Positions 1-64,000 of a stretch of DNA of 64,000 nucleotides are shown piece after piece. The stretch covers positions 5,518,001 through 5,582,000 of the forward strand of contig NC_092006.1 of NCBI RefSeq assembly GCF_044704955.1, written 5' to 3'. The position numbers were made by a program, and so were the translations under genes. The notes under the pieces were generated by a model. That model did not search any database. It worked only from the letters and a program-made list of their open reading frames with translations, and was not told the origin of the DNA. Origin of the DNA: Pristiophorus japonicus. Lineage: Eukaryota. Positions within the stretch are counted from its first letter, which is position 1; each line of letters opens with the position of its first letter.

Positions 1-3000
1 CAGCGCCGGAAATTGGCTCAAGACCGCCTGAGACACGACAGCTGAGACAAGGTTGCGGGGGGGGGGGGGACACAAAAATAAAAAAAAACACAATATTAAC
101 AACAGGTTATAGGCCCCCGAGTCACCCTGGATACCGACACATCTCAAATTCCCCACCACTGGCGCGTCGGGAGCGCGTGTGGGACATTCCGCCGCGCTGC
201 GCACCGTTAAATTGCGCCTCTCCGCCCGCAATTCCCACAGGCGCACAGTCCGAGTCCGTTCGCTGTGAAATCCGCTCCAATCATTGGCGGGCACCATGGC
301 GACTGGCTGCAGTTAAGATTGCAAAATCCTTCTCCCAAACCGATTATGCTTCCCCCTGGTCTAACCCGGCTCTCCAATCCATCTCTCCAGGGGTTGGGGA
401 CCGGGGGGCGCTTGATTGTGTTAAAATGGGGCGATAGCTTTCTCACTAATTCCACTAGACAGGCCCCCCTCTCCCAACGGTAGACCCTCGCCTTCAAATA
501 CCGGAGTTCACTGACAACTTTATCTCAGTTAGGGGGCAGTTCAGTGTCACATTCGCTTCCACTCACCCATCACAATGTTCGGCTCCAAAGTCGCGCTATC
601 GGTATTGAGCGAAGCCCGCACACCTTTATACTTTGCCCAATATCTAATCTGCTTCTTAAAAAAATTATAGTTAAACGCAAACTTGTGTATCAGCGAACGA
701 TGCAACACAGGAGGCCATTCGGCCCATCAAACCTGTGTTGTGCCGGCTCTGTGACAGAGCGACTCAATCATTCCCACTCCGCCCCTGCTCTTTCCCCACA
801 GCCCGGCATATTGCCTCCTTTCCAAATATTTATCCAATTCCCCCGTTTGAAAGTCACTTTTTCATCTGCTCCCAGTGCCCCTTTCAGGCAGCGCGTTCCC
901 GAGCACAAGCTCTCAGGGCTTGAAATCACGTCCTGATCTCCCCCTCTGGTTCTGTTACCGATTATATTAAACATGTGTCCTCTGCTTACCCACCCTCCTC
1001 CCACTGGAAACAATCTCTCCTTCTTTACTCGATCGGAAGCCTTCTCCTTATTAATTCTATACAAAACCCTTCTCCTTATTAATTCTCTCCAAAACCCTTC
1101 TCCTTATTAATTCTCTCCAAAACCCGTCTAAAATCCAAAATCCAAAAGAGTAGGAGTAAACGGGTACTTTTCAGAATGGCAGGCAGTGACTAGTGGAGTG
1201 CCGCAAGGTTCTGTGCTGGGGCCCCAGCTGTTTACATTGTACATTAATGATTTAGACGAGGGGATTAAATGCAGTATCTCCAAATTTGCGGATGATACTA
1301 AGTTGGGTGGCAGTGTGAGCTGCGAGGAGGATGCTATTAGGCTGCAGAGTGACTTGGATAGGTTAGGTGAGTGGGCAAATGCATGGCAGATGAAGTATAA
1401 TGTGGATAAATGTGAGGTTATCCACTTTGGTGGTAAAAACAGAGAGACAGACTATTATCTGAATGGTGACAGATTAGGAAAAGGGAAGGTGCAACGAGAC
1501 CTGGGTGTCATGGTACATCAGTCATTGAAGGTTGGCATGCAGGTACAGCAGGCGGTTAAGAAAGCAAATGGCATGTTGGCCTTCATAGCGAGGGGATTTG
1601 AATACAGGGGCAGGGAGGTGTTGCTACAGTTGTACAGGGCCTTGGTGAGGCCACACCTGGAGTGTTGTGTACAGTTTTGGTCTCCTAACTTGAGGAAGGA
1701 CATTCTTGCTATTGAGGGAGTGCAGCGAAGGTTCACCAGACTGATTCCCGGGATGGCGGGACTGACCTATCAAGAAAGATTGGATCAACTGGGCTTGTAT
1801 TCACTGGAGTTCAGAAGAATGAGAGGGGACCTCATAGAAACGTTTAAAATTCTGACGGGTTTAGACAGGTTAGATGCAGAAAGAATGTTCCCAATGTTGG
1901 GGGAGTCCAGAACCAGGGGTCACAGTCTGAGGATAAGGGGTAAGCCATTTAGGACCGAGATGAGGAGAAACTTCTTCACCCAGAGAGTGGTGAACCTGTG
2001 GAATTCTCTACCACAGAAAGTAGTTGAGGCCAATTCACTAAATATATTCAAAAGGGAGTTAGATGAAGTCCTTACTACTCGGGGGATCAAGGGTTATGGC
2101 GAGAAAGCAGGAAGGGGGTACTGAAGTTTCATGTTCAGCCATGAACTCATTGAATGGCGGTGCAGGCTAGAAGGGCTGAATGGCCTGCTCCTGCACCTAT
2201 TTTCTATGTTTCTATGTTTCTATGTCTCCTTATTAATTCTCTCCAAAACCCTTCTCCTTATTAATTCGCTCCAAAACCCTTCTCCTTATTAATTCGCTCC
2301 AAAACCCTTCTCCTTATTAATTCTCTACAAAATCCTTCCCCTTATTAATTCGCTCCAAAACCCTTCTCCTTATTAATTCTAACCAAAACCCTTCTCCTTA
2401 TTAATTCTCTCCAAAACCCTTCTCCTTTTTAATTCGCTCCAAAACCCTTCTCCTTATTAATTCGCTCCAAAACCCTTCTCCTTATTAATTCTCTCCAAAA
2501 CCCTTTTCCTTATTAATTCGCTCCAAAACCCTTCTCCTTATTAATTCTAACCAAAACCCTTCTCCTTATTAATTCGCTCCAAAACCCTTCTCCTTATTAA
2601 TTCTAACCAAAACCCTTCTCCTTATTAATTATCTCCAAAATCGTTCTCCTTATTAATTCGCTCCAAAACCCTTCTCCTTATTAATTCTAACCAAAACCCT
2701 TCTCCTTATTAATTCTCTCCAAAACCCTTCTCCTTATTAATTCTATCCAAAACCCTTCTCATTATTAATTCACTCCAAAACCCTTCTCCTTATTAATTCT
2801 CTCCAAAATCCTTCTCATTATTAATTCTCTCCAAAACCCTTCTCATTATTAATTCTCTCCAAAACCCTTCTCCTTATTAATTCTATCCAAAATCCTCCTC
2901 CTTATTAATTCTCTCCAAAACCCTCCTCCTTATTAATTCTCTCCAAAACCCTTCTCCTTATTAATTCTATCCAAAACCCTTCTCCTTATTAATTCTATCC

Positions 3001-4318
3001 AAAACCCTCCTCCTTATTAATTCTCTCCAAAACCCTTCTCCTTATTAATTCTCTCCAAGACCCTTCTCCTTATTAATTCTCTCCAAGACCCTTCTCCTTA
3101 TTAATTCTCTCCAAAACCCTTCTCCTTATTAATTCTCTCCAAAACCCTTCTCCTTATTAATTCTATCCAAAACCCTTCTCCTTATTAATTCTCTCCAAAA
3201 CCCTTCTCCTTATTAATTCTCTCCAAAACCCTTCTCATTATTAATTCTCTCCAAAACCCTTCTCCTTATTAATTCTCTCCAAAACCCTTCTCCTTATTAA
3301 TTCGATCCAAAACCCTCCTCCTTATTAATTCTCTCCAAAACCCTTCTCCTTATTAATTCTCTCCAAGACCCTTCTCCTTATTAATTCTCTCCAAGACCCT
3401 TCTCCTTATTAATTCTCTCCAAAACCCTTCTCCTCATTAATTCTCTCCAAAACCCTTCTCCTTATTAATTCTATCCAAAACCCTTGTCCTTATTAATTCT
3501 CTCCAAAATCCTCCTCCTTATTAATTCTCTCCAAAACCCTTCTCATTATTAATTCTCTCCAAAACCCTTCTCCTTATTAATTCTCTCCAAAACCCTTATC
3601 CTTATTAATTCTATCTAAAATCCTCCTCCTTATTAATTCTCTCCAAAACCCTCCTCCTTATTAATTCTCTCCAAAACCCTTCTCCTTATTAATTCTCTCC
3701 AAAACCCTTCTCCTTATTAATTCTATCCAAAACCCTTCTCCTTATTAATTCTATTCAAAACCCTCCTCCTTATTAATTCTCTCCAAAACCCTTCTCCTTA
3801 TTAATTCTCTCCAAGACCCTTCTCCTTATTAATTCTCTCCAAGATCCTTCTCCTTATTAATTCTCTCCAAAACCCTTCTCCTTATTAATTCTATCCAAAA
3901 CCCTTCTCCTTATTAATTCTCTCCAAAACCCTTCTCCTTATTAATTCTATCCAAAAACCTTCCCATTATTAATTCTCTCCAAAACCCTTCTCCTTATTAA
4001 TTCTCTCCAAAACCCTTCTCCTTATTAATTCTATCCAAAACTCTTCTCCTTATTAATTCTATCCAAAACCCTTCTCCTTATTAATTCTCTCCAAAACCCT
4101 TCTCCTTATTAATTCTCTCCAAAACCCTTTTCCTTATTAATTCTCTCAAAAAACCTTCTCCTTATTAATTCTCTCCAAAACCCTTTTCCTTATTAATTCG
4201 CTCCAAAACCCTTCCCTTGGTTGACTCTCTCCTAACCCCTTCCTCACTCTGGCAAAACATCGAAGGCTATCTCACCTTGGAAGAGATGGAACAGCACACA
4301 GAGACCACAGAAGCTCAT
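1..4318 (-). CDS. 5' part of a paralogous VJ-C1 receptor gene: leader exon 4276-4318 and start of V exon at 41 (continues left of the window)
   Basis: Reverse complement of 11303-14326. The leader is identical except for one synonymous change (GGT/GGC). Splice sites are intact. Confidence 0.85.
1040..4215 (+). repeat. 28-bp minisatellite (AATTCTCTCCAAAACCCTTCTCCTTATT)n in intron 1 of the - paralog, interrupted by a CR1
   Basis: Direct tandem periodicity at 1040-1130 and 2225-4215. Confidence 0.95.
1145..2225 (+). mobile_element. 5'-truncated young CR1 LINE (C-terminal RT, 3'UTR, (TTTCTATG)n tail)
   Basis: ORF 1186-2124 with GVPQGSVLGP and FADD. Absent from the matching site in arm B. Confidence 0.93.
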
Positions 4319-5017
4319 TATCCCTGCCCCAGGAGGGTTGAACTCTGATGCTGGGACTGGCAGCTCAGGGAGGAATGCTTGTCAGCAGGTCGGTGCGAGG
4401 CTGGTGTGAAATGCCGAGCCAATTGTGGTAAGCACGCACTGTGTTTATTAATAAATGTACGATTTGGGCTGCAAAATAGTGCCGAAGCAGAAAGCTCTGT
4501 GTGGGTTTCCTGTTTTTACAGGTAAAGAGATGAAACACACACACACCATCTGTGTTACAGAAGGCACCTCGTCTCTACGCATGTTAGTTTGACCACACTT
4601 GGAGCACTGCGCACGGTTCTGGTCTCCATCTTTCAAAAGAATATAGAGGCACTGGAGCGGGTGTAAACAAGATTCAGAAAGATGACACCAGAACTGAGAG
4701 AGGTTATACTGATCAGGAAAGGCTGGACAGACTGGGGCACTTTTCTCCAGAAAATTACATAGTATGCACATCACAGAAACAGACCATTCAGCCCCACCGC
4801 TCCGTGCCGGGGTTTATGCTCCACACCAGCCCCTCCCACCTCTCTCCATCTCACCCCATTCGCCATATCCTTCTATTCCTTTCTCCCTCATGTGTTTATC
4901 CAGCCTCCCCTTAAATACATCGATACTATTCGCCTCAACCCCTCCCTATGGCAGCGAGTTCCACATCTCAGCACTCTCTGGGTCAAGAAGTTTCTCCTGA
5001 ATTCCCCATTGGGTTTA

Positions 5018-7070
5018 TAAGAACATAAGAAACAGGAGCAGGAGTAGGCCATTCGGCCCCTCGAGCCTGCTCTGTCATTTAGTACGATCATGGCTGATCT
5101 GATCATGGACTCAGCTCCACTTCCCTGCCCGCCCCCTTATTCCCTTATCGTTTAAGAAACTGTCTTAAATTTATTCAATGTCCCAGCTTCCACAGCTCTC
5201 TGAGGCAGCAAATTCCACAGATTTACAACCCTCTGAGAGAAGAAATTTCTCCTCATCTCAGTTTTAAATGGGCGGCCCCTTATTCTAAGACCATGCCCCC
5301 TAGTTCTAGTCTCTCCCATCAGTGAAAACATCCTCTCTGCATCCACCTTGTCAAGCCCCCTCATAATCTTATATGTTTCGATAAGATCACCTTTCATTCT
5401 TCTGAATTCCAATGAGTAGAGGCCCAACCTACTCAACCTTTCCTCATAAGTCAACCCCCTCATCCCCGGAATCAACTGAGTGAACCTTCTCTGAACTGCC
5501 TCCAAAGCAAGTATATCCTTTCGTAAATATGGAAACCAAAACTGCACGCAGTACTCCAGGTGTGGCCTCACCAATACCCTGTATAACTGTAGCAAGACTT
5601 CCCTGCTTTTATACTCCATCCCCTTTGCAATAAAGGCCAAGATTCCATTGGTCTTCCTGATCACTTGCTGTACCTGCATACTATCCTTTTGTGTTTCATG
5701 CACAAGTACCCCCAGGTCCCGCTGTACTGCAGCACTTTGCAATCTTTCTCCATTTAAATAATAACTTGCTCTTTGATTTTTTTCTGCCAAAGTGCATGAC
5801 TTCACACTTTCCAACATTTTGCTCCATCTGCCAAATTTTTGCCCACTCACTTAGCCTGTCTCTGTCCTTTTGCAGATTTTTTGTGTCCTCCTCACACATT
5901 GCTTTTCCTCCCATCTTTGTATCATCAGCAAACTTGGCTACGTTACACTCAGTCCCTTCTTCCAAGTCATCAATCTAGATTCCAAGTCGCCAATACAACA
6001 CTGATCCCTGCGGCACCCCCCCTAGATACAGATTGCCAATCTGAGAATGAACCATTTATCCCGACTCTCTGTTTTCTGTTTGTTAGCCAATCCTCTATCC
6101 ATGCTAATATATTGCCCCCAACCCCGTAAACTTTTATCTTGTGCAGTAACCTTTCATGTGGCACCTTGTCAAATGCCTTCTGGAAGTCCAAATACACCAC
6201 ATCCACTGGTTCCCCTTTATCCATCTTGTTCATTACATCCTAAAAGAATTCCAGCAAATTTGTCAAACATGACTTCCCCTTCATAAATCCATGCTGACTC
6301 TGCCTGACCCAATTTTGCTTTTCCAAATGTCCTGCTACTGCTTCTTTAATAATGCACTCCAACATTTTCCCAACCACAGATGTTAGGCTAACTGGTCTAT
6401 AGTTTCCTGCTTTTTGTCTGCCTCCTTTTTTAAATAGGGGCGTTACATTTGAAGTTTTCCAATCTGCTGGGACCTCTGCAGAATCCATTTATGAGTGACT
6501 GTCTTATATCGATGGCCCCCTCGTTCTGGTCTTCTCCCTCAAGTTGGAAGCATCTCTATTGTGAGGCAGAAGTGGATATGATCCATTCAGACTTCCCTAT
6601 AATGGTGGTGAGCACATATTTGAGGTATGGAGAACCCAGATGCAATGAAAATGGGTTAAGAATGTAAAAAAACACAAGATAAGGCCCGAGGACTGTGCAA
6701 GAAACAGACCTGGGAAACATAGACATAGAAACACAGAAAATAGGTGCAGGAGCAGGCCATTTGACCCTTCGAGCCTGCACCACCATTCAATATGATCATG
6801 GCTGATCATGCAACTTCAGTACCCCATTCCTGCTTTCTCTCCATACCCCCTTGATCCCTTTAGCCGTAAGGGCCACATCTAACTCCTTTTTGAATATATC
6901 CAACGAACTGGCCTCAACAACTTTCTGTGGTAGAGAATTCCACAGGTTCACAATTCTCTGAGTGAAGAAGTTTCTCCTCATCTCGGTCCTAAATGGCTTA
7001 TCCCTTATCCTTAGACTGTGACCCCTGGTTCTGGACTTCCCCAACATCGGGAATATTCTTCCTGCATCTA
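5018..7070 (-). mobile_element. CR1 LINE fragments (5018-6486; 6716-7070)
   Basis: RT ORF fragments (YLDFQKAFDKVPH, FADD) with CR1 tails. Confidence 0.88.
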
Positions 7071-7599
7071 GAATTGGCTTCGAAAAGGCGGATCCCAAAC
7101 AATAGTGAGAGTTAATAACTAACTTTACTGCATGCATTTCTGTTCGAACTATAAACGAGGTCAGGTGTAATCGAATAAACAGGGCTCGACGATTTCTGGA
7201 GACTGGGGCAAACCGGGTTCAACTGGGTGCTGTCTGTAATACACGTGTCTTAATTTCCAGAATTATCCAGATAACCAATTATTCACACGAGTGAATCTAG
7301 GTAAATAAGATTAACTCGCAGCACAACTCATTGCAAAATCCGTCGTCCCCTTTGAGGATTGATGGAACTTTATGTCAGAATATATGGGTTTAAAAAGAAC
7401 AAGTTATGCCAGAAAGCAGCAGTAAGGGTGTGTTACCAGCTATAATCCGCAAACTCTGTATAAAACGTTGAGGGGGCTTGGAACCAGAAAAGCCAGCGTG
7501 TTGCAGACAATGTGCTGTCCCAGTATGGAGATCTGTGCTCCAATTTATTCTGTCCCAGGCCTCAAAACAGCAAATGTGCGGTTTGGTCACTCCTGGGAA

Positions 7600-7915
7600 T
7601 CGCCACTTCTATCATCGCGGCATCCCCACCGACACCTGGGAGTCCCTGTGGCCAAAGACCAGTGGAGGAAGTGCATCCGGGAGAGCGCTGAGCACCTCGA
7701 GTCTGGTCGCCGAGAGCGTGCAGAAACCAAGCGCAGGCAGCGGAAGGAGCGTGCGGCAAACCTGTCCCACCCTCCCCTTACCCTCAACCACTGTCTGTCC
7801 CACCCGTGACAGGGGACTGTGGCTCTCGTATTGGACTGTTCGGCCACCGAAGGACTCATGCTAAGAGTGGAAGCGAGTCTTCCTCGATTCCGAGGGTCTG
7901 CCGACGATGATGATT
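7600..7915 (+). mobile_element. 3' end of an RTE-clade LINE
   Basis: GIPTDTWESL / WRKCIRESAEHLE..KRRQRKER C-terminus and a (GAT)n tail. Confidence 0.6.
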
Positions 7916-8805
7916 ATATTGTAGGACAGCTCTGTCTTCTACGTCAATGTGTATGCGCGTCGTGCACAACGGTTGATTCACATCCGAATCATTGAAAGAT
8001 TTGTTTGCCAGTGATATCAAGGGCTTTTATTTTGCACTGGAAGTTGAGAATAAATGGACCTGAAACGGGAAGTTCTACTGACAGCACTGCGGTATAGCGC
8101 CGGCTAGCGATGAAATTGATGTTGTGCAACCCCCCCGCAAAGGCCAGTTATCGCACTCAGTACCCCAGGGTGAGAGGTTCCTTGGGTATTTGACGATCCG
8201 GACATTTCTTTGGCCAGTACCGCGCGGACCCACTAATTCAAGAGGACTGGCGGGTCAGTGCTCAGTTGAAATCTGATAACCCCCACACAACAGAGAAATG
8301 CAGTTCATTGCAGGGGTCCCGCAAATAACCCATCTTTTAGCACCAGGAGGAGGCCATTCAGCCCCTCGAGCCTGCGGTTCCATTCAGTTAGCTCATGGGC
8401 TGATCTGTATCTTAACCCCATCCACCTGCCTTGGTCCCGTAACCCTGAATACCCTTACCCAACAAATAGCTATCCATCTTAGTTTTGACATTTTACAATT
8501 GCCCCCTCGCGCCCCCCCCCAGCCTCGACAGCTTTCTGAGGGAGAGAGTTCCACATTGCCACTACCCTTTGTGTGAAGAAGGGCTTCCTGACATCAACCC
8601 TCAATGGCCTGGCTCTAATTTTAAGGTGACATCCCCTTGTTCTGGACTCCCCCCACCAAGAGGCCATAGTTTCTCTCAATCTACCCCCTCAACTCCTTCA
8701 ATCATCTTAAATACTTCAAATAGATCATTCCTTGATCTTCTATATTCAAGAGAATTCAAGCCTCGTCCATGCAAACGGTCCTCACAATTGAACTCTTTCC
8801 CATAG

Positions 8806-9455
8806 TGTCAGCTGTGGTTGTGGGTAGCACACTCGTCTCAGAGTCAGAAGGTCATCGGTTCAAGTCCCACTCCAGGAACTTGAGCATATAAATCCAGGAT
8901 GGCACTCCCAGTGCAGTGCTGAGGGAGCGCCGCACTGTCGGAGGGGCGGTGCTGAGGGAGCGCCGCACTGTCGGAGGGGCGGTGCTGAGGGAGCGCCGCA
9001 CTGTCGGAGGGGCGGTGCTGAGGGAGCGCCGCACTGTCGGAGGGGCAGTGCTGAGGGCGCGCCGCACTGTCGGAGGGTCCGTACTGAGGGAGTGCCGCAT
9101 TGTCATAGGGACGATACTGAGGGAGCGCCGCACTGTCGGAGGTGCTGTCTTTCAGATGAGACATTTAAACCGAGGCCCTGTCTGCCCTCTCAAGTGGATG
9201 TAAAAGATCCCATGGCACTATTTCGAAGAAGAGTAGGGGAGTTATCTCTGGTTCTTGGCCAATATTTATCCCTCAATCTACAAAGCAGATGATCTGGGTC
9301 ATTATCACATTGCTGTGTGTGGGAGCTTGCTGTGCGCAAATTCAGCTGCCGCGTTTCTCACATTACAACAGTAACTATACTCCAAAAGTACTTCATTGCT
9401 GTAAAGCGCAGTTTGAGACATCCAGTGGTCATGAAAGGCGCTCTATAACTGCAAT
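8806..9455 (+). mobile_element. tRNA-derived DeuSINE (SacSINE1-like) with an internal 33-bp tandem expansion
   Basis: tRNA-like head with B box GGTTCAAGTCC, Deu-like core GATGTAAAAGATCCCATGGCACTATTT..GGCCAATATTTATCCCTCAA, tail AAAGGCGCTCTATAA. Confidence 0.75.
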
Positions 9456-10311
9456 GGTTTTCTTCTTTCTAGCCCCTGCATAATGTATCTGTTTAAGTCT
9501 CAAATGAGGTACTGTATACTGGGATTACTCCAACCCCGGTAGATTTCTCTATTTGAACTAACCGGAACTACGCGTGAGTTGGATAAAATTTACCAAAGAT
9601 ATTTGATAGCATTCCATTGCTACCACAAGTCACACACCACCTCGGGATTTCCGGATCTGCTTTACAGCCAACGGAGCAACATTTTCAAGTGTGGTCACTG
9701 GTGCAATGTCGGGACACGCGGCCAATTTCCGCACAGCAAGCTCCCACAAACTCACGCTTACCAAAAGAAAATCACTAAACTGGCTGTAAAGCGCGTTGGG
9801 ACGTCCTGATGTCGTGAAAGGCACTATATAAATTCCCTAAATTAAGAAGTGTGGGTTATAGACAGGCCCCAGTCTCTAGAACTTGTCGGTCCCTGTTTAC
9901 CGATTACACCTAGTTCGAACAGAAATGCACACAGTAAAGTTAGTTATTTATTCTCAATATTGTTTCCGATCCTCCTTTTCTAAGAGGAGCCAATTCTAGT
10001 TCTCGGGTCTGTTTCTTGCACAGTCCTCGGGCCTTATCTTGTGTGTTTTTACATTCTTAACACGTCTACATTACATCTGACTTCTCCATACCTCAAATAT
10101 GTGCTCACCCCCCACCCCGTTATAGAGAAGGCTGTATGGATCCTATCCACTACCGTCTCACAATAGAGATGTTTCCACTTGTGGGAGAGCCTAGATCTAG
10201 GGGGCCATCACTATACGACAGTCACCCATAAATCCAATGGGGAATTCAGGAGAAACTTCATCACCCAGAAAATGGGGAGAATGTGGAACTCGCTGCCAAA
10301 GGGAGGGGTTG

Positions 10312-10683
10312 AAACATAGAATCATAGAAAATAGGTGCAGGAACAGGCCATTCGGCCCTTTGAACCTGCACCACCATTCAATATGATCATGGCTGATCAT
10401 GCAACTTCAGTACCCCATTCCTGCTTTCTCTCCATACCCCCTTGATCCCTTCAGCCGTAAGGACCACATCTAACTCCCTTTTGAATATATCCAACGAACT
10501 GGCCTCAACAACTCTCTGCAGGAGAGACTTCCACAGGTTCACAATTCTCTGAGTGAAGATGTTTCTCCTCATCTCGGTCCTAGATGGCTTACCCCTTATC
10601 CTGAGAGTGTGACCCCTGGTTCTGGACTTCCCCAACATCGGGAACATTCTTCCTGCATCTACCCGGTCCAATCCCGGCAGAAT
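10312..10683 (-). mobile_element. CR1 3' fragment, specific to arm B
   Basis: ORF 10387-10707 is a CR1 C-terminus inserted into an older CR1 shared by both arms. Confidence 0.85.
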
Positions 10684-11099
10684 CTGAGGCGAATAGTATC
10701 GATGCATTTAAGGGGAGGCTGGATCAACACATGAGGGAGAAAGGAATAGAAGGATATGGGGATGGGGTGAGATGGAGAGTGGTGGGAGGGGCTGGTGTGG
10801 AGCATAAACCCCGGCACGGAGCGGTGGGGCTGAATGATCTGTTTCTGTGATGTACATTCTCTCTAATTTTCGAGAGAAAAGTGCCCCAGTCTGTTGAGCC
10901 TTTCCTGATCAGTATAACCTCTCTCAATTCTGGTGTCATCTTTCTGAATCTTGTTTACACCCGCTCCAGTGCCTCTATATTCTTTTGAAAGATGGAGACC
11001 AGAACCGTGCGCAGTGCTCCAAGTGTGGTCAAACTAACATGCGTAGAGACGAGGTGCCTTCTGTAACACAGATGGTGTGTGTGTGTTTTATCTCTTTAC

Positions 11100-11302
11100 C
11101 TGTAAAAACAGGAAACCCACACAGAGCTTTCTGCCTTGGCACTATTTTGCAGCCCAAATCGTACATTTATTAATAAACACAGTGCGTGCTTACCACAATT
11201 GGCTCGGCATTTCACACCAGCCTCGCACCGACCTGCTGACAAGCATTCCTCCCTGAGCTGCCAGTCCCAGCATCAGAGTTCAACCCTCCTGGGGCAGTGA
11301 TA
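11100..11302 (+). promoter_or_regulatory. Putative proximal promoter of the receptor gene (mirrored at ~4320-4520)
   Basis: ETS-like CAGGAAAC (~11110), AT-rich TATTAATAAA (~11168), RUNX-like ACCACA (~11192) and ATTGG, just upstream of the ATG. Motif matches only. Confidence 0.35.
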
Positions 11303-14300
11303 ATGAGCTTCTGTGGCCTCTGTGTGCTGTTCCATCTCTTCCAAGGTGAGATAGCCTTCGATGTTTTGCCAGAGTGGGGAAGGGGTTAGGAGAGAGTCAA
11401 CCAAGGGAAGGGTTTTGGAGCGAATTAATAAGGAAAAGGGTTTTGGAGAGAATTAATAAGGTGAAGGGTTTTGGAGGGAATTAATAAGGAGAAGGGTTTT
11501 GGATAGAATTAATGAGGAGAAGGGTTTTGGAGAGAATTAAAAAGGAGAAGGGTTTTGGAGGGAATTAATAAGGAGAAGGGTTTTGGAGAGAATTAAAAAG
11601 GAGAAGGGTTTTGGAGGGAATTAATAAGGAGAAGGGTTTTGGATAGAATTAATAAGGAGAAGGGTTTTGGAGAGAATTAAAAAGGAGAAGGGTTTTGGAG
11701 GGAATTAATAAGGAGAAGGGTTTTGGATAGAATTAATGAGGAGAAGGGTTTTGGAGAGAATTAATAAGGAGAAGGGTTTTGGATACAATTAATCAGGAGA
11801 AGGGTTTTGGATAGATTTAATAATGAGAAGGGTTTTGGATAGAATTAATAAGGAGAAGGGTTTTGGAGAGAATTAATAAGGAGAAGAGTTTGGATAGATT
11901 TAATAATGAGAAAGGTTTTGGATAGAATTAATAAGGAGAAGGGTTTTGGAGAGAATTAATAAGGAGAAGGGTTTTGGAGAGAATTAATAACGAGAAGGGT
12001 TTTGGAGAGAATTAATAAGGAGAAGGGTTTTGAATAGATTTAATAATGAGAAGGGTTTTGGATAGAATTAATAATGAGAAGGGTTTTGGATAGAATTAAT
12101 AATGAGAAGAGTTTGGATAGATTTAATAATGAGAAAGGTTTTGGATAGAATTAATAAGGAGAAGGGTTTTGGAGAGAATTAATAAGGAGAAGGGTTTTGG
12201 ATACAATTAATAAGGAGAAGGGTTTTGGATACAATTAATAAGGAGAAGGGTTTTGGATAGAATTAATAAGGAGACGAGTTTGGATAGATTTAATAATGAG
12301 AAAGGTTTTGGATAGAATTAATAAGGAGAAGGGTTTTGGATACAATTAATAAGGAGAAGGGTTTTGGATAGATTTAATAATGAGAAGGGTTTTGGATAGA
12401 ATTAATAAGGAGAAGGGTTTTGGAGAGAATTAATAAGGAGAAGGGTTTTGGAGAGAATTAATAAGGAGAAGGGTTTTGAATAGATTTAATAATGAGAAGG
12501 GTTTTGGATAGAATTAATAAGGAGAAGGGTTTTGGATAGAATTAATAAGGAGAAGGGTTTTGGAGAGAATTAATAAGGAGAAGGGTTTTGGATAGAATTA
12601 ATCAGGAGAAGGTTTTGGAGAGAATTAATAAGGAGAAGGGTTTTGGAGAGAATTAATGAGGGGAAGGTTTTGGAGAGAGTTAATAAGGAGGAGGGTTTTG
12701 GAAAGCATTAATAAGGAGAAGGGATTTGGAGAGAATTAATAAGGAGAAGGGTTTTGGATAGAATTAATAATGAGAAGGTGTTTTGGATAGAATTAATAAT
12801 GAGAACGGTTTTGGATAGAATTAATAAGGAGAAGGGTTTTGGAGAGAATTAATAAGGAGAAGGGTTTTGGATAGATTTAATAATGAGAAGGGTTTTGGAT
12901 AGAATTAATAATGAGAAGGGTTTTGGAGAGAATTAATAAGGAGAAGGTGTTTTGGATAGAATTAATAATGAGAACGGTTTTGGATAGAATTAATAAGGAG
13001 AAGGGTTTTGGAAAGAATTAATAAGGAGAAGGGTTTTGGAGAGAATTAATAATGAGAACGGTTTTGGATAGAATTAATAATGAGAAGGGTTTTGGATAGA
13101 ATTAATAAGGAGAAGGATTTTGGAAAGAATTAATAAGGAGAAGGGTTTTGGATAGATTTAATAAGGAGAAGGGTTTTGGATAGATTTAATAAGGAGAAGG
13201 GTTTTGGATAGAATTAATAATGAGAAGGGTTTTGGATAGAATTAATAAGGAGACGGGTTTTGGATAGAATTAATAAGGAGAAGGTTTCCGATCGAGTAAA
13301 GAAGGAGAGATTGTTTCCAGTGGGAGGAGGGTGGGTAAGCAGAGGACACATGTTTGAGATAATCGGTAACAGAACCAGAGGGGGAGTTCAGGACGTGATT
13401 TCAAGCCCTGGGAGCTTGTGCTCGGGAACGCGCTGCCTGAAAGGGGCACTGGGAGCAGATGAAAAAGTGACTTTCAAACGGGGGAATTGGATAAATATTT
13501 GGAAAGGAGGCAATATGCCGGGCTGTGGGGAAAGAGCAGGGGCGGAGTGGGAATGATTGAGTCGCTCTGTCACAGAGCCGGCACAACACAGGTTTGATGG
13601 GCCGAATGGCCTCCTGTGTTGCATCGTTCGATGATACACAAGTTTGCGTTTAACTATAATTTTTTTAAGAAGCAGCTTAGATATTGGGCAAAGTATAAAG
13701 GTGTGCGGGCTTCGCTCAATACCGATCGCGCGACTTTGGAGCCGAACATTGTGATGGGTGAGTGGAAGCGAATGTGACACTGAACTGCCCCCTAACTGAG
13801 ATAAAGATGTCAGTGAACTCCGGTATTTGAAGGCGAGGGTCTGCCGTTGGGAGAGGGGGGCCTGTCTAGTGGAATTAGTGAGAAAGCTATCGCCCCATTT
13901 TAACATAATCAAGCGCCCCCCGGTCCCCAACCCCTGGAGAGATGGATTGGAGAGCCGGGTTAGACCAGGGGGAAGCATAATCGGTTTGGGAGAAGGCTTT
14001 TGCAATCTTAACTGCAGCCAGTCGCCATGGTGCTCGCCAATGATTGGAGCGGATTTCACAGCGAACGGACTCGGACTGTGCGCCTGTGGGAATTGCGGGC
14101 GGAGAGGCGCAATTTAACGGTGCGCAGCACGGCGGAATTTCCCACACGCGCTCCCGACGCGCCAGTGGAGGGGAATTTGAGATGTGTCGGTATCCAGGGT
14201 GACTCGGGGGCCTATAACCTGTTGTTAATATTGTGTTTTTTTTATTTTTGTGTCCCGCCCCCCCCCCCCCGCAACCTTGTCTCAGCTGTCGTGTCTCAGG

Positions 14301-17300
14301 CGGTCTTGAGCCAATTTCCGGCGCTGCTAACGGCCGATGTCGGGAGCCTGGTCAAACTGCAATGCCAGACCGGGAGGCTGGCCCCAAGCATCGTTTACTG
14401 GTACACACACTGGCACCGAGAGGGCATGCGGCTCGTTTACAAAACCGGACGGTTCGTGACGCCCGGGGGAAGATTTTCCGGCGAGGTATGCAAGCAATCA
14501 GGGAATTATTCGCTGGTCATTGACAACGTCCAGAGGAACGATTCTGGGCGGTATTACTGCGCTGCTCCAAACGTCGGGAATCGGTCCCTGATATTCGGGA
14601 CTGGCACCACGCTGGTGATCACAGGTAATCCCACACGCCCATCCAATTGTGCGTCGAGACACCAATTCAAACCTGCCTTGTGCGCCTGGTTAATTCCAAT
14701 TTCCCTTCCATCTAGCGGGCCCCCCGGTCCTCTTCCTCTTAACGCCGCCGCCGGCTGAGATTCCCCGGCTGGAGAGGGTGCCCTTGATGTGTCTGGTACG
14801 GGGCGTTGCTCCCGACTCCTTCCCCATCCGCTGGCTGGTTGCGGGACGGGCCGCCGAGGGATGGAGCGAGCCCGGGACGCTGGAGCCGGACGGGAGCTAT
14901 ACCGCCAGAAGCGTCCTGAGCGTTTCGGCCGAAACCTGGCGCAGCGGCGCCGTCTGCACTTGCACCGTTCCGATCAACGCCACCGGGGATCTCCTGAGTG
15001 AAAGCGTCGCGTCTCCGGGAGGTAACTGGAGCTACTGGCGGTTTGCCAAATAGTTAGTGATAATAATGTTCATTATAGTATTGCTGGGATGTGAGGGGTT
15101 TTTTTGCACGAGAGATTGTGTAGAATGGGCCTATGTTCTCTGGAGTTTCGTATAAGATTATGAGGGGGCTTGACAAGCTGGATGCAGAGAGGATGTTTCC
15201 ACTGATGGGGGAGACTAGAACTAGGGGGCATAATCTCAGAATAAGGGGCCGCCCATTTAAAACTGAGATGAGGAGGAATTTCTTCTCTGAGGGTTGTAAA
15301 TCTGTGGAATTCGCTGCCTCAGAGAGCTGTGGAAGCCGGGACATTGAGTAAATTTACGATAGAAATAGACAGTTTCTTAACTGATAAGTAACTAAGGGGT
15401 TATGGGGAGCGGGCAGGGAAGTGGAGCTGAGTCCATGATCGGATCAGCCATGATCGTATTGAATGGCGGAGCAGGCTCGAGGGGCCGAATGGCCGACTCC
15501 TGCTCCTATTTCTTATGTTCTTATGGAGTTTCGAAGAAGGAGAGGTGATCTCATTGAAACGTACAAGACTCTGAGGGGGATTGACAGGGTGGATGCAGGG
15601 AGGGTGTTTCCCCCCGGGGCTGGGGAGTCTAGAACCAGGGGTCACACAGTCTCAGGGTAAGGGGTTGGCCATTTAAGACTAAGATGAGGAGAACGTTCTT
15701 CACTTGCGATTTACTACGTTACAGGCGCTATATAAATATAAGTTGTTGTATATTGGGAGCACTAGTATGGAAAAGTAGTATTTTATAAATGACATGAGTT
15801 TGGAAAACAGCGAGACAGAGAGAGACCATATACACAAACCTGTAAATGTGGGAAGGGCAGGTTGGCGAGCTGGTTAAACTGGCTTACGGGGTACTTGAAT
15901 TTATATAAGGAGATATTAGAACAGTTGACCAAAAGCTTGGTCAAAGAGGGAGGTTTTACAGAAGGAGGAGAGGCGGAGAGGTTTAGGGAGAGAGTTCCAG
16001 AGCTTGGGGCCCCAGGCAGCTGAAGGCACGGCCACCAATGGTGGAGCGATAGAAATCGGGGGGAATGCTCAAGAGGCCAGGATTGGAAGAGCGCAGAGAT
16101 CACAGCCACTTACGTTGAGACAGTTCATAGTTCGTCACCATGCCTTTGATGATTCGGGCCAAAAACCAGCTTCAAACCCTCAGCGGACGAGGTTTCAGAA
16201 TTTGACTGAATTATTTTGTGTTTCGCTCATTTCACAAGAGTTGTCTTTCTGCCGTTCAGAGCCCCTTCACAGCTCGACCTGCCGCTTCGCGCTTTATGCC
16301 AGCCTGGCGATGGCTCCTCTTGTGATGGGGTTGATCGGTGTCGCGGTGGCACGGCGTGGCAAGACTCGCCAACCAGGTACTGCCCGTCTGAGCCAAACCC
16401 TCAATTTCGCCTTTAGCTGAACCTCTCCCTTTGGCGTGCCGGCCTGGACATTAACGCCAGTCATCTTCTTAAACCTAGAGAGTGCAGCCACGACTGACCG
16501 AGGTACCGCTTCAAGAATAAAGAAAGCAGAAGAGGAGGTAGGTGCCACAAAGATGGGAGATGTTATTTTCATTAAAGAGCGGGGAGCGGGACTAATTGGA
16601 TCATACTTTCAAAGAGCCGACACAAGCTCGAAGGGCCAACTAGCCTCCTTCTGTGCTGTAAGATTCTATACTGGTGTCAAGTGTTTCATTGGTGTCCATG
16701 GACATGTCCGTTGTCAGTAACTTCAATGAGACATTCACATTAATACATTTGTGCCTCTCTCAGAAACAACCCAAAGCTATTCACCTGCAATGAATTGCAT
16801 AAGAACATAAGAATTAGGAACAGGAGTAGGCCATCTAGCCCCTCAAGCCTGCTCCACCATTCAACAAGACCATGGCTGATCTGGCCGTGGACTCAGCTCC
16901 ACTTACCCGCCCGCTCCCCGTAACCCTTAATTCCCTTATTGCTTAAAAATCTATCTATCTGTGACTTGAATGCATTCAATGAGCTAGCCTCAACTGCTTC
17001 CTTGGGCAGAGAATTCCACAGATTCACAACCCTCTGGGAGAAGAAATTCCTTCTCAACTCGGTTTTAAATTGGCTCCCCTGTATTTTGAGGCTGTGCCCC
17101 CTAGTTCTAGTCTCCCCGACCAGTGGAAACAACCTCTCTGCCTCTATCTTGTCTATCCCTTTCATTATTTTAAATGTTTCTAGAAGATCACCCCTCATCC
17201 TTCTGAACTCCAACGAGTAAAGACCCAGTCTACTCAATCTATCATCATAAGGTAACCCCCTCATCTCCGGAATCAGCCTCGTGAATCGTCTCTGTACCCC

Positions 17301-18908
17301 TCCAAAGCCAGTATATCCTTCCTTAAGTAAGGTGACCAAAACTGCACGCAGTACTCCAGGTGCGGCCTCACCAATACCCTATACAGTTGCAGAAGGACCT
17401 CCCTGCTTTTGTACTCCATCCCTCTCGCAATGAAGGCCAACATTCCATTCGCCTTCCTGATTACCTACTGCACCTGCAAACTAACTTTTTGGGATTCATG
17501 CACAAGGACCCCCAGGTCCCTCTGCACCGCAGCATGTTGTAATTTCTCCCCATTCAAATAATATTCCCTTTTACTGTTTTTTTTCCCAAGGTGGATGACC
17601 TCACACTTTCCGACATTGTATTCCATCTGCCAAACCTTAGCCCATTCGCTTAACCTATCTAAATCTCTTTGCAACAGTGATGTCTTGCATTTAAATAGCG
17701 CCTTTGATGTCCTAAGGCGCTTCACAGGAGCATTAGTCAGACAAAAATTAAAGGCCGAACCCCACGAGGAGAGATTACGACAGGTGAGCAAAGGCTTGGC
17801 CGAGGAGGGAGGTTTTAAGGAGGAGAGAGGGGCGGAGAGGTTTATGGAGGGAGTTCCAGAGCTTGGGACCCAGGCAGCTGAAGGCACGGCCACCGATGGT
17901 GGAGCGATTATAATCAGGGATGGTCAAGAGGGCAGAATTGGAGGAGCAGTAGGAGATAGGGAGGGATGTAGGTGCTGGAGGAGAGTACAGACATAAAGAG
18001 GGGTGTATGGGCTGGAGGAGGTTACAGAGATAGGAGGGGTGTAGGGGCTGGAGGAGGTTACAGAGATAGGGAGGGGTGTAAAGTCTAGAGGAGATTACAG
18101 AGATAGAGAGGGGTGTAGGGGCTGGAGCAGGTTACAGAGATAGAGAGGGGTGTAGGGCTGGAGGAGGTTACAGAGATAGGGAGGGTATAGGGGTTGGAAC
18201 AGGTTACAGAGATAGGGAGGGGTGTAGGGGTTGGAGGGGGTTACAAAGATAGGGAGGGGTGTAGGGGTTGGAGGGGGTTACAGAGATAGGGAGGGGTGTA
18301 GGGGCTAAAGGAGGTCACAGAGATAGGGAGGGATGTAGGGGCTGGAGGAGGTTACAGAGTTAGGGAGGGATGTAGAGGCTGGAGGAGGTTGCAGAGATAT
18401 GGAGGGGTGTAGGACTGGAGGAGAGGCAGTACTGAGGGAGCGCCGCACTGTCGGAGGAGCAGTACTGAGGGAACACCGCACTGTCGGAGGGACCGTCTTT
18501 CGGCTGAGACGTTAAACCGAGGCACCATCTGCCCTCTCGGTTGTAAAAGATCCCGGGGCCACTGTTGGAAGAAGAGCAGGGGGAGTTCTCCCCGGTGTCC
18601 TGGGGCCAATATTTATCCCTCAACCAACATCACTAAAAACAGATGATCCGGGTCATTATCACATCGCTGTGTGTGGGAGCTTGCTGTGCGCAAATTGAGC
18701 TGCCGCGTTTCCCACAATACAACAGTGACTGCACTTCAAAAAGTACTTCATTGGCTGTAAGGCGCTTTGGGACGACCGGTGGTGGTGAAGGGCGCTATAG
18801 AAATGCACGTCTATTTCCTTTCAATATAGTTGAGCAGGAAGGTAACGGTTTTCTCGTGTTGTTCCTTCACAGACTATGTACGCGCACCTGGCATTCGCTG
18901 TGGATTAG
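11303..18908 (+). CDS. Non-rearranging VJ-C1 Ig-superfamily transmembrane receptor, 6 exons (11303-11345, 14286-14624, 14716-15021, 16260-16376, 16479-16537, 18873-18908), 299 aa
   Basis: All introns are GT..AG with compatible phases (1,1,1,1,0), and the exons sum to 900 nt. Leader MSFCGLCVLFHLFQAVVS. V domain LQC..VYWY..DSGRYYC with FGTGTTLVIT. C1 domain PVLFLLTP..LMCLV..IRW..DGSYTARSVLSV..W..CTCTV. TM FALYASLAMAPLVMGLIGVAVA. Tail ends EEETMYAHLAFAVD*. AATAAA at 19105. Confidence 0.85.
11405..13285 (-). repeat. 28-bp minisatellite, inverted counterpart in intron 1 of the + gene
   Basis: (AATAAGGAGAAGGGTTTTGGAGAGAATT)n. Confidence 0.95.
14286..14624 (+). CDS. Exon 2: V-set domain with germline-joined J-like G strand
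   Basis: Acceptor ttgtctcag and donor ACAG|gtaatc. Canonical Cys/Trp/DxGxYYC plus FGxGT in one exon, with no RSS or intervening DNA. Confidence 0.92.
14716..15021 (+). CDS. Exon 3: C1-set Ig constant domain
   Basis: Acceptor ttccatctag after a 91-bp intron, donor GGAG|gtaact. C1 signature residues as in Ig/TCR/MHC constant domains. Confidence 0.9.
16260..16537 (+). CDS. Exons 4-5: connecting peptide/TM (16260-16376) and first cytoplasmic exon (16479-16537)
   Basis: Exon 4 reads EPLHSSTCRFALYASLAMAPLVMGLIGVAVARRGKTRQP. A 102-bp GT-AG intron follows, then ESAATTDRGTASRIKKAEEE|gtaggt. Confidence 0.75.
16798..17672 (-). mobile_element. CR1 fragment in the last intron of the receptor gene
   Basis: CR1 ORF2 C-terminal ORFs and tail. 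Confidence 0.88.
17950..18425 (+). repeat. ~37-bp minisatellite (GTTACAGAGATAGGGAGGGGTGTAGGGGCTGGAGGAG)n adjoining an L2-like fragment
   Basis: Tandem periodicity visible directly. Confidence 0.85.
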
Positions 18909-19110
18909 ACCGCATCGTGAGAGCGGGAAGGGTTTGCCGGATCGGAAGAGTTGGGGCCTTGAGAAATACAGCGCCCACTCGCCGCGCCCTCAGTCACAAC
19001 CTGTGCACGGTGACCATTCACTCCAATGTCCCCGAACTCCCAGTGTGACTTTCCTCTGCCGGTAGTTTTGATCAATCTTTGATTCTTGTCTTTATTAGCG
19101 TTGCAATAAA
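18873..19110 (+). CDS. Terminal exon: TMYAHLAFAVD* (ITSM/ITIM-like) plus 3'UTR to the poly(A) signal
   Basis: Strong acceptor ttctcgtgttgttccttcacag; phase 0 matches exon 5. Stop at 18906-18908, AATAAA at 19105-19110. Confidence 0.7.
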
Positions 19111-19945
19111 AACCATTTTATTCTCTTTACAACCTCATGCCCACTTTGAATGCATCCGTTATCAGACACAGAGAAGCGGAATTTATTGTTGAAATCGATG
19201 ATACCTGTTGCTAAAGGGGCCAATTATCTCAGGATCTGTGTTCAGTTTAACTGTCAGAGGGACGAACGTGCATTTTATATCACATAGAAACATAGAAACA
19301 TAGAAAATAGGTGCAGGAACAGGCCATTCGGCCCTTCGAGCCTGCACCACCATTCAATATGATCATGGCTGATCATTCACCTCAGTACCCCTTTCCTGCT
19401 TTCTCTCCATACCCCTTGATCCCTTTAGCCGTATCTAAAGGCCACATCTAACTCCCTCTTGAATATATCCAACGACCTGGCCTCAACAACTCTCTGTGGT
19501 AGAGAATTCCACAGGTTCACAACTCTCTGGGTGAAGAAGTTTCTCCTCATCTCGGTCCTAAATGGCTTACCCCTTATCCTTAGACTGTGACCCCTGGTTC
19601 TGGACTTCCCCAACATCGGGAACATTCTTCCTGAATCTAACCTGTCTAATCCCGTCAGAATTTTATATGTTTCTATGAGATCCCCTCTCATTCTTCTAAA
19701 CTCCAGTGAATATAGGCCCAGTTGATCCAGTCTCTCCTCATATGTCAGTCCAGCCATTCCGAGAAACAGTCTGGTGAACCTTCGCTGCACCCCCTCAATA
19801 GCAAGAACGTCCTTCCTCAGATTAGGAGACCAAAACTGAACACAATATTCCAGGTGTGGCCTCACCAAGGCCCTGTACATCCCGGGAATCAGTCTGGTGA
19901 ACCTTCACTGCACTCCCTCAATAGCAAGAACGTCCTTCCTCAGAT

Positions 19946-22806
19946 AGAGGACAGATGTGCAAATAGATGTTAACAAATATGATGTGATTGGGATTACGGA
20001 GACGTGGCTCCACTATGATCAGGGCTGGGAACTCAACATCCAGGGGTATTCAACATTCAGGAAAGATAGAATAAAAGGAAAAGGAGGTGGGGTAGCATTG
20101 CTGGTTAAGGAGCAAATTAAGGCAATAGTTCGGAAGGACATTAGCTTAGATGATGTGGAATCTATATGGGTAGAGCTGCAGGATACCAAAGGGCAAAAAA
20201 CGTTAGTGGGAGTTGTGTACAGACCTCCAAACAGTAGTAGTGATGTTGGGGAGGGCATCAAACATGAAATTAGGGGTGCGTGCAATAAAGGTGCAGCAGT
20301 TATAATGGGTGACTTTAATATGCACATAGATTGGGTTAACCAAACTGGAAGCAATACGGTGGAGGAGGATTTCCTGGAGTGCATAAGGGATGGTTTTTTA
20401 GACCAATATGTCGAGGAACCAACTAGGGGGGAGGCCATCTTAGACTGGGTGTTGTGTAATGAGAGAGGATTAATTAGCAATCTCGTTGTGCGAGGCCCCT
20501 TGGGGAAGAGTGACCATAATATGGTGGAATTCTGCATTAGGATGGAGAATGAAACAGTTAATTCAGAGACCATGGTCCAGAACTTAAAGAAGGCTAACTT
20601 TGAAGGTATGAGGCGTGAATTGGCTAGGATAGATTGGCGAATGATAATGAAGGGGTTGACTGTGGATGTGCAATGGCAGACATTTAGAGACCGCATGGAT
20701 GAACTACAACAATTGTACATTCCTGTCTGGCGTAAAAATAAAAAAGGGAAGGTGGCTCAACCGTGGCTATCAAGGGAAATCAGGGATAGCATTAAAGCCA
20801 AGGAAGTGGCATACAAATTGGCCAGAAATAGCAGCGAACCCAGGGACTGGGAGAAATTTAGAACTCAGCAGAGGAGAACAAAGGGTTTGATTAGGGCAGG
20901 GAAAATGGAGTACGAAAAGAAGCTTGCAGGGAACATTAAGACGGATTGCAAAAGTTTCTATAGATATGTAAAGAGAAAAAGGTTAGTAAAGACAAACGTA
21001 GGTCCCCTGCAGTCAGAATCAGGGGAAGTCATAACGGGGAACAAAGAAATGGCGGACCAATTGAACAAGTACTTTGGTTCGGTATTCACTGAGGAGGACA
21101 CAAACAACCTTCCGGATATAAAAGGGGTCGGGGGGTCTATTAAGGAGGAGGAACTGAGGGAAATCCTTATTAGTCGGGAAACTGTGTTGGGGAAATTGAT
21201 GGGATTGAAGGCCGATAAATCCCCAGGGCCTGATGGACTGCATCCCAGAGTACTTAAGGAGGTGGCCTTGAAAATAGTGGATGCATTGACAGTCATTTTC
21301 CAACATTCCATTGACTCTGGATCAGTTCCTATGGAGTGGAGGGTAGCCAATGTAACCCCACTTTTAAAAAAAGGAGGGAGAGAGAAAACAGGGAATTATA
21401 GACCGGTCTGCCTGACATCGGTAGTGGGTAAAATGATGGAATCAATTATTAAGAATGTCATAGCAGCGCATTTGGAAAGAGGTAATATGATAGGTCCAAG
21501 TCAGCATGGATTTGTGAAAGGGAAATCATGCTTGACAAATCTTCTGGAATTTTTTGAGGATGTTTCCAGTAGAGTGGACAAGGGAGAACCAGTTGATATG
21601 GTATATTTGGACTTTCAGAAGGCTTTCGACAAGGTCCCACACAAGAGATTAATGTGCAAAGTTAAAGCACATGGGATTGGGGGTAGTGTGCTGACATGAA
21701 TTGAGAACTGGTTGTCAGACAGGAAGCAAAGAGTAGGAGTAAATGGGGACTTTTCAGAATGGCAGGCAGTGACTAGTGGGGTACCGCAAGGTTCTGTGCT
21801 GGGGCCCCAGCTGTTTACACTGTACATTAATGATTTAGACGAGGGGATTAAATGTAGTATCTCCAAATTTGCGGATGACACTAAGTTGGGTGGCAGTGTG
21901 AGCTGTGAGGAGGATGCTATGAGGCTGCAGAGCGACTTGGATAGGTTAGGTGAGTGGGCACATGCATGGCAGATGAAGTATAATGTGGATAAATGTGAGG
22001 TTATCCACTTTGGTGGTAAAAACAGAGAGACAGACTATTATCTGAATGGTGACAGATTAGGAAAAGGGGAGGTGCAAAGAGACCTGGGTGTCATGGTACA
22101 TCAGTCATTGAAGGTTGGCATGCAGGTACAGCAGGCGGTTAAGAAAGCAAATGGCATGTTGGCCTTCATAGCGAGGGGATTTGAGTACAGGGGCAGGGAG
22201 GTGTTGCTACAATTGTACAGGGCCTTGGTGAGGCCACACCTGAAGTATTGTGTACAGTTTTGGTCTCCTAACCTGAGGAAGGACATTCTTGCTATTGAGG
22301 GAGTGCAGCGAAGGTTCACCAGACTGATTCCCGGGATGGCGGGACTGACCTATCAAGAAAGACTGGATCAACTGGGCTTGTATTCACTGGAGTTCAGAAG
22401 AATGAGAGGGGACCTCATAGAAACGTTTAAAATTCTGACGGGGTTAGACAGGTTAGATGCAGGAAGAATGTTCCCAATGTTGGGGAAGTCCAGAACCAGG
22501 GGACACAGTCTAAGGATAAGGGGGAAGCCATTTAGGACCGAGATGAGGAGGAATTTCTTCACCCAGAGAGTGGTGAACCTGTGGAATTCTCTACCACAGA
22601 AAGTTGTTGAGGCCAATTCACTAAATATATTCAAAAAGGAGTTGGATGAAGTCCTTACTACTAGGGGAATCAAGGGGTATGGTGAGAAAGCAGGAATGGG
22701 GTACTGAAGTTGCATGTTCAGCCATGAACTCATTGAATGGCGGTGCAGGCTAGAAGGGCCGAATGGCCTACTCCTGCACCTATTTTCTATGTTTCTATGT
22801 TTCTAT
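19946..22806 (+). mobile_element. Young CR1 LINE with near-complete ORF2 (APE endonuclease + RT) and one in-frame stop at 21697
   Basis: ORFs 19957-21699 and 21712-22707 are in the same frame, with ITETW, GDFN, SDHN and FADD motifs. Nested in an older - strand CR1 (19282-19945, 22807-22900). Confidence 0.95.
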
Positions 22807-22959
22807 GATTAGGAGACCAAAACTGAACACAATATTCCAGGTGTGGCCTCACCAAGGCCCTGTACATCCCGGGAATCAGTCTGGTGAACCTTCGCTGCAC
22901 ACCCCCAGCGGAATTTACAGCTATTTTCGTTGTATCTATAAACCAGTGACCCCTGCTTA

Positions 22960-23210
22960 AAGGGTCACACTCCAAAGTGTCTCCTTGGTTTTTTGGTTTT
23001 TTTTTCCTGAGAGCACCAAAAACACAAATTATACAAGTGGCCCCCCTGACTAACTTAAACAAATTAAACTTTAAATATTGTGGTTCAAATTAACATTTGG
23101 TTGCCGGGCGGGTGCGGGGGGTGATGATGCACTCCAGTCCCTCGGGCGCCCACCTCTCGCAGAAGGCCGCGAGCGTACTGGTGGACACCGTGGAAGAGAA
23201 CGCGCTTTAC
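22960..23210 (-). mobile_element. Probable 3' end of a Tx1/L1-clade LINE
   Basis: Reads TVSTSTLAAFCERWAPEGLECII on the - strand, followed by an A-rich tail. Confidence 0.45.
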
Positions 23211-23494
23211 AACCTTCCCGTTGGAGCTTGTGGGATCTTCCTGTGCGCCAAAGTGGCAGCCGCATGTCGCTACATTGCACTGGTGGCCACACTTCAAGAT
23301 AAAAAGTGCGTTCATTGGCTGGGAAACAGGGCGGGACGTCCCAAGCTCCTTGTGTGCCGCGACAGAAGACCAAAAGTCTTTCCTGACTGGTCACAATGGA
23401 AACGCTGCACAACATCTTTTGGTCAAGTTGTACTCAACACACACAGTTCCAGTTAGTTAACGGAGGGGAAATATACTTGCAACCCAGGGTGGAG

Positions 23495-24370
23495 CTTTGG
23501 AGGCAGTTCAGAGAAGGTTCACTCGGTCGATTCCGGAGATGAGGGGGTTGACTTATGAGGAAAGGTTGAGCAGGTTGGGCCTCTACTCATTGGGATTCAG
23601 AAGAATTCAGAGGTGATCTTATCGAAACGTATAAGATTATGAGGGGGCTCGACAGCAGGACCCGGGGGTACTTGTGCATGAAACACAAAAGGTTAGTATG
23701 CAGGTACAGCAAGTGATCAGGAAGGCCAATGGTATCTTGGCCTTTATTGCAAAGGGGATGAAGTATAAAAGCAGGGAGGTCTTGCTACAGTTATACAGGG
23801 TATTGGTGAGGCCACACCTGGAATACTGCGTGCAGTTTTGGTTTCCATATTTACGAAAGGATATACTTGCTTTGGAGGCAGTTCAGAGAAGGTTCACTCG
23901 GTTGATTCCGGAGATGAGGGAGTTGACTTATGAGGAAAGGTTGAGTAGGTTGGGCCTCTACTCATTGGAATTCAGAAGAATGAGAGGTGATCTTATGGAA
24001 ACGTATAAGATTATGAGGGGGCTTGACAAGGTGGATGCAGAGAGGATGTTTCCACTGATGGGGGAGACTAGAACGCGGGGGCATGATCTTAGAATAAGGG
24101 GCCACCCATTTAAAACTGAGATGAGGAGGAATTTCTTCTCTCAGAGGGTTGTAAATCTGTGGAATTTGCTGCCTCAGAGAGCTGTGGAAGCTGGGACATT
24201 GAATAAATTTAACACAGAGATAGACGGTTTCTTAACCGATACGGGGATAAGGGGGCGGGCAGGGAAGTGGAGCTGAGTCCATGATCGGATCAGCCACGAT
24301 CGTATTGAATGGCGGAGCAGGCTCGAGGGGCCGAATGGCCTACTCCTGCTCCTATTTCTTATGTTCTTAT
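23495..24370 (+). mobile_element. CR1 3' fragments
   Basis: ORF 23674-24276. Confidence 0.88.
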
Positions 24371-24619
24371 GATTCCAGTGTACAATACTACCACCTTCAC
24401 CTCGTATGGGAATTAAACACATACTTATACAGGGGCTCAAAGGGTTAAATTGTGTGGGCAGTTTGCACAGATGTGGCTTGATTTCCTCGATTATAGAAGA
24501 TTAAGAGGTCAACCAATTGAAGCGTTTAATTTGCTTGAAGGGTTGATAGGGTCGAAAGAGAAAAATTATTTCCTCTGTTGGGGGAGTCCAGAACAAGGAG
24601 ATGTAACTTTAATTTTAAA

Positions 24620-26355
24620 GCAAGTAAGACTTGCATTTATATAGTGCCTTTCACGACCACCGGACATCCCAAAGCGCTTTACAGCCAATGAAGTACTTTT
24701 CGGAGTGTGGTCACTGTTGTATTGTGGGAAACACAGCAGCCAATTTACGCACAGCAAGCTCCCACACACAGCAATGTGATAATGACTCAGAACATCTGTT
24801 TTACTGATGTTGGCCGAGGGATAAATATTGGCCCCAGGACACCGGGGAGAACTCCCCCTGCTCTTCTTCGAAATAGTTCTGTGGAATCTTTTACGTCCGC
24901 TTGAGAGGGCAGACGTGGCCTCGGTTTAATGTCTCATCTAAAAGACAGCACCTCTGATAGTGCTGCGCTCCCTCAGTCCTACCCCTCCGACAGTGCGGCG
25001 CTCCCTCAGTACCGCCCCTCCGACAGTGTGGCGCTCCCTCAGTACCGACCCTCCGACAGTGTGGCGCTCCCTCAGTACCGACCCTCCGACAGTACGGCGC
25101 TCCCTCAGTACCGACCCTCCGACAGTGCGGCGCTCCCTCAGTACTGCCCCTCCGACAGTGCGGCGTTCCCTCAGTACTGCCCCTATGACAGTGCGGCACT
25201 CCCTCAGTACTGCCCCTCCGACAGTGCGACGCTCCCTCAGTACTGCCCCTCCGACAGTGCGATGCTCCCTCAGTACTGCCCCTCTGACAGTGCGGCGCTC
25301 CCTCTACTGCCCCTCCGACAGTGCGACGCTCCCTCAGTACTGCCCCTCCGACAGTGCGACGCTCCCTCAGTACTGCCCCTCCGACAGTGCGGCGCTCCCT
25401 CGGTACTGCCCCTCCGACAGCGCGGTGCTCCCTCAGTACCGCCCCTCCGACAGCGCGAGGCTCCCTCAGTACTGCCCCTCCGACAGTGCGGTGCTCCCTC
25501 AGTACTGCCCCTCCAACAGCGCGGTGCTCCCTCAGTACTGCCCCTCCGACAGTGCGATGCTTCCTTATTACTGCCCCTCTGACAGTGCGGCGCTGCCTCT
25601 ACTGCCCCTCCGACACTGCGATGCTCCCTCAGTACTGCCCCTCCGACAGTGCGACGCTCCCTCAGTACTGCCCCTCCGACAGTGCGGCGCTCCCTCAGTA
25701 CTGCCCCTCTGACAGTGCGGTGCTCCCTCAGTACCGCCCCTCCGACAGTGCGGTGCTCCGTCAGTACTGCCCCTCCGACAGTGCGGTGCTCCCTCAGTAC
25801 CGCCCCTCCGACAGCGCGTTGCTCCCTCAGTACTGCCCCTCTGGCAGTGTGGCACTCCCTCAGTACTGCCCCTCCGACAGTGCGACGCTCCCTCAGTACT
25901 GCCCCTCCGACAGTGCGGCACTCCCTCAGTACTGCCCCTCTTACAGTGCGACGCTCCCTCAGTACTGCCCCTCCGACAGTGCGGCACTCCCTCAGTACTG
26001 CCCCTCTTACAGTGCGGCGCTCCCTCAGTACTGCCCCTCCGACAGCGCGGTGCTCCCTCAGTACCGCCCCTCCGACAGCGCGGGGCTCCCTTAGTACTGC
26101 TCCTCCGACAGTGCGGTGCTCCCTCAGTACTGCCCCTCCGACAGCGCGGTGCTCCCTCAGTACCGCCCCTCCGACAGCGCGATGCTCCCTCAGTACTGCT
26201 CCTCCGACAGCGCGGGGCTCCCTCAGTACCGCCCCTCCAACAGCGCGGTGCTCCCTCAGTATTGCCCCTCCAACAGTGCGGCGCTCCCTCAGTACTACCC
26301 CTCCGACAGTGCGGCGCTCCCTCAGTACTGCCCCTCCGATAGCGCGGTGCTCCCA
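24620..26355 (-). repeat. DeuSINE-like element whose 33-bp segment (CAGTACTGCCCCTCCGACAGTGCGGCGCTCCCT) is expanded to ~1.4 kb
   Basis: SINE body at 24620-24960 runs directly into the array. Same unit at 8910-9140, 30950-31250, 46440-46800 and 61730-62175. Confidence 0.9.
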
Positions 26356-29300
26356 CAGCTCTCTGGGGCAGCGAATTCCACAGATTTACAACCCTCGGAG
26401 AGAAGAAATTCCTCCTCATCTCAGTTTTAAATGGGCGGCCCCTTATTCTAAGACCATGCCCCCTAGTTCTAGTCTCCCCCATCAGTGGAAACATCCTCTC
26501 TGCATCCACCTTGTCGAGCCCCCTCATTATCTTATACGTTTTGATAAGATTACCTCTCATTCTTCTGAACTGCAATGAGTAGAGGCCCAACCTCCTCAAA
26601 CAATCCACATAAGACAACCCCCTCATCTCTGGAATCAACCGAGTGAACCTTCTTTGAGCTGCCTCCAAAGCAAGTGTATCCTTCCTTAAATACGGAGACC
26701 AAAACTGCATGCAGTACTCCAGGTGTGGCCTCACCAATACCCTGTACAGTTGTAGCAGGACTTCCCTGCTTTTATACTCCATCCCCCTTTGCAATAAAGG
26801 CCAAGATTCCATTGGCCTTCCTGATCACTTGCTGTACCTGCATACTAACTTTTTGTGTTTCATGCACAAGGACCCCCAGGTCCCGCTGTACTGCAGCACT
26901 TTGCAATCTTTCTCCATTTAAATTATAATTTGCTTTTCTATTATTTCTGCCATTTTCCCACATTATACTCCATCTGCCAAATGTTTACCCATTCACTTAG
27001 CCTGTCTATATCCCTTTGCAGATTTTTTTGTGTCCTCCTCACAATTTGCTTTCCCACCCATCTTTGTATCATCAGCAAACTTGGCTACATTACACTCAGT
27101 CCCTTCACCCAAGTCATTTATATAGATTGTAAATAGTTGAGGCCCCAGCACTGATCCCTGTGGCACCCCACTGGTTACTGTTTGCCAACCGGAAAATGAC
27201 CCATTTATCCCGACTGTCTGTTTTCTGTTAGTTAGCCAATCCTCTATCCATGCTAATATATTACCCCCAACCCCGTGAGCTTTTATCTTGTGCAGTAACC
27301 TTTTATGTGGCACCTTGTCGAATGCCTTCTGGAAATCCAAATACACCACATCCACTGGTTCCCCCTTATCTACCCTGCTTATTAAGGGAATCGAGGGATA
27401 TGGGGATCGGGTGGGAAAGTGTTGAGGTAGAAGATGTGGTGTATTTGGACTTCCAGAAGGCATTTGACAAGATGCCACATGAAAGGTTACTGCACAAGAT
27501 AAAAGTTCATGGAGTGCGGGGGTGGGGTAATATATTAGCATGGATAGAGGATTGGCTAACTAACAGAGAACAGAGAGTCGGGATAAATGGTTCGTTCTCA
27601 GGTTGGCAATCAGTAACTAGTGGAGTGCCGCAGGGATCAGTGCTGGGACCCCAACTATTTACAATCTATATTAACGACTTGGAAGAAGGGACCGAGTGTA
27701 ACGTAGCCAAGTTTGCTGATGATACAAAGATGGGAGGAAAAGCAATGTGTGAGGAGGACACACAAAATCTGCAAAAGGACATAGACAGGCTAAGTGAGCC
27801 CACTAGTTACTGATTGCCGACCTGAGAATGACCCATTTATCCCGACTCTCTGTTTTCTGTTAGTTCGCCAATCCTCTATCTATGCTAATATATTACCCCC
27901 AACCCCGTGAACTTTTATCTTGTGCAGTAACCAAGTCGGGATGGTGTGTGACTGGGAGGGGAATGTGGAGGTGGTGGTGTTCCCATGCGCCTGCTGCCCT
28001 TGTCCTTCTAGCGGGTAGAGGTCGTGGGTTTGGGAGGTGCTGCCGAAGAAGCCTTGGCGAGTTGCCGCGGTGCATCTTGTAGACGGTGCACACTGCAGCC
28101 ACGGTGTGCCGGTGGTGGAGGGAGTGAGTGTTGAAATTGCAACTCGATATCATACAAGCACAGAAATTTACAGCACGGAAGGAGGCCATTCCGGCCCATC
28201 GTGTCCACGCCGGCCGACAGAAAGCCACCCAGCCTAATCCCACTTTCCAGCTCTCGGTCCGTAGCCCTGTAGGTTACGGAACTTCAGGTGCACATCCAAA
28301 TGTGGTGAGGGTTTCTGCCTCTACCACCCTTTCAGGCAGCGAGTTCCACCCCAGACCCCCACCACCCTCTGGGTTAAGAAATTTCCCCTCAAATCCCCTC
28401 TAAACCTCCCCCCAATTACTTTCAATCTACCTCCCCTGGTTGTTGACCCCTCTGCCAAGGGAAACAGGTCCGACCTATCCACTCTATCCAGGCTCCTCAT
28501 CATTTTATAGACCTCAATCAGGTCTCCTCTTAGCCTCCTCTGTTTCAAAGAAAACAACCCCAGCCTATCCAATCTTTTCTCATTGCTAAAATTCTCCAGT
28601 CCAGGCAACATCCTGGTAAATCTCCTCTGCACCCTCTCCAGTGCAATCACATCGTTCCTGTAATGTGGTGACCAGAACTGCATGCAGTACTCCAGCTGTG
28701 CCCTAACCAGTGCTTTATACAGTTCAAGCATAACCTCCCTGCTCTTGTATTCCATGCCTCGACTAATAAAGGCAAGTATTCCGTATGCCTTCTTAACCAC
28801 CTTATCCCGGTACAGCGAGACCTAGGGTTACTTGTGCATGAAACACAAAAAGTTAGTATGCAGGTACAGCAAGTGATCAGGAAGGCCAATGGAATCTTGG
28901 CCTTTATTGCAATGGGGATGAAGTATAAAAGCAGGGAAGTCTTGCTACAGCTATATAAGGTATTAGTGAGGCCACACCTGAAATACTGCGTGCAGTTTTG
29001 GTTTCCATATTTATGAAAGGATATACTTGCTTTGGAGGCAGTTCAGAGAAGGTTCACAAGGTTGATTCCGGGGATGAGGGGGTTGACTTATGAGGAAAGA
29101 TTGAGTAGGTTGGGCCTCTACTCATTGGAATTCAGAAGAATGAGAGGTGATCTTATCGAAACGTATAAGATTATGAGGGGGTTTGACAAGGTGGATGCAG
29201 AGAGGATGTTTCCACTGATGGGGGTGACTAGAACTAGAGGGCATGATCTTAGAATAAGGGGCCACCCATTTAAAACTGAGATGAGGAGGAATTTCTTCTC

Positions 29301-30510
29301 TCAGAGGGTTGTAAATCTGTGGAATTCGCTGCCTCAGAGAGCTGTGGAAGCCGGGACATTGAATAAATTTAAGACAGAGATAGACAGTTTCTTAAATGAT
29401 AAGGGGATAAAAGTGCGGGCAGGGAAGTGGAGCTGAGTCCATGATCAGATCAGCCGTGATCTTATTAAATGGCGGAGCAGGCTCGAGGGGCCGTATGGCC
29501 TACTCCTGCTCCTATTTCTTATGTTCTTATCCACCTGGCCTGCTACCTTCAGGGATCTGTGGACCTGCACTCCAAGCTCCCTTTGTTCCTCTACACTCAG
29601 TGTCGTACCATTTAATGTGTATTCCCTTGCCTTGTTAGACCTCCCCAAATGCATTACCTCACACTTCTCCAGATTGAATTCTATTTGCCGCTGTCCTGCC
29701 CACCTGACCAGTTCATTTGGTGAGCCGCCTTCTTGAACCGCTGCAGTCCTTTTGGTGAAGGTACAGCCTTGACTTTATCGTAACTGTTTGGTTCAACTGC
29801 AGAGGGGCAGTTAACCACAGCCAACCACATGGACAAGCAATTAAGAAATTAAGCAATTAAGAAGCAAATGGTCTGTCGGCCTTTATTGCAAGAGGATTTG
29901 AGTATAAGAGTAAAGACATCTTACTGCGGTTATATCGGGCCCTGGTGAGACCACACCTGGAGTACTGTGCACAGTTTGGGTCTCCTTACATAAGGAAGGA
30001 TATACTTGCCATTGAGGGAGTGCAGCGAAGGTTCACCAGACTGATTCCTGGGATGGAGGGATTGTCCTATGAGGAGAGATTGAGTAGACTGGGCTGATAT
30101 TCTCTGGAGTTTAGAAGAATGAGAGGTGATCTCATTGAAACATACCAGATTCTGAGGGGGCTTGACAGGGTAGATGCAGGGAGGGTGTTTCCCCCGGGCT
30201 GGGGAGTCTAGAACCAGGCGTCACACAGTCTCAGGGTAAGGGGAAGGCCATTTAGGACTGAGATGAGGAGGAATTTCTTCACTCAGAGGGAGGTGAATCT
30301 TTGCAATTCTCTGCCCCAGAGGGCTGTGGAGTCTCAGTCGTTGAGTATATTCAAGGCTGAGATCGATAGATTTTTGAATATTAAGGGAATCGAGGGATCG
30401 GGCGGGAAAGTGGAGTTGAGGTCGAAGATCAGCCGTGATCTTATTGAATGGCGGAGCAGGCTCGAGGGGCCGAATGGCCGACTCCTGCTCCTATTTCTTA
30501 TGTTCTTGTG
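26352..30510. mobile_element. Cluster of nested and inverted CR1 fragments
   Basis: RT fragments on both strands. The + copy at 28810-29530 sits inside a - copy, with CTTATCC repeated at both junctions. Confidence 0.85.
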
Positions 30511-33500
30511 TTAAACATACCTCTTTGACAACCTGTCATAATATCCCCTTATGTGGCTTGGTGTCAAATTTTGTGTCATTTACGCTCCTGTGAAGCACCT
30601 TCTCCATTAAAGGCGCTGTATAATTAAAATATTGCATTTATATAGCGTCTTTCATGACCATTGGGAGTCCCAAAGTGCTTTACTGTCAATGAAATACATT
30701 CGGAGTGCGGTCACGTTTGTAATGTGGGAAACACGGCAGACAATTTGTGCACAGCAAGCTCCCACACACAGCGATGTGATAATGACCCGGATCATCTGTT
30801 TTAGTGATGTTGGTTGAGGGATAAATATTGGCCCCAGGACACCGGGGAGAACTCCCCCTGCTCTTCTTCCAATAGTGGCCCCGGGATCTTTTACATCCAC
30901 CCGAGAGGGCAGATGGGGCCTCGGTTTAACGTCTCATCCGAAAGACGACAACTCCGACAATGCGGTGCTCCCACAGTACTGCCCCTCAGACAGTGCGGCA
31001 CTCCCTCAGTACTGCCCCTCCGACAGTGCGGCGCTCCCTCAGTACCGCCTCTCCGACAGTGCGGCGCTCCCTCAGTTCTGCCCCTCCAACAGTGCGGTGC
31101 TCCCTCAGTACTGCCCCTCCGACAGTGCGGCGCTCCCTCAGTCCCGCCCCTGTAACAGTGCGGCTCTCCCTCAGTACCGACCCTCCGACAGTGCGGCTCT
31201 CCATCAGTACCGCCCCTCCGACAGTGCGCCGCTCCCTCAGTACTATCCCTCTAACAAGATTAAGGCAACTTTCTGAAATCAGGAGGAGGAGAGAGAGGCG
31301 GGGAGGTTTGGGGAGGGAGTTCCAGAGCTTGGGGGCCCAGACAGCTGAAGGCACGGCCACCGATGGTGGAGCGATGGAAATCGGGGGATGGGCAAGCGGG
31401 CAGAATTGAAGGAGGGCAGAGACCTCGGTGGGGGGGGGGGGCGGGGTTTGTCGGTGACGGAGATAGGGAGGGAGAGGTGGCCAGGAGGGAGTTGAACACG
31501 AGGACAAGAATTTTTAAAAGCGGGGCGATGATGGACTGGCTTGTAACAAGGATTATGAGGTTGTTCCTGGATGGTCACGAGAATTCTCTGTCTTTCTCGC
31601 CCCCTCCCCCCCCGCCCTCACCGCCCAGCATCTACGTCTGGGTTACGGTCAAGCTGCCCCGATACAAACTCCAGGAGACTGAGATCACACAGCTCTGGTG
31701 GGGCTTGAAACAGCGCAGCATGCCTTCAGAGTGGGGAGGGGGGGGGGTGTGTGGGGCGGAGAGATGGGGTCTTGGTGTGGGGGTGAACATCGCTACAGCT
31801 GCACTCTGTGGCTTTCTGAGTCAAACAGGCCTGACTCCAAGCGACATAGACAGAGCCATTGTCTCGGTGAATAAAGGCCCAATTCACAGCCCTGTTATTG
31901 AGCACAGTGCTACATTAATTTACAGCGCACAAACTGCCCTTGTTGTCCACAATGTGAACCTCACAGCGGTGCGTTTCAAGCAGATGCCGCACACTGAATG
32001 AGCGAAATTTAAACCGAAGGGACGTCTCGGCCGAGGGAGCCGCTTTTATGTTCGGACTACCTTCCAGAGGGAGTGAACCCGAGTCAGATCCTCGAAGCAC
32101 AGGCGCAAAAAAACCGCAAGAAACAGGAGTCGGCCATTCGGCCCCTCGAGCCTGCTCCGCCATTCAATGAGATCGCGGCTGATCCGATCATGGACTCAGC
32201 TCCACTTCCCCGCCCGCTCCCCATAACCCTTCACTCTCTCATCGTTCAAAAATCTGCCGGTCTCCACCTTGAATATATTCGATGACCCCAGCCTCCACAG
32301 CTCTCTGGGCCAGAGAATTCCACAGGTTCACCAGATTCATCTCCGTCTTAAACGGGCGGCCCCTTATTCTGGGACCATGTGCCCCTCGTTCTAGATTCCC
32401 CCACGAGGAATTTTCTTTTGCTCCGGGGCAGAAACCGCCCGATGCATACCGTGATGACGTCGTTGTCAAATAGAGACATCATTATTATTCACAGGGAGAA
32501 AGATTGCAAAGTGCCGCAGTACAGCGGGACCTGGGGGTACTTGTGCATTGAAACACAAAAGGATAGTATGCAGGTACAGCAAGTGATCAGGAAGGCCAAT
32601 GGTATCTTGGCCTTTATTGCAAAGGCGGATGGAGTATAAAAGCAGGGAAGTCTTGCTACAGTTATACAGGGTATTGGTGAGGCCACACCTGGAGTACTGC
32701 GTGCAGTTTTGGTCTCCATATCCACCCTGTCCAGCCCCTTCAGAATCTTGTACATTTCGATAAGCTCACCTCTCATTCTTCTGAACTCCGATATGTACAG
32801 GCCCAACTTGCTCAACCCTTTCCTCATAAGACAACCCCCTCATCTCCGGAATCAACCGAGTGAGCCTTCTCTGAACAGCCTCCAATGCAAGTATATCCCT
32901 CCTTAAATACGGAGACCAAAACTGCACGCAGTACTCCAGCTGTGGCCTCACCAATACCCTGTACAGCTGTAGCAGGACTTCTCTGCTTTTATACTCTGCC
33001 CCCTTTGCAATAAAGGCCAAGATTCCATTGGCCTTCCTGATCACTTGCTGTACCTGCATACTAACAGTTTGTGTTTCATGCACAAGTGCCCCCAGGTCCC
33101 TCCGCACTGCAACACTTTGCAATCTTTCTCCCTGTGAATAATAATGATGTCTCTATTTGACAGCGACGTCATCACGGTATGCATCGGGCGGTTTCTGCCC
33201 CGGAGCAAAAAAAAATTCCGGGAACGCCGGGACTGAAGGCGTGCCGGGCGGTGACAGGGATAGCTTCACGGGGGCTAAACATGGCGTCCGTGTGCTAGCG
33301 GGGCGCCCGTTAAAGGGGAGGTGGCATGCCGCGAGCCATAGCCCCCTTGAACGTGGGCGGTCCGTGCCTCCATTTGCCATCTCCCGGCGCCGTGCTTGAG
33401 TTGCCCGGGGCTGGGGGGGGGCTGATTTGCATGGCTCCCTCCCCCGCTCCCCGGTGGCCCAGGGAGAGCGCTGCTGGGCCTTCCCCTTTAATGACGGGAG

Positions 33501-33679
33501 CGACATAGACATCGACATAGATAATAGGTGCAGGAGTAGGCTATTCGGCCCCTCGAGCCTGCACCGCCATTCAATATGATCACGGCCGATCCCCTATCAC
33601 AACTATCTCATATTCCCGCTTTTTCCCCATACCCCTTGATGCCTTTTGTTATCTATGCGGACTATATCTATACGCTCCG

Positions 33680-36600
33680 TGTCGAGGAAATATTTAGCTT
33701 AAATTAACTCAGGCGGAGACTTTCAGAAGTGCACTTCGAGAGAATTTATTTTAAAAAGCGAGATATATCTCAGAGAGCCTGCTTGGACCGTACCAAGGCA
33801 AAAACTCTGCCGTACAGGCAAATTGTCCCTATCTTTATACAGAAATTGAATACAGAAATATAAAAGGAATCTTATTCATTAGTCCCGCGAGTACAAAGGT
33901 CGTCTCGGGAGGTACACACTCTATCAACCGAGACTCCAGGATGGTATGTTGCCTCCCTGGTGCAAGGGTCAAGGATGTCTCGGAGCGGGTGCAGGACATT
34001 CTGAAATGGGAGGGAGAACAGCCAGTTGTCGTGGTGCACATTGGTACCAACGACATTGGTAAAAAAAGGGATGAGGTCCTACGAAAAGAATTTAAGGAGC
34101 TCGGAGCTAAATTAAAAAGTAGGACCTCAAAAGTAGTAATCTCGGGATTGCTACCAGTGCCACGTGCTAGTCAGAGTAGGAATCGCAGGATAGCGCAGAT
34201 GAATACATGGCTTGAGCAGTGGTGCAGCAGGGAGGGATTCAAATTCTTGGGGCATTGGAACCGGTTCTGGGGGAGGTGGGACCAGTACAAACCAGACGGT
34301 CTGCACCTGGGCAGGACCGGAACCAATGTCCTAGGGGGAGTGTTTGCTTGTGCTGTTGGGGAGGAGTTAAACTAATATTGCAGGGGGATGGGAACCTATG
34401 CAGGGAGACAGAGGGAGACAAAAATGAGGCAAAAGCAAAAGACAGAAAGGAGATGAGGAAAAGTGGAGGGCAGAGAAACCCAAGGCAAAGAACAAAAAGG
34501 GCCACTGTACAGCAAAATTCTAGAAGGAAAAAGGGTGTTAAAAAAGCAAGCCTGAAGGCTTTGTGTCTTAATGCAAGGAGTATCCGCAATAAGGTGGATG
34601 AATTAACTGTGCAAATAGATGTTAACAAATATGATGTGATTGGGATTACAGAGACGTGGCTCCAGGATGATCAGGGCTGGGAACTCAACATCCAGGGGTA
34701 TTCAACATTCAGGAAGGATAGAATAAAAGGAAAAGGAGGTGGGGTAGCATTGCTGGTTAAAGAGGAGATTAATGCAACAGTTAGGAAAGACATTAGCTTG
34801 GATGATGTGGAATCTATATGGGTAGAGCTGCAGAACACTAAAGGGCAAAAATCGTTAGTGGGAGTTGTGTACAGACTTCCAAATAGTAGTAGTGATGTTG
34901 GGGAGGGCATCAAACAGGAAATTAGGAGTGCATGCAATAAAGGTGCAGCAGTTATAATGGGTGACTTTAATATGCACAGAGATTGGGCTAGCCAAACTGG
35001 AAGCAATACGGTGGAGGAGGATTTTCTGGAGTGCATAAGGGATGGTTTTCTAGACCAATATGTCGAGGAACCAACTAGGGGGGAGGCCATCTTAGACTGG
35101 GTGTTGTGTAATGAGAGAGGATTAATTAGCAATCTCATTGTGCGAGGCCCCTTGGGGAAGAGTGACCATAATATGGTGGAATTCTGCATTAGGATGGAGA
35201 ATGAAACAGTTAATTCAGAGACCATGGTCCAGAACTTAAAGAAGGGTAACTTTGAAGGTATGAGGCATGAATTGGCTAAGATAGATTGGCTAATGATACT
35301 TAAGGGGTTGACTGTGGATGGGCAATGGCAGACATTTAGAGACCGCACGGATGAATTACAACAATTGTACATTCCTGTCTGGCGTAAAAATAAAAAAGGG
35401 AAGGTGGCTCAACCGTGGCTATCTAGGGAAATCAGGGATAGTATTAAAGCCAAGGAAATGGCATACACATTGGCCAGAAATAGCAGCGAACCTGGGGACT
35501 GGGAGAAATTTAGAACTCAGCAGAGAAGGACAAAGGGTTTGATTAGGGCAGGGAAAATGGAGTACGAGAAGAAGCTTGCAGGGAACATTAAGGCAGATTG
35601 CAAAAGTTTCTATCGGTATGTAAAGTGAAAAAGGTTAGTAAAGACAAACGTAGGTCCCCTGCAGTCAGAATCAGGGGAAGTCATAACGGGGAACAAAGAA
35701 ATGGCAGACCAATTGAACAAGTACTTTGGTTCAGTATTCACTAAGGAGGACACAAACAACCTTCCGGATATAAAAGTGGTCAGAGGGTCTAGTAAGGAGG
35801 AGGAACTGAGGGAAATCTTTATTAGTCGGGAAATTGTGTTGGGGAAATTGATGGGATTGAAGGCCGATAAATCCCCAGGGCCTGATGGACTGCATCCCAG
35901 AGTACTTAAGGAGGTGGCCTTGGAAATAGCGGATGCATTGACAGTCATTTTCCAACATTCCATTGACTCTGGATCAGTTCCTATCGAGTGGAGGGTAGCC
36001 AATGTAACCCCACTTTTTAAAAAAGGAGGGAGAGAGAAAGCAGGGAATTATAGACCGGTCAGCCTGACCTCAGTAGTGGGTAAAATGATGGAATCAATTA
36101 TTAAGGATGTCATAGCAGCGCATTTGGAAAATGGTGACATGATAGGTCCAAGTCAGCATGGATTTGTGAAAGGGAGATCATGCTTGACAAATCTTCTGGA
36201 ATTTTTTGAGGATGTTTCCAATAAAGTGGACAAAGGAGTACCAGTTGGTGTGGTATATTTGGACTTTCAGAAAGCTTTCGACAAGGTCCCACACAGGAGA
36301 TTAATGTGCAAAGTTAAAGCACATGGGATTGGGGGTAGTGTGCTGACGTGGATTGAGAACTGGTTGTCAGACAGGAAGCAAAGAGTAGGAGTAAATGGGT
36401 ACTTTTCGGAATGGCAGGCAGTGACTAGTGGGGTACCGCAGGGTTCTGTGCTGGGGCCCCAGCTGTTTACATTGTACATTAATGATTTAGACGAGGGGAT
36501 TAAATGTAGTATCTCCAAATTTGCGGATGACACTAAGTTGGGTGGCAGTGTGAGCTGCGAGGAGGATGCTATGAGGCTACAGAGTGACTTGGATAGGTTA

Positions 36601-37692
36601 GGTGAGTGGGCAAATGCGTGGCAGATGAAGTATAATGTGGATAAATGTGAGGTTATCCACTTTGGTGGTAAAAACAGAGAGACAGACTATTATCTGAATG
36701 GTGACAGATTAGGAAAAGGGAAGGTGCAACGAGACCTGGGTGTCATGGTACATCAGTCATTGAAGGTTGGCATGCAGGTACAGCAGGCGATTAAGAAAGC
36801 AAATGGCATGTTGGCCTTCATAGCGAGGGGATTTGAGTACAGGGGCAGGGAGGTGTTGCTACAGTTGTACAGGGCCTTGGTGAGGCCACACCTGGAGTAT
36901 TGTGTACAGTTTTGGTCTCCTAACTTGAGGAAGGACATTCTTGCTATTGAGGGAGTGCAGCGAAGATTCACCAGACTGATTCCCGGGATGGTGGGACTGA
37001 CCTATCAAGAAAGACTGGATCAACTGGGCTTGTATTCACTGGAGTTCAGAAGAGTGAGAGGGGACCTCATAGAAACGTTTAAAATTCTGACGGGTTTGGA
37101 CAGGTTGGATGCAGGAAGAATGTTCCCAATGTTGGGGAAGTCCAGAACCAGGGGTCACAGTCTAAGGATAAGGGGAAAGCCATTTAGGACCGAGATAAGG
37201 AGAAACTTCTTCACCCAGAGAGTGGTGAACCTGTGGAATTCTCTACCACAGGAAGTAGTTGAGGCCAATTCACTAAATATATTCAAAAGGGAGTTAGATG
37301 AAGTCCTTACTACTCGGGGGATCAAGGGTTATGGCGTGAAAGCAGGAAGGGGGTACTGAAGTTTCATGTTCAGCCATGAACTCATTGAATGGCGGTGCAG
37401 GCTAGAAGGGCTGAATGGCCTGCTCCTGCACCTATTTTCTATGTTTCTATGTTTCTATCTTTCTATGTTTCTATCTGTCCCTGCATAGTTTCTTTCTGTT
37501 CACAGTCTGATAAGCAGAATAAAAGGAGACTCCCTTTTAATACCAGATGGTCATTTAATTGCATCTCTAAGTTTCAAGGCTAAAAAAGCGTGGCTATTTT
37601 TCTAGTCCTATTATTTCTTTAAGCATAGCAAAAACAGAATTTAACCCTTCCCTTTTCCATAAGCCATAGATTCATAGATTCTTTCTTCCACA
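33680..37692 (-). repeat. 3' LTR (33680-33925 + ~37476-37692), interrupted by a CR1
   Basis: The two halves join to match the 5' LTR. Polypurine tract AAGGAGGGAAT on - at 37693-37703. Confidence 0.93.
33926..37475 (+). mobile_element. Young CR1 LINE (C-terminal ORF1 esterase + ORF2 with a single stop at 35626) inserted in the ERV 3' LTR
   Basis: ORF1 HIGTND (SGNH esterase-like). ORF2 pieces 34219-35628 and 35701-37359 are in frame. TCTATC is shared at both junctions. Confidence 0.95.
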
Positions 37693-37738
37693 ATTCCCTC
37701 CTTGTTGATCTTTTTATTTTTTAAATCAACACAATTTC

Positions 37739-39549
37739 CTATATTCTCTTCTTGAGCAAAAGGGGGTTTATTACTTGACTAATTACATTTTTTAATTTTA
37801 TCCACATTCCGCAAAGGATTATTAATAATACAAGCATAACCACACCTACGATTACTATGGGGTGTATAGCAAGCTTCAGTACTGCTGTAGCTTTTGGGGA
37901 CCATCCGGTAAACACATCCCACCAGTGGTGTACTGTCAAAGAGGTGACTTAATCTGCGATTCTCACTAGCTGCCCCTTCTTGTAACTCATTTCGACTCTA
38001 AATTGGTGGATGTCTCTGCCTTGCTTTGACAGAGCTTCCTCAATTTTCTTGTCATTACGTATCAAATTGTGCAGTCTGGTCAAATTAATTACAGGGGGTA
38101 AGGGTTCAATCTTGTGCATAGACAGATATTTTTCTACATTTTGCCATTGCCCAAAGGTATAAGTTCTTTTTACTTCTGGGTCATACAGGGTGTAGACTCC
38201 TCTCACGCATTTATTAATGGGGGGCCTATACAAAATTCCATCCAGATAGACAGGTTTATTTCCTGTCACACAGATCTCATTCTGTCCTATTTCCGTTATA
38301 TCAGTGTCATTTGTTAGCTTTAATTCCCATTTACATAGTCCAATGGAGTGCTGCAGTGAGCATGGTTCGTGTATGGCGGTCTGATAGGGACATACCATTC
38401 CGAATGGCCACCTAGCACATCCCCTCTGGTGATGTGTCATATTCTTCTCATCGACCCAATCTCCTTTAAATTCTGGGTCCCAGAAGTTCTGTCCAAACAG
38501 CTGGGGCATTACTTGGAACTGACACCAAATTTCTTTTCGTGTCATACTTACTATCTCTCCAGTAACGTTACATCCTTTTGAATTACAACTGGTATATTTT
38601 TTTTGAGGGCTAATGGTTAAATTAAGAAGCTTATCTCTTTTGTTAATTTCCAGCAACCTTTCCCATGTGTTAGCATGGAAGGATAATATTTTCCTTTCTA
38701 ACTCGGCTCTTAATAGCTGTCTGATCATTTCTTTAAACAGGCAATGGGTGTACTTGTTTACTCCCTGTTGTTCTTTCATTAGGTTCTCTATTTCCTTCTC
38801 TATCCCTTCATTCTGTTGCCAGGTCATTTCATTTATGACGTAACCTGATATCTGTAATTGCTGTAATCCTTCATCCCAGGCATTTCTGATCTTTATATCT
38901 TCCCCGACCAGTCCCCCGACGGCCTGGATTTTATTTTGTAGGGTCTCGATATCCATGGAGTTCAATGCTCCTATTCCTGCTCCCACTGCACCTAACACAG
39001 TCTCTAATACACCCCGTTTCTTTCTTTGGGGGCTTTCTTTTTCAAAAGATACCTTAACACTGGTTGTGTGGCAACCATCTTCTTTCTTTGGGGGATATTC
39101 ACCGGGGTGTTATTCATGCACAACATCCGCTGCCCTTCTACCATACTTGTAAATGAATAACGGAGGACGTCTTTTCTCTCGTCCGGCCCTCCTATGTACC
39201 CCCATCTCTTGTTTTTCCCTGTGCTCCAGGTACACTTCATCCACACATCGGCCTGGTATTCTATGAACAACTGATACCCTTTCCCCAATATAAATTGGAA
39301 CTCCCCTCTTTCTTCCTTCATTCCACATGCCTCACATCATGCCGTAAAATTCCCTACCTTACAACTTTGGCCTACTGGGCATATAAAATTGCCTTGCTGC
39401 CTCATATTATTACTTCTTTCCCATACCATATTTCCCTTCCATACTCTTCCTTCTTTTAGGACTTCTTCCTCCTGCCGGGAGTTCCCTGTTGCTAAAATGA
39501 TCAGTATACCTAACGTCCATTTATAATTTTTCCAAGAGTCCCTTCCCAT
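37739..39549 (-). pseudogene. env: ERV env (disrupted)
   Basis: Signal-like WTLGILIILATG, furin site RKKR followed by fusion peptide GVLETVLGAVGAGIGALNS (~39025-38950), Cys-rich ectodomain, HHWWDVFTGWSP, C-terminal TM. Confidence 0.82.
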
Positions 39550-39765
39550 CTTCCCTTTCTTGTTTCTTTCTATACCACTCTTGAATTAAGTCGGTACAAT
39601 AACAACACGTCCACACGATAGTAACAGTGACCCAAATAATAAAGGCCCAAACTGGCACACAAATGAGCTCTGACATCCATCCGTGAATTTTGGGCAATAA
39701 TTTCAAGTCCAAATATTTAATACAAGAGCAGGTACAGTTCTTTCAGCGAGAAGATGGCTGTTTTC

Positions 39766-42700
39766 TTAGTCGGGCGACCGTAGTACGTCCTGGCTCAATG
39801 CCTTTTCCTTCGGCTGTAATTCGTCGGGGAAATGATATTTACAGCGGGTTGCATGCACCCAGTTCGGGTGCTTTTCCAACTTCAAAGCGGTTCGTGTTGT
39901 GAGAATTATCTGATACGGTCCTTTCCACCTAGGAGAAAAGGATTCTTTATTTAATGTTTTTACTAACACTTGATCTCCAGGTCTGAAAGGTGCATATTTC
40001 CTTCCGACGGGGCACCTGTGTCTGCTTTATTTGTTCATGCAGCCTTCTTGCTATTTCACACATGGCCTGAGCATACTTTAGTGATTTTTCATCATTCCAA
40101 ATTAATGCTATTTTTTCATCTGCCAGTGGTGGTTTTACGCCAGTAGGCATTGGTCTTCCCAATAAGGCTTCATGTGGTGTCAACCCAGTGTTTCGGTTTT
40201 TCTGGTTTCTCATTGTATACAATACTCATGGTAAGGCATCTGGCCACTTCAGTCCAGTCTCCTGACATACCTTGGTAAGGGTAGATTTTATTATCCCATT
40301 TACTCTTTCTACCATTCCCGAGGACTGTGGCTGATATGGTATATGTAACTTCCACTGGAACCCTAACGCTTCTGCAAGGTTTTGCACTATTTTTCCTGTG
40401 AAGTGTGTTCCCCTGTCACTGTTGATTCCCAAAGGTATCCCATATCTTGGTACTATTTCTTTAAATCGAATTTTTACTACTGTTCGGGCATCGTCTCTCC
40501 TAGTGGCGTACGCTTCTACCCACCTTGTGAACATATCTACTATGACTAATAGATACTTAAGACCTGATACTGGAGGCATGTGGACAAAGTCAATTTGCAA
40601 ATTTTCAAAGGGCATACTTGGTTGGGGTAGATGATCATATCCAGCAGGTGTTTTACCTCTGTTATTTTGTTGACAAATTTGGCATGTCCTAGCAACTTTC
40701 TCAATTACTACTGTTATTCCTGGTGCATACCACTGTGCATTGATAGCATGTATCATCCCTCCTTTGCCCATGTGAGCCTGACCATGTGCTAGGCGAGACA
40801 GGGGCAAAAATAGAGATCTAGGGCAAACAGTTCGCCCATCAGGGTGATACCAAATGTCGTTTTTTAGAAAACAATCCTGGTTTTCCCAAGTTCTTCCTTC
40901 CTGCATGGTAACTTGTTGTTGGGCTGTTTTAAGTTGTTGGATGTCAAGTACCTGTGGAGGGGAACTGAGACTGCTTGAAGGCAGTCTGCCTGTGCCGAAG
41001 CGATCTGTTTGGCTGCCTCGTCAGCCCTCCTATTTCCTACTGATACTCCATCCTCACCGGTTGTGTGAGCTGCACATTTGATAACGGCTACCTTACTTGG
41101 CAACTGAATGGCGTCTAATAGATTAAGCAACAGTTGTGAGTGCTTAATATGCTTTCCACCAGAGGTGATAAAGCCTCTGTTTTTCCACAGTTGTCCAAAA
41201 TCATGGAACCACACCGAATGCATATCTAGAATCAGTATAGATATTAGCAGTATGATCTTTAGCTATTATACAAGCTCTAGTGAGGGCAAACAATTCAGCA
41301 GCCTGAGCCGAGGTTCCGGGAGGCAGGGCGAATGCTTCAACAGTTTTGTGGGGATTTACAATAGCATAGCCTGCCAAAAACAAATCATCCGACGGCCTAT
41401 GTGATGATCCATCCGTATAGAGAATAAGATCAGGATTGTCCATGGGCTCTGTGAGCAAATCTGGTCTTGGTAAGGTGGCTATTTCCACCGTTAACAGACA
41501 ATCATGCTGGTCTGGATCCTCTACTTCTTTAGCAGGAAGAAAGGTGGCTGGGTTCACTACCGGTGCGCGTCGAACGGTATAGTTAGGGTGTGACAGTAGT
41601 AATACTTCATAACCTGTTCTTCGAGACGCTGTAAAGTGTTGTGTGGCAGCTGAATTCAAAAGTAATAACACAGCATGGGCTGTAATGACAGTACATGGAT
41701 GATCCAAAACAATAGGTACCGACTTCTCCACCATGACCGCAGTAGCAGCTACAGCACGTAGACACGCTGGCATTCCCCTTACTACTGGAGGCAGCAAAAC
41801 CGAATAATAAACAACTGGTCTATCTCCCCCACCATGTTCTTGGGTTAGTACTGCTGTTGCAAATCCTTCTTTCTCATTCACATACATCTGAAAAGGTTTA
41901 CCATAATTCGGAAGTCCCAACGCCGGAGCATTAGTAATGTCTTTCTTTAACTGTTTAAATGCCTCCTCTCTCTCTGGGGTCCACTCCACCTTGGGTGGGG
42001 CATCATTTAGAGCAGCTGATCTTAGGACCGCATCCCATTCTCAATAATCGGGGATCCATTGTCTACAGTACCCAACCATCCCCAAAAATGACAAGATATC
42101 CTTCTTTGTCTTTGGTATGGTGGCCCTTTGAATTGTCTGAATTCTTTCTGGTCCTAGCTGCCTCTGCCCTTGAGATATGTAAAAACCCAGGTACTGGACT
42201 TGAGTCTGACAAAATTGTAACTTTGGTAACGACACTCGGTGCCCTCTTTCACATAGGTGCTGTAACAGTTTCAGGGAATCTTGCATGCACCTGTATCCGT
42301 GGCTAGAAGCCACAAGCAAATCGTCCGCATACTGCAGCAGTACAGACTGGTCCGATAATGAACAGTCTTCGAGGTCTCTTTTTACTGCTGCTGCATATAC
42401 TGCGGGGCTTTCGGTGTATCCTTGGGGCAACCTGGTCCATGTGTACTGCTGCTTCTTGTGGGTGAAAGCAAACAGATACTGACTTTCTTGATTTAATGGG
42501 ATGGAGAAAAAAGCTGAACACAGGTCTATTACAGTAAAGACAGTTGCTGTTGGTGGTATAGCCGATAGTATAATGTTGGTGTCCGGGACCACAGGGGTGA
42601 TAGGGACTACTATCTTATTAATAGCTCTCAGATCTTGCACAAATCTCCATTCATTCGGCCTAATAACCTTTGGTATGGGCAGTATCGGAGTGTTACACGG

Positions 42701-43926
42701 GCTCTGTGTCTTTTCTAAAACTCCTTGTTCCAACAATGCAGAAATGACTGGCTCTATCCCATTTTCTGCCTCTGGAGGCAGTCTGTATTGCCTAATGCTT
42801 GGTAACACGGCGTTCTTTATCAATTGTACCCGATGGGGTACTGCAGAGTGTACTTGCCCAACATGATTCTTATGCTTTGCCCAAAGTTCAGAAGATACTT
42901 GATTCAATGCCATTGGCAGCTTAGGACTTGGTTGTTCCGGGGGTTGCTGTTTTTCAAAAGTGGAGGCATGTTTTTTACCTTTCCACTGGAGAATCCCCCT
43001 GTTGTGGGTGATAAAGTCTATCTGAACATTTTGCAATTTTATTACTGCCCAAGGTTGATAGCCGTGTTGCTGTTTTTCCTTTTCTATTTCTACAATCATC
43101 GGACCCATATCTTTAGGTTTCGCTGGCGGTTTTACAGCCAAGGTCAGATGGGGTGTCGAGTTCGCTTCTCTAAACCGCTGTTGCTGTAAGGGTGTCAATC
43201 GATGGCTACCCCCAATCCTTCTGGTCCAAAATAAATGCGGGGCGTAGCTTCTACTATTTCTTCTCTATTTAAAAAGGATTGTACCAGACACTGGTAAGTT
43301 TCAGCTTTTTGGCGAGTGTACCAGGCTGTACAGTGAAGCTGAACTGCCTCAAAGCTTGTCAAAATTATATACATCAATTCTTCAGTATTAGAGTCAAATT
43401 TAGCTTTTAAGTTTTGTATAACTTCATGTATCAAGGGGGAATAGAAGTTGCCATTCAATTGCCAACAATAGAGGGCAGCCTTTTCTTTGTTATCCTCCCT
43501 TTTCTCTTCTTTAATCCCATTAAAGAACTGATGAATATTATTTGGAGGGAGCTGCATTTACATTCCTTCCTTTGTGCAATAAATTGTGGCTCCTAGTTTT
43601 CACAAAGTCTGTCTTCCCAATAAAGGGAGCGGTGTTGTTTTAGAGACTATCAAAGTCTCATCATTAACCGATTGTCCTTCAATTATCAATTTGGTAGGTT
43701 CAGATAAAAATTCTTTCATGGGGATACCGGCCACACCCAAACTTAAGACGGTGGTGTTGCTTACAGGTAATCCCACAGAGGATGGTACAGAAGACATAGT
43801 AGCACCGGTATCCACCAGGAACTTCACATAAGTGTCTCCTACTTTTACTACTGCCAGAGGGTTTTCTTCTATGTCCGCTGATAGGCGGGGTGCTGCCGCC
43901 TGTACCACTCAGCCTCCGGGGCATCC
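39766..43926 (-). pseudogene. pol: ERV pro-pol (protease, 2H phosphoesterase-like insert, RT, RNase H, integrase), disrupted
   Basis: FLVDTGA; QDLRAIN, LPQGYTESP, YADDLL; YTDGSS, AQAAEL, YTDSRY; HHCC, QIDF, SDRGTHF, SSGMVER, WKGPY. Multiple stops and frameshifts. Confidence 0.93.
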
Positions 43927-45636
43927 CTATGCTGATTGGTGCGGGTTGGGGTTAGAGAACGAAAACTGAGGGGCCAATGAAGGTGGAGGTTCGGGGAAAT
44001 CCCCTTTGTAACCCTCCACCCTGTTTCGGGGGGCATCTGCAATCGCGAGCCCAATGCCCTTTTCTTCCGCAATTTCTACACTCATCTTGAGAGCGGTCTC
44101 TTTGGGGCCACTGTCCTCTCCCTCTTCCTCGTCCTCATCCCCCAAACCCTCCTCTATTATTCTGCGCTTGTCCTCTTCCTTTTTGCTGATAGTACTGACC
44201 TGCTGTTTTAGCTTTGTTTTCCTTATAGATAAATAGTCCCTCCCTATCCATGTTGGCCAGTACTGTGATTGTTTCTTTCCAACTTTTTCCTTGCCAGTCC
44301 AAGACCGTAATTTTGTATGTTCTTGCTTGTTGTGGCAACATACAATTTAACAAGGTTTGCACTGCCAAAGGTTCATTTTGATCCATTGGTATTCCTGCAT
44401 GCTCGTCCCAACTATTTTTCCATCTGCCTGCAAAATCTATCATCGATTCTTCTGCTTTCTGCAAGCAGCGGGTGACTTCCCCTATATCTCCATGCTTTTT
44501 AGCTCCCTTTAATATGGCATCCTTGCCCCGGTGCTGTAACCAATGTTCCCGGGACTCATTTCCTTCTATGTCATTATTTTCCCGCCAATCTCCATTTTCG
44601 CCGGCGGGTATAGGCAACATATCTTTTACCCCTTGACAAGAGGACCCATATGCTGCCTGCAGTAATAATTTCACATCTCTGGGGAGGGGGTTATAAATGG
44701 TACAGGTTTGCTCAAGCCAGTTGTGAAAGGCTACTGGCTTCTTAACAGGATTAGGGGCGGCTGATATCATATCTCTGGCTTCTCCAGGGGACCATGGTTT
44801 TAAAACTGCCGTAGTTCCTATCATTACCCTAGGATTTTGGCCGACGGGAGTTTGGGAAGTAGAGTCAGCGGCTTCTCTTTGAGCCGCTTGCATTCTTGTT
44901 GTTACCCCAGATCTGTGGTCTATGCCCTCTTCTCCAGAGGCTCTGGTTTCCCCTGACCCAGATGCTCCCGGGTCTCCTCCATCGGCTCCTCTACTTGCCC
45001 CTCCTTCCCCGTTTTCATTTTCTAGTGGGTTTTGTGGATTTTCTCGTCGCCTAGAGGCCTGATCCAGCTGAGCGGCCACTATTTCTATAATCTCCTGCCA
45101 ATCATCCGGCTTGGTGGTTGGAAGACGGGGGTATAAGCCGACAGGGGAAGCGGTCATAACCGGGGCACTCGGGGGGCTGTAAGAGGGAGGGGGCTTCTCC
45201 TTACTATCCTCCTCCTTCTTTTTATTTTTAGGGGGCTGGTGCCTCTTTGCCACCTCTGTCCATTTTTTAAAACAATTCTCCATATAATCTTTATCCCAAG
45301 TGGGGTCCCCTGTCCCATTTTTGGTGGTCTGTCTCCATTCCTCAATTAAGGACAATTTAAAACTTCCTCCATATGGCCAATCCCCATCAGACCAACCGTA
45401 CAAATCGCTACTAAACGTTACCGCGTATCTGTCGTCTCCTGTGTCTTTAATTACAGTGTCCGCCGGCGAGCCGGGCGGCACAATGGGATCTCCTACCTTC
45501 TCTCGTTGCTTTGCTACCTTACGATTCTTTTCTCAGTCTTAGGATGTACTTTCATTCTTTCAGTCGAGAGGTCGTCCTTCTTTCCTTTTCTAGGAGCTGG
45601 GCGCGAGCGCCCTGCTCGACTAGAGCCGTTTCCCAT
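43927..45636 (-). pseudogene. gag: ERV gag (disrupted)
   Basis: MGNGSS myristoylation-type start at 45636, frameshift at ~45520, 448-aa ORF 44135-45481, internal TGA, RG repeats, zinc knuckle CRNCGRKGHWARDC, terminal TAG at 43927. Confidence 0.85.
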
Positions 45637-45952
45637 TCTGCCGGGTGCAACGTCTCGCGATCTTTTCTGAAATGAGAGTTAGGACAATCCTACAAAATAT
45701 ACAATAATTTACAAAGCGCTCACCGGTGTTCTCTTTTCTGCTCAGCTCGGGGTCTCCTTTCTCCTTTTGTTATTTTAGCTTCTTTGCGGTAGCTACCTTA
45801 TGCCTCACCCCCCCCCAGGGGATCTCGGCGGCCCGTCCCCCTTTTGCTAGGACGGCCTTGGCACCTTCCTCCTTTCAGCTAGGAAGGTCCTTAAAATTCC
45901 TCTTTTCTCTTTAAAAGTTAAATTTAGTTCTTTTGGATCTCGTTTTTTAGAG

Positions 45953-45971
45953 ATCCTGCCGGACTACGCCA
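45953..45971 (-). promoter_or_regulatory. Primer-binding site complementary to the 3' end of tRNA-Ser
   Basis: + strand ATCCTGCCGGACTACGCCA matches the vertebrate tRNA-Ser 3' end ATCCTGCCGACTACGCCA with one extra G, 5 nt from the LTR. Confidence 0.8.
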
Positions 45972-45976
45972 GAATC

Positions 45977-46439
45977 TGTCGAGGAAATATTTAGCTTAAA
46001 TTAACTCAGGCGGAGACTTTCAGAAGTGCACTTCGAGAGAATTTATTTTAAAAAGCGAGATATATCTCGGAGAGCCTGCTTGGACCGTACCAAGGCAAAA
46101 ACTCTGCCGTACAGGCAAATTGTCCCTATCTTTATACAGAAATTGAATACAGAAATATAAAAGGAATCTTATTCATTAGTCCCGCGAGTACAAAGGTCGT
46201 CTCGGGAGGTACACACTCTATCTGTCCTTGCATAGTTTCTTTCTGTTCACAGTCTGATAAGCAGAATAAAAGGAGACTCCCTTTTAATCCCAGATGGTCA
46301 TTTAATTGCATCTCTAAGTTTCAAGGCTAAAAAAGCGTGGCTATTTTTCTAGTCCTATTATTTCTTTAAGCATAGCAAAAACAGAATTTAACCCTTCCCT
46401 TTTCCATAAGCCATAGATTCATAGATTCTTTCTTCCACA
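45977..46439 (-). repeat. 5' LTR (463 bp)
   Basis: TG...CA ends. On -, TATAAA at 46131-46136 and AATAAA at 46042-46047. Three mismatches to the 3' LTR by eye. Confidence 0.95.
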
Positions 46440-47419
46440 GGCACTCCCTCAGTACCGCCCCGACAACAATGCGGCGCTCCCTCAGTACTGCCCCTCCGAC
46501 ACTCCCGCCCCTCTGACGGTACTGCTGTTCCCTCAGTACCGCCCCTCCGACAGTGCGACGCTCCCTCAGTACTGCCCCTCCGACAGTGCGACGCTCCCTC
46601 AGTACTGCCCCTCCGACAGTGCGACGCTCCCTCAGTACTGCCCCTCCGACAGTGCGGCGCTCCCTCGGCACCGCCCCTCCGACAGTGCGACGCTCCCTCA
46701 GTACTGCCCCTCCGACGCTCCCTCGGCACCGCCCCTCCGACAGTGCGACGCTCCCTCGGTACTGCCCCTCCGACAGTGTGACGCTCCCTCAGCACTGCAC
46801 TGGAGTGTCAGCATAAATTTTTGTGCTCAAGTCTCTGGAGTGGGACTTACAACATTCTGATTCAGAGGTGAGCATGCTGCCCACTGAGCCATGAGTAAAC
46901 CAGATGAGTTTATACGACAATCCAGTAGTTTTATGGTCACTATTACAGAGTTGAACTGTTAATCCCAGATTTATTAACTGAATTTAAATTCCCCAGCTGC
47001 CCTGGTGGGATTTGAACTCTGGTTTGCGGATCATTATTCCGGGCCTGGGGATTAGTAACGCAGTAATTTACCACTACGCTGACGGGTCTGCCTTCTCTTA
47101 CAGGCAGCGTCGATGGCAGTATCGATACTGTGAGGAGTTCCCCACTACCGTTGTCTGATTGGGGCTGCACTGTGACGCGGGAGAATTCAATAAAAGAGCG
47201 ATAAGTCCGGTGGCCAAACGAGTCTCGTCTTTTTTTGGGTTGCTGTCCGATGGACATCTTACGCCGTTGTCCGCTCGGAACACGGAAGAGCACTTCAGCG
47301 ACTGGGAGAGTTTGACACCGAGCCCAGGGTAGCGGTTGGTGGGAGAGTGGGGGTGTGGCACCTGGAGTGGGCCGGGGACTGAGCGAAGGTTCGCGAGAGC
47401 TGGGATTTCAGGGGGACCG

Positions 47420-49090
47420 TTGCTGGGTGGCGGTGTGAGCTGTGAGGAGGACGCTAAGAGGCTGCAAGGTGACTTGAACAGGTTAGGTGAGTGGGCAAAT
47501 GCAAGGCACATGCAGTATAATGTGGATAAATGTGAGGTTATCCACTTTGGTGGTAAAAACAGGAAGGCAGAATGTTATCTGAATGGTGACAGATTAGGAA
47601 AAGAGGAGGTGCAACGAGACCTGGGTGTCATGGTACATCAGTCATTGAAAGTTCTCATGCAGGTACAGCAGGCGGTGCAGAAGGCAAATGGTATGTTGGC
47701 CTTCATAGCGAGAGGATTTGAGTATAGGAGCAGTGAGGTCTTACTGCAGTTGTACAGGGCCTTGGTGAGGCCTCACCTGGAATATTGTGTTCAGTTTTGG
47801 TCTCCAAATCTGAGGAAGGACGTTCTTGCTATTGAGGGAGTGCAGCGAAGGTTCACCAGACTGATTCCCAGAATGGCAGGACTGACATATGAAGAAAGAC
47901 TGGATCGACTCGGCTTATATTCACTGGAGTTTAGAAGAATGAGAGGAGATTTCATATAAATATATAAAATTCTCACGGGATTGGACAGATTAGATGCAGG
48001 AAGAATGTTCCCGATGTTGGGGAAGTCCAGAACCAGGGGTCACAATCTAAGGATATGGGGTAAGCCATTTAGGACCGAGATTAGGAGAAACTTCTTCACT
48101 CAGAGAATTGTGAACCTGTGGAATTCTCTGCCACAGAAAGTTGTTGAGGCCAGTTCGTTGGATATATTCAAAAGGGAGTTAGATGTGGTCCTTACGGCTA
48201 ACGAGATCAAGGGGTATGGAGAGAAAGCAGGAATGGGGCACTGAGGGAATGATCAGCCATGATCTTATTGAATGGTGGTGCAGGCTCGAAGGACCGAATG
48301 GCCTACTCCTGCACCTATTTTCTATGTTGACAGTCGGAGGTGAGGCATAGATACATAGAAAATAGGTGCAGGAGTAGGCCATTCGGCCCTTCTAGCCTGC
48401 ACCACCATTCAATGAGTTCATGGCTGAACATGCAGTTAGAGAAAGAATTCAGGGAGCGAATTCAGAATTCCTGGGCGTACTGACGGAATGCTGGGCTTCC
48501 ATGGGAACAAGAGTCGGCCATTCGGCCCCTCGAGCCTGCTCCGCCCTTCAATAAGATCATGGCCGACCTTCGACCTCAACTCCACTTTCCCGCCCGATCC
48601 CTTGACTCCCCCCAGCTTCCAAAAATCTATCGATCTCAGCCTTGAATATATTCAACGACTGAGCCTCCACAGCCCTCTGGGGCAGAGAATTCCAAAGATT
48701 CACTTCCCTCTGAGTGAAGAAATTCCTCCTCAACTCAGTCCTAAATGGCCGACCCCTTATCCTGAGACTGTGTGACCCCTGGTTCTAGACTCTCCAGCCC
48801 GGGGGGAAACACCCTCCCTGCATCTACCCTGTCAAGCCCTGTAAGAATTTTATATGTTTCAATGAGATCACCTCTCATTCTTCTAAACTCTCGAGAATAT
48901 AGACCTAGTCTCCTCATAGGACAATCCCCCCATCCCAGGAATCAGTCTGGTGAACCTTCGCTGCACTCCCTCTATGGCAAGTATATCCTTCCTTAGGTAA
49001 GGAGACTCAAACTGTGCACAATACTCCAGGTGTGGTCTCACCAGGGCCCGATATAATTGCAATAAGACATCCTTATTCTTATATTCCATC
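47420..49090. mobile_element. CR1 fragments (+ 47420-48330; - 48510-49090)
   Basis: CR1 ORF2 C-terminal ORFs and tails. Confidence 0.85.
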
Positions 49091-49320
49091 TTGGTGCGAA
49101 TTGGGACACAGGGCGACAGAGTTTTGTTGGCCTCATGTTTAAGGAGGTAGAACGTGGGAGGCCAGGAGAGCATTGGAATATAAGTGTAAGGGCGAAGATG
49201 AAAACTCCCAATCAGTACCCAGGTTAAAGAAATGGCCCCTTTGAGGGATGTGAATGGCTCCTCCTGGACTCTGCTCTCTGTTGATGCCCTTTGGTGTGAA
49301 GCTACCGCACAGCCGCTGCC

Positions 49321-51685
49321 TCTCCAGCAGGTGGCGCTGTAACATCCCCTCCTTCTCCAGCAGGTGGCGCTGTAACATCCCCTCCCTCTCCAGCAGGTGG
49401 CGCCGTAACATCCCCTCCCTCTCCAGCAGGTGGCGCAGTAACATCCCCATTCACTCCAGCAGGTGGCGCCGTAACAGTCCCATTCTCTCCAGCAAGTGAC
49501 GCTGTAACATCTCCTCGCTCTCCAGCAGGTGGCGATGTAACCCCCATTCTCTCCATCAGGTGGTGCTGCAACATCCCCTGCCTCTCCAGCAGGTGGCGCT
49601 TTAACCCCCATTCTCTCCTTCAGGTGGTGCTGCAACATCCCCTCCCTCTCCAGCAGGTGGCGCTGTAACATTCCCTCCCTATCCAGCAGGTGGCGCTGAA
49701 ACATCCCCATTCTCTCCAGCAGGTGGTGCTGTAACATCCCCTCCCTCTCCAGCAGGTGGCGCTGTAACCCCCATTCTCTCCAGCAGGTGGTGCTGTATCA
49801 AGGATCAAGGGGTATGGCGAGAAAGCAGGCATGGGGTACTAAAGTTGCATGTTCAGCCATGAACTCATTGAATGGCGGTGCAGGCTCGAAGGGCCGAATG
49901 GCCTACACCTGCACCTATTTTCTATGTTTCTATGTATCATCCCCTCCCTTTCCAGCAGGCGGCGCTGTAACATCCCCCATTCTCTCCAGCAGGTGAAACA
50001 TAGAAAATAGGTGCAGGAGTAGGCCATTCGGCCCGTCGAGCCTGCACCACCATTCAATAAGATCATGTCTGATCATTCACCTCAGTACCCCTTTCCTGCT
50101 TTCTCTCCATACCTCTTGAACTCTTTAGCTGTAAGGGCCACATCTAACTCCCTGCTGAATATTTCCAATGAACTGGCATCAATAACTCTCTGCGGTAGGG
50201 AATTCCACAGGTTAACAACTCTCTAAGTGAAGATGTTTCTCCTCATCTCAGTCCTAAATGGCTTACCCCTTATCCTCAGACTGTGACCCCTGGCTCTGGA
50301 CTTCCCCAACATCGGGAACATTCTTCCTGCATCTAACCTGTCCAGTCCCGTCAGAATTTTATATGTTTCTATGAGATCCCCTCTCATCCTTCTGAACTCC
50401 AATAAATAAAGGCCCAGTTGATTCAGTCTCTCCTCATATGTCAGTCCAGCCATCCCAGGAATCAATCTGGTGAACCTTCGCTGCACTCTCTCAATAGCAA
50501 GAACGTCCTTCCTCAGATTAGGAGACCAAAACTGAACACAATATTCCAGGTGAGGTCTCACCAAGGCCCTTTACAACTGCAGTAAGACCTCCCTGCTCCT
50601 ATACTCAAATCCCCTAGCTATGAAGGCCAACATACCATTTGCCTTCTTCAGTGCCTGCTGTACCTGCATGCCAACTTTCAATGGCTGATGAACCATGAAA
50701 CCCAGGTCTCGTAGAGGATTTGAGAATAGGAGCAGGGACGTCTTACTGCAGTTGTAGAGAGCCTTGGTGAGGCCACACCTGGAATATTGTGTTCAGTTTT
50801 GGTCTCCTAATCTGAGGAAGGATGTTCTTGCTATTGAGGGAGTTCAGCGAAGGTTCACCAGACTAATTCCCGGGATGGCAGGACTGACATATGAGGAGAG
50901 ACTGGATCGACTGGGCCTGTATCCACTGGAGTTTAGAAGAATGAGAGGGGATCTCATAGAAACATATACAATTCTGACGGGACTGGACAGGTTAGATGCA
51001 GGAAGAATATTCCCGATGTTGGGGAAGTCCAGAAGCAGGGGTCACAGTCTAAGGATAAGGGGTAAGCCATTTAGGACCGAGATGAGGAGAAACTTCTTCA
51101 CTCAGAGAGTTGTAAACCTGTGGAATTCTCTACCACAGAAAGTTGTTGAGGCCAGTTCATTAGATATATTCAAAAGGGAGTTAGATGTGGCCCTTACGGT
51201 CAAAGGGATCAAGGGCAATGGAGAGAAAGCAAGAAAGGGGTACTGAGGTTGAATAATCAGCCATGATCTTATTGAATGGCGGTACAGGCTCGAAGGGCCG
51301 AATGGCCTGCTCCTGCACCTAATTGCTATGTTTCTATGTAACATCCCCTCGCCCTCCAGCAGGTGGCGCTGTTAACACCCCCATTCTCTCCAGCAGGTGG
51401 CGCTGTAACATCCCCATCCCTCTCCAGCAGGTGGTGCTGTAACATCCCCATTCTCTCCAGCAGGTGGCGCTGTAACATCCCTCCTTCTCCACCAGGTGGT
51501 GCTGTAACATCACCTCCTCCAGCAGGTAGCACTGTAACATCCCCCCCTTCTCCACCAGGTGGCGCTGTAACATCACCTCCTCCAGCAGGTGGCACTGTAA
51601 CATCCCCCCCTTCTCCACCAGGTAGCGCTGTAACATCAGCTCCTCCAGCAGGTGGCGCTGTAACATCCCCTCCCTCTCCAACAGG
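49321..51685 (+). repeat. ~33-bp tandem repeat containing CCAGCAGGTGGCGCT (CTCF consensus), ~27 units, split by CR1 insertions
   Basis: Units at 49321-49797, 49935-49995 and 51340-51685. Confidence 0.9.
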
Positions 51686-53520
51686 ACTCCTGTCGGAACC
51701 TCAGCACAGAAGGAGGCCATTCAGCCCGTGCCGGCTCTCTGTAAGAGCACTTCAGCTAGTCCCACTCCCCTGCCCTTTCCCGTAGCCCTGTAGATTGTTT
51801 TTTTCCTTCAGGTACTTATCCAACTCCCTTTTGAAAGCCACGATTGAGTCTGCCTCCAGCACCCTCTCAGGCAGCACATTCCAGATCCTAACCACTCGCT
51901 GCGGAAAAAGTTATTGCTCCTGTTACCTTTGGTTCTTCTGCCAATCGCCTTAAATCTGTGTCCTCTGGTTCTCAACCCGTCCGGCGATGTGAACAGTTTC
52001 TCCCTCTGTACTCTGTCGAGACCCCTCATGACTTTGAACGCCTGTATCAAATCTGCTCTCAACTTTCTCTAGTCTAAGAAGAACAACTGCCAACTGAGCT
52101 GGTGATAAACTTCTTGAGTGCTGTCGGAGCTGCAACTCATGCAGGCAAGTGACGAGTGTTCCATCACACTCCTGACTTGTGCCTTGTAGACGGCGGAAAG
52201 GCTTTGGAGAATCAGGAGGTGAGACACTCGCCGTAGAATACCCAGCCTCTGACCCGCTCTTGTTTACACAGTATTTATGTGACTGATCTGGTTGTATATT
52301 CGATGTAATTCTGTGCAAACCATTTGCAATGTGGCTAGGCGGAGTCACTGCACGAGTTCCCAGCCCCTGTACATAGAAACATAGACAATAGGTGCAGGAG
52401 TAGGCCATTCGGCCCTTCGAGCCTGCACCACTATTCAATAAGATCATGGCTGATCATGCAACTTCAGTACCCCATTCCTGCTTTCTCTCCATACCCCTTG
52501 ATCCCTTTAGCCGTAAGGGCCACATCTAACTCCCTTTTGAATATATCTAACGAACTGGCCTCAACAACTTTCTGTGGTAGAGAATTCCACAGGTTCACAA
52601 TTCTCTGAGTGAAGAAGTTTCTCCTCATCTCGGTCCTAAATGGCTTACCCCTTATCCTTAGACTGTGACCCCTGCTTCTGGACTTCCCCAACATCGGGAA
52701 CATTCTTCCTGCATCTAACCTGTCCAGTCCCGTCAGAATTTTATATGTTTCTATTAGATCCCCTCTCATTCTTCTAAACTCCAGTGAATATAAGCCTAGT
52801 CGATCCAGTCTTTCTTCATATGTCAGTCTTGCCATCCCGGGAATCAGTCTGGTGAACCTTCGCTGCACTCCCTCAATAGCAAGAATGTCCTTCCTCAGAT
52901 TAGGAGATCAAAACTGAACACAATGTTCCAGGTGTGGCCTCAACAAGGCCCTGTACAACTGCAGTAAGACCTCCCTGCTCCTATACTCAAATCCTCTCGC
53001 TATGAAGGCCAACATGCCATTTGCATTCTTCACCGCCTGCTGTACCTGCATGCCAACTTTCAATGACTGATGTACCATGACACCCAGGTCTCGTTGCACC
53101 TCCCCTTTTCCTAATCTGTCACCATTGAGATAATATTCTCTCTTCCTGTTTTTGCCCCCAAAGTGGATAACCTCACATTTATCCACATTATACTGCATCT
53201 GCCATGCATTTGCCCACTCACCTAACCTGTCCAAGTCACCCTGCAGTCTCTTAGCATCCTCCTCACAGCTCACACTGCCACCCAGCTTAGTGTCATCTGC
53301 AAACTTGGAGATATTACACTCAATTCCTTCATCTAAATCATTAATGTATATTGTAAATAGCTGGGGTCCCAGCACTGAACCCTGCGGTACCCCACTAGTC
53401 ACTGCATGCCATTCTGAAAAGGACCCGTTTATCCCGACTCTCTGCTTGCTGTCTGCCAACCAGTTCTCTATCCACGTCAGTACATTACCCCCAATACCAT
53501 GTGCTTTAATTTTACACACT
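49996..53520. mobile_element. CR1 fragments (- 49996-50710, + 50711-51338, - 52371-53520)
   Basis: ORFs 50223-50564, 50764-51246, 52464-52868 and 52908-53519. Confidence 0.88.
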
Positions 53521-54059
53521 GTGTCCTCTCCTTACTCACAGAGCACTTCAATCCCCAGATCAATTCTCATCGCCGCCACATTTAAAGCGGTCAGTTTCTG
53601 ACTGGCACTTCGCAAAAAAACATCTGAAATGTTAAAAAAAAAACTACCCAAACCTCACTGAATGATACGGCACAGGAGGAGGCCATTTGGCCCATCCTGC
53701 CTGTGCTGGCTCTGTGAATGGGCTGCACCAGCTGGAGAGATCAGGCCGTGTGGGGGCTCTGGGTGAGAAGTGGGTCAGAGCTCGATGATTTCACCTCTTT
53801 AAATTGACACCGACCACATTTTAAGACAATCAAACGCTTTATTATATTCAAGCACAATGGGAAAAAAAATGCAATGATGGCAAACCCAATAAAAAGAGGG
53901 AATGCTGGGAGTACATGGCCGGTCGGTCAGTGTCTGTAGTGGGGACAGACGGGTTAGTGTGGCTCGTAGGGAGGGACCCACTCCCGCAATCCCTCAGTTA
54001 CTCATCCCTCCGCCTCACACAGGCTGACTGTGTTTCCAGCGTTTTATAGTGTTATTTTA

Positions 54060-54630
54060 CAAAAAAGAAAGAGAGGGAAAGAGAGAAAGAGAAGGAAAGA
54101 GAGAAAGAAAGAGAAAGAGAGAAGGAAAGAGAGAGAGAAAAAGATAAAGAGNNNNNNNNNNNNNNNNNNNNNNNNNNNNNNNNNNNNNNNNNNNNNNNNN
54201 NNNNNNNNNNNNNNNNNNNNNNNNNNNNNNNNNNNNNNNNNNNNNNNNNNNNNNNNNNNNNNNNNNNNNNNNNNNNNNNNNNNNNNNNNNNNNNNNNNNN
54301 NNNNNNNNNNNNNNNNNNNNNNNNNNNNNNNNNNNNNNNNNNNNNNNNNNNNNNNNNNNNNNNNNGGAAAGCGAGAGAGAGAAGGAGAGAGAGAGAAGGA
54401 AAGAGAGAAAGTGAGAAAGATAAGGAAATAGAGAGAGGGAAGGAAAGAGAGAGAGAAAGAGAGAAAGAGAAGGAAAGCGAGAACGAGAAGGAAAATGAGA
54501 GAAAGAGAAGGAAAGAGAGAGAGAGAGAGAAAGAAGGAAAGAGAGAAAGAGAGAGAGAGAAAGAGAAAGAAAAAAGGAGAAAGAAAAAGGATAAAAAGAG
54601 AAAGAGAGAAACAAAAAGGAAGGAAAGAAA
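54060..54630 (+). repeat. GA-rich low-complexity tract spanning an assembly gap
   Basis: (GA/GAA)-rich sequence flanking an N-run. Confidence 0.9.
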
Positions 54631-55291
54631 GACTTGCATTTATATAGCGCCTTTCTCAACCTCAGGACGTCCCAAAGCGCTTTGCAGCCAATGAAGTATT
54701 CTTGAACCAATCACTGTTGTAATGAGGGTTAAAGAACTGGCAGAGGAGCAGAGGGATTATAGAGTGACGGGTTTATTGCAAGCCCTGCGTTAATCAATAA
54801 CTTATTTTAAAGTGAATGTTGTTCGGAGGTTTCTTTGTCGAGTTTGATTTCAGATCAGAGTGTCCGACTGCCGACGGATTCCGTAAACTGATGAATTTTC
54901 TCCGGACCATCAGCGTCTCCTCCTGTTCCCACTGAGGCAGTGACAGTTGACGATGCAGCTTGAGGAAGAATGAGGAAAAAAGAGAGTGACTATACGTTAA
55001 GTTCTTCATTGTCTCTAAACGTTTTGGGAAGTCCTGAGATCTGGACTAGGAATTGAACCCACAAATTTCCGAGTTAAGAGGCGAGAGTGTGAGCAACTGA
55101 ACCACTNNNNNNNNNNNNNNNNNNNNNNNNNNNNNNNNNNNNNNNNNNNNNNNNNNNNNNNNNNNNNNNNNNNNNNNNNNNNNNNNNNNNNNNNNNNNNN
55201 NNNNNNNNNNNNNNNNNNNNNNNNNNNNNNNNNNNNNNNNNNNNNNNNNNNNNNNNNNNNNNNNNNNNNNNNNNNNNNNNNNNNNNNNNNN

Positions 55292-57900
55292 CACACGCAA
55301 AGTGCTGCAGTACAATGGGACCTGGGGGTCCTTGTGCATGAAACACAAAATGTTAGTATGCAGGTACAGCAAGTGATCAGGAAGGCAAATGGCCTTTATT
55401 GCAAGAGGGATGGAGTATAAAAGCAGCGAAGTCTTGCTACAACTGTACAAGGTATTGATGAGGCTACACCTGGAGTACTGCGCGCAGTTTTGGTTTCCAT
55501 ATTTAAGGAAGGATACACTTGCTTTGGAGGCAGTTCAGAGAAGGTTCACTCGGTTGATTCCAGAGATGAGGGGGTTGACTTATGACGATAGATTGAGTAG
55601 GTTGGACCTACACTCATTGGAGTTCAGAAGAATGAGAGGTGATCTTATCGAAGCGTATAAGATAATGAGGGGGCTCGACAAGGTGGATGCAGAGAGGTTG
55701 TTTCCACTGATGGGGGAGACTAGAACTAGGGGGCACGATCTTAGAATAAGGGGCCGCCCATTTAAAACTGAGATGAGGAGGAATTTCTTCTCTCAGAGGG
55801 TTGTAAATCTGTGGAATTCTCTGCCTCAGAGAGCTGTGGAAGCTGGGACATTGAAGGCGGAGATAGACAGATTTTTGAGCGATAAGGGAGTGAAGGGTTA
55901 TGGGGAGCGGGCAGGGAAGTGGAGCTGAGTCCATGATCAGATCAGCCATGATCGTATCAAATGGCGGAGCAGGCTCGAGGGGCCGAATGGCCGACTCCTG
56001 CTCCTATTTCTTATGTACTTATGTTCAGACAGGCACAAATACAAACACAGACTCGCCCACATACAAACACAGACACACACACACACAAATGCATTCTGAC
56101 GTCTTGTATAACGGCTTCGCATAGAGGCCATTTAAGAACATGATTTGAGTTACCTTCACAATTACAGATGGGTGTCATCGCATTTTTACATCCCTATAAT
56201 AATTCCTGTGGCTAAAGTATTAAAAACAGTAAACCCACCATGGGCAGGAAGGGGGTAATGATGACCTTTATTCTCTGTAGCGATTTGAAAAAAAGATTGC
56301 AAATTCTGAAATAAACACAGAAACTGCTAGAATTACACGGCGGTTTCTGTGTTTATTTCAGAATTAGCAATCTTTTTTTCATATTTTTCGAAGGCTTTTT
56401 CGAAGGCCTATTGCCCGAGACATTGCCCGATGGTTTCTATTAGTAGATGCCAGTGTGGTCGAAGGATTCGTTTTGTTTCCAGTCAGAGCGACAAATGGCG
56501 ATTCGATGGACATTAAGGTGATGTGGACCAGACCTCTGTTCCATTCATGCATAGGCGAAACTGTCCTTTGAAGCTGTCGGCGAACAAAATGTGAAACGCA
56601 CATCAATTCTTGTAAATCCTTGATCACCTTCTATAAATATCGAGACTAGAATTGTGAGATGGTCTTTGAATCAATCGTACAAGGCCGTGGAAAATCTTAA
56701 AAATATAATACAGAGGTCAGAGTTGGGGGAGTGACCCGGTTTTGACACAATGTTAAATAGAGTGAGACTGTTGCCGATGTAAACTGGTCCAGTGACTCAC
56801 CTTTCCTTGTGGGATCGCATTGAATCACCGAAACGTACAGCATGGAAGGAGGCCATTCGGCCCATCGTGTCCGCGCCGGCCGACCAAGAGCCACCCAGCC
56901 TAATCCCACTTTCCCGTTCTCGGTCCGTAGCCCTGTAGGTTACGGCACTTCAGGTGCACATCCAGGTACTTGTTAAATGTGGTGAGGGTTTCTGCCTCTA
57001 CCACCCTTTCAGGCCGTGAGTTCCACCCCAGACCCCCACCACTCTCTGGGTGAAGAAATTTCCCCTCAAATCCCCTCTAAACCTCCCCCCAATTACTTTA
57101 AATCTGTGCCCCCTGGTTGTTGACCCCTCTGCCAAGGGAAACAGGTCCGTCCTATCCACTCTATCCCGGCCCTTCGTAATTTTATACACCTCAATCAGGT
57201 CTTCCCTCAGCCTCCTCTGTTCCAAAGAAAACAACCCCAGCCTCTCCAATCTTTCCTCATCGCTAAAATTCTCCAGTCCAGACAACATCCTGGTAAATCT
57301 CCTGTGCACCCTCTCTAGTGCAACATCCTGGTAAATCTCCTCTGTACCCTCTCGAGTGCAACATCCTGGTAAATCTCCTCTGTACCCTCTCTAGTGCAAC
57401 ATCCTGGTAAATCTCTCTGCACCCTTTCCAGTGCAACATCCTGGTAAATCTCCTCTGTACCCTCTCTCCTGCAACATCCTGGTAAATCTCCTCTGCACCC
57501 TCTCTAGTGCAACATCCTGGTAAATCTCCTCTGCACCCTCTCTCATGCAATTACATCTTTCCTGTAATGTGGTGACCAGAACTGCACGCAGTACTCCAGC
57601 TGTGGCCTAACTAGTGTTTTATACAGTTCAAGCATAACCTCCCTGCTCTTGTATTCCATGCCTAGGCTAATAAAGGCAAATATTCCGTTTGCCTTCTTAA
57701 CCACCTTATCCACCTGGCCTGCTACCTTCAGGGATCTGTGGACCTGCACTCCCAGGTCCCTCTGTTCCTCTACACTTCTCAGTGTCCTACCATTTAATGT
57801 GTATTCCCTTGCCTTGTTAGACCTCCCCAAGTGCATTACTTCACACTTCTCCGGGTTGAATTCCATTTGCCGCTGTTCTGCCCGCCTGACCAGTCTATCT
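55292..57900. mobile_element. CR1 fragments (+ 55292-56025; - 56826-57900, with an internal 38-bp tandem expansion at 57283-57545)
   Basis: CR1 ORFs; repeat unit GCAACATCCTGGTAAATCTCCTCTGCACCCTCTCTAGT. Confidence 0.85.
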
Positions 57901-58108
57901 CTTGTCTCGTCCTTCTGAAAGAATTCGCTGTAAATTGCCGTTGAAAGGCACGCGGAGGGAATCACGTCGAGCAAACATTTACTGACGAGCACCAGTTAAG
58001 TATCAAGTCTCACCTGCTTTGCCGCTGCCATGATGCCAAAGTGGAGGATAAGGATCAATACTAGAGCCAGGATCCCCGGGACAGTCATTGCACCAGGCAC
58101 GCACCACC
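56690..58108 (-). pseudogene. Probable TM exon (58014-58108) and CR1-interrupted cytoplasmic exon (57914..56801) of another membrane receptor gene
   Basis: tctgtctctgtag|GG TGG TGC.. reads WCVPGAMTVPGILALVLILILHFGIMAAAKQ|gtgag. A 99-bp intron leads to ttctttcag|AAGGACGAG, and the exon resumes after the CR1 and ends AAG|gtgagt. Confidence 0.5.
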
Positions 58109-58157
58109 CTACAGAGACAGAACACCGAGGCATTGCTGCTGGCTCAAACCATTATCT

Positions 58158-59961
58158 CAGTGGTTCTCGACCGGTGTTCCGCGGCACATGCCGTGAACCC
58201 TTCACAGGGGTGCCGCCAAATTGTGTAAAAGTATGGTGGACTTTTGCTGATTTCACAATGAAACACAAACCATTTAACTCTGAAACAGAAGGGGAGGGGG
58301 GAGAGAGACAGACAGACACATGTGTCATCTACCTATATGTACCACACCACTTCTGTAGTAAGCATTGCCAATATCGACAAATAGCTATCTATTTATCTCT
58401 ACTATTATCAAAAAAAACCGATGTTCTCGAGTTGTACAAGTAACAATGACAAGAGACAACAGACACAAACAATGTAAATGTCCATACTCCGAACAAAATC
58501 CTTTGGCAAAATGTGTTTCCTCGGACACCACCCCTCTCCCACTCCGTTACTCCCTCCCATTACTGATAGAGAAGTGCTGGTGTCTACCATCGAATGAGAC
58601 TGTGCGTGTGTGTGTGTGTGTGTGTATATTTACGTTTGGGTGTGTAAGTGCGTCTGTACCAAGGGCATAACCTGAGGGGGGCATGGCCACCCCCAATCCA
58701 AAATAATAGTATTAAATTGTTCATGTGAAAAGCTTAAAATGTGATTGTTAATTTGGCTGAAAGAAATGAAAAACAAGTCTAACACATAGGCAGTAAAAAT
58801 TGTAGTTTTTATAATAAAATGTCAAAAACTATTTCATTACATTTAACCACATTCTTATTTCTATTTTGCTATTTTTGTTTATTGATCTGCTGCATGATGT
58901 GTGGCCGGGACTGGTGGCATCTTTGACGCTTTGACCTGAAGCAGCGCCAATTGACGGCTCCTTCGATGTATGCGGCATCCAACTTGACCTGGCCGAGCCG
59001 CCCTATTTGTGAGAGTTGGCTTTTGGCATATTTTGACCACAGTTCAAATCAACTCTCGCTTCGTTTCTGTCTGGACTCTCTGGCGTTTGGAAATTGGAAG
59101 ACTCAGTTCGTGCCTGTCTGGAGTTTGGATCGTTCAGACGGATAAAGTTTGTCCTCCCCCCTCCCAATGGACAAATTCATCATCAGAAAACGTAAAAATG
59201 AGCGAGGAGATAACAATGGCAGTGCCACTACAAGTTGGCCGACAACCATCGCCAGTACAAGCGGTGCCCAACCAAATCCTAAAATACCCAAAATTCATCG
59301 TCAATATATGGAGGATTATTTGAGGTTTGGTTTTTCATGGACAGGAGAAGAAGAATGCCCCGTTCCCCTGTGTGTTGTGAGCAGCGACTTTACATTGCAA
59401 GAAGAAGACGTATTGACTTCTATTTCTACAGACCGAGGTCTTAAAATGAAACATTCAGATTTGTCTCCTGATGCGTTCTGGATTTCTATTAAAGAAGAAT
59501 ATCCTATAGTATCAAAAAAAGCCTTGATAATTCTGATGCAGTTTTCAGCATCATGTCTCTGCGAATTAGGATTCTCAACTCTTACGAACATCAAATGCAA
59601 AAAACGGGAAAAACTTGGAAAACTTGAACATGAAATGAGAGTCGCCTTATCGGTTATACGCCCTAATATTAGTGACATAACTATAAAACATCAGGCTCAA
59701 GTATCACATTAAAATACTAATTAATCTAGAATTATTGTGAGGAATTATTATTGTAGTTTATTATTTTTTTGTTACTTTCAGAATAAAAAATAATTAGTAA
59801 CATACATGTGTACAATGTTCATATGCTGTGATTAATAAAATGTTTTTTAAATTTTCTGAAACTTGCTTTTTTAAAAAAACCTTTTAACCCCTTCAAGTGT
59901 GCCGCCAAAAATTCTAGTATTCGAAAGTGTGCCGCGAACACAGAAAGGCTGAGCGCCACTG
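58158..59961 (+). mobile_element. Non-autonomous hAT DNA transposon (Buster/Charlie type) with an internally deleted transposase ORF (59167-59712)
   Basis: TIRs CAGTGGTTCTC / GAGCGCCACTG, perfect 8-bp TSD CATTATCT with central TA, ORF with YLRFGFS..PLCVV and FW..EYP..LCELGFS..EMRVALS..QAQVSH. Confidence 0.9.
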
Positions 59962-60021
59962 CATTATCTGGTGGGAAACTAGACCCAGTTACTACGTGAG
60001 ACCACCAGCCCGGGGTGTGAA

Positions 60022-60359
60022 ATGACAAGCCACTCGAGGTTCATCCCGAGCAGCTCCGTAACACAGGACCCTGTGCTCTACGGGCTGTTCCCGGGGACAC
60101 ACACCGAGACAGACATCACCTGCTGCTGGAGGGTCATCAACTCAGTCAAAGACACACTTTGGTCTTGCCGAAACGTGCTGGTCTTCCAGAGCAAGGAGAT
60201 GTCCACGTCTGCGTGTTGCAGACTGGCGCAATCCACGATCCAGGATTACGTGCTGAGGGACGCACTTAAAATTGGTGCAGTCGCCGCAAAGGCACGGTGG
60301 GGAAGGGCCACAGTTTAAAGCCCTTCTGACACGGTAAACCCAGGGGCTGGTATCAGTAT
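60022..60359 (+). mobile_element. 3' end of Tx1/L1-clade LINE ORF2
   Basis: VLYGLFPGTHTE..CCWRVINSVKDTLWSCRN..QDYVLRDALKIG..RWG C-terminus. Confidence 0.6.
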
Positions 60360-61629
60360 NNNNNNNNNNNNNNNNNNNNNNNNNNNNNNNNNNNNNNNNN
60401 NNNNNNNNNNNNNNNNNNNNNNNNNNNNNNNNNNNNNNNNNNNNNNNNNNNNNNNNNNNNNNNNNNNNNNNNNNNNNNNNNNNNNNNNNNNNNNNNNNNN
60501 NNNNNNNNNNTCATCCTNNNNNNNNNNNNNNNNNNNNNNNNNNNNNNNNNNNNNNNNNNNNNNNNNNNNNNNNNNNNNNNNNNNNNNNNNNNNNNNNNNN
60601 NNNNNNNNNNNNNNNNNNNNNNNNNNNNNNNNNNNNNNNNNNNNNNNNNNNNNNNNNNNNNNNNNNNNNNNNNNNNNNNNNNNNNNNNNNNNNNNNNNNN
60701 NNNNNNNNNNNNNNNNNNNNNNNNNNNNNNNNNNNNNNNNNNNNNNNNNNNNNNNNNNNNNNNNNNNNNNNNNNNNNNNNNNNNNNNNNNNNNNNNNNNN
60801 NNNNNNNNNNNNNNNNNNNNNNNNNNNNNNNNNNNNNNNNNNNNNNNNNNNNNNNNNNNNNNNNNNNNNNNNNNNNNNNNNNNNNNNNNNNNNNNNNNNN
60901 NNNNNNNNNNNNNNNNNNNNNNNNNNNNNNNNNNNNNNNNNNNNNNNNNNNNNNNNNNNNNNNNNNNNNNNNNNNNNNNNNNNNNNNNNNNNNNNNNNNN
61001 NNNNNNNNNNNNNNNNNNNNNNNNNNNNNNNNNNNNNNNNNNNNNNNNNNNNNNNNNNNNNNNNNNNNNNNNNNNNNNNNNNNNNNNNNNNNNNNNNNNN
61101 NNNNNNNNNNNNNNNNNNNNNNNNNNNNNNNNNNNNNNNNNNNNNNNNNNNNNNTATCTATCTCTGTCGCTATTTCAATTCTTATCTCCATCTTTATCTC
61201 TATCTTTACATCAATCTTTAGCTCAATCGCTATCTCTAGACCATATCTCTATCTTTCTCCATCTCTATATCCCTCTATTTTCATTATCTCTATCTTTATA
61301 TCTAACCACGAACAGTTTCCAGTGACCCAATTTCTGTGAAACTTCAAACCAGGGTGAGATCTCCACAATACAAGCTGATTAAAATTAAAATAGCTCTCTT
61401 GAGCAAACGGAGTGGAATTATAGTTTTAAAACAGGGGCATTAAAGAAAACGGGTGTAATTGGGCCTGTACCCATGTCAGTTGTCCCACATTATCGATCAG
61501 GTTGGAGCATTTCCGAGCATTAACTCACTTCTGCTCAGAAAATCTGTCGACTTATTTCAAACCTTCAGTGAGCAAAGTTACACAACATTCCTTGGGAAGA
61601 GAGTGATACTTATAACTTTCCTTAAAAAA

Positions 61630-64000
61630 TGTCAGCTGTGGCCAAGTAGATAGCGGGTTGTGGGTTCCAGTCCTACTGCAGAGACTTGAGCCCAAAATCT
61701 AGGCTGACACTCCCAGCTGACACTGAGGGAGCACCGCACTGTCAGAGGGGCGGTGCTGAGGGAGCGCCGTACTGCACTGTTGGAGGGGCAGTGCTGAGGG
61801 AGCGCTGTACTGCACTGTCGGAGGGGCAGTACTGAGGGAGCCCCGCACTGTCGGAGGGGCAGTACTGAGGGAGCCACGCACTGTCGGAGGGGCAGTACTG
61901 AGGGAGCGCTGCACTGTCGGTGGGGCAGTACTGAGGAAGCGCCGTACTGCACTGTTGGAGGGGCAGTACCGAGGGAGCGCCGCACTGTCGGAGGGGCAGT
62001 ACTGAGGGAGCGCTGCACTGTCGGAGGGGCAGTACTGAGGGAGCGCCGTACTGCACTGTCGGAGGGGCAGTACTGAGGGCGCCCCGCACTGTCGGAGGGG
62101 CAGTACTGAGGGATCGCCGCACTGTCGGAGGGGCAGTACTGAGGGAGCGCCGCACCGTCGGAGGGGCAGTACTGAAATTTAGCTATGAGGAAAGATTGGA
62201 TAGGCTGGGATTGTTTTCCTTGGAACAGAGGAGGCTGAGGGGAGATTTAATTGAGGTGTATAAAATGATGAGGGGCCTGGATAGAGTGGATAGGAAGGAG
62301 TATAATGTTGGAAAGTGTGAGGTCATGCACTTTGGCAGAAAAAAATCAAAGAGCAAGTTATTATTGAAATGGAGAAAGATTGCAAAGTGCTGCAGTACAG
62401 CGGGACCTGGGGGTACTTGTGCATGAAACACAAAAGGATAGTATGCAGGTACAGCAAGTGATCAGGAAGGCCAATGGTATCTTGGACTTTATTGCAAAGG
62501 AGATGGCGTATAAAAGCAGGGAAGCCTTGCTACAACTGTACAGGGTATTGGTGAGGCCACACCTGGAGTACTGTGTGCAGTTTTGGTTTCCATATTTACG
62601 AAAGGATATACTTGCTTTGGAGGCAGTTCAGAGAAGGTTCATGTGGTTGATTCCGGGGATGAGGGGGTTGACTTATGAGGAAAGGTTGAGTAGGTTGGGC
62701 CTCTACTCATTGGAATTCAGAAGAATGAGAGGTGATCTTATCGAAACGTATAAGATTATGAGGGGGCTTGACAAGGTGGATGCAGAGAGGATGTTTTCAC
62801 TGATGGGGGAGACTAGAACTAGGGGGCATAGTCTTAGAATAAAGGGCCACCCATTTAAAACTGAGATGAGGAGGAATTTCTTCTCTCTGAGGGTTGTAAA
62901 TCTGTGGAATTCGCTGCCTCAGAGAGCTGTGGAAGCTGGGACATTGAATATATTTAAGACAGAAATAGACAGTTTCTTAAAAGATAAGGGGATAAGGGAT
63001 TATGGAGAGCAGGCGGGGAAGTGGAGCTGAGTCCATGATCAGATCAGACATGATCGTATTAAATGGCAGAGCAGTCTCGAGGGGCCATATGGCCGACTCC
63101 TGCTCCTATTTCTGATGTTCTAATGAACTGTTTCCCTTGACAAAAGGGTCAATAACCAGGGGGCATAGATTGAAAGTAATTGGGGGGAGGTTTAGAGGGG
63201 ATTTGTGGGGAAATGTCTTCACCCAGAGGGTGGTGGGGGTCTGGGGTGGAACTCACTGCCTGAAAGGGTGGTAGAGGCAGAAACCCTCACCACATTTAAA
63301 CAGTACCTGGATGTACACTTGAAGTGCCGTAACCCACAGGGCTACGGACCGAGAGCGGGAAAGTGGGATTAGGCTGGGTGTCTCTTTGTCGGCCGGTGCA
63401 GACACGATGGGCCGAATGGCCTCCTTCCCTGCTGTAAATTTCAATGTTTTGAATATTCTATAAGCAGGTCGATGAGTGATCAGATAGAGGGGTTTAAGAT
63501 TATGAAAGGGGTCGATAGGGTAGATGTAGAGAAGATATTTCCACTAGTGGGGGAGACCAGAACCAGAGGCCGTCAATATCAGACAGTCACCAATAAATCC
63601 AACGGGAAATTCAGGAGAAACTTCTTTACCCAGAGAGCGGTGAGAATATGGAACTCGCTGCCACAGGGAGGGGTTGAGGCAAATAGTATCAATGTATTTA
63701 AGGGGAAGCTGGATAAACACATGGGGGAGAAGGGAATAGAGGGATATAGGGATGGGGTGAGATGGAGAGGGGAGGGAGGGGGCTGGTGTGGAGCATAAAC
63801 CCCGGCACGGAGCGGTGGGGCCAAATGGCACAGGCGGTGAAGAAGGCAAGTGGTATGTTGGCCTTCATAGCGAGGGGATTTGAGTATAGGAGCAGGGAGG
63901 TCTTACTGCAGTTGTACAGGGCCTTGGTGAGGCCTCATCTGGAATATTGTGTACAGTTTTGGTCTCCTAATCTGAGGAAGGACATTCTTGCTATTGAGGG
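61630..64000 (+). mobile_element. DeuSINE head with 33/38-bp array (61630-62175) followed by stacked CR1 3' fragments
   Basis: SINE head, tandem array, CR1 ORFs 62380-63030 and 63472-63798. Confidence 0.85.

Follow-up and report, generated by a model that had tools for sequence, protein, structure and literature searches.

The inverted gene pair at the left end of the 64,000-nucleotide window (the whole stretch of Pristiophorus japonicus DNA analysed here) most probably consists of two non-rearranging VJ-C1 membrane receptor genes, right-hand g1 and left-hand g2, of which g2 carries a g3-type tail on a g1-type promoter-to-C1 portion, a join likely made by gene conversion between the inverted arms, and both of which are predicted to be inhibitory. 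We put the probability of this reading at roughly 0.7. The sequence-only reading had proposed inverted twin receptor genes, and these are present, with ATGs at 4318 (minus strand) and 11303 (plus strand) and 6,985 bp between them. The duplication does include the promoter, leader, intron 1 and the start of the V exon, as seen in the arm alignments 4246-4937 against 10685-11375 (97.1% identity across 692 bp) and 1-1129 against 13195-14326 (97.6% across 1133 bp, E=0). Past the window edge, arm identity continues at 96.4% for 702 bp more, covering V and C1 and ending 7 nt inside the following intron, and no unique g1-g2 match was found beyond those 702 bp. The start of the V exon is duplicated as had been claimed; the g1 V exon starts at 14286 and not at 14326. 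The features of the pair inside the window are as follows.

1..41, minus strand: start of the g2 VJ exon, which continues outside the window
1145..2223, plus strand: repeat fragment, presumably LINE-type, confined to this unit's left arm and interrupting the minisatellite
2225..4242, no strand: 28-bp minisatellite, 72 copies, in g2 intron 1
4276..4318, minus strand: g2 leader exon, 43 nt, with ATG at 4318 and a GT donor
4319..4937, minus strand: g2 proximal promoter copy, ETS-like core at 4503-4514
4938..10684, no strand: spacer, older inverted-arm remnants and an unpaired core
10685..11302, plus strand: g1 proximal promoter copy, ETS-like core at 11107-11118
11303..11345, plus strand: g1 leader exon
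11403..13284, no strand: 28-bp minisatellite, 67 copies, in g1 intron 1, mirroring 2225-4242
14286..14624, plus strand: g1 single-exon VJ domain (YYC...FGTGTTLVI; Pfam V-set 4e-12)
14716..15021, plus strand: g1 C1-set exon (Pfam C1-set 1e-9); homology to g2 stops at about 15028
16260..16376, plus strand: g1 TM exon, 117 nt, with juxtamembrane Cys237 and an uncharged TM
16479..16537, plus strand: g1 cytoplasmic spacer exon, 59 nt, missing in g2
18873..18908, plus strand: g1 terminal coding exon with the TMYAHL motif; AATAAA at 19105-19110

The structure had been called a large palindrome; inverted arms are present, but their size is modest (about 15.7 kb in total, with arms of 4.3 and 5.6 kb, about 2 kb of this minisatellite, and a spacer of 5.7 kb). 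The arms diverge by 1.5-3.6% and carry arm-specific insertions such as the fragment at 1145-2223, which is 96-98% identical to copies at 21728-22807 and 36380-37458. Older arm remnants are paired within the spacer at 4935-5018/10228-10312 (89%), 6487-6716/10000-10233 (84%) and 7068-7209/9866-9999 (78%), and the unpaired core between them (7210-9865, 2.66 kb) is 61% repeat. The twins may share central regulatory DNA, as the sequence-only reading suggested. Each has its own duplicated proximal promoter of about 620 bp, and the core that we take to be ETS-like also occurs upstream of g3 (local score 47; best of 200 shuffles, 40). A head-to-head palindrome as such is an already known mechanism.

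Beyond what a reader of the window could see, the pair lies in a tandemly amplified four-gene cassette of 106-121 kb, ordered g4 (+), g3 (-), g2 (-), g1 (+) and repeated 12 times across 1.3 Mb within C32:4.69-6.01 Mb. Offset by +559,609, a 560,056-bp block appears a second time, with 0 mismatches across 360,056 compared bases and a junction near 5.344 Mb. This letter-identical repeat accounts for five of the 12 units and is likely an assembly duplication, which leaves seven distinct units and means that array copy number is likely inflated in this assembly.

The exons of g1 run in the order leader, joined VJ, C1, juxtamembrane Cys, TM and TxYxxL tail, giving a product of 299 aa whose reading frame is open in all seven units; in units 2 and 6 this product is the same as the public model P0003 (299 aa). 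V and J are joined in one 339-nt exon ending in FGTGTTLVI, and the constant part is one C1-set domain after V, the sole family match. Searched with an RSS consensus, 108 kb contained no RSS-like site. Public names for these genes are automatic only, Ig light or heavy chain-like; we rejected a rearranging Ig light chain or TCR on the grounds of the joined V and J, the lack of an RSS and the inhibitory-type tail. Of 970 candidate C1-set matches, 150 were scored, and none of these 150 lies on C32. In X2, one public contig has g1 V adjoining C1 with the intron absent, and depth is present over the g1 TM and 59-nt exons. Coverage in X1 (share 0.05) is confined to repeats, and none of the listed holders is on record as RNA.

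That the left copy has downstream exons holds as well, since in each of the seven distinct units g2 possesses 3' exons of its own. They lie on contig C32, where window position x is C32:4958391+x.

C32:4958094-4958432, minus strand: g2 V exon
C32:4957697-4958002, minus strand: g2 C1 exon
C32:4955168-4955274, minus strand: g2 TM exon, 107 nt
start at C32:4952537, minus strand: g2 terminal exon

From the promoter through 7 nt beyond C1, g2 is 96-98% identical to g1. DNA identity to g1 is 97.7% in the leader, 97.1% in V and 96.4% in C1, against 62.8, 58.8 and 74.4% to g3. Past C1 the pattern is reversed: the start of the intron after C1 is common to g2 and g3, and the terminal exon with 60 nt on either side is 82.6% identical between g2 and g3 and 64.0% between g2 and g1. 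Therefore g2 is a chimera, with a breakpoint at the C1 end and a g3-type 3' half. Counting against the g3-type assignment, identities in the TM exon are too close to tell the pairs apart (g2-g3 70.8, g2-g1 68.0, g1-g3 69.2%), and the TM/tail tree is a quick tree with weak support. The g2 TM exon is 107 nt in all seven units, against 117 + 59 nt in g1 and g3, with phase 0 for both sums; the 59-nt exon was sought in g2, where its best local match lies inside a repeat and blastn was negative for every unit. In the predicted splice from TM to terminal exon, the 10-nt shorter TM exon leaves the Tyr motif in frame. The g2-specific exons are uncovered in X2 at 97% likeness, contigs there showing presence and not absence.

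Inverted-repeat gene conversion likely made the chimera. Neither V nor C1 has any fixed difference between the set of g1 copies and that of g2 copies, and 8, 6, 7 and 2 polymorphisms are common to both genes in four regions. One variant is private to the g1 and g2 of unit 3, the leader and C1 of g2 in unit 12 are g1-type, and remnants at 78-89% adjoin arms at 97%, which also counts for conversion. V identity between g1 and g2 is 97.3% in the same unit, barely above the 97.1% across units; therefore, homogenisation is mostly older than amplification. A g1-type V together with a g3-type tail is seen in horn shark and Mustelus models too, so the combination could be ancestral rather than new. Under this model, g1 would originally have faced a g3-type gene in head-to-head orientation, g1 sequence would have replaced the 5' half of that gene, patchwise conversion between the arms would have continued, and the cassette would then have multiplied through unequal crossing-over.

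Constraint on g2 appears to be weaker, and g2 could instead be a decaying partial duplicate, an inverted g1 5' half on an old g3-type 3' remnant with no selected function, in which case only g1, g3 and g4 matter. Three of the seven g2 copies are damaged (stop codons in two units, a 30-nt C1 deletion in one), compared with none of the seven g1 copies. The spacer exon is gone, and the stop after the motif varies in position, giving a tail of 14 aa in four units and 83-87 aa in three. The TM variants are 5 nonsynonymous and 0 synonymous, and no AATAAA lies ahead of the repeat that interrupts the terminal exon after about 250 nt. However, the other four copies are fully open with intact AG/GT sites, the shortened TM exon restores the motif frame exactly (chance 1 in 3), and stops also occur in g3 in two of seven units. 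We regard decay as unlikely.

The twins had also been proposed to form a paired-receptor set, and this stands in part: they have the same ectodomain (96-97% DNA identity) and different tails, but an activating member is not supported. Neither sign expected of one was found in g2. Its 20-residue hydrophobic stretch has no K, R, D or E in any of seven copies (Asn in all seven, His in one), and the Tyr motif is kept as TLYAQL in the predicted splice form. Classical pairing as in Siglec-11/16, with g2 activating or a decoy, would fit the geometry of SIGLEC11/16 (PMC5701461), the closeness of the g2 Tyr to the membrane (about 8 residues) and the Asn in its TM; against it, a charged TM residue occurs in only 2 of 39 TM-called relatives, one of them a mis-called C1 segment, and we consider it highly improbable. 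The cassette's tail motifs (TMYAHL, TLYAQL, TFYASL) have the form TxYxxL, close to which stands the ITSM consensus TxYxxV/I given in PMC11599192, and g1 and g2 are both predicted to be inhibitory-type. In leukocytes, ligand binding would bring SHP-type phosphatases to the TxYxxL motif, and g2 would likely recognise the ligand of g1 with a shorter tail. The heterodimer that had been proposed would use the juxtamembrane Cys (Cys237), which all four genes encode and which at least 90% of 53 aligned relatives share; chains may form disulfide-linked dimers through it. A predicted complex of two g1 ectodomains (P0003 17-240), run without alignment or folded controls, scored 0.19 against a mark of 0.32, which is not evidence either way.

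That the palindrome or the entire array is an assembly artefact is scarcely credible: the duplicated block favors it, as do units 98.3-99.8% alike, so that some of the seven might be tandem-placed alleles, but this reading is likely limited to five of 12 units, and a fold-back is excluded because the arms diverge and, as the sequence-only reading argued, carry specific insertions, and because the head-to-head layout recurs in all seven distinct units, each with its own substitutions.

Elsewhere in the window, what had seemed a fifth gene is a remnant with a TM exon, for which V and C1 were not found.

57899..58092, minus strand: orphan g4-like TM exon and start of the next small exon, inverted

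A scan of 290 of 402 candidate open frames placed P450, SCAMP, RERG-like Ras, PEX11 and dermatopontin on one flank of the array and PAQR and relaxin-3 receptor on the other, and the model of a lizard relative is labelled APH-1A; this would presumably correspond to human 1q21-24 if the paralog identities that we assume are right; we take PRARP to lie there likewise. The g4 chain bears an Arg. Its V has 21 nonsynonymous and 0 synonymous variants across seven units, and diversifying selection was not seen in the V of g1, g2 or g3 or in any C1 (7 of 8 tests P>0.6). It is possible, though doubtful, that A-type (g1, g2, g3) and B-type (g4) chains pair combinatorially in a polymorphic, copy-number-variable germline complex of non-rearranging TCR/Ig-like chains, with diversifying selection on g4 V, a shark counterpart of the KIR/NITR inhibitory receptors. 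If true, this would be a living model of the role of the antigen-receptor precursor before RAG.

Relatives were found in rays, sturgeons, bichirs, coelacanth, lungfish, amphibians, reptiles and birds, none of the bird matches having a C1-set Pfam match. Among 45 examined, hydropathy called a TM in 39, and 35 of these 39 have a YxxL/V/I motif. Sharks and rays alike have g1/g2-, g3- and g4-type lineages that are distinct in V trees. Two subtypes, g1/g2/g3-like and g4-like, are present. The locus would represent a membrane-bound, inhibitory-type branch across elasmobranchs that evolves like innate receptor clusters, by tail/ectodomain shuffling, conversion, cassette amplification and pseudogene alleles. 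It supplies concrete candidates for shark NK-type inhibitory receptors, with testable chain pairings; if our reading is true, the four-gene block, present in at least seven copies, would provide sharks with germline-encoded immune "brake" receptors as a family. The literature searched contained no account of these shark genes, which does not imply absence from print.

SIGLEC11/SIGLEC16 (PMC5701461) are similarly head-to-head, about 9 kb apart, with ectodomain exons homogenised by conversion, differing tails and non-functional alleles. They differ in having an unrelated ectodomain and in that Siglec-16 is activating, whereas both shark genes keep the inhibitory-type Tyr motif. UrIg/UrIg2 are likewise shark genes with non-rearranging VJ and C1 domains, a split leader and conversion among exons, but according to PMC12227049 UrIg has 3 C domains and UrIg2 9-11, linkage is to MHC or the IgH/TCR locus, and expression is mostly in liver and gill; the shark VJ-C1 genes have one C1, a TM, a Tyr tail and other neighbours. 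Membership was rejected, as it needs at least three C1 domains and here one C1 exon is followed by TM. NITR, SIRP and NKp30 are grouped with PRARP as joined-VJ IgSF in PMC11599192. The shark genes have a single C1-set domain. By contrast, the second domain of NITR is I-type, SIRP has two C1 domains and NKp30 zero; a germline VJ domain, an inhibitory motif and multigene expansion are presumably common to all. A close likeness is to PRARP/VJC1, non-rearranging antigen-receptor-like genes reportedly described in 2019 by Fu and by Ohta. None of the 116 matches listed is named PRARP. The spread of relatives is consistent with that family, as are the joined VJ without RSS, one C1-set domain, and TM with ITIM/ITSM-like tail seen at the locus; single-exon VJ, C1, juxtamembrane Cys, ITIM/ITSM-like tail and a division into two subtypes are, we believe, PRARP features too. 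The shark locus differs in belonging to a cartilaginous fish, in its four-gene cassette present at least seven times, and in its chimeric inverted twin.

The receptor gene in the window does have an inverted twin, as the sequence-only reading had proposed, and the pair is a real feature of the locus. Two 43-nt leader exons lie in an inverted repeat, with ATGs at 4318 on the minus strand (g2, the left twin) and 11303 on the plus strand (g1, the right gene). The arms are 97.1% identical across 692 bp of promoter and leader and 97.6% across 1133 bp that run from the 3' part of intron 1 into V, and a 28-bp minisatellite was found in intron 1 of each gene. To the left of the window, arm identity extends 702 bp further (96.4%) through V and C1, and the match stops 7 nt past the C1 donor. 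The whole structure measures ~15.7 kb, with a 5.7-kb spacer containing three older arm remnants (78-89%) and an unpaired 2.66-kb core that is 61% repeat. The two genes may share central regulatory DNA, as the sequence-only reading suggested; each is preceded by a separate proximal promoter, whose ETS-like core also occurs upstream of g3, a third paralog next to g2.

The most interesting element of the locus is the amplified four-gene cassette that contains this pair. The window occupies G000:C32:4958392-5022391. On this contig (C32), a V-C1 query recovered 24 close copies and 12 more distant ones, all at 4.73-5.99 Mb, and none of the 36 candidates scored lay elsewhere. Each unit spans 106-121 kb and contains g4 (+), g3 (-), g2 (-), and g1 (+). 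Within the array, a 560,056-bp block is repeated at +559,609 with 0 mismatches across 360,056 bases compared. Because the blocks are identical even in their microsatellites, this is likely a false duplication of the assembly that turns 7 units into 12, but it may be a genuine, very recent one. The seven distinct units share 98.3-99.8% spacer identity. The g1 and g4 frames are open in all seven and g3 in five (stops in U3 and U5), while g2 is undamaged in four (stops in U1 and U5, a 30-nt C1 deletion in U6).

Features of the array and its flanks
G000:C32:4784154-5344209 and 5343763-5903818: tandem repeat of 560 kb, exact in the bases compared and without N at its junction
C32:4926120-4934377 (pieces L047/L011): example of g4, the B-type paralog, whose tail is longer and has a TFYASL motif
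Window 57899-58092, minus strand: orphan g4-like transmembrane (TM) exon and a piece of the exon that follows, at 73-74% identity and unaccompanied by V or C1
Left flank (pieces L113-L130): P450, SCAMP, RERG-like Ras, PEX11, and dermatopontin-like exons
Right flank (pieces L131-L139): PAQR-type exon(s) and a 394-aa relaxin-3 receptor frame

The flanking genes are suggestive of the human 1q21-24 paralogon; piece L120 also carries an LTR-type integrase/RT fragment. The orphan TM exon, found inverted at seven other places fetched, is probably what is left of a further inverted duplicate. The window further contains two direct 2.85-kb copies of a LINE-type element (19956-22806 and 34608-37458; 95.7%) and a 1.3-kb self-inverted repeat (49995-51334; 87%). 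Across seven units, g4 V has 21 nonsynonymous variants and not one synonymous (P=0.003 by simple count, ~0.025 after 8 tests), many of them near CDR1/CDR3-like loops, and an Arg stands early in the TM stretch in 5/7 copies.

The g1 gene has six exons with AG/GT sites and a 299-aa product with Pfam V-set and C1-set domains: leader, single-exon VJ, C1, stalk with Cys237, and uncharged TM, followed by the 59-nt spacer exon and a tail with TMYAHL. A public Pristiophorus japonicus model, "immunoglobulin kappa light chain-like" (299 aa), is identical to g1 of units 2 and 6, and 108 kb scanned held no RSS-like sites. In a contig from the public run X2, V (14284-14622) directly adjoins C1 (14714-15019) and unique depth is confined to exons, including the TM and 59-nt exons; the contig is likely a spliced g1-type transcript. 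The TM and 59-nt exons are 100% identical in 7/7 units; V and C1 are ~98% and neighbouring introns 99.3-99.7% identical.

By sequence comparison, g2 is a chimera, g1-like up to C1 and g3-like beyond. Identity to g1 is 97.7% for its leader, 97.1% for V, and 96.4% for C1, against 62.8, 58.8, and 74.4% to g3, but 3' of C1 the intron start and terminal exon region are nearer g3 (82.6%) than g1 (64.0%); the TM exon, at 68-71% for every pair among g1, g2, and g3, does not discriminate. Alternatively, a g1-type V with a g3-type tail may be an old combination, which horn shark and Mustelus models also show. No 59-nt exon was found in g2, and in 7/7 units its TM exon measures 107 nt rather than 117 nt. 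The suggested paired-receptor set holds for a common ectodomain and differing tails, but the activating half is missing: neither a charged TM residue nor a lost Tyr motif was found in the left copy. Its hydrophobic stretch has no K/R/D/E and TLYAQL stays in frame under a predicted direct TM-to-terminal splice, which argues that both genes are of inhibitory type.

Between seven g1 and seven g2 copies, the promoter region has 12 fixed differences, the intron has 2, and V and C1 have 0 each; common polymorphisms in these four regions number 8, 6, 7, and 2, respectively. One intron variant private to unit 3 is present in both its genes. Since identity within a unit exceeds cross-unit identity by only 0.03-0.2 points, homogenisation mostly preceded amplification, with patchy exchange afterwards.

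Relatives occur in sharks, rays, and skates (at least 46 among the matches listed), in sturgeon, paddlefish, bichir, coelacanth, lungfish, caecilian, and frog, and in turtles, crocodilians, lizards, and birds. In a set of 45 examined, 35 carry the J-like FGxG motif and 39 contain a TM, which is combined with YxxL/V/I in 35. V trees, built without an Ig/TCR outgroup, give g4-like, g3-like, and g1-like groups, each common to sharks and rays, with bony-vertebrate members on long branches. We take architecture and taxonomic range to be consistent with PRARP, the non-rearranging VJ-C1 antigen-receptor-like family. PRARP is mentioned briefly in PMC10751288 and PMC11599192. The Heterodontus model P0018 has a TM Arg and a short tail that lacks the Tyr motif; it may be truncated, or it may represent an activating member of the family in a different shark. 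Another relative is P0009 (XP_051901910, Pristis); the methods of PMC12227049 name the next accession, XP_051901911, IgL sigma-2, which is a lead only: the name may belong to a linked, rearranging light chain or have been given to a member of the family.

Structure, chimerism, amplification, and the spliced g1-type contig are observed. By analogy with established ITIM/ITSM biology, ligand binding would lead to tail phosphorylation, SHP-1/2 recruitment, and dampened leukocyte activation, and the conserved Cys suggests that the chains may form disulfide-linked dimers. Our literature search found no description of this shark cassette, which does not establish its absence from print. Its known kinds are the germline VJ-C1 inhibitory-type receptor and the inverted pair under conversion, of which the locus is a variant, and the g1/g2 conversion pattern resembles that of SIGLEC11/16 (PMC5701461).

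What the first reader, a model, noticed from the sequence alone, without database searches (positions are those of the whole stretch)
49321..51685. Tandem array of ~27 same-orientation CTCF consensus motifs
Seen: each ~33-bp unit contains CCAGCAGGTGGCGCT. Several variants (CCACCAGGTGGCGC, CCAGCAGGTGGCAC) stay within the consensus while the spacers vary more. Established: this matches the CTCF core CCASYAGRKGGCRS, and clustered same-orientation sites act as loop-extrusion super-anchors, e.g. at the 3' end of mammalian Igh. The core also contains the E-box CAGGTG. Inference: a minisatellite-built insulator or boundary lying between Ig-superfamily receptor genes.
Basis: partly seen in the sequence, partly recalled or inferred. 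Interest (0 to 1): 0.7.

Follow-up and report, generated by a model that had tools for sequence, protein, structure and literature searches.

The report
CTCF-motif minisatellite edging shark receptor duplications
A 33-base DNA repeat carrying the docking motif of the genome-folding protein CTCF sits at the left edge of each duplicated block of shark immune-receptor-like genes, where it would likely bind CTCF and act as a one-way chromatin barrier, but binding is untested and the motif shows no clear sign of being kept by selection.

Summary
The motifs are real. There are 27 same-strand CTCF-core units, but not one continuous array: three pieces (15+2+10) split by LINE fragments, 887 of 2,365 bases. 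Only 10 of 27 carry the exact 15-mer quoted. The array recurs 12 times on contig C32, once per ~110-kb unit holding three germline-joined VJ-C1 receptor-like genes. Five pairs are letter-identical over ~10 kb (possible false duplication), leaving 7 distinct copies. The array starts 2.9 kb inside the unit's left end and faces a strong reverse site 51 kb away (intact in 8 of 12 units). The core is not significantly better conserved than the spacer, its CpG has decayed, and the upstream ZF9-11 motif is missing. At least 11 other loci carry minisatellites with the same core and unrelated spacers, most at gene starts. Best reading: a tandemised strong CTCF site, likely bound, likely a one-way barrier, copied passively with the gene block. 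The Igh super-anchor role is unsupported, since these genes are already joined. Mouse DXPas34 is a precedent, and this scan already noted a paralogous copy and similar arrays in other sharks. Interest 0.35.

The parts
49319..49797 (+). CTCF-core minisatellite, sub-array 1 (15 units, 31-33 bp)
   Evidence: this sub-array varies from 12 to 37 units among the 12 paralogous arrays
49798..49936 (+). CR1-type LINE 3'-end fragment inserted in the array
   Evidence: 87-93% matches to other LINE ends in the window; same 172-bp core-to-core gap in 12 of 12 paralogs
49937..49995 (+). sub-array 2 (2 units, the second cut by a LINE)
49996..50712 (-). CR1-type LINE 3' fragment, minus strand
   Evidence: 86-91% to other copies in the window; insert shared by 12 of 12 paralogs
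50713..51335 (+). CR1-type LINE 3' fragment, plus strand
   Evidence: about 88% to other copies in the window
51337..51685 (+). sub-array 3 (10 units, 30-34 bp, partly alternating 30/33)
46444..46798 (.). left end of the ~110-kb duplicated unit, in a common 33-bp satellite, 2.9 kb left of the array
   Evidence: homology with the cluster's unique left flank starts here; same start within about 200 bp in 4 of 4 junctions tested
27301..46498 (.). 19.2-kb junction segment (LINEs, ERV-like element) between successive units
   Evidence: 99.4% identical to the junction of unit 1; no long match in the flank stretches compared
14284..14622 (+). germline-joined VJ exon of an A-type receptor-like gene
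   Evidence: Pfam V-set; J-like FGxG in the same exon; spliced contig in run X6
14714..15019 (+). C1-set exon of the same gene
   Evidence: Pfam C1-set; spliced contig in X6
16258..16374 (+). transmembrane-like exon of the same gene
   Evidence: spliced contig in X6; matching hydrophobic stretch in P0001

Best explanation
The feature is a minisatellite whose 33-base unit holds a strong CTCF core motif, likely made by head-to-tail copying of one site, and it would likely bind CTCF and act as a one-way barrier to loop extrusion at the left edge of a block of three VJ-joined receptor-like genes. Shown from sequence: unit structure, single orientation, LINE interruptions shared by all paralogs, position 2.9 kb inside the left end of the duplicated unit, one copy per unit, and a reverse site 51 kb to the right just upstream of the B-type gene. 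Inferred order of events: (1) one site was tandemly amplified, as at many other loci in this genome; (2) LINE ends inserted; (3) the whole block was duplicated, likely by unequal crossing-over between common 33-bp satellites, carrying the array along; (4) sub-array 1 kept changing in length. Inferred mechanism: CTCF bound in + orientation would stop cohesin arriving from the right. Each array would then anchor a loop over the next B-type gene, pairing with the reverse site or with the reverse 41-bp array at the cluster's right end. The number of units is probably in excess and drifting rather than selected. My odds: bound in some tissue about 0.75; measurable barrier about 0.5; unit number or core maintained by selection about 0.2.
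For: Strong motif scores: 22 of 27 units >=15 bits, about 1.5 hits per million random positions at that level (recalled matrix). Across 12 loci the majority units share C2, G7, G8 and G10-G16 in 12 of 12 and vary at positions 1, 3-6 and 9, while the spacers are unrelated to the window's (10 of 10 comparisons, P 0.18-0.51). The genome has 324 hits for a 16-base core pattern and 0 for the reversed control. The unit's only CpG is at C12; inhibition by methylation is dominated by C2 (PMC10325916, passages). Skate TAD borders carry oriented CTCF motifs (PMC10115646, passages). Boundary strength rises with the number of strong sites (PMC11828424, passages; modelled at 180-bp spacing, not 33). Array-to-unit geometry. 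Reverse site intact in 8 of 12 units, 51-58 kb right of the array. Passive carriage: flanks and LINE inserts differ by 0-2.9% between paralogs, against 8-15% unit-to-consensus divergence inside the array.
Against: No binding, accessibility or Hi-C data were available. No significant excess conservation of the core (alleles per position p=0.37; matrix damage of observed changes p=0.20; damage versus spread rho 0.05); the core is less variable than the spacer in only 5 of 8 arrays. 32 of 85 distinct units have lost the core CpG, 30 by TG/CA change, which points to germline methylation. No upstream ZF9-11 motif: at most 6 of 10 matches at canonical spacing in any of the 27 units; PMC12885311 (passages) reports that insulator activity needs it. 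The reverse partner is deleted in 4 of 12 units, and a reverse site of that strength is expected about once per unit from flank density (10 sites >=18 bits in 418 kb). 11 of the 12 loci compared were found with core-bearing queries, so the shared core is partly ascertained; the unbiased test gave 1 of 31 repeat families against 0.056 expected (P=0.054). The position at the unit edge reflects one ancestral event, noticed after the fact (about 5% by chance).
Confidence: 0.55

Rival explanations
1. Inert minisatellite: the unit matches CTCF because a once-functional or chance site was caught in a tandem duplication, but the array now lies in methylated, LINE-rich chromatin, is not bound and does nothing.
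For: No selection signal; CpG decay; three LINE insertions tolerated; unit number ranges 24-49 between near-identical paralogs; no CpG island beside it (o/e mostly 0.2-0.5 around the array); 150 minisatellite arrays in 574 kb of this region; no upstream motif.
Against: Most units still score as strong sites although the array is older than the duplications. With 20 or more redundant sites, selection per site would be too weak to see, so the negative test has little power. C12 methylation alone need not block binding.
Confidence: 0.27
2. Selected boundary system: every duplicated receptor triad carries its own strong boundary, and the forward arrays with the reverse array at C32:6.05 Mb form a protocadherin-like layout that balances or randomises which receptor copy a cell expresses.
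For: 12 forward arrays, one per unit, and a reverse 41-bp array about 48 kb beyond the cluster's right end; array at the unit's edge; tandem CTCF sites balance promoter use in Pcdh and Igh (PMC7087399, passages); duplications that include a boundary make neo-TADs (PMC8371409, passages); one A-type gene is spliced in run X6.
Against: One-per-unit and same orientation follow automatically from tandem duplication. The arrays are 33-45 kb from the genes, not at promoters as in Pcdh. The 6.05-Mb array is weak (median 12.3 bits) and abuts another gene's GC-rich start. No shared enhancer was identified, and there is no selection signal.
Confidence: 0.12
3. E-box array: the repeated CAGGTG binds E2A-type activators or ZEB/Snail repressors (families recalled from memory) and works as a lymphoid enhancer or silencer rather than through CTCF.
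For: 23 of 27 units keep CAGGTG; the neighbours are antigen-receptor-like genes.
Against: The E-box is in the majority unit of only 6 of 12 loci of the class, whereas the GG.GGCGCTG part is in 12 of 12; the match to CTCF covers 14-19 bases, not 6.
Confidence: 0.06

Closest known systems
Mouse DXPas34 minisatellite at Tsix (PMC3149622, passages)
   Same: Minisatellite of 30-34-bp monomers, each with a CTCF motif; site number varies widely between species.
   Different: DXPas34 is CpG-rich and next to a promoter in the X-inactivation centre; this array has one CpG per unit, is far from promoters, and is repeated with a gene block.
Mouse 3'Igh CBEs, the 'super-anchor' (PMC10293834, passages)
   Same: Many co-oriented CTCF motifs at the edge of an Ig-superfamily locus.
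   Different: Ten elements at one end of a rearranging locus, pointing back into it, with tested roles in recombination. Here a minisatellite recurs in every unit of a cluster of already-joined VJ genes, with nothing tested.
Clustered protocadherin CTCF layout (PMC7087399, passages)
   Same: Repeated forward sites along a paralog cluster and reverse sites at its far end.
   Different: Pcdh sites are one or two per promoter and pair with enhancer sites; these are 24-49-unit arrays tens of kb from the genes, and no enhancer is known.
Core-plus-upstream insulator CTCF sites such as IL3 (PMC12885311, passages)
   Same: Strong ZF3-7 core.
   Different: No upstream motif at 5-6-bp linker spacing in this array; the C2056 arrays of this genome do have it (8 of 10 matches).
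Non-rearranging VJ-C1 genes (UrIg, PRARP, NKp30 as named in PMC12227049 and PMC10751288) - for the neighbours
   Same: Single-exon VJ domain followed by a C1 domain.
   Different: One C1 plus a transmembrane-like segment and a short tail, not three C1 and secreted as UrIg; family not assigned. The nearest named protein is an automatic 'Ig kappa light chain-like' entry from Pristiophorus japonicus, 93% identical.

Membership tests
Vertebrate CTCF binding site (core, ZF3-7) | Match to the core motif | tested here: met
   23 of 27 within 1 mismatch of the consensus; 22 of 27 >=15 bits with a recalled matrix
Vertebrate CTCF binding site (core, ZF3-7) | Occupied by CTCF in vivo | not testable with these tools
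   No run listed as ChIP, CUT&Tag or ATAC among the 7 returned
Vertebrate CTCF binding site (core, ZF3-7) | Core conserved above its surroundings | tested here: inconclusive
   Trend in the expected direction but not significant; 5 of 8 arrays; low power with redundant sites
Insulator-class CTCF site (core plus upstream motif) | CTGCAG-type motif at 5-6-bp linker distance | tested here: not met
   0-6 of 10 matches in the 27 units, 4 of 10 for the majority unit (spacing read from the IL3 oligonucleotide)
DXPas34-like CTCF minisatellite | Tandem 30-34-bp monomers, each with a CTCF motif | tested here: met
DXPas34-like CTCF minisatellite | CpG-rich and promoter-adjacent | tested here: not met
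   One CpG per unit, lost in 9 of 27; CpG o/e mostly 0.2-0.5 around the array; other members of the class do abut gene starts
Igh 3'CBE super-anchor | Cluster of co-oriented motifs | tested here: met
   27 of 27 on the + strand
Igh 3'CBE super-anchor | Lies at the 3' end of a rearranging locus and points back into it | tested here: not met
   Neighbours are VJ-joined exons; the array points away from the gene upstream of it and recurs in every unit
Igh 3'CBE super-anchor | Anchors loops and confines recombination | not testable with these tools
   Needs Hi-C and deletion
TAD boundary / neo-TAD edge | Duplicated segment includes the boundary element | tested here: met
   The unit starts 2.7-2.9 kb left of the array in 4 of 4 junctions tested
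TAD boundary / neo-TAD edge | Convergent partner site | tested here: inconclusive
   Present in 8 of 12 units but expected by chance from local density
TAD boundary / neo-TAD edge | Insulation in contact maps | not testable with these tools
   No Hi-C tool

The most novel reading that the evidence does not exclude
This shark expanded a non-rearranging VJ-C1 receptor family by duplicating a self-insulated module: a CTCF minisatellite at the very edge of the duplicated block gives each receptor triad its own domain. Array length (24-49 sites) acts as a tunable barrier strength, and together with the reverse array at the cluster's far end it sets which copy a cell expresses. More broadly, sharks would build boundaries genome-wide by tandemising CTCF sites.
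Probability: 0.15. Interest if true: 0.75.

Novelty: new member of a known kind. Interest (0 to 1): 0.35.

Why it matters
If bound, it is a natural series of near-identical loci that differ in the number of strong CTCF sites at 33-bp spacing (24, 25, 27, 45, 49) and in having or lacking a convergent partner. That makes it a direct test of how site number and tight packing set barrier strength, in a lineage where CTCF is known mainly from motif and Hi-C work. It would also show that a receptor cluster can grow by copying a gene block together with its boundary. If unbound, it is one of many GC-rich minisatellites and a warning that motif scans of shark genomes are inflated by them.

Tried and rejected
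Derivation from the abundant 33-bp satellite: the local likeness is not above shuffles (P=0.22; z=2.1 as one of 32 families); rejected. Common ancestry of spacers across loci: none of 10 comparisons significant. Coding or RNA role: the open frames over the array are repeat translations; no Rfam match at 46000-54000. No RNA holder was listed for the array, and runs X5 and X6 have no contig on it; neither is evidence on expression. Conservation in other species: only one organism holds near-identical sequence (4 of 7 listed runs, one study), and that search cannot see diverged copies; no related genomes are held. Link of the other arrays to antigen-receptor loci: the C8 array lies about 7.5 Mb from the nearest listed C1-set match (150 of 970 candidates scored), and several arrays abut ordinary gene starts; rejected as a general rule. 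An array at C32 4.563-4.566 Mb, implied by note e1-9811865, was not found. A full genome census was not achieved: pattern listings stop at 100 places (100 of 324 shown) and a three-copy pattern could not be run. Ohta et al. 2019 on VJ-C1 genes is not held, so the neighbours' family stays open. Pfam scans covered 150 of 377 and 150 of 830 candidate frames, some dropped as already scanned, so the flank gene lists are incomplete. No supplements were consulted.

Full report
Observation. The stretch 49321-51685 holds 27 units that begin with a CTCF-core-like 14-mer, all on the + strand. 23 of them match CCASYAGRKGGCRS with at most one mismatch; shuffled windows give 0.83 on average and never more than 3. 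I scored them with the JASPAR MA0139.1 matrix as I recall it, so the bit values are approximate: 22 of 27 reach 15 bits and 24 reach 12, and only two other places in the 64 kb reach 12. The array is in three pieces (15, 2 and 10 units) separated by CR1-type LINE ends, so 887 of 2,365 bases are repeat. Only 10 of 27 units carry the exact 15-mer quoted. Several variants leave the consensus. Contigs of DNA runs X1 and X3 cover the first sub-array; they may be the assembly's own sample.

Setting. The window is G000:C32:4,958,392-5,022,391 in a 5.9-Gb genome. The nearest named relative of the window's Ig gene is a Pristiophorus japonicus protein at 93%, so this is very likely a shark. The array recurs 12 times on C32 at 106-121-kb spacing, always on the + strand, with 24-49 units each. 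An exact 26-mer of it occurs 47 times in the genome, all in this cluster. Each unit carries three germline-joined VJ exons. The one in the window continues into a C1 exon and a transmembrane-like exon, and run X6 has a contig spliced across all three; X5 and X7 do not cover it. Five array pairs at an offset of 559,609 bp have no mismatch in about 10 kb each, so that block may be a false duplication; 7 copies are distinct, differing by 0.1-2.9% in flanks and LINE inserts. All 12 share the LINE inserts, so array and inserts are older than the duplications.

Geometry. Homology with the cluster's unique left flank starts at window 46,444, in a common 33-bp satellite 2.9 kb left of the array; 4 of 4 junctions tested agree. 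The array is therefore the first distinctive element of the duplicated unit. In the first unit it stands between PEX11- and dermatopontin-like exons and the receptor triad. It points away from the A-type gene 33 kb to its left and toward the next B-type gene. In the 112.6 kb up to the next array there is one strong motif, on the reverse strand, 51 kb away and just upstream of the B gene; it is intact in 8 of 12 units and deleted in 4. Sites of that strength occur 10 times in 418 kb of flank, so one reverse site per unit is not surprising. A weaker reverse 41-bp array lies at 6.05 Mb, beyond the cluster's right end, at another gene's GC-rich start. The edge position is one ancestral event, about a 5% coincidence if judged after the fact.

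Selection. Over 85 distinct units from the 12 arrays, core divergence is 0.082 and spacer divergence 0.151, but the spacer excess comes from a few spread variants. Distinct alleles per position are 1.75-1.79 versus 1.89 (p=0.37); observed changes are no milder for the matrix than random ones (p=0.20); damaging changes did not spread less. All indel columns lie in the spacer, where C-runs offer slippage. Units were cut by core match, which favours the core, and even so no signal emerged. In eight arrays tested one by one the core was less variable in 5 and more variable in 3. 32 of 85 units lost the core CpG, 30 by TG or CA change, which suggests germline methylation. That CpG is C12, and C2 methylation dominates inhibition (PMC10325916, passages), so methylation alone would not exclude binding. 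The upstream ZF9-11 motif, reported as needed for enhancer blocking (PMC12885311, passages; about 13% of sites, PMC5006368, passages), is absent at canonical spacing.

A class. DNA and pattern searches and one chance find gave 11 further loci with tandem units of 30-47 bp. Their majority units share C2, G7, G8 and G10-G16 with the window's in 12 of 12 loci and vary at positions 1, 3-6 and 9; spacers are unrelated in 10 of 10 comparisons. The E-box is in 6 of 12. Seven of the 11 abut GC-rich apparent gene starts (one confirmed by Pfam, the others named from recall); the window's array does not. Since 11 of 12 loci were found through the core, the sharing is partly built in. In 574 kb fetched without motif selection, 1 of 31 other repeat families reached 12 bits against 0.056 for shuffled matrices (P=0.054): suggestive only. 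The census is incomplete.

Mechanism. I commit to a tandemised strong CTCF site, likely bound and likely acting as a one-way extrusion barrier at the left edge of the ancestral receptor block, then copied passively with it (confidence 0.55). Steps shown: motif, orientation, position, history of inserts and duplication. Steps inferred: binding, barrier, loop partners. Oriented CTCF motifs mark skate TAD borders (PMC10115646, passages). Modelled insulation rises with the number of strong sites, though at 180-bp spacing (PMC11828424, passages); whether CTCF can occupy neighbouring 33-bp units at once is open. Rivals: an inert minisatellite (0.27), a selected Pcdh-like choice layout (0.12), an E-box array (0.06).

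Comparison with what is known. The closest kind is mouse DXPas34, a minisatellite of 30-34-bp monomers with CTCF motifs (PMC3149622, passages). The Igh 3'CBE analogy (PMC10293834, passages) fails on locus type and direction. The Pcdh layout (PMC7087399, passages) and neo-TADs (PMC8371409, passages) are analogies only. For the genes I read the outline, the first of 8 parts and passages of PMC12227049 and passages of PMC10751288; Ohta et al. 2019 was not held. Searches listed no paper whose title or abstract opening describes CTCF minisatellites in sharks; I saw listings only, and subscription journals are missing. The scan itself noted a paralogous copy in this cluster (e1-10291396) with the same verdict on selection, and similar arrays in other sharks. 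I saw these after forming my reading and count them as no independent support.

Verdict. A real feature and a new member of a known kind. What this pass adds is the array's place at the duplication edge, the partner site present in some units and deleted in others, and the likely false duplication. Interest 0.35; the self-insulated-module reading has probability about 0.15 and would deserve 0.75.

Noticed in passing
G000:C32 4,795,517-5,914,000 (loci L032-L041): Five array pairs at an offset of exactly 559,609 bp have 0 mismatches over 9,609-9,891 bp each, while other paralogs differ by 0.1-2.9%: probably a false duplication in the assembly, or a very recent one.
   Followed up: partly
G000:C32 4.74-5.99 Mb; window 14284-16374: 36 germline-joined VJ exons in 12 triads (B minus, A minus, A plus). 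A-type is V-C1-TM with a tail tyrosine motif (TMYAHL in P0001), spliced in run X6 but not covered in X5 or X7; B-type V is 41% identical to A. Flanking Pfam hits: p450, SCAMP, Ras family, PEX11 and dermatopontin-like on the left, HlyIII/PAQR on the right. From memory this resembles human 1q21-22, an MHC paralogon; not tested.
   Followed up: partly
L043, L045, L046, L051-L059, L067/L068: A class of at least 11 further CTCF-core minisatellite loci (periods 30-47 bp; up to about 130 copies at C8:170.31 Mb). Seven abut GC-rich apparent gene starts: a PXA-domain gene (Pfam) and others that look like SLC9A-, PRIM2- and SEH1L-type starts by recalled sequence. Orientation relative to the gene differs between loci. 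Many share a C-rich stretch just 5' of the core that the matrix does not explain.
   Followed up: partly
L051:30-5744, L052:4350-5126 (C2056): 32-bp arrays whose unit has the upstream ZF9-11-type motif at canonical spacing (8 of 10 matches) but a weaker core.
   Followed up: partly
G000:C32 5,058,679 and paralogs (L111-L122): Single strong reverse CTCF motif about 3.4-3.5 kb upstream of the B-type V exon; intact in 8 of 12 units and removed by the same deletion in 4 of 12.
   Followed up: yes
window 37900-46000, minus strand: ERV-like element with gag-, pol- and env-like frames interrupted by stops (RT domain), inside the 19.2-kb junction segment. Observed only.
   Followed up: no
window 1-14117: Inverted duplication between the divergent A-type genes, with long 28-bp satellites (2225-4242 and 11403-13284) in opposite orientation.
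   Followed up: no
window 59146-59712: hAT transposase C-terminal fragment.
   Followed up: no
window 24951-26358 and 46529-46798: Both ends of the duplicated unit fall in or beside copies of the region's commonest 33-bp satellite (78 of 150 arrays), suggesting unequal crossing-over between them.
   Followed up: partly
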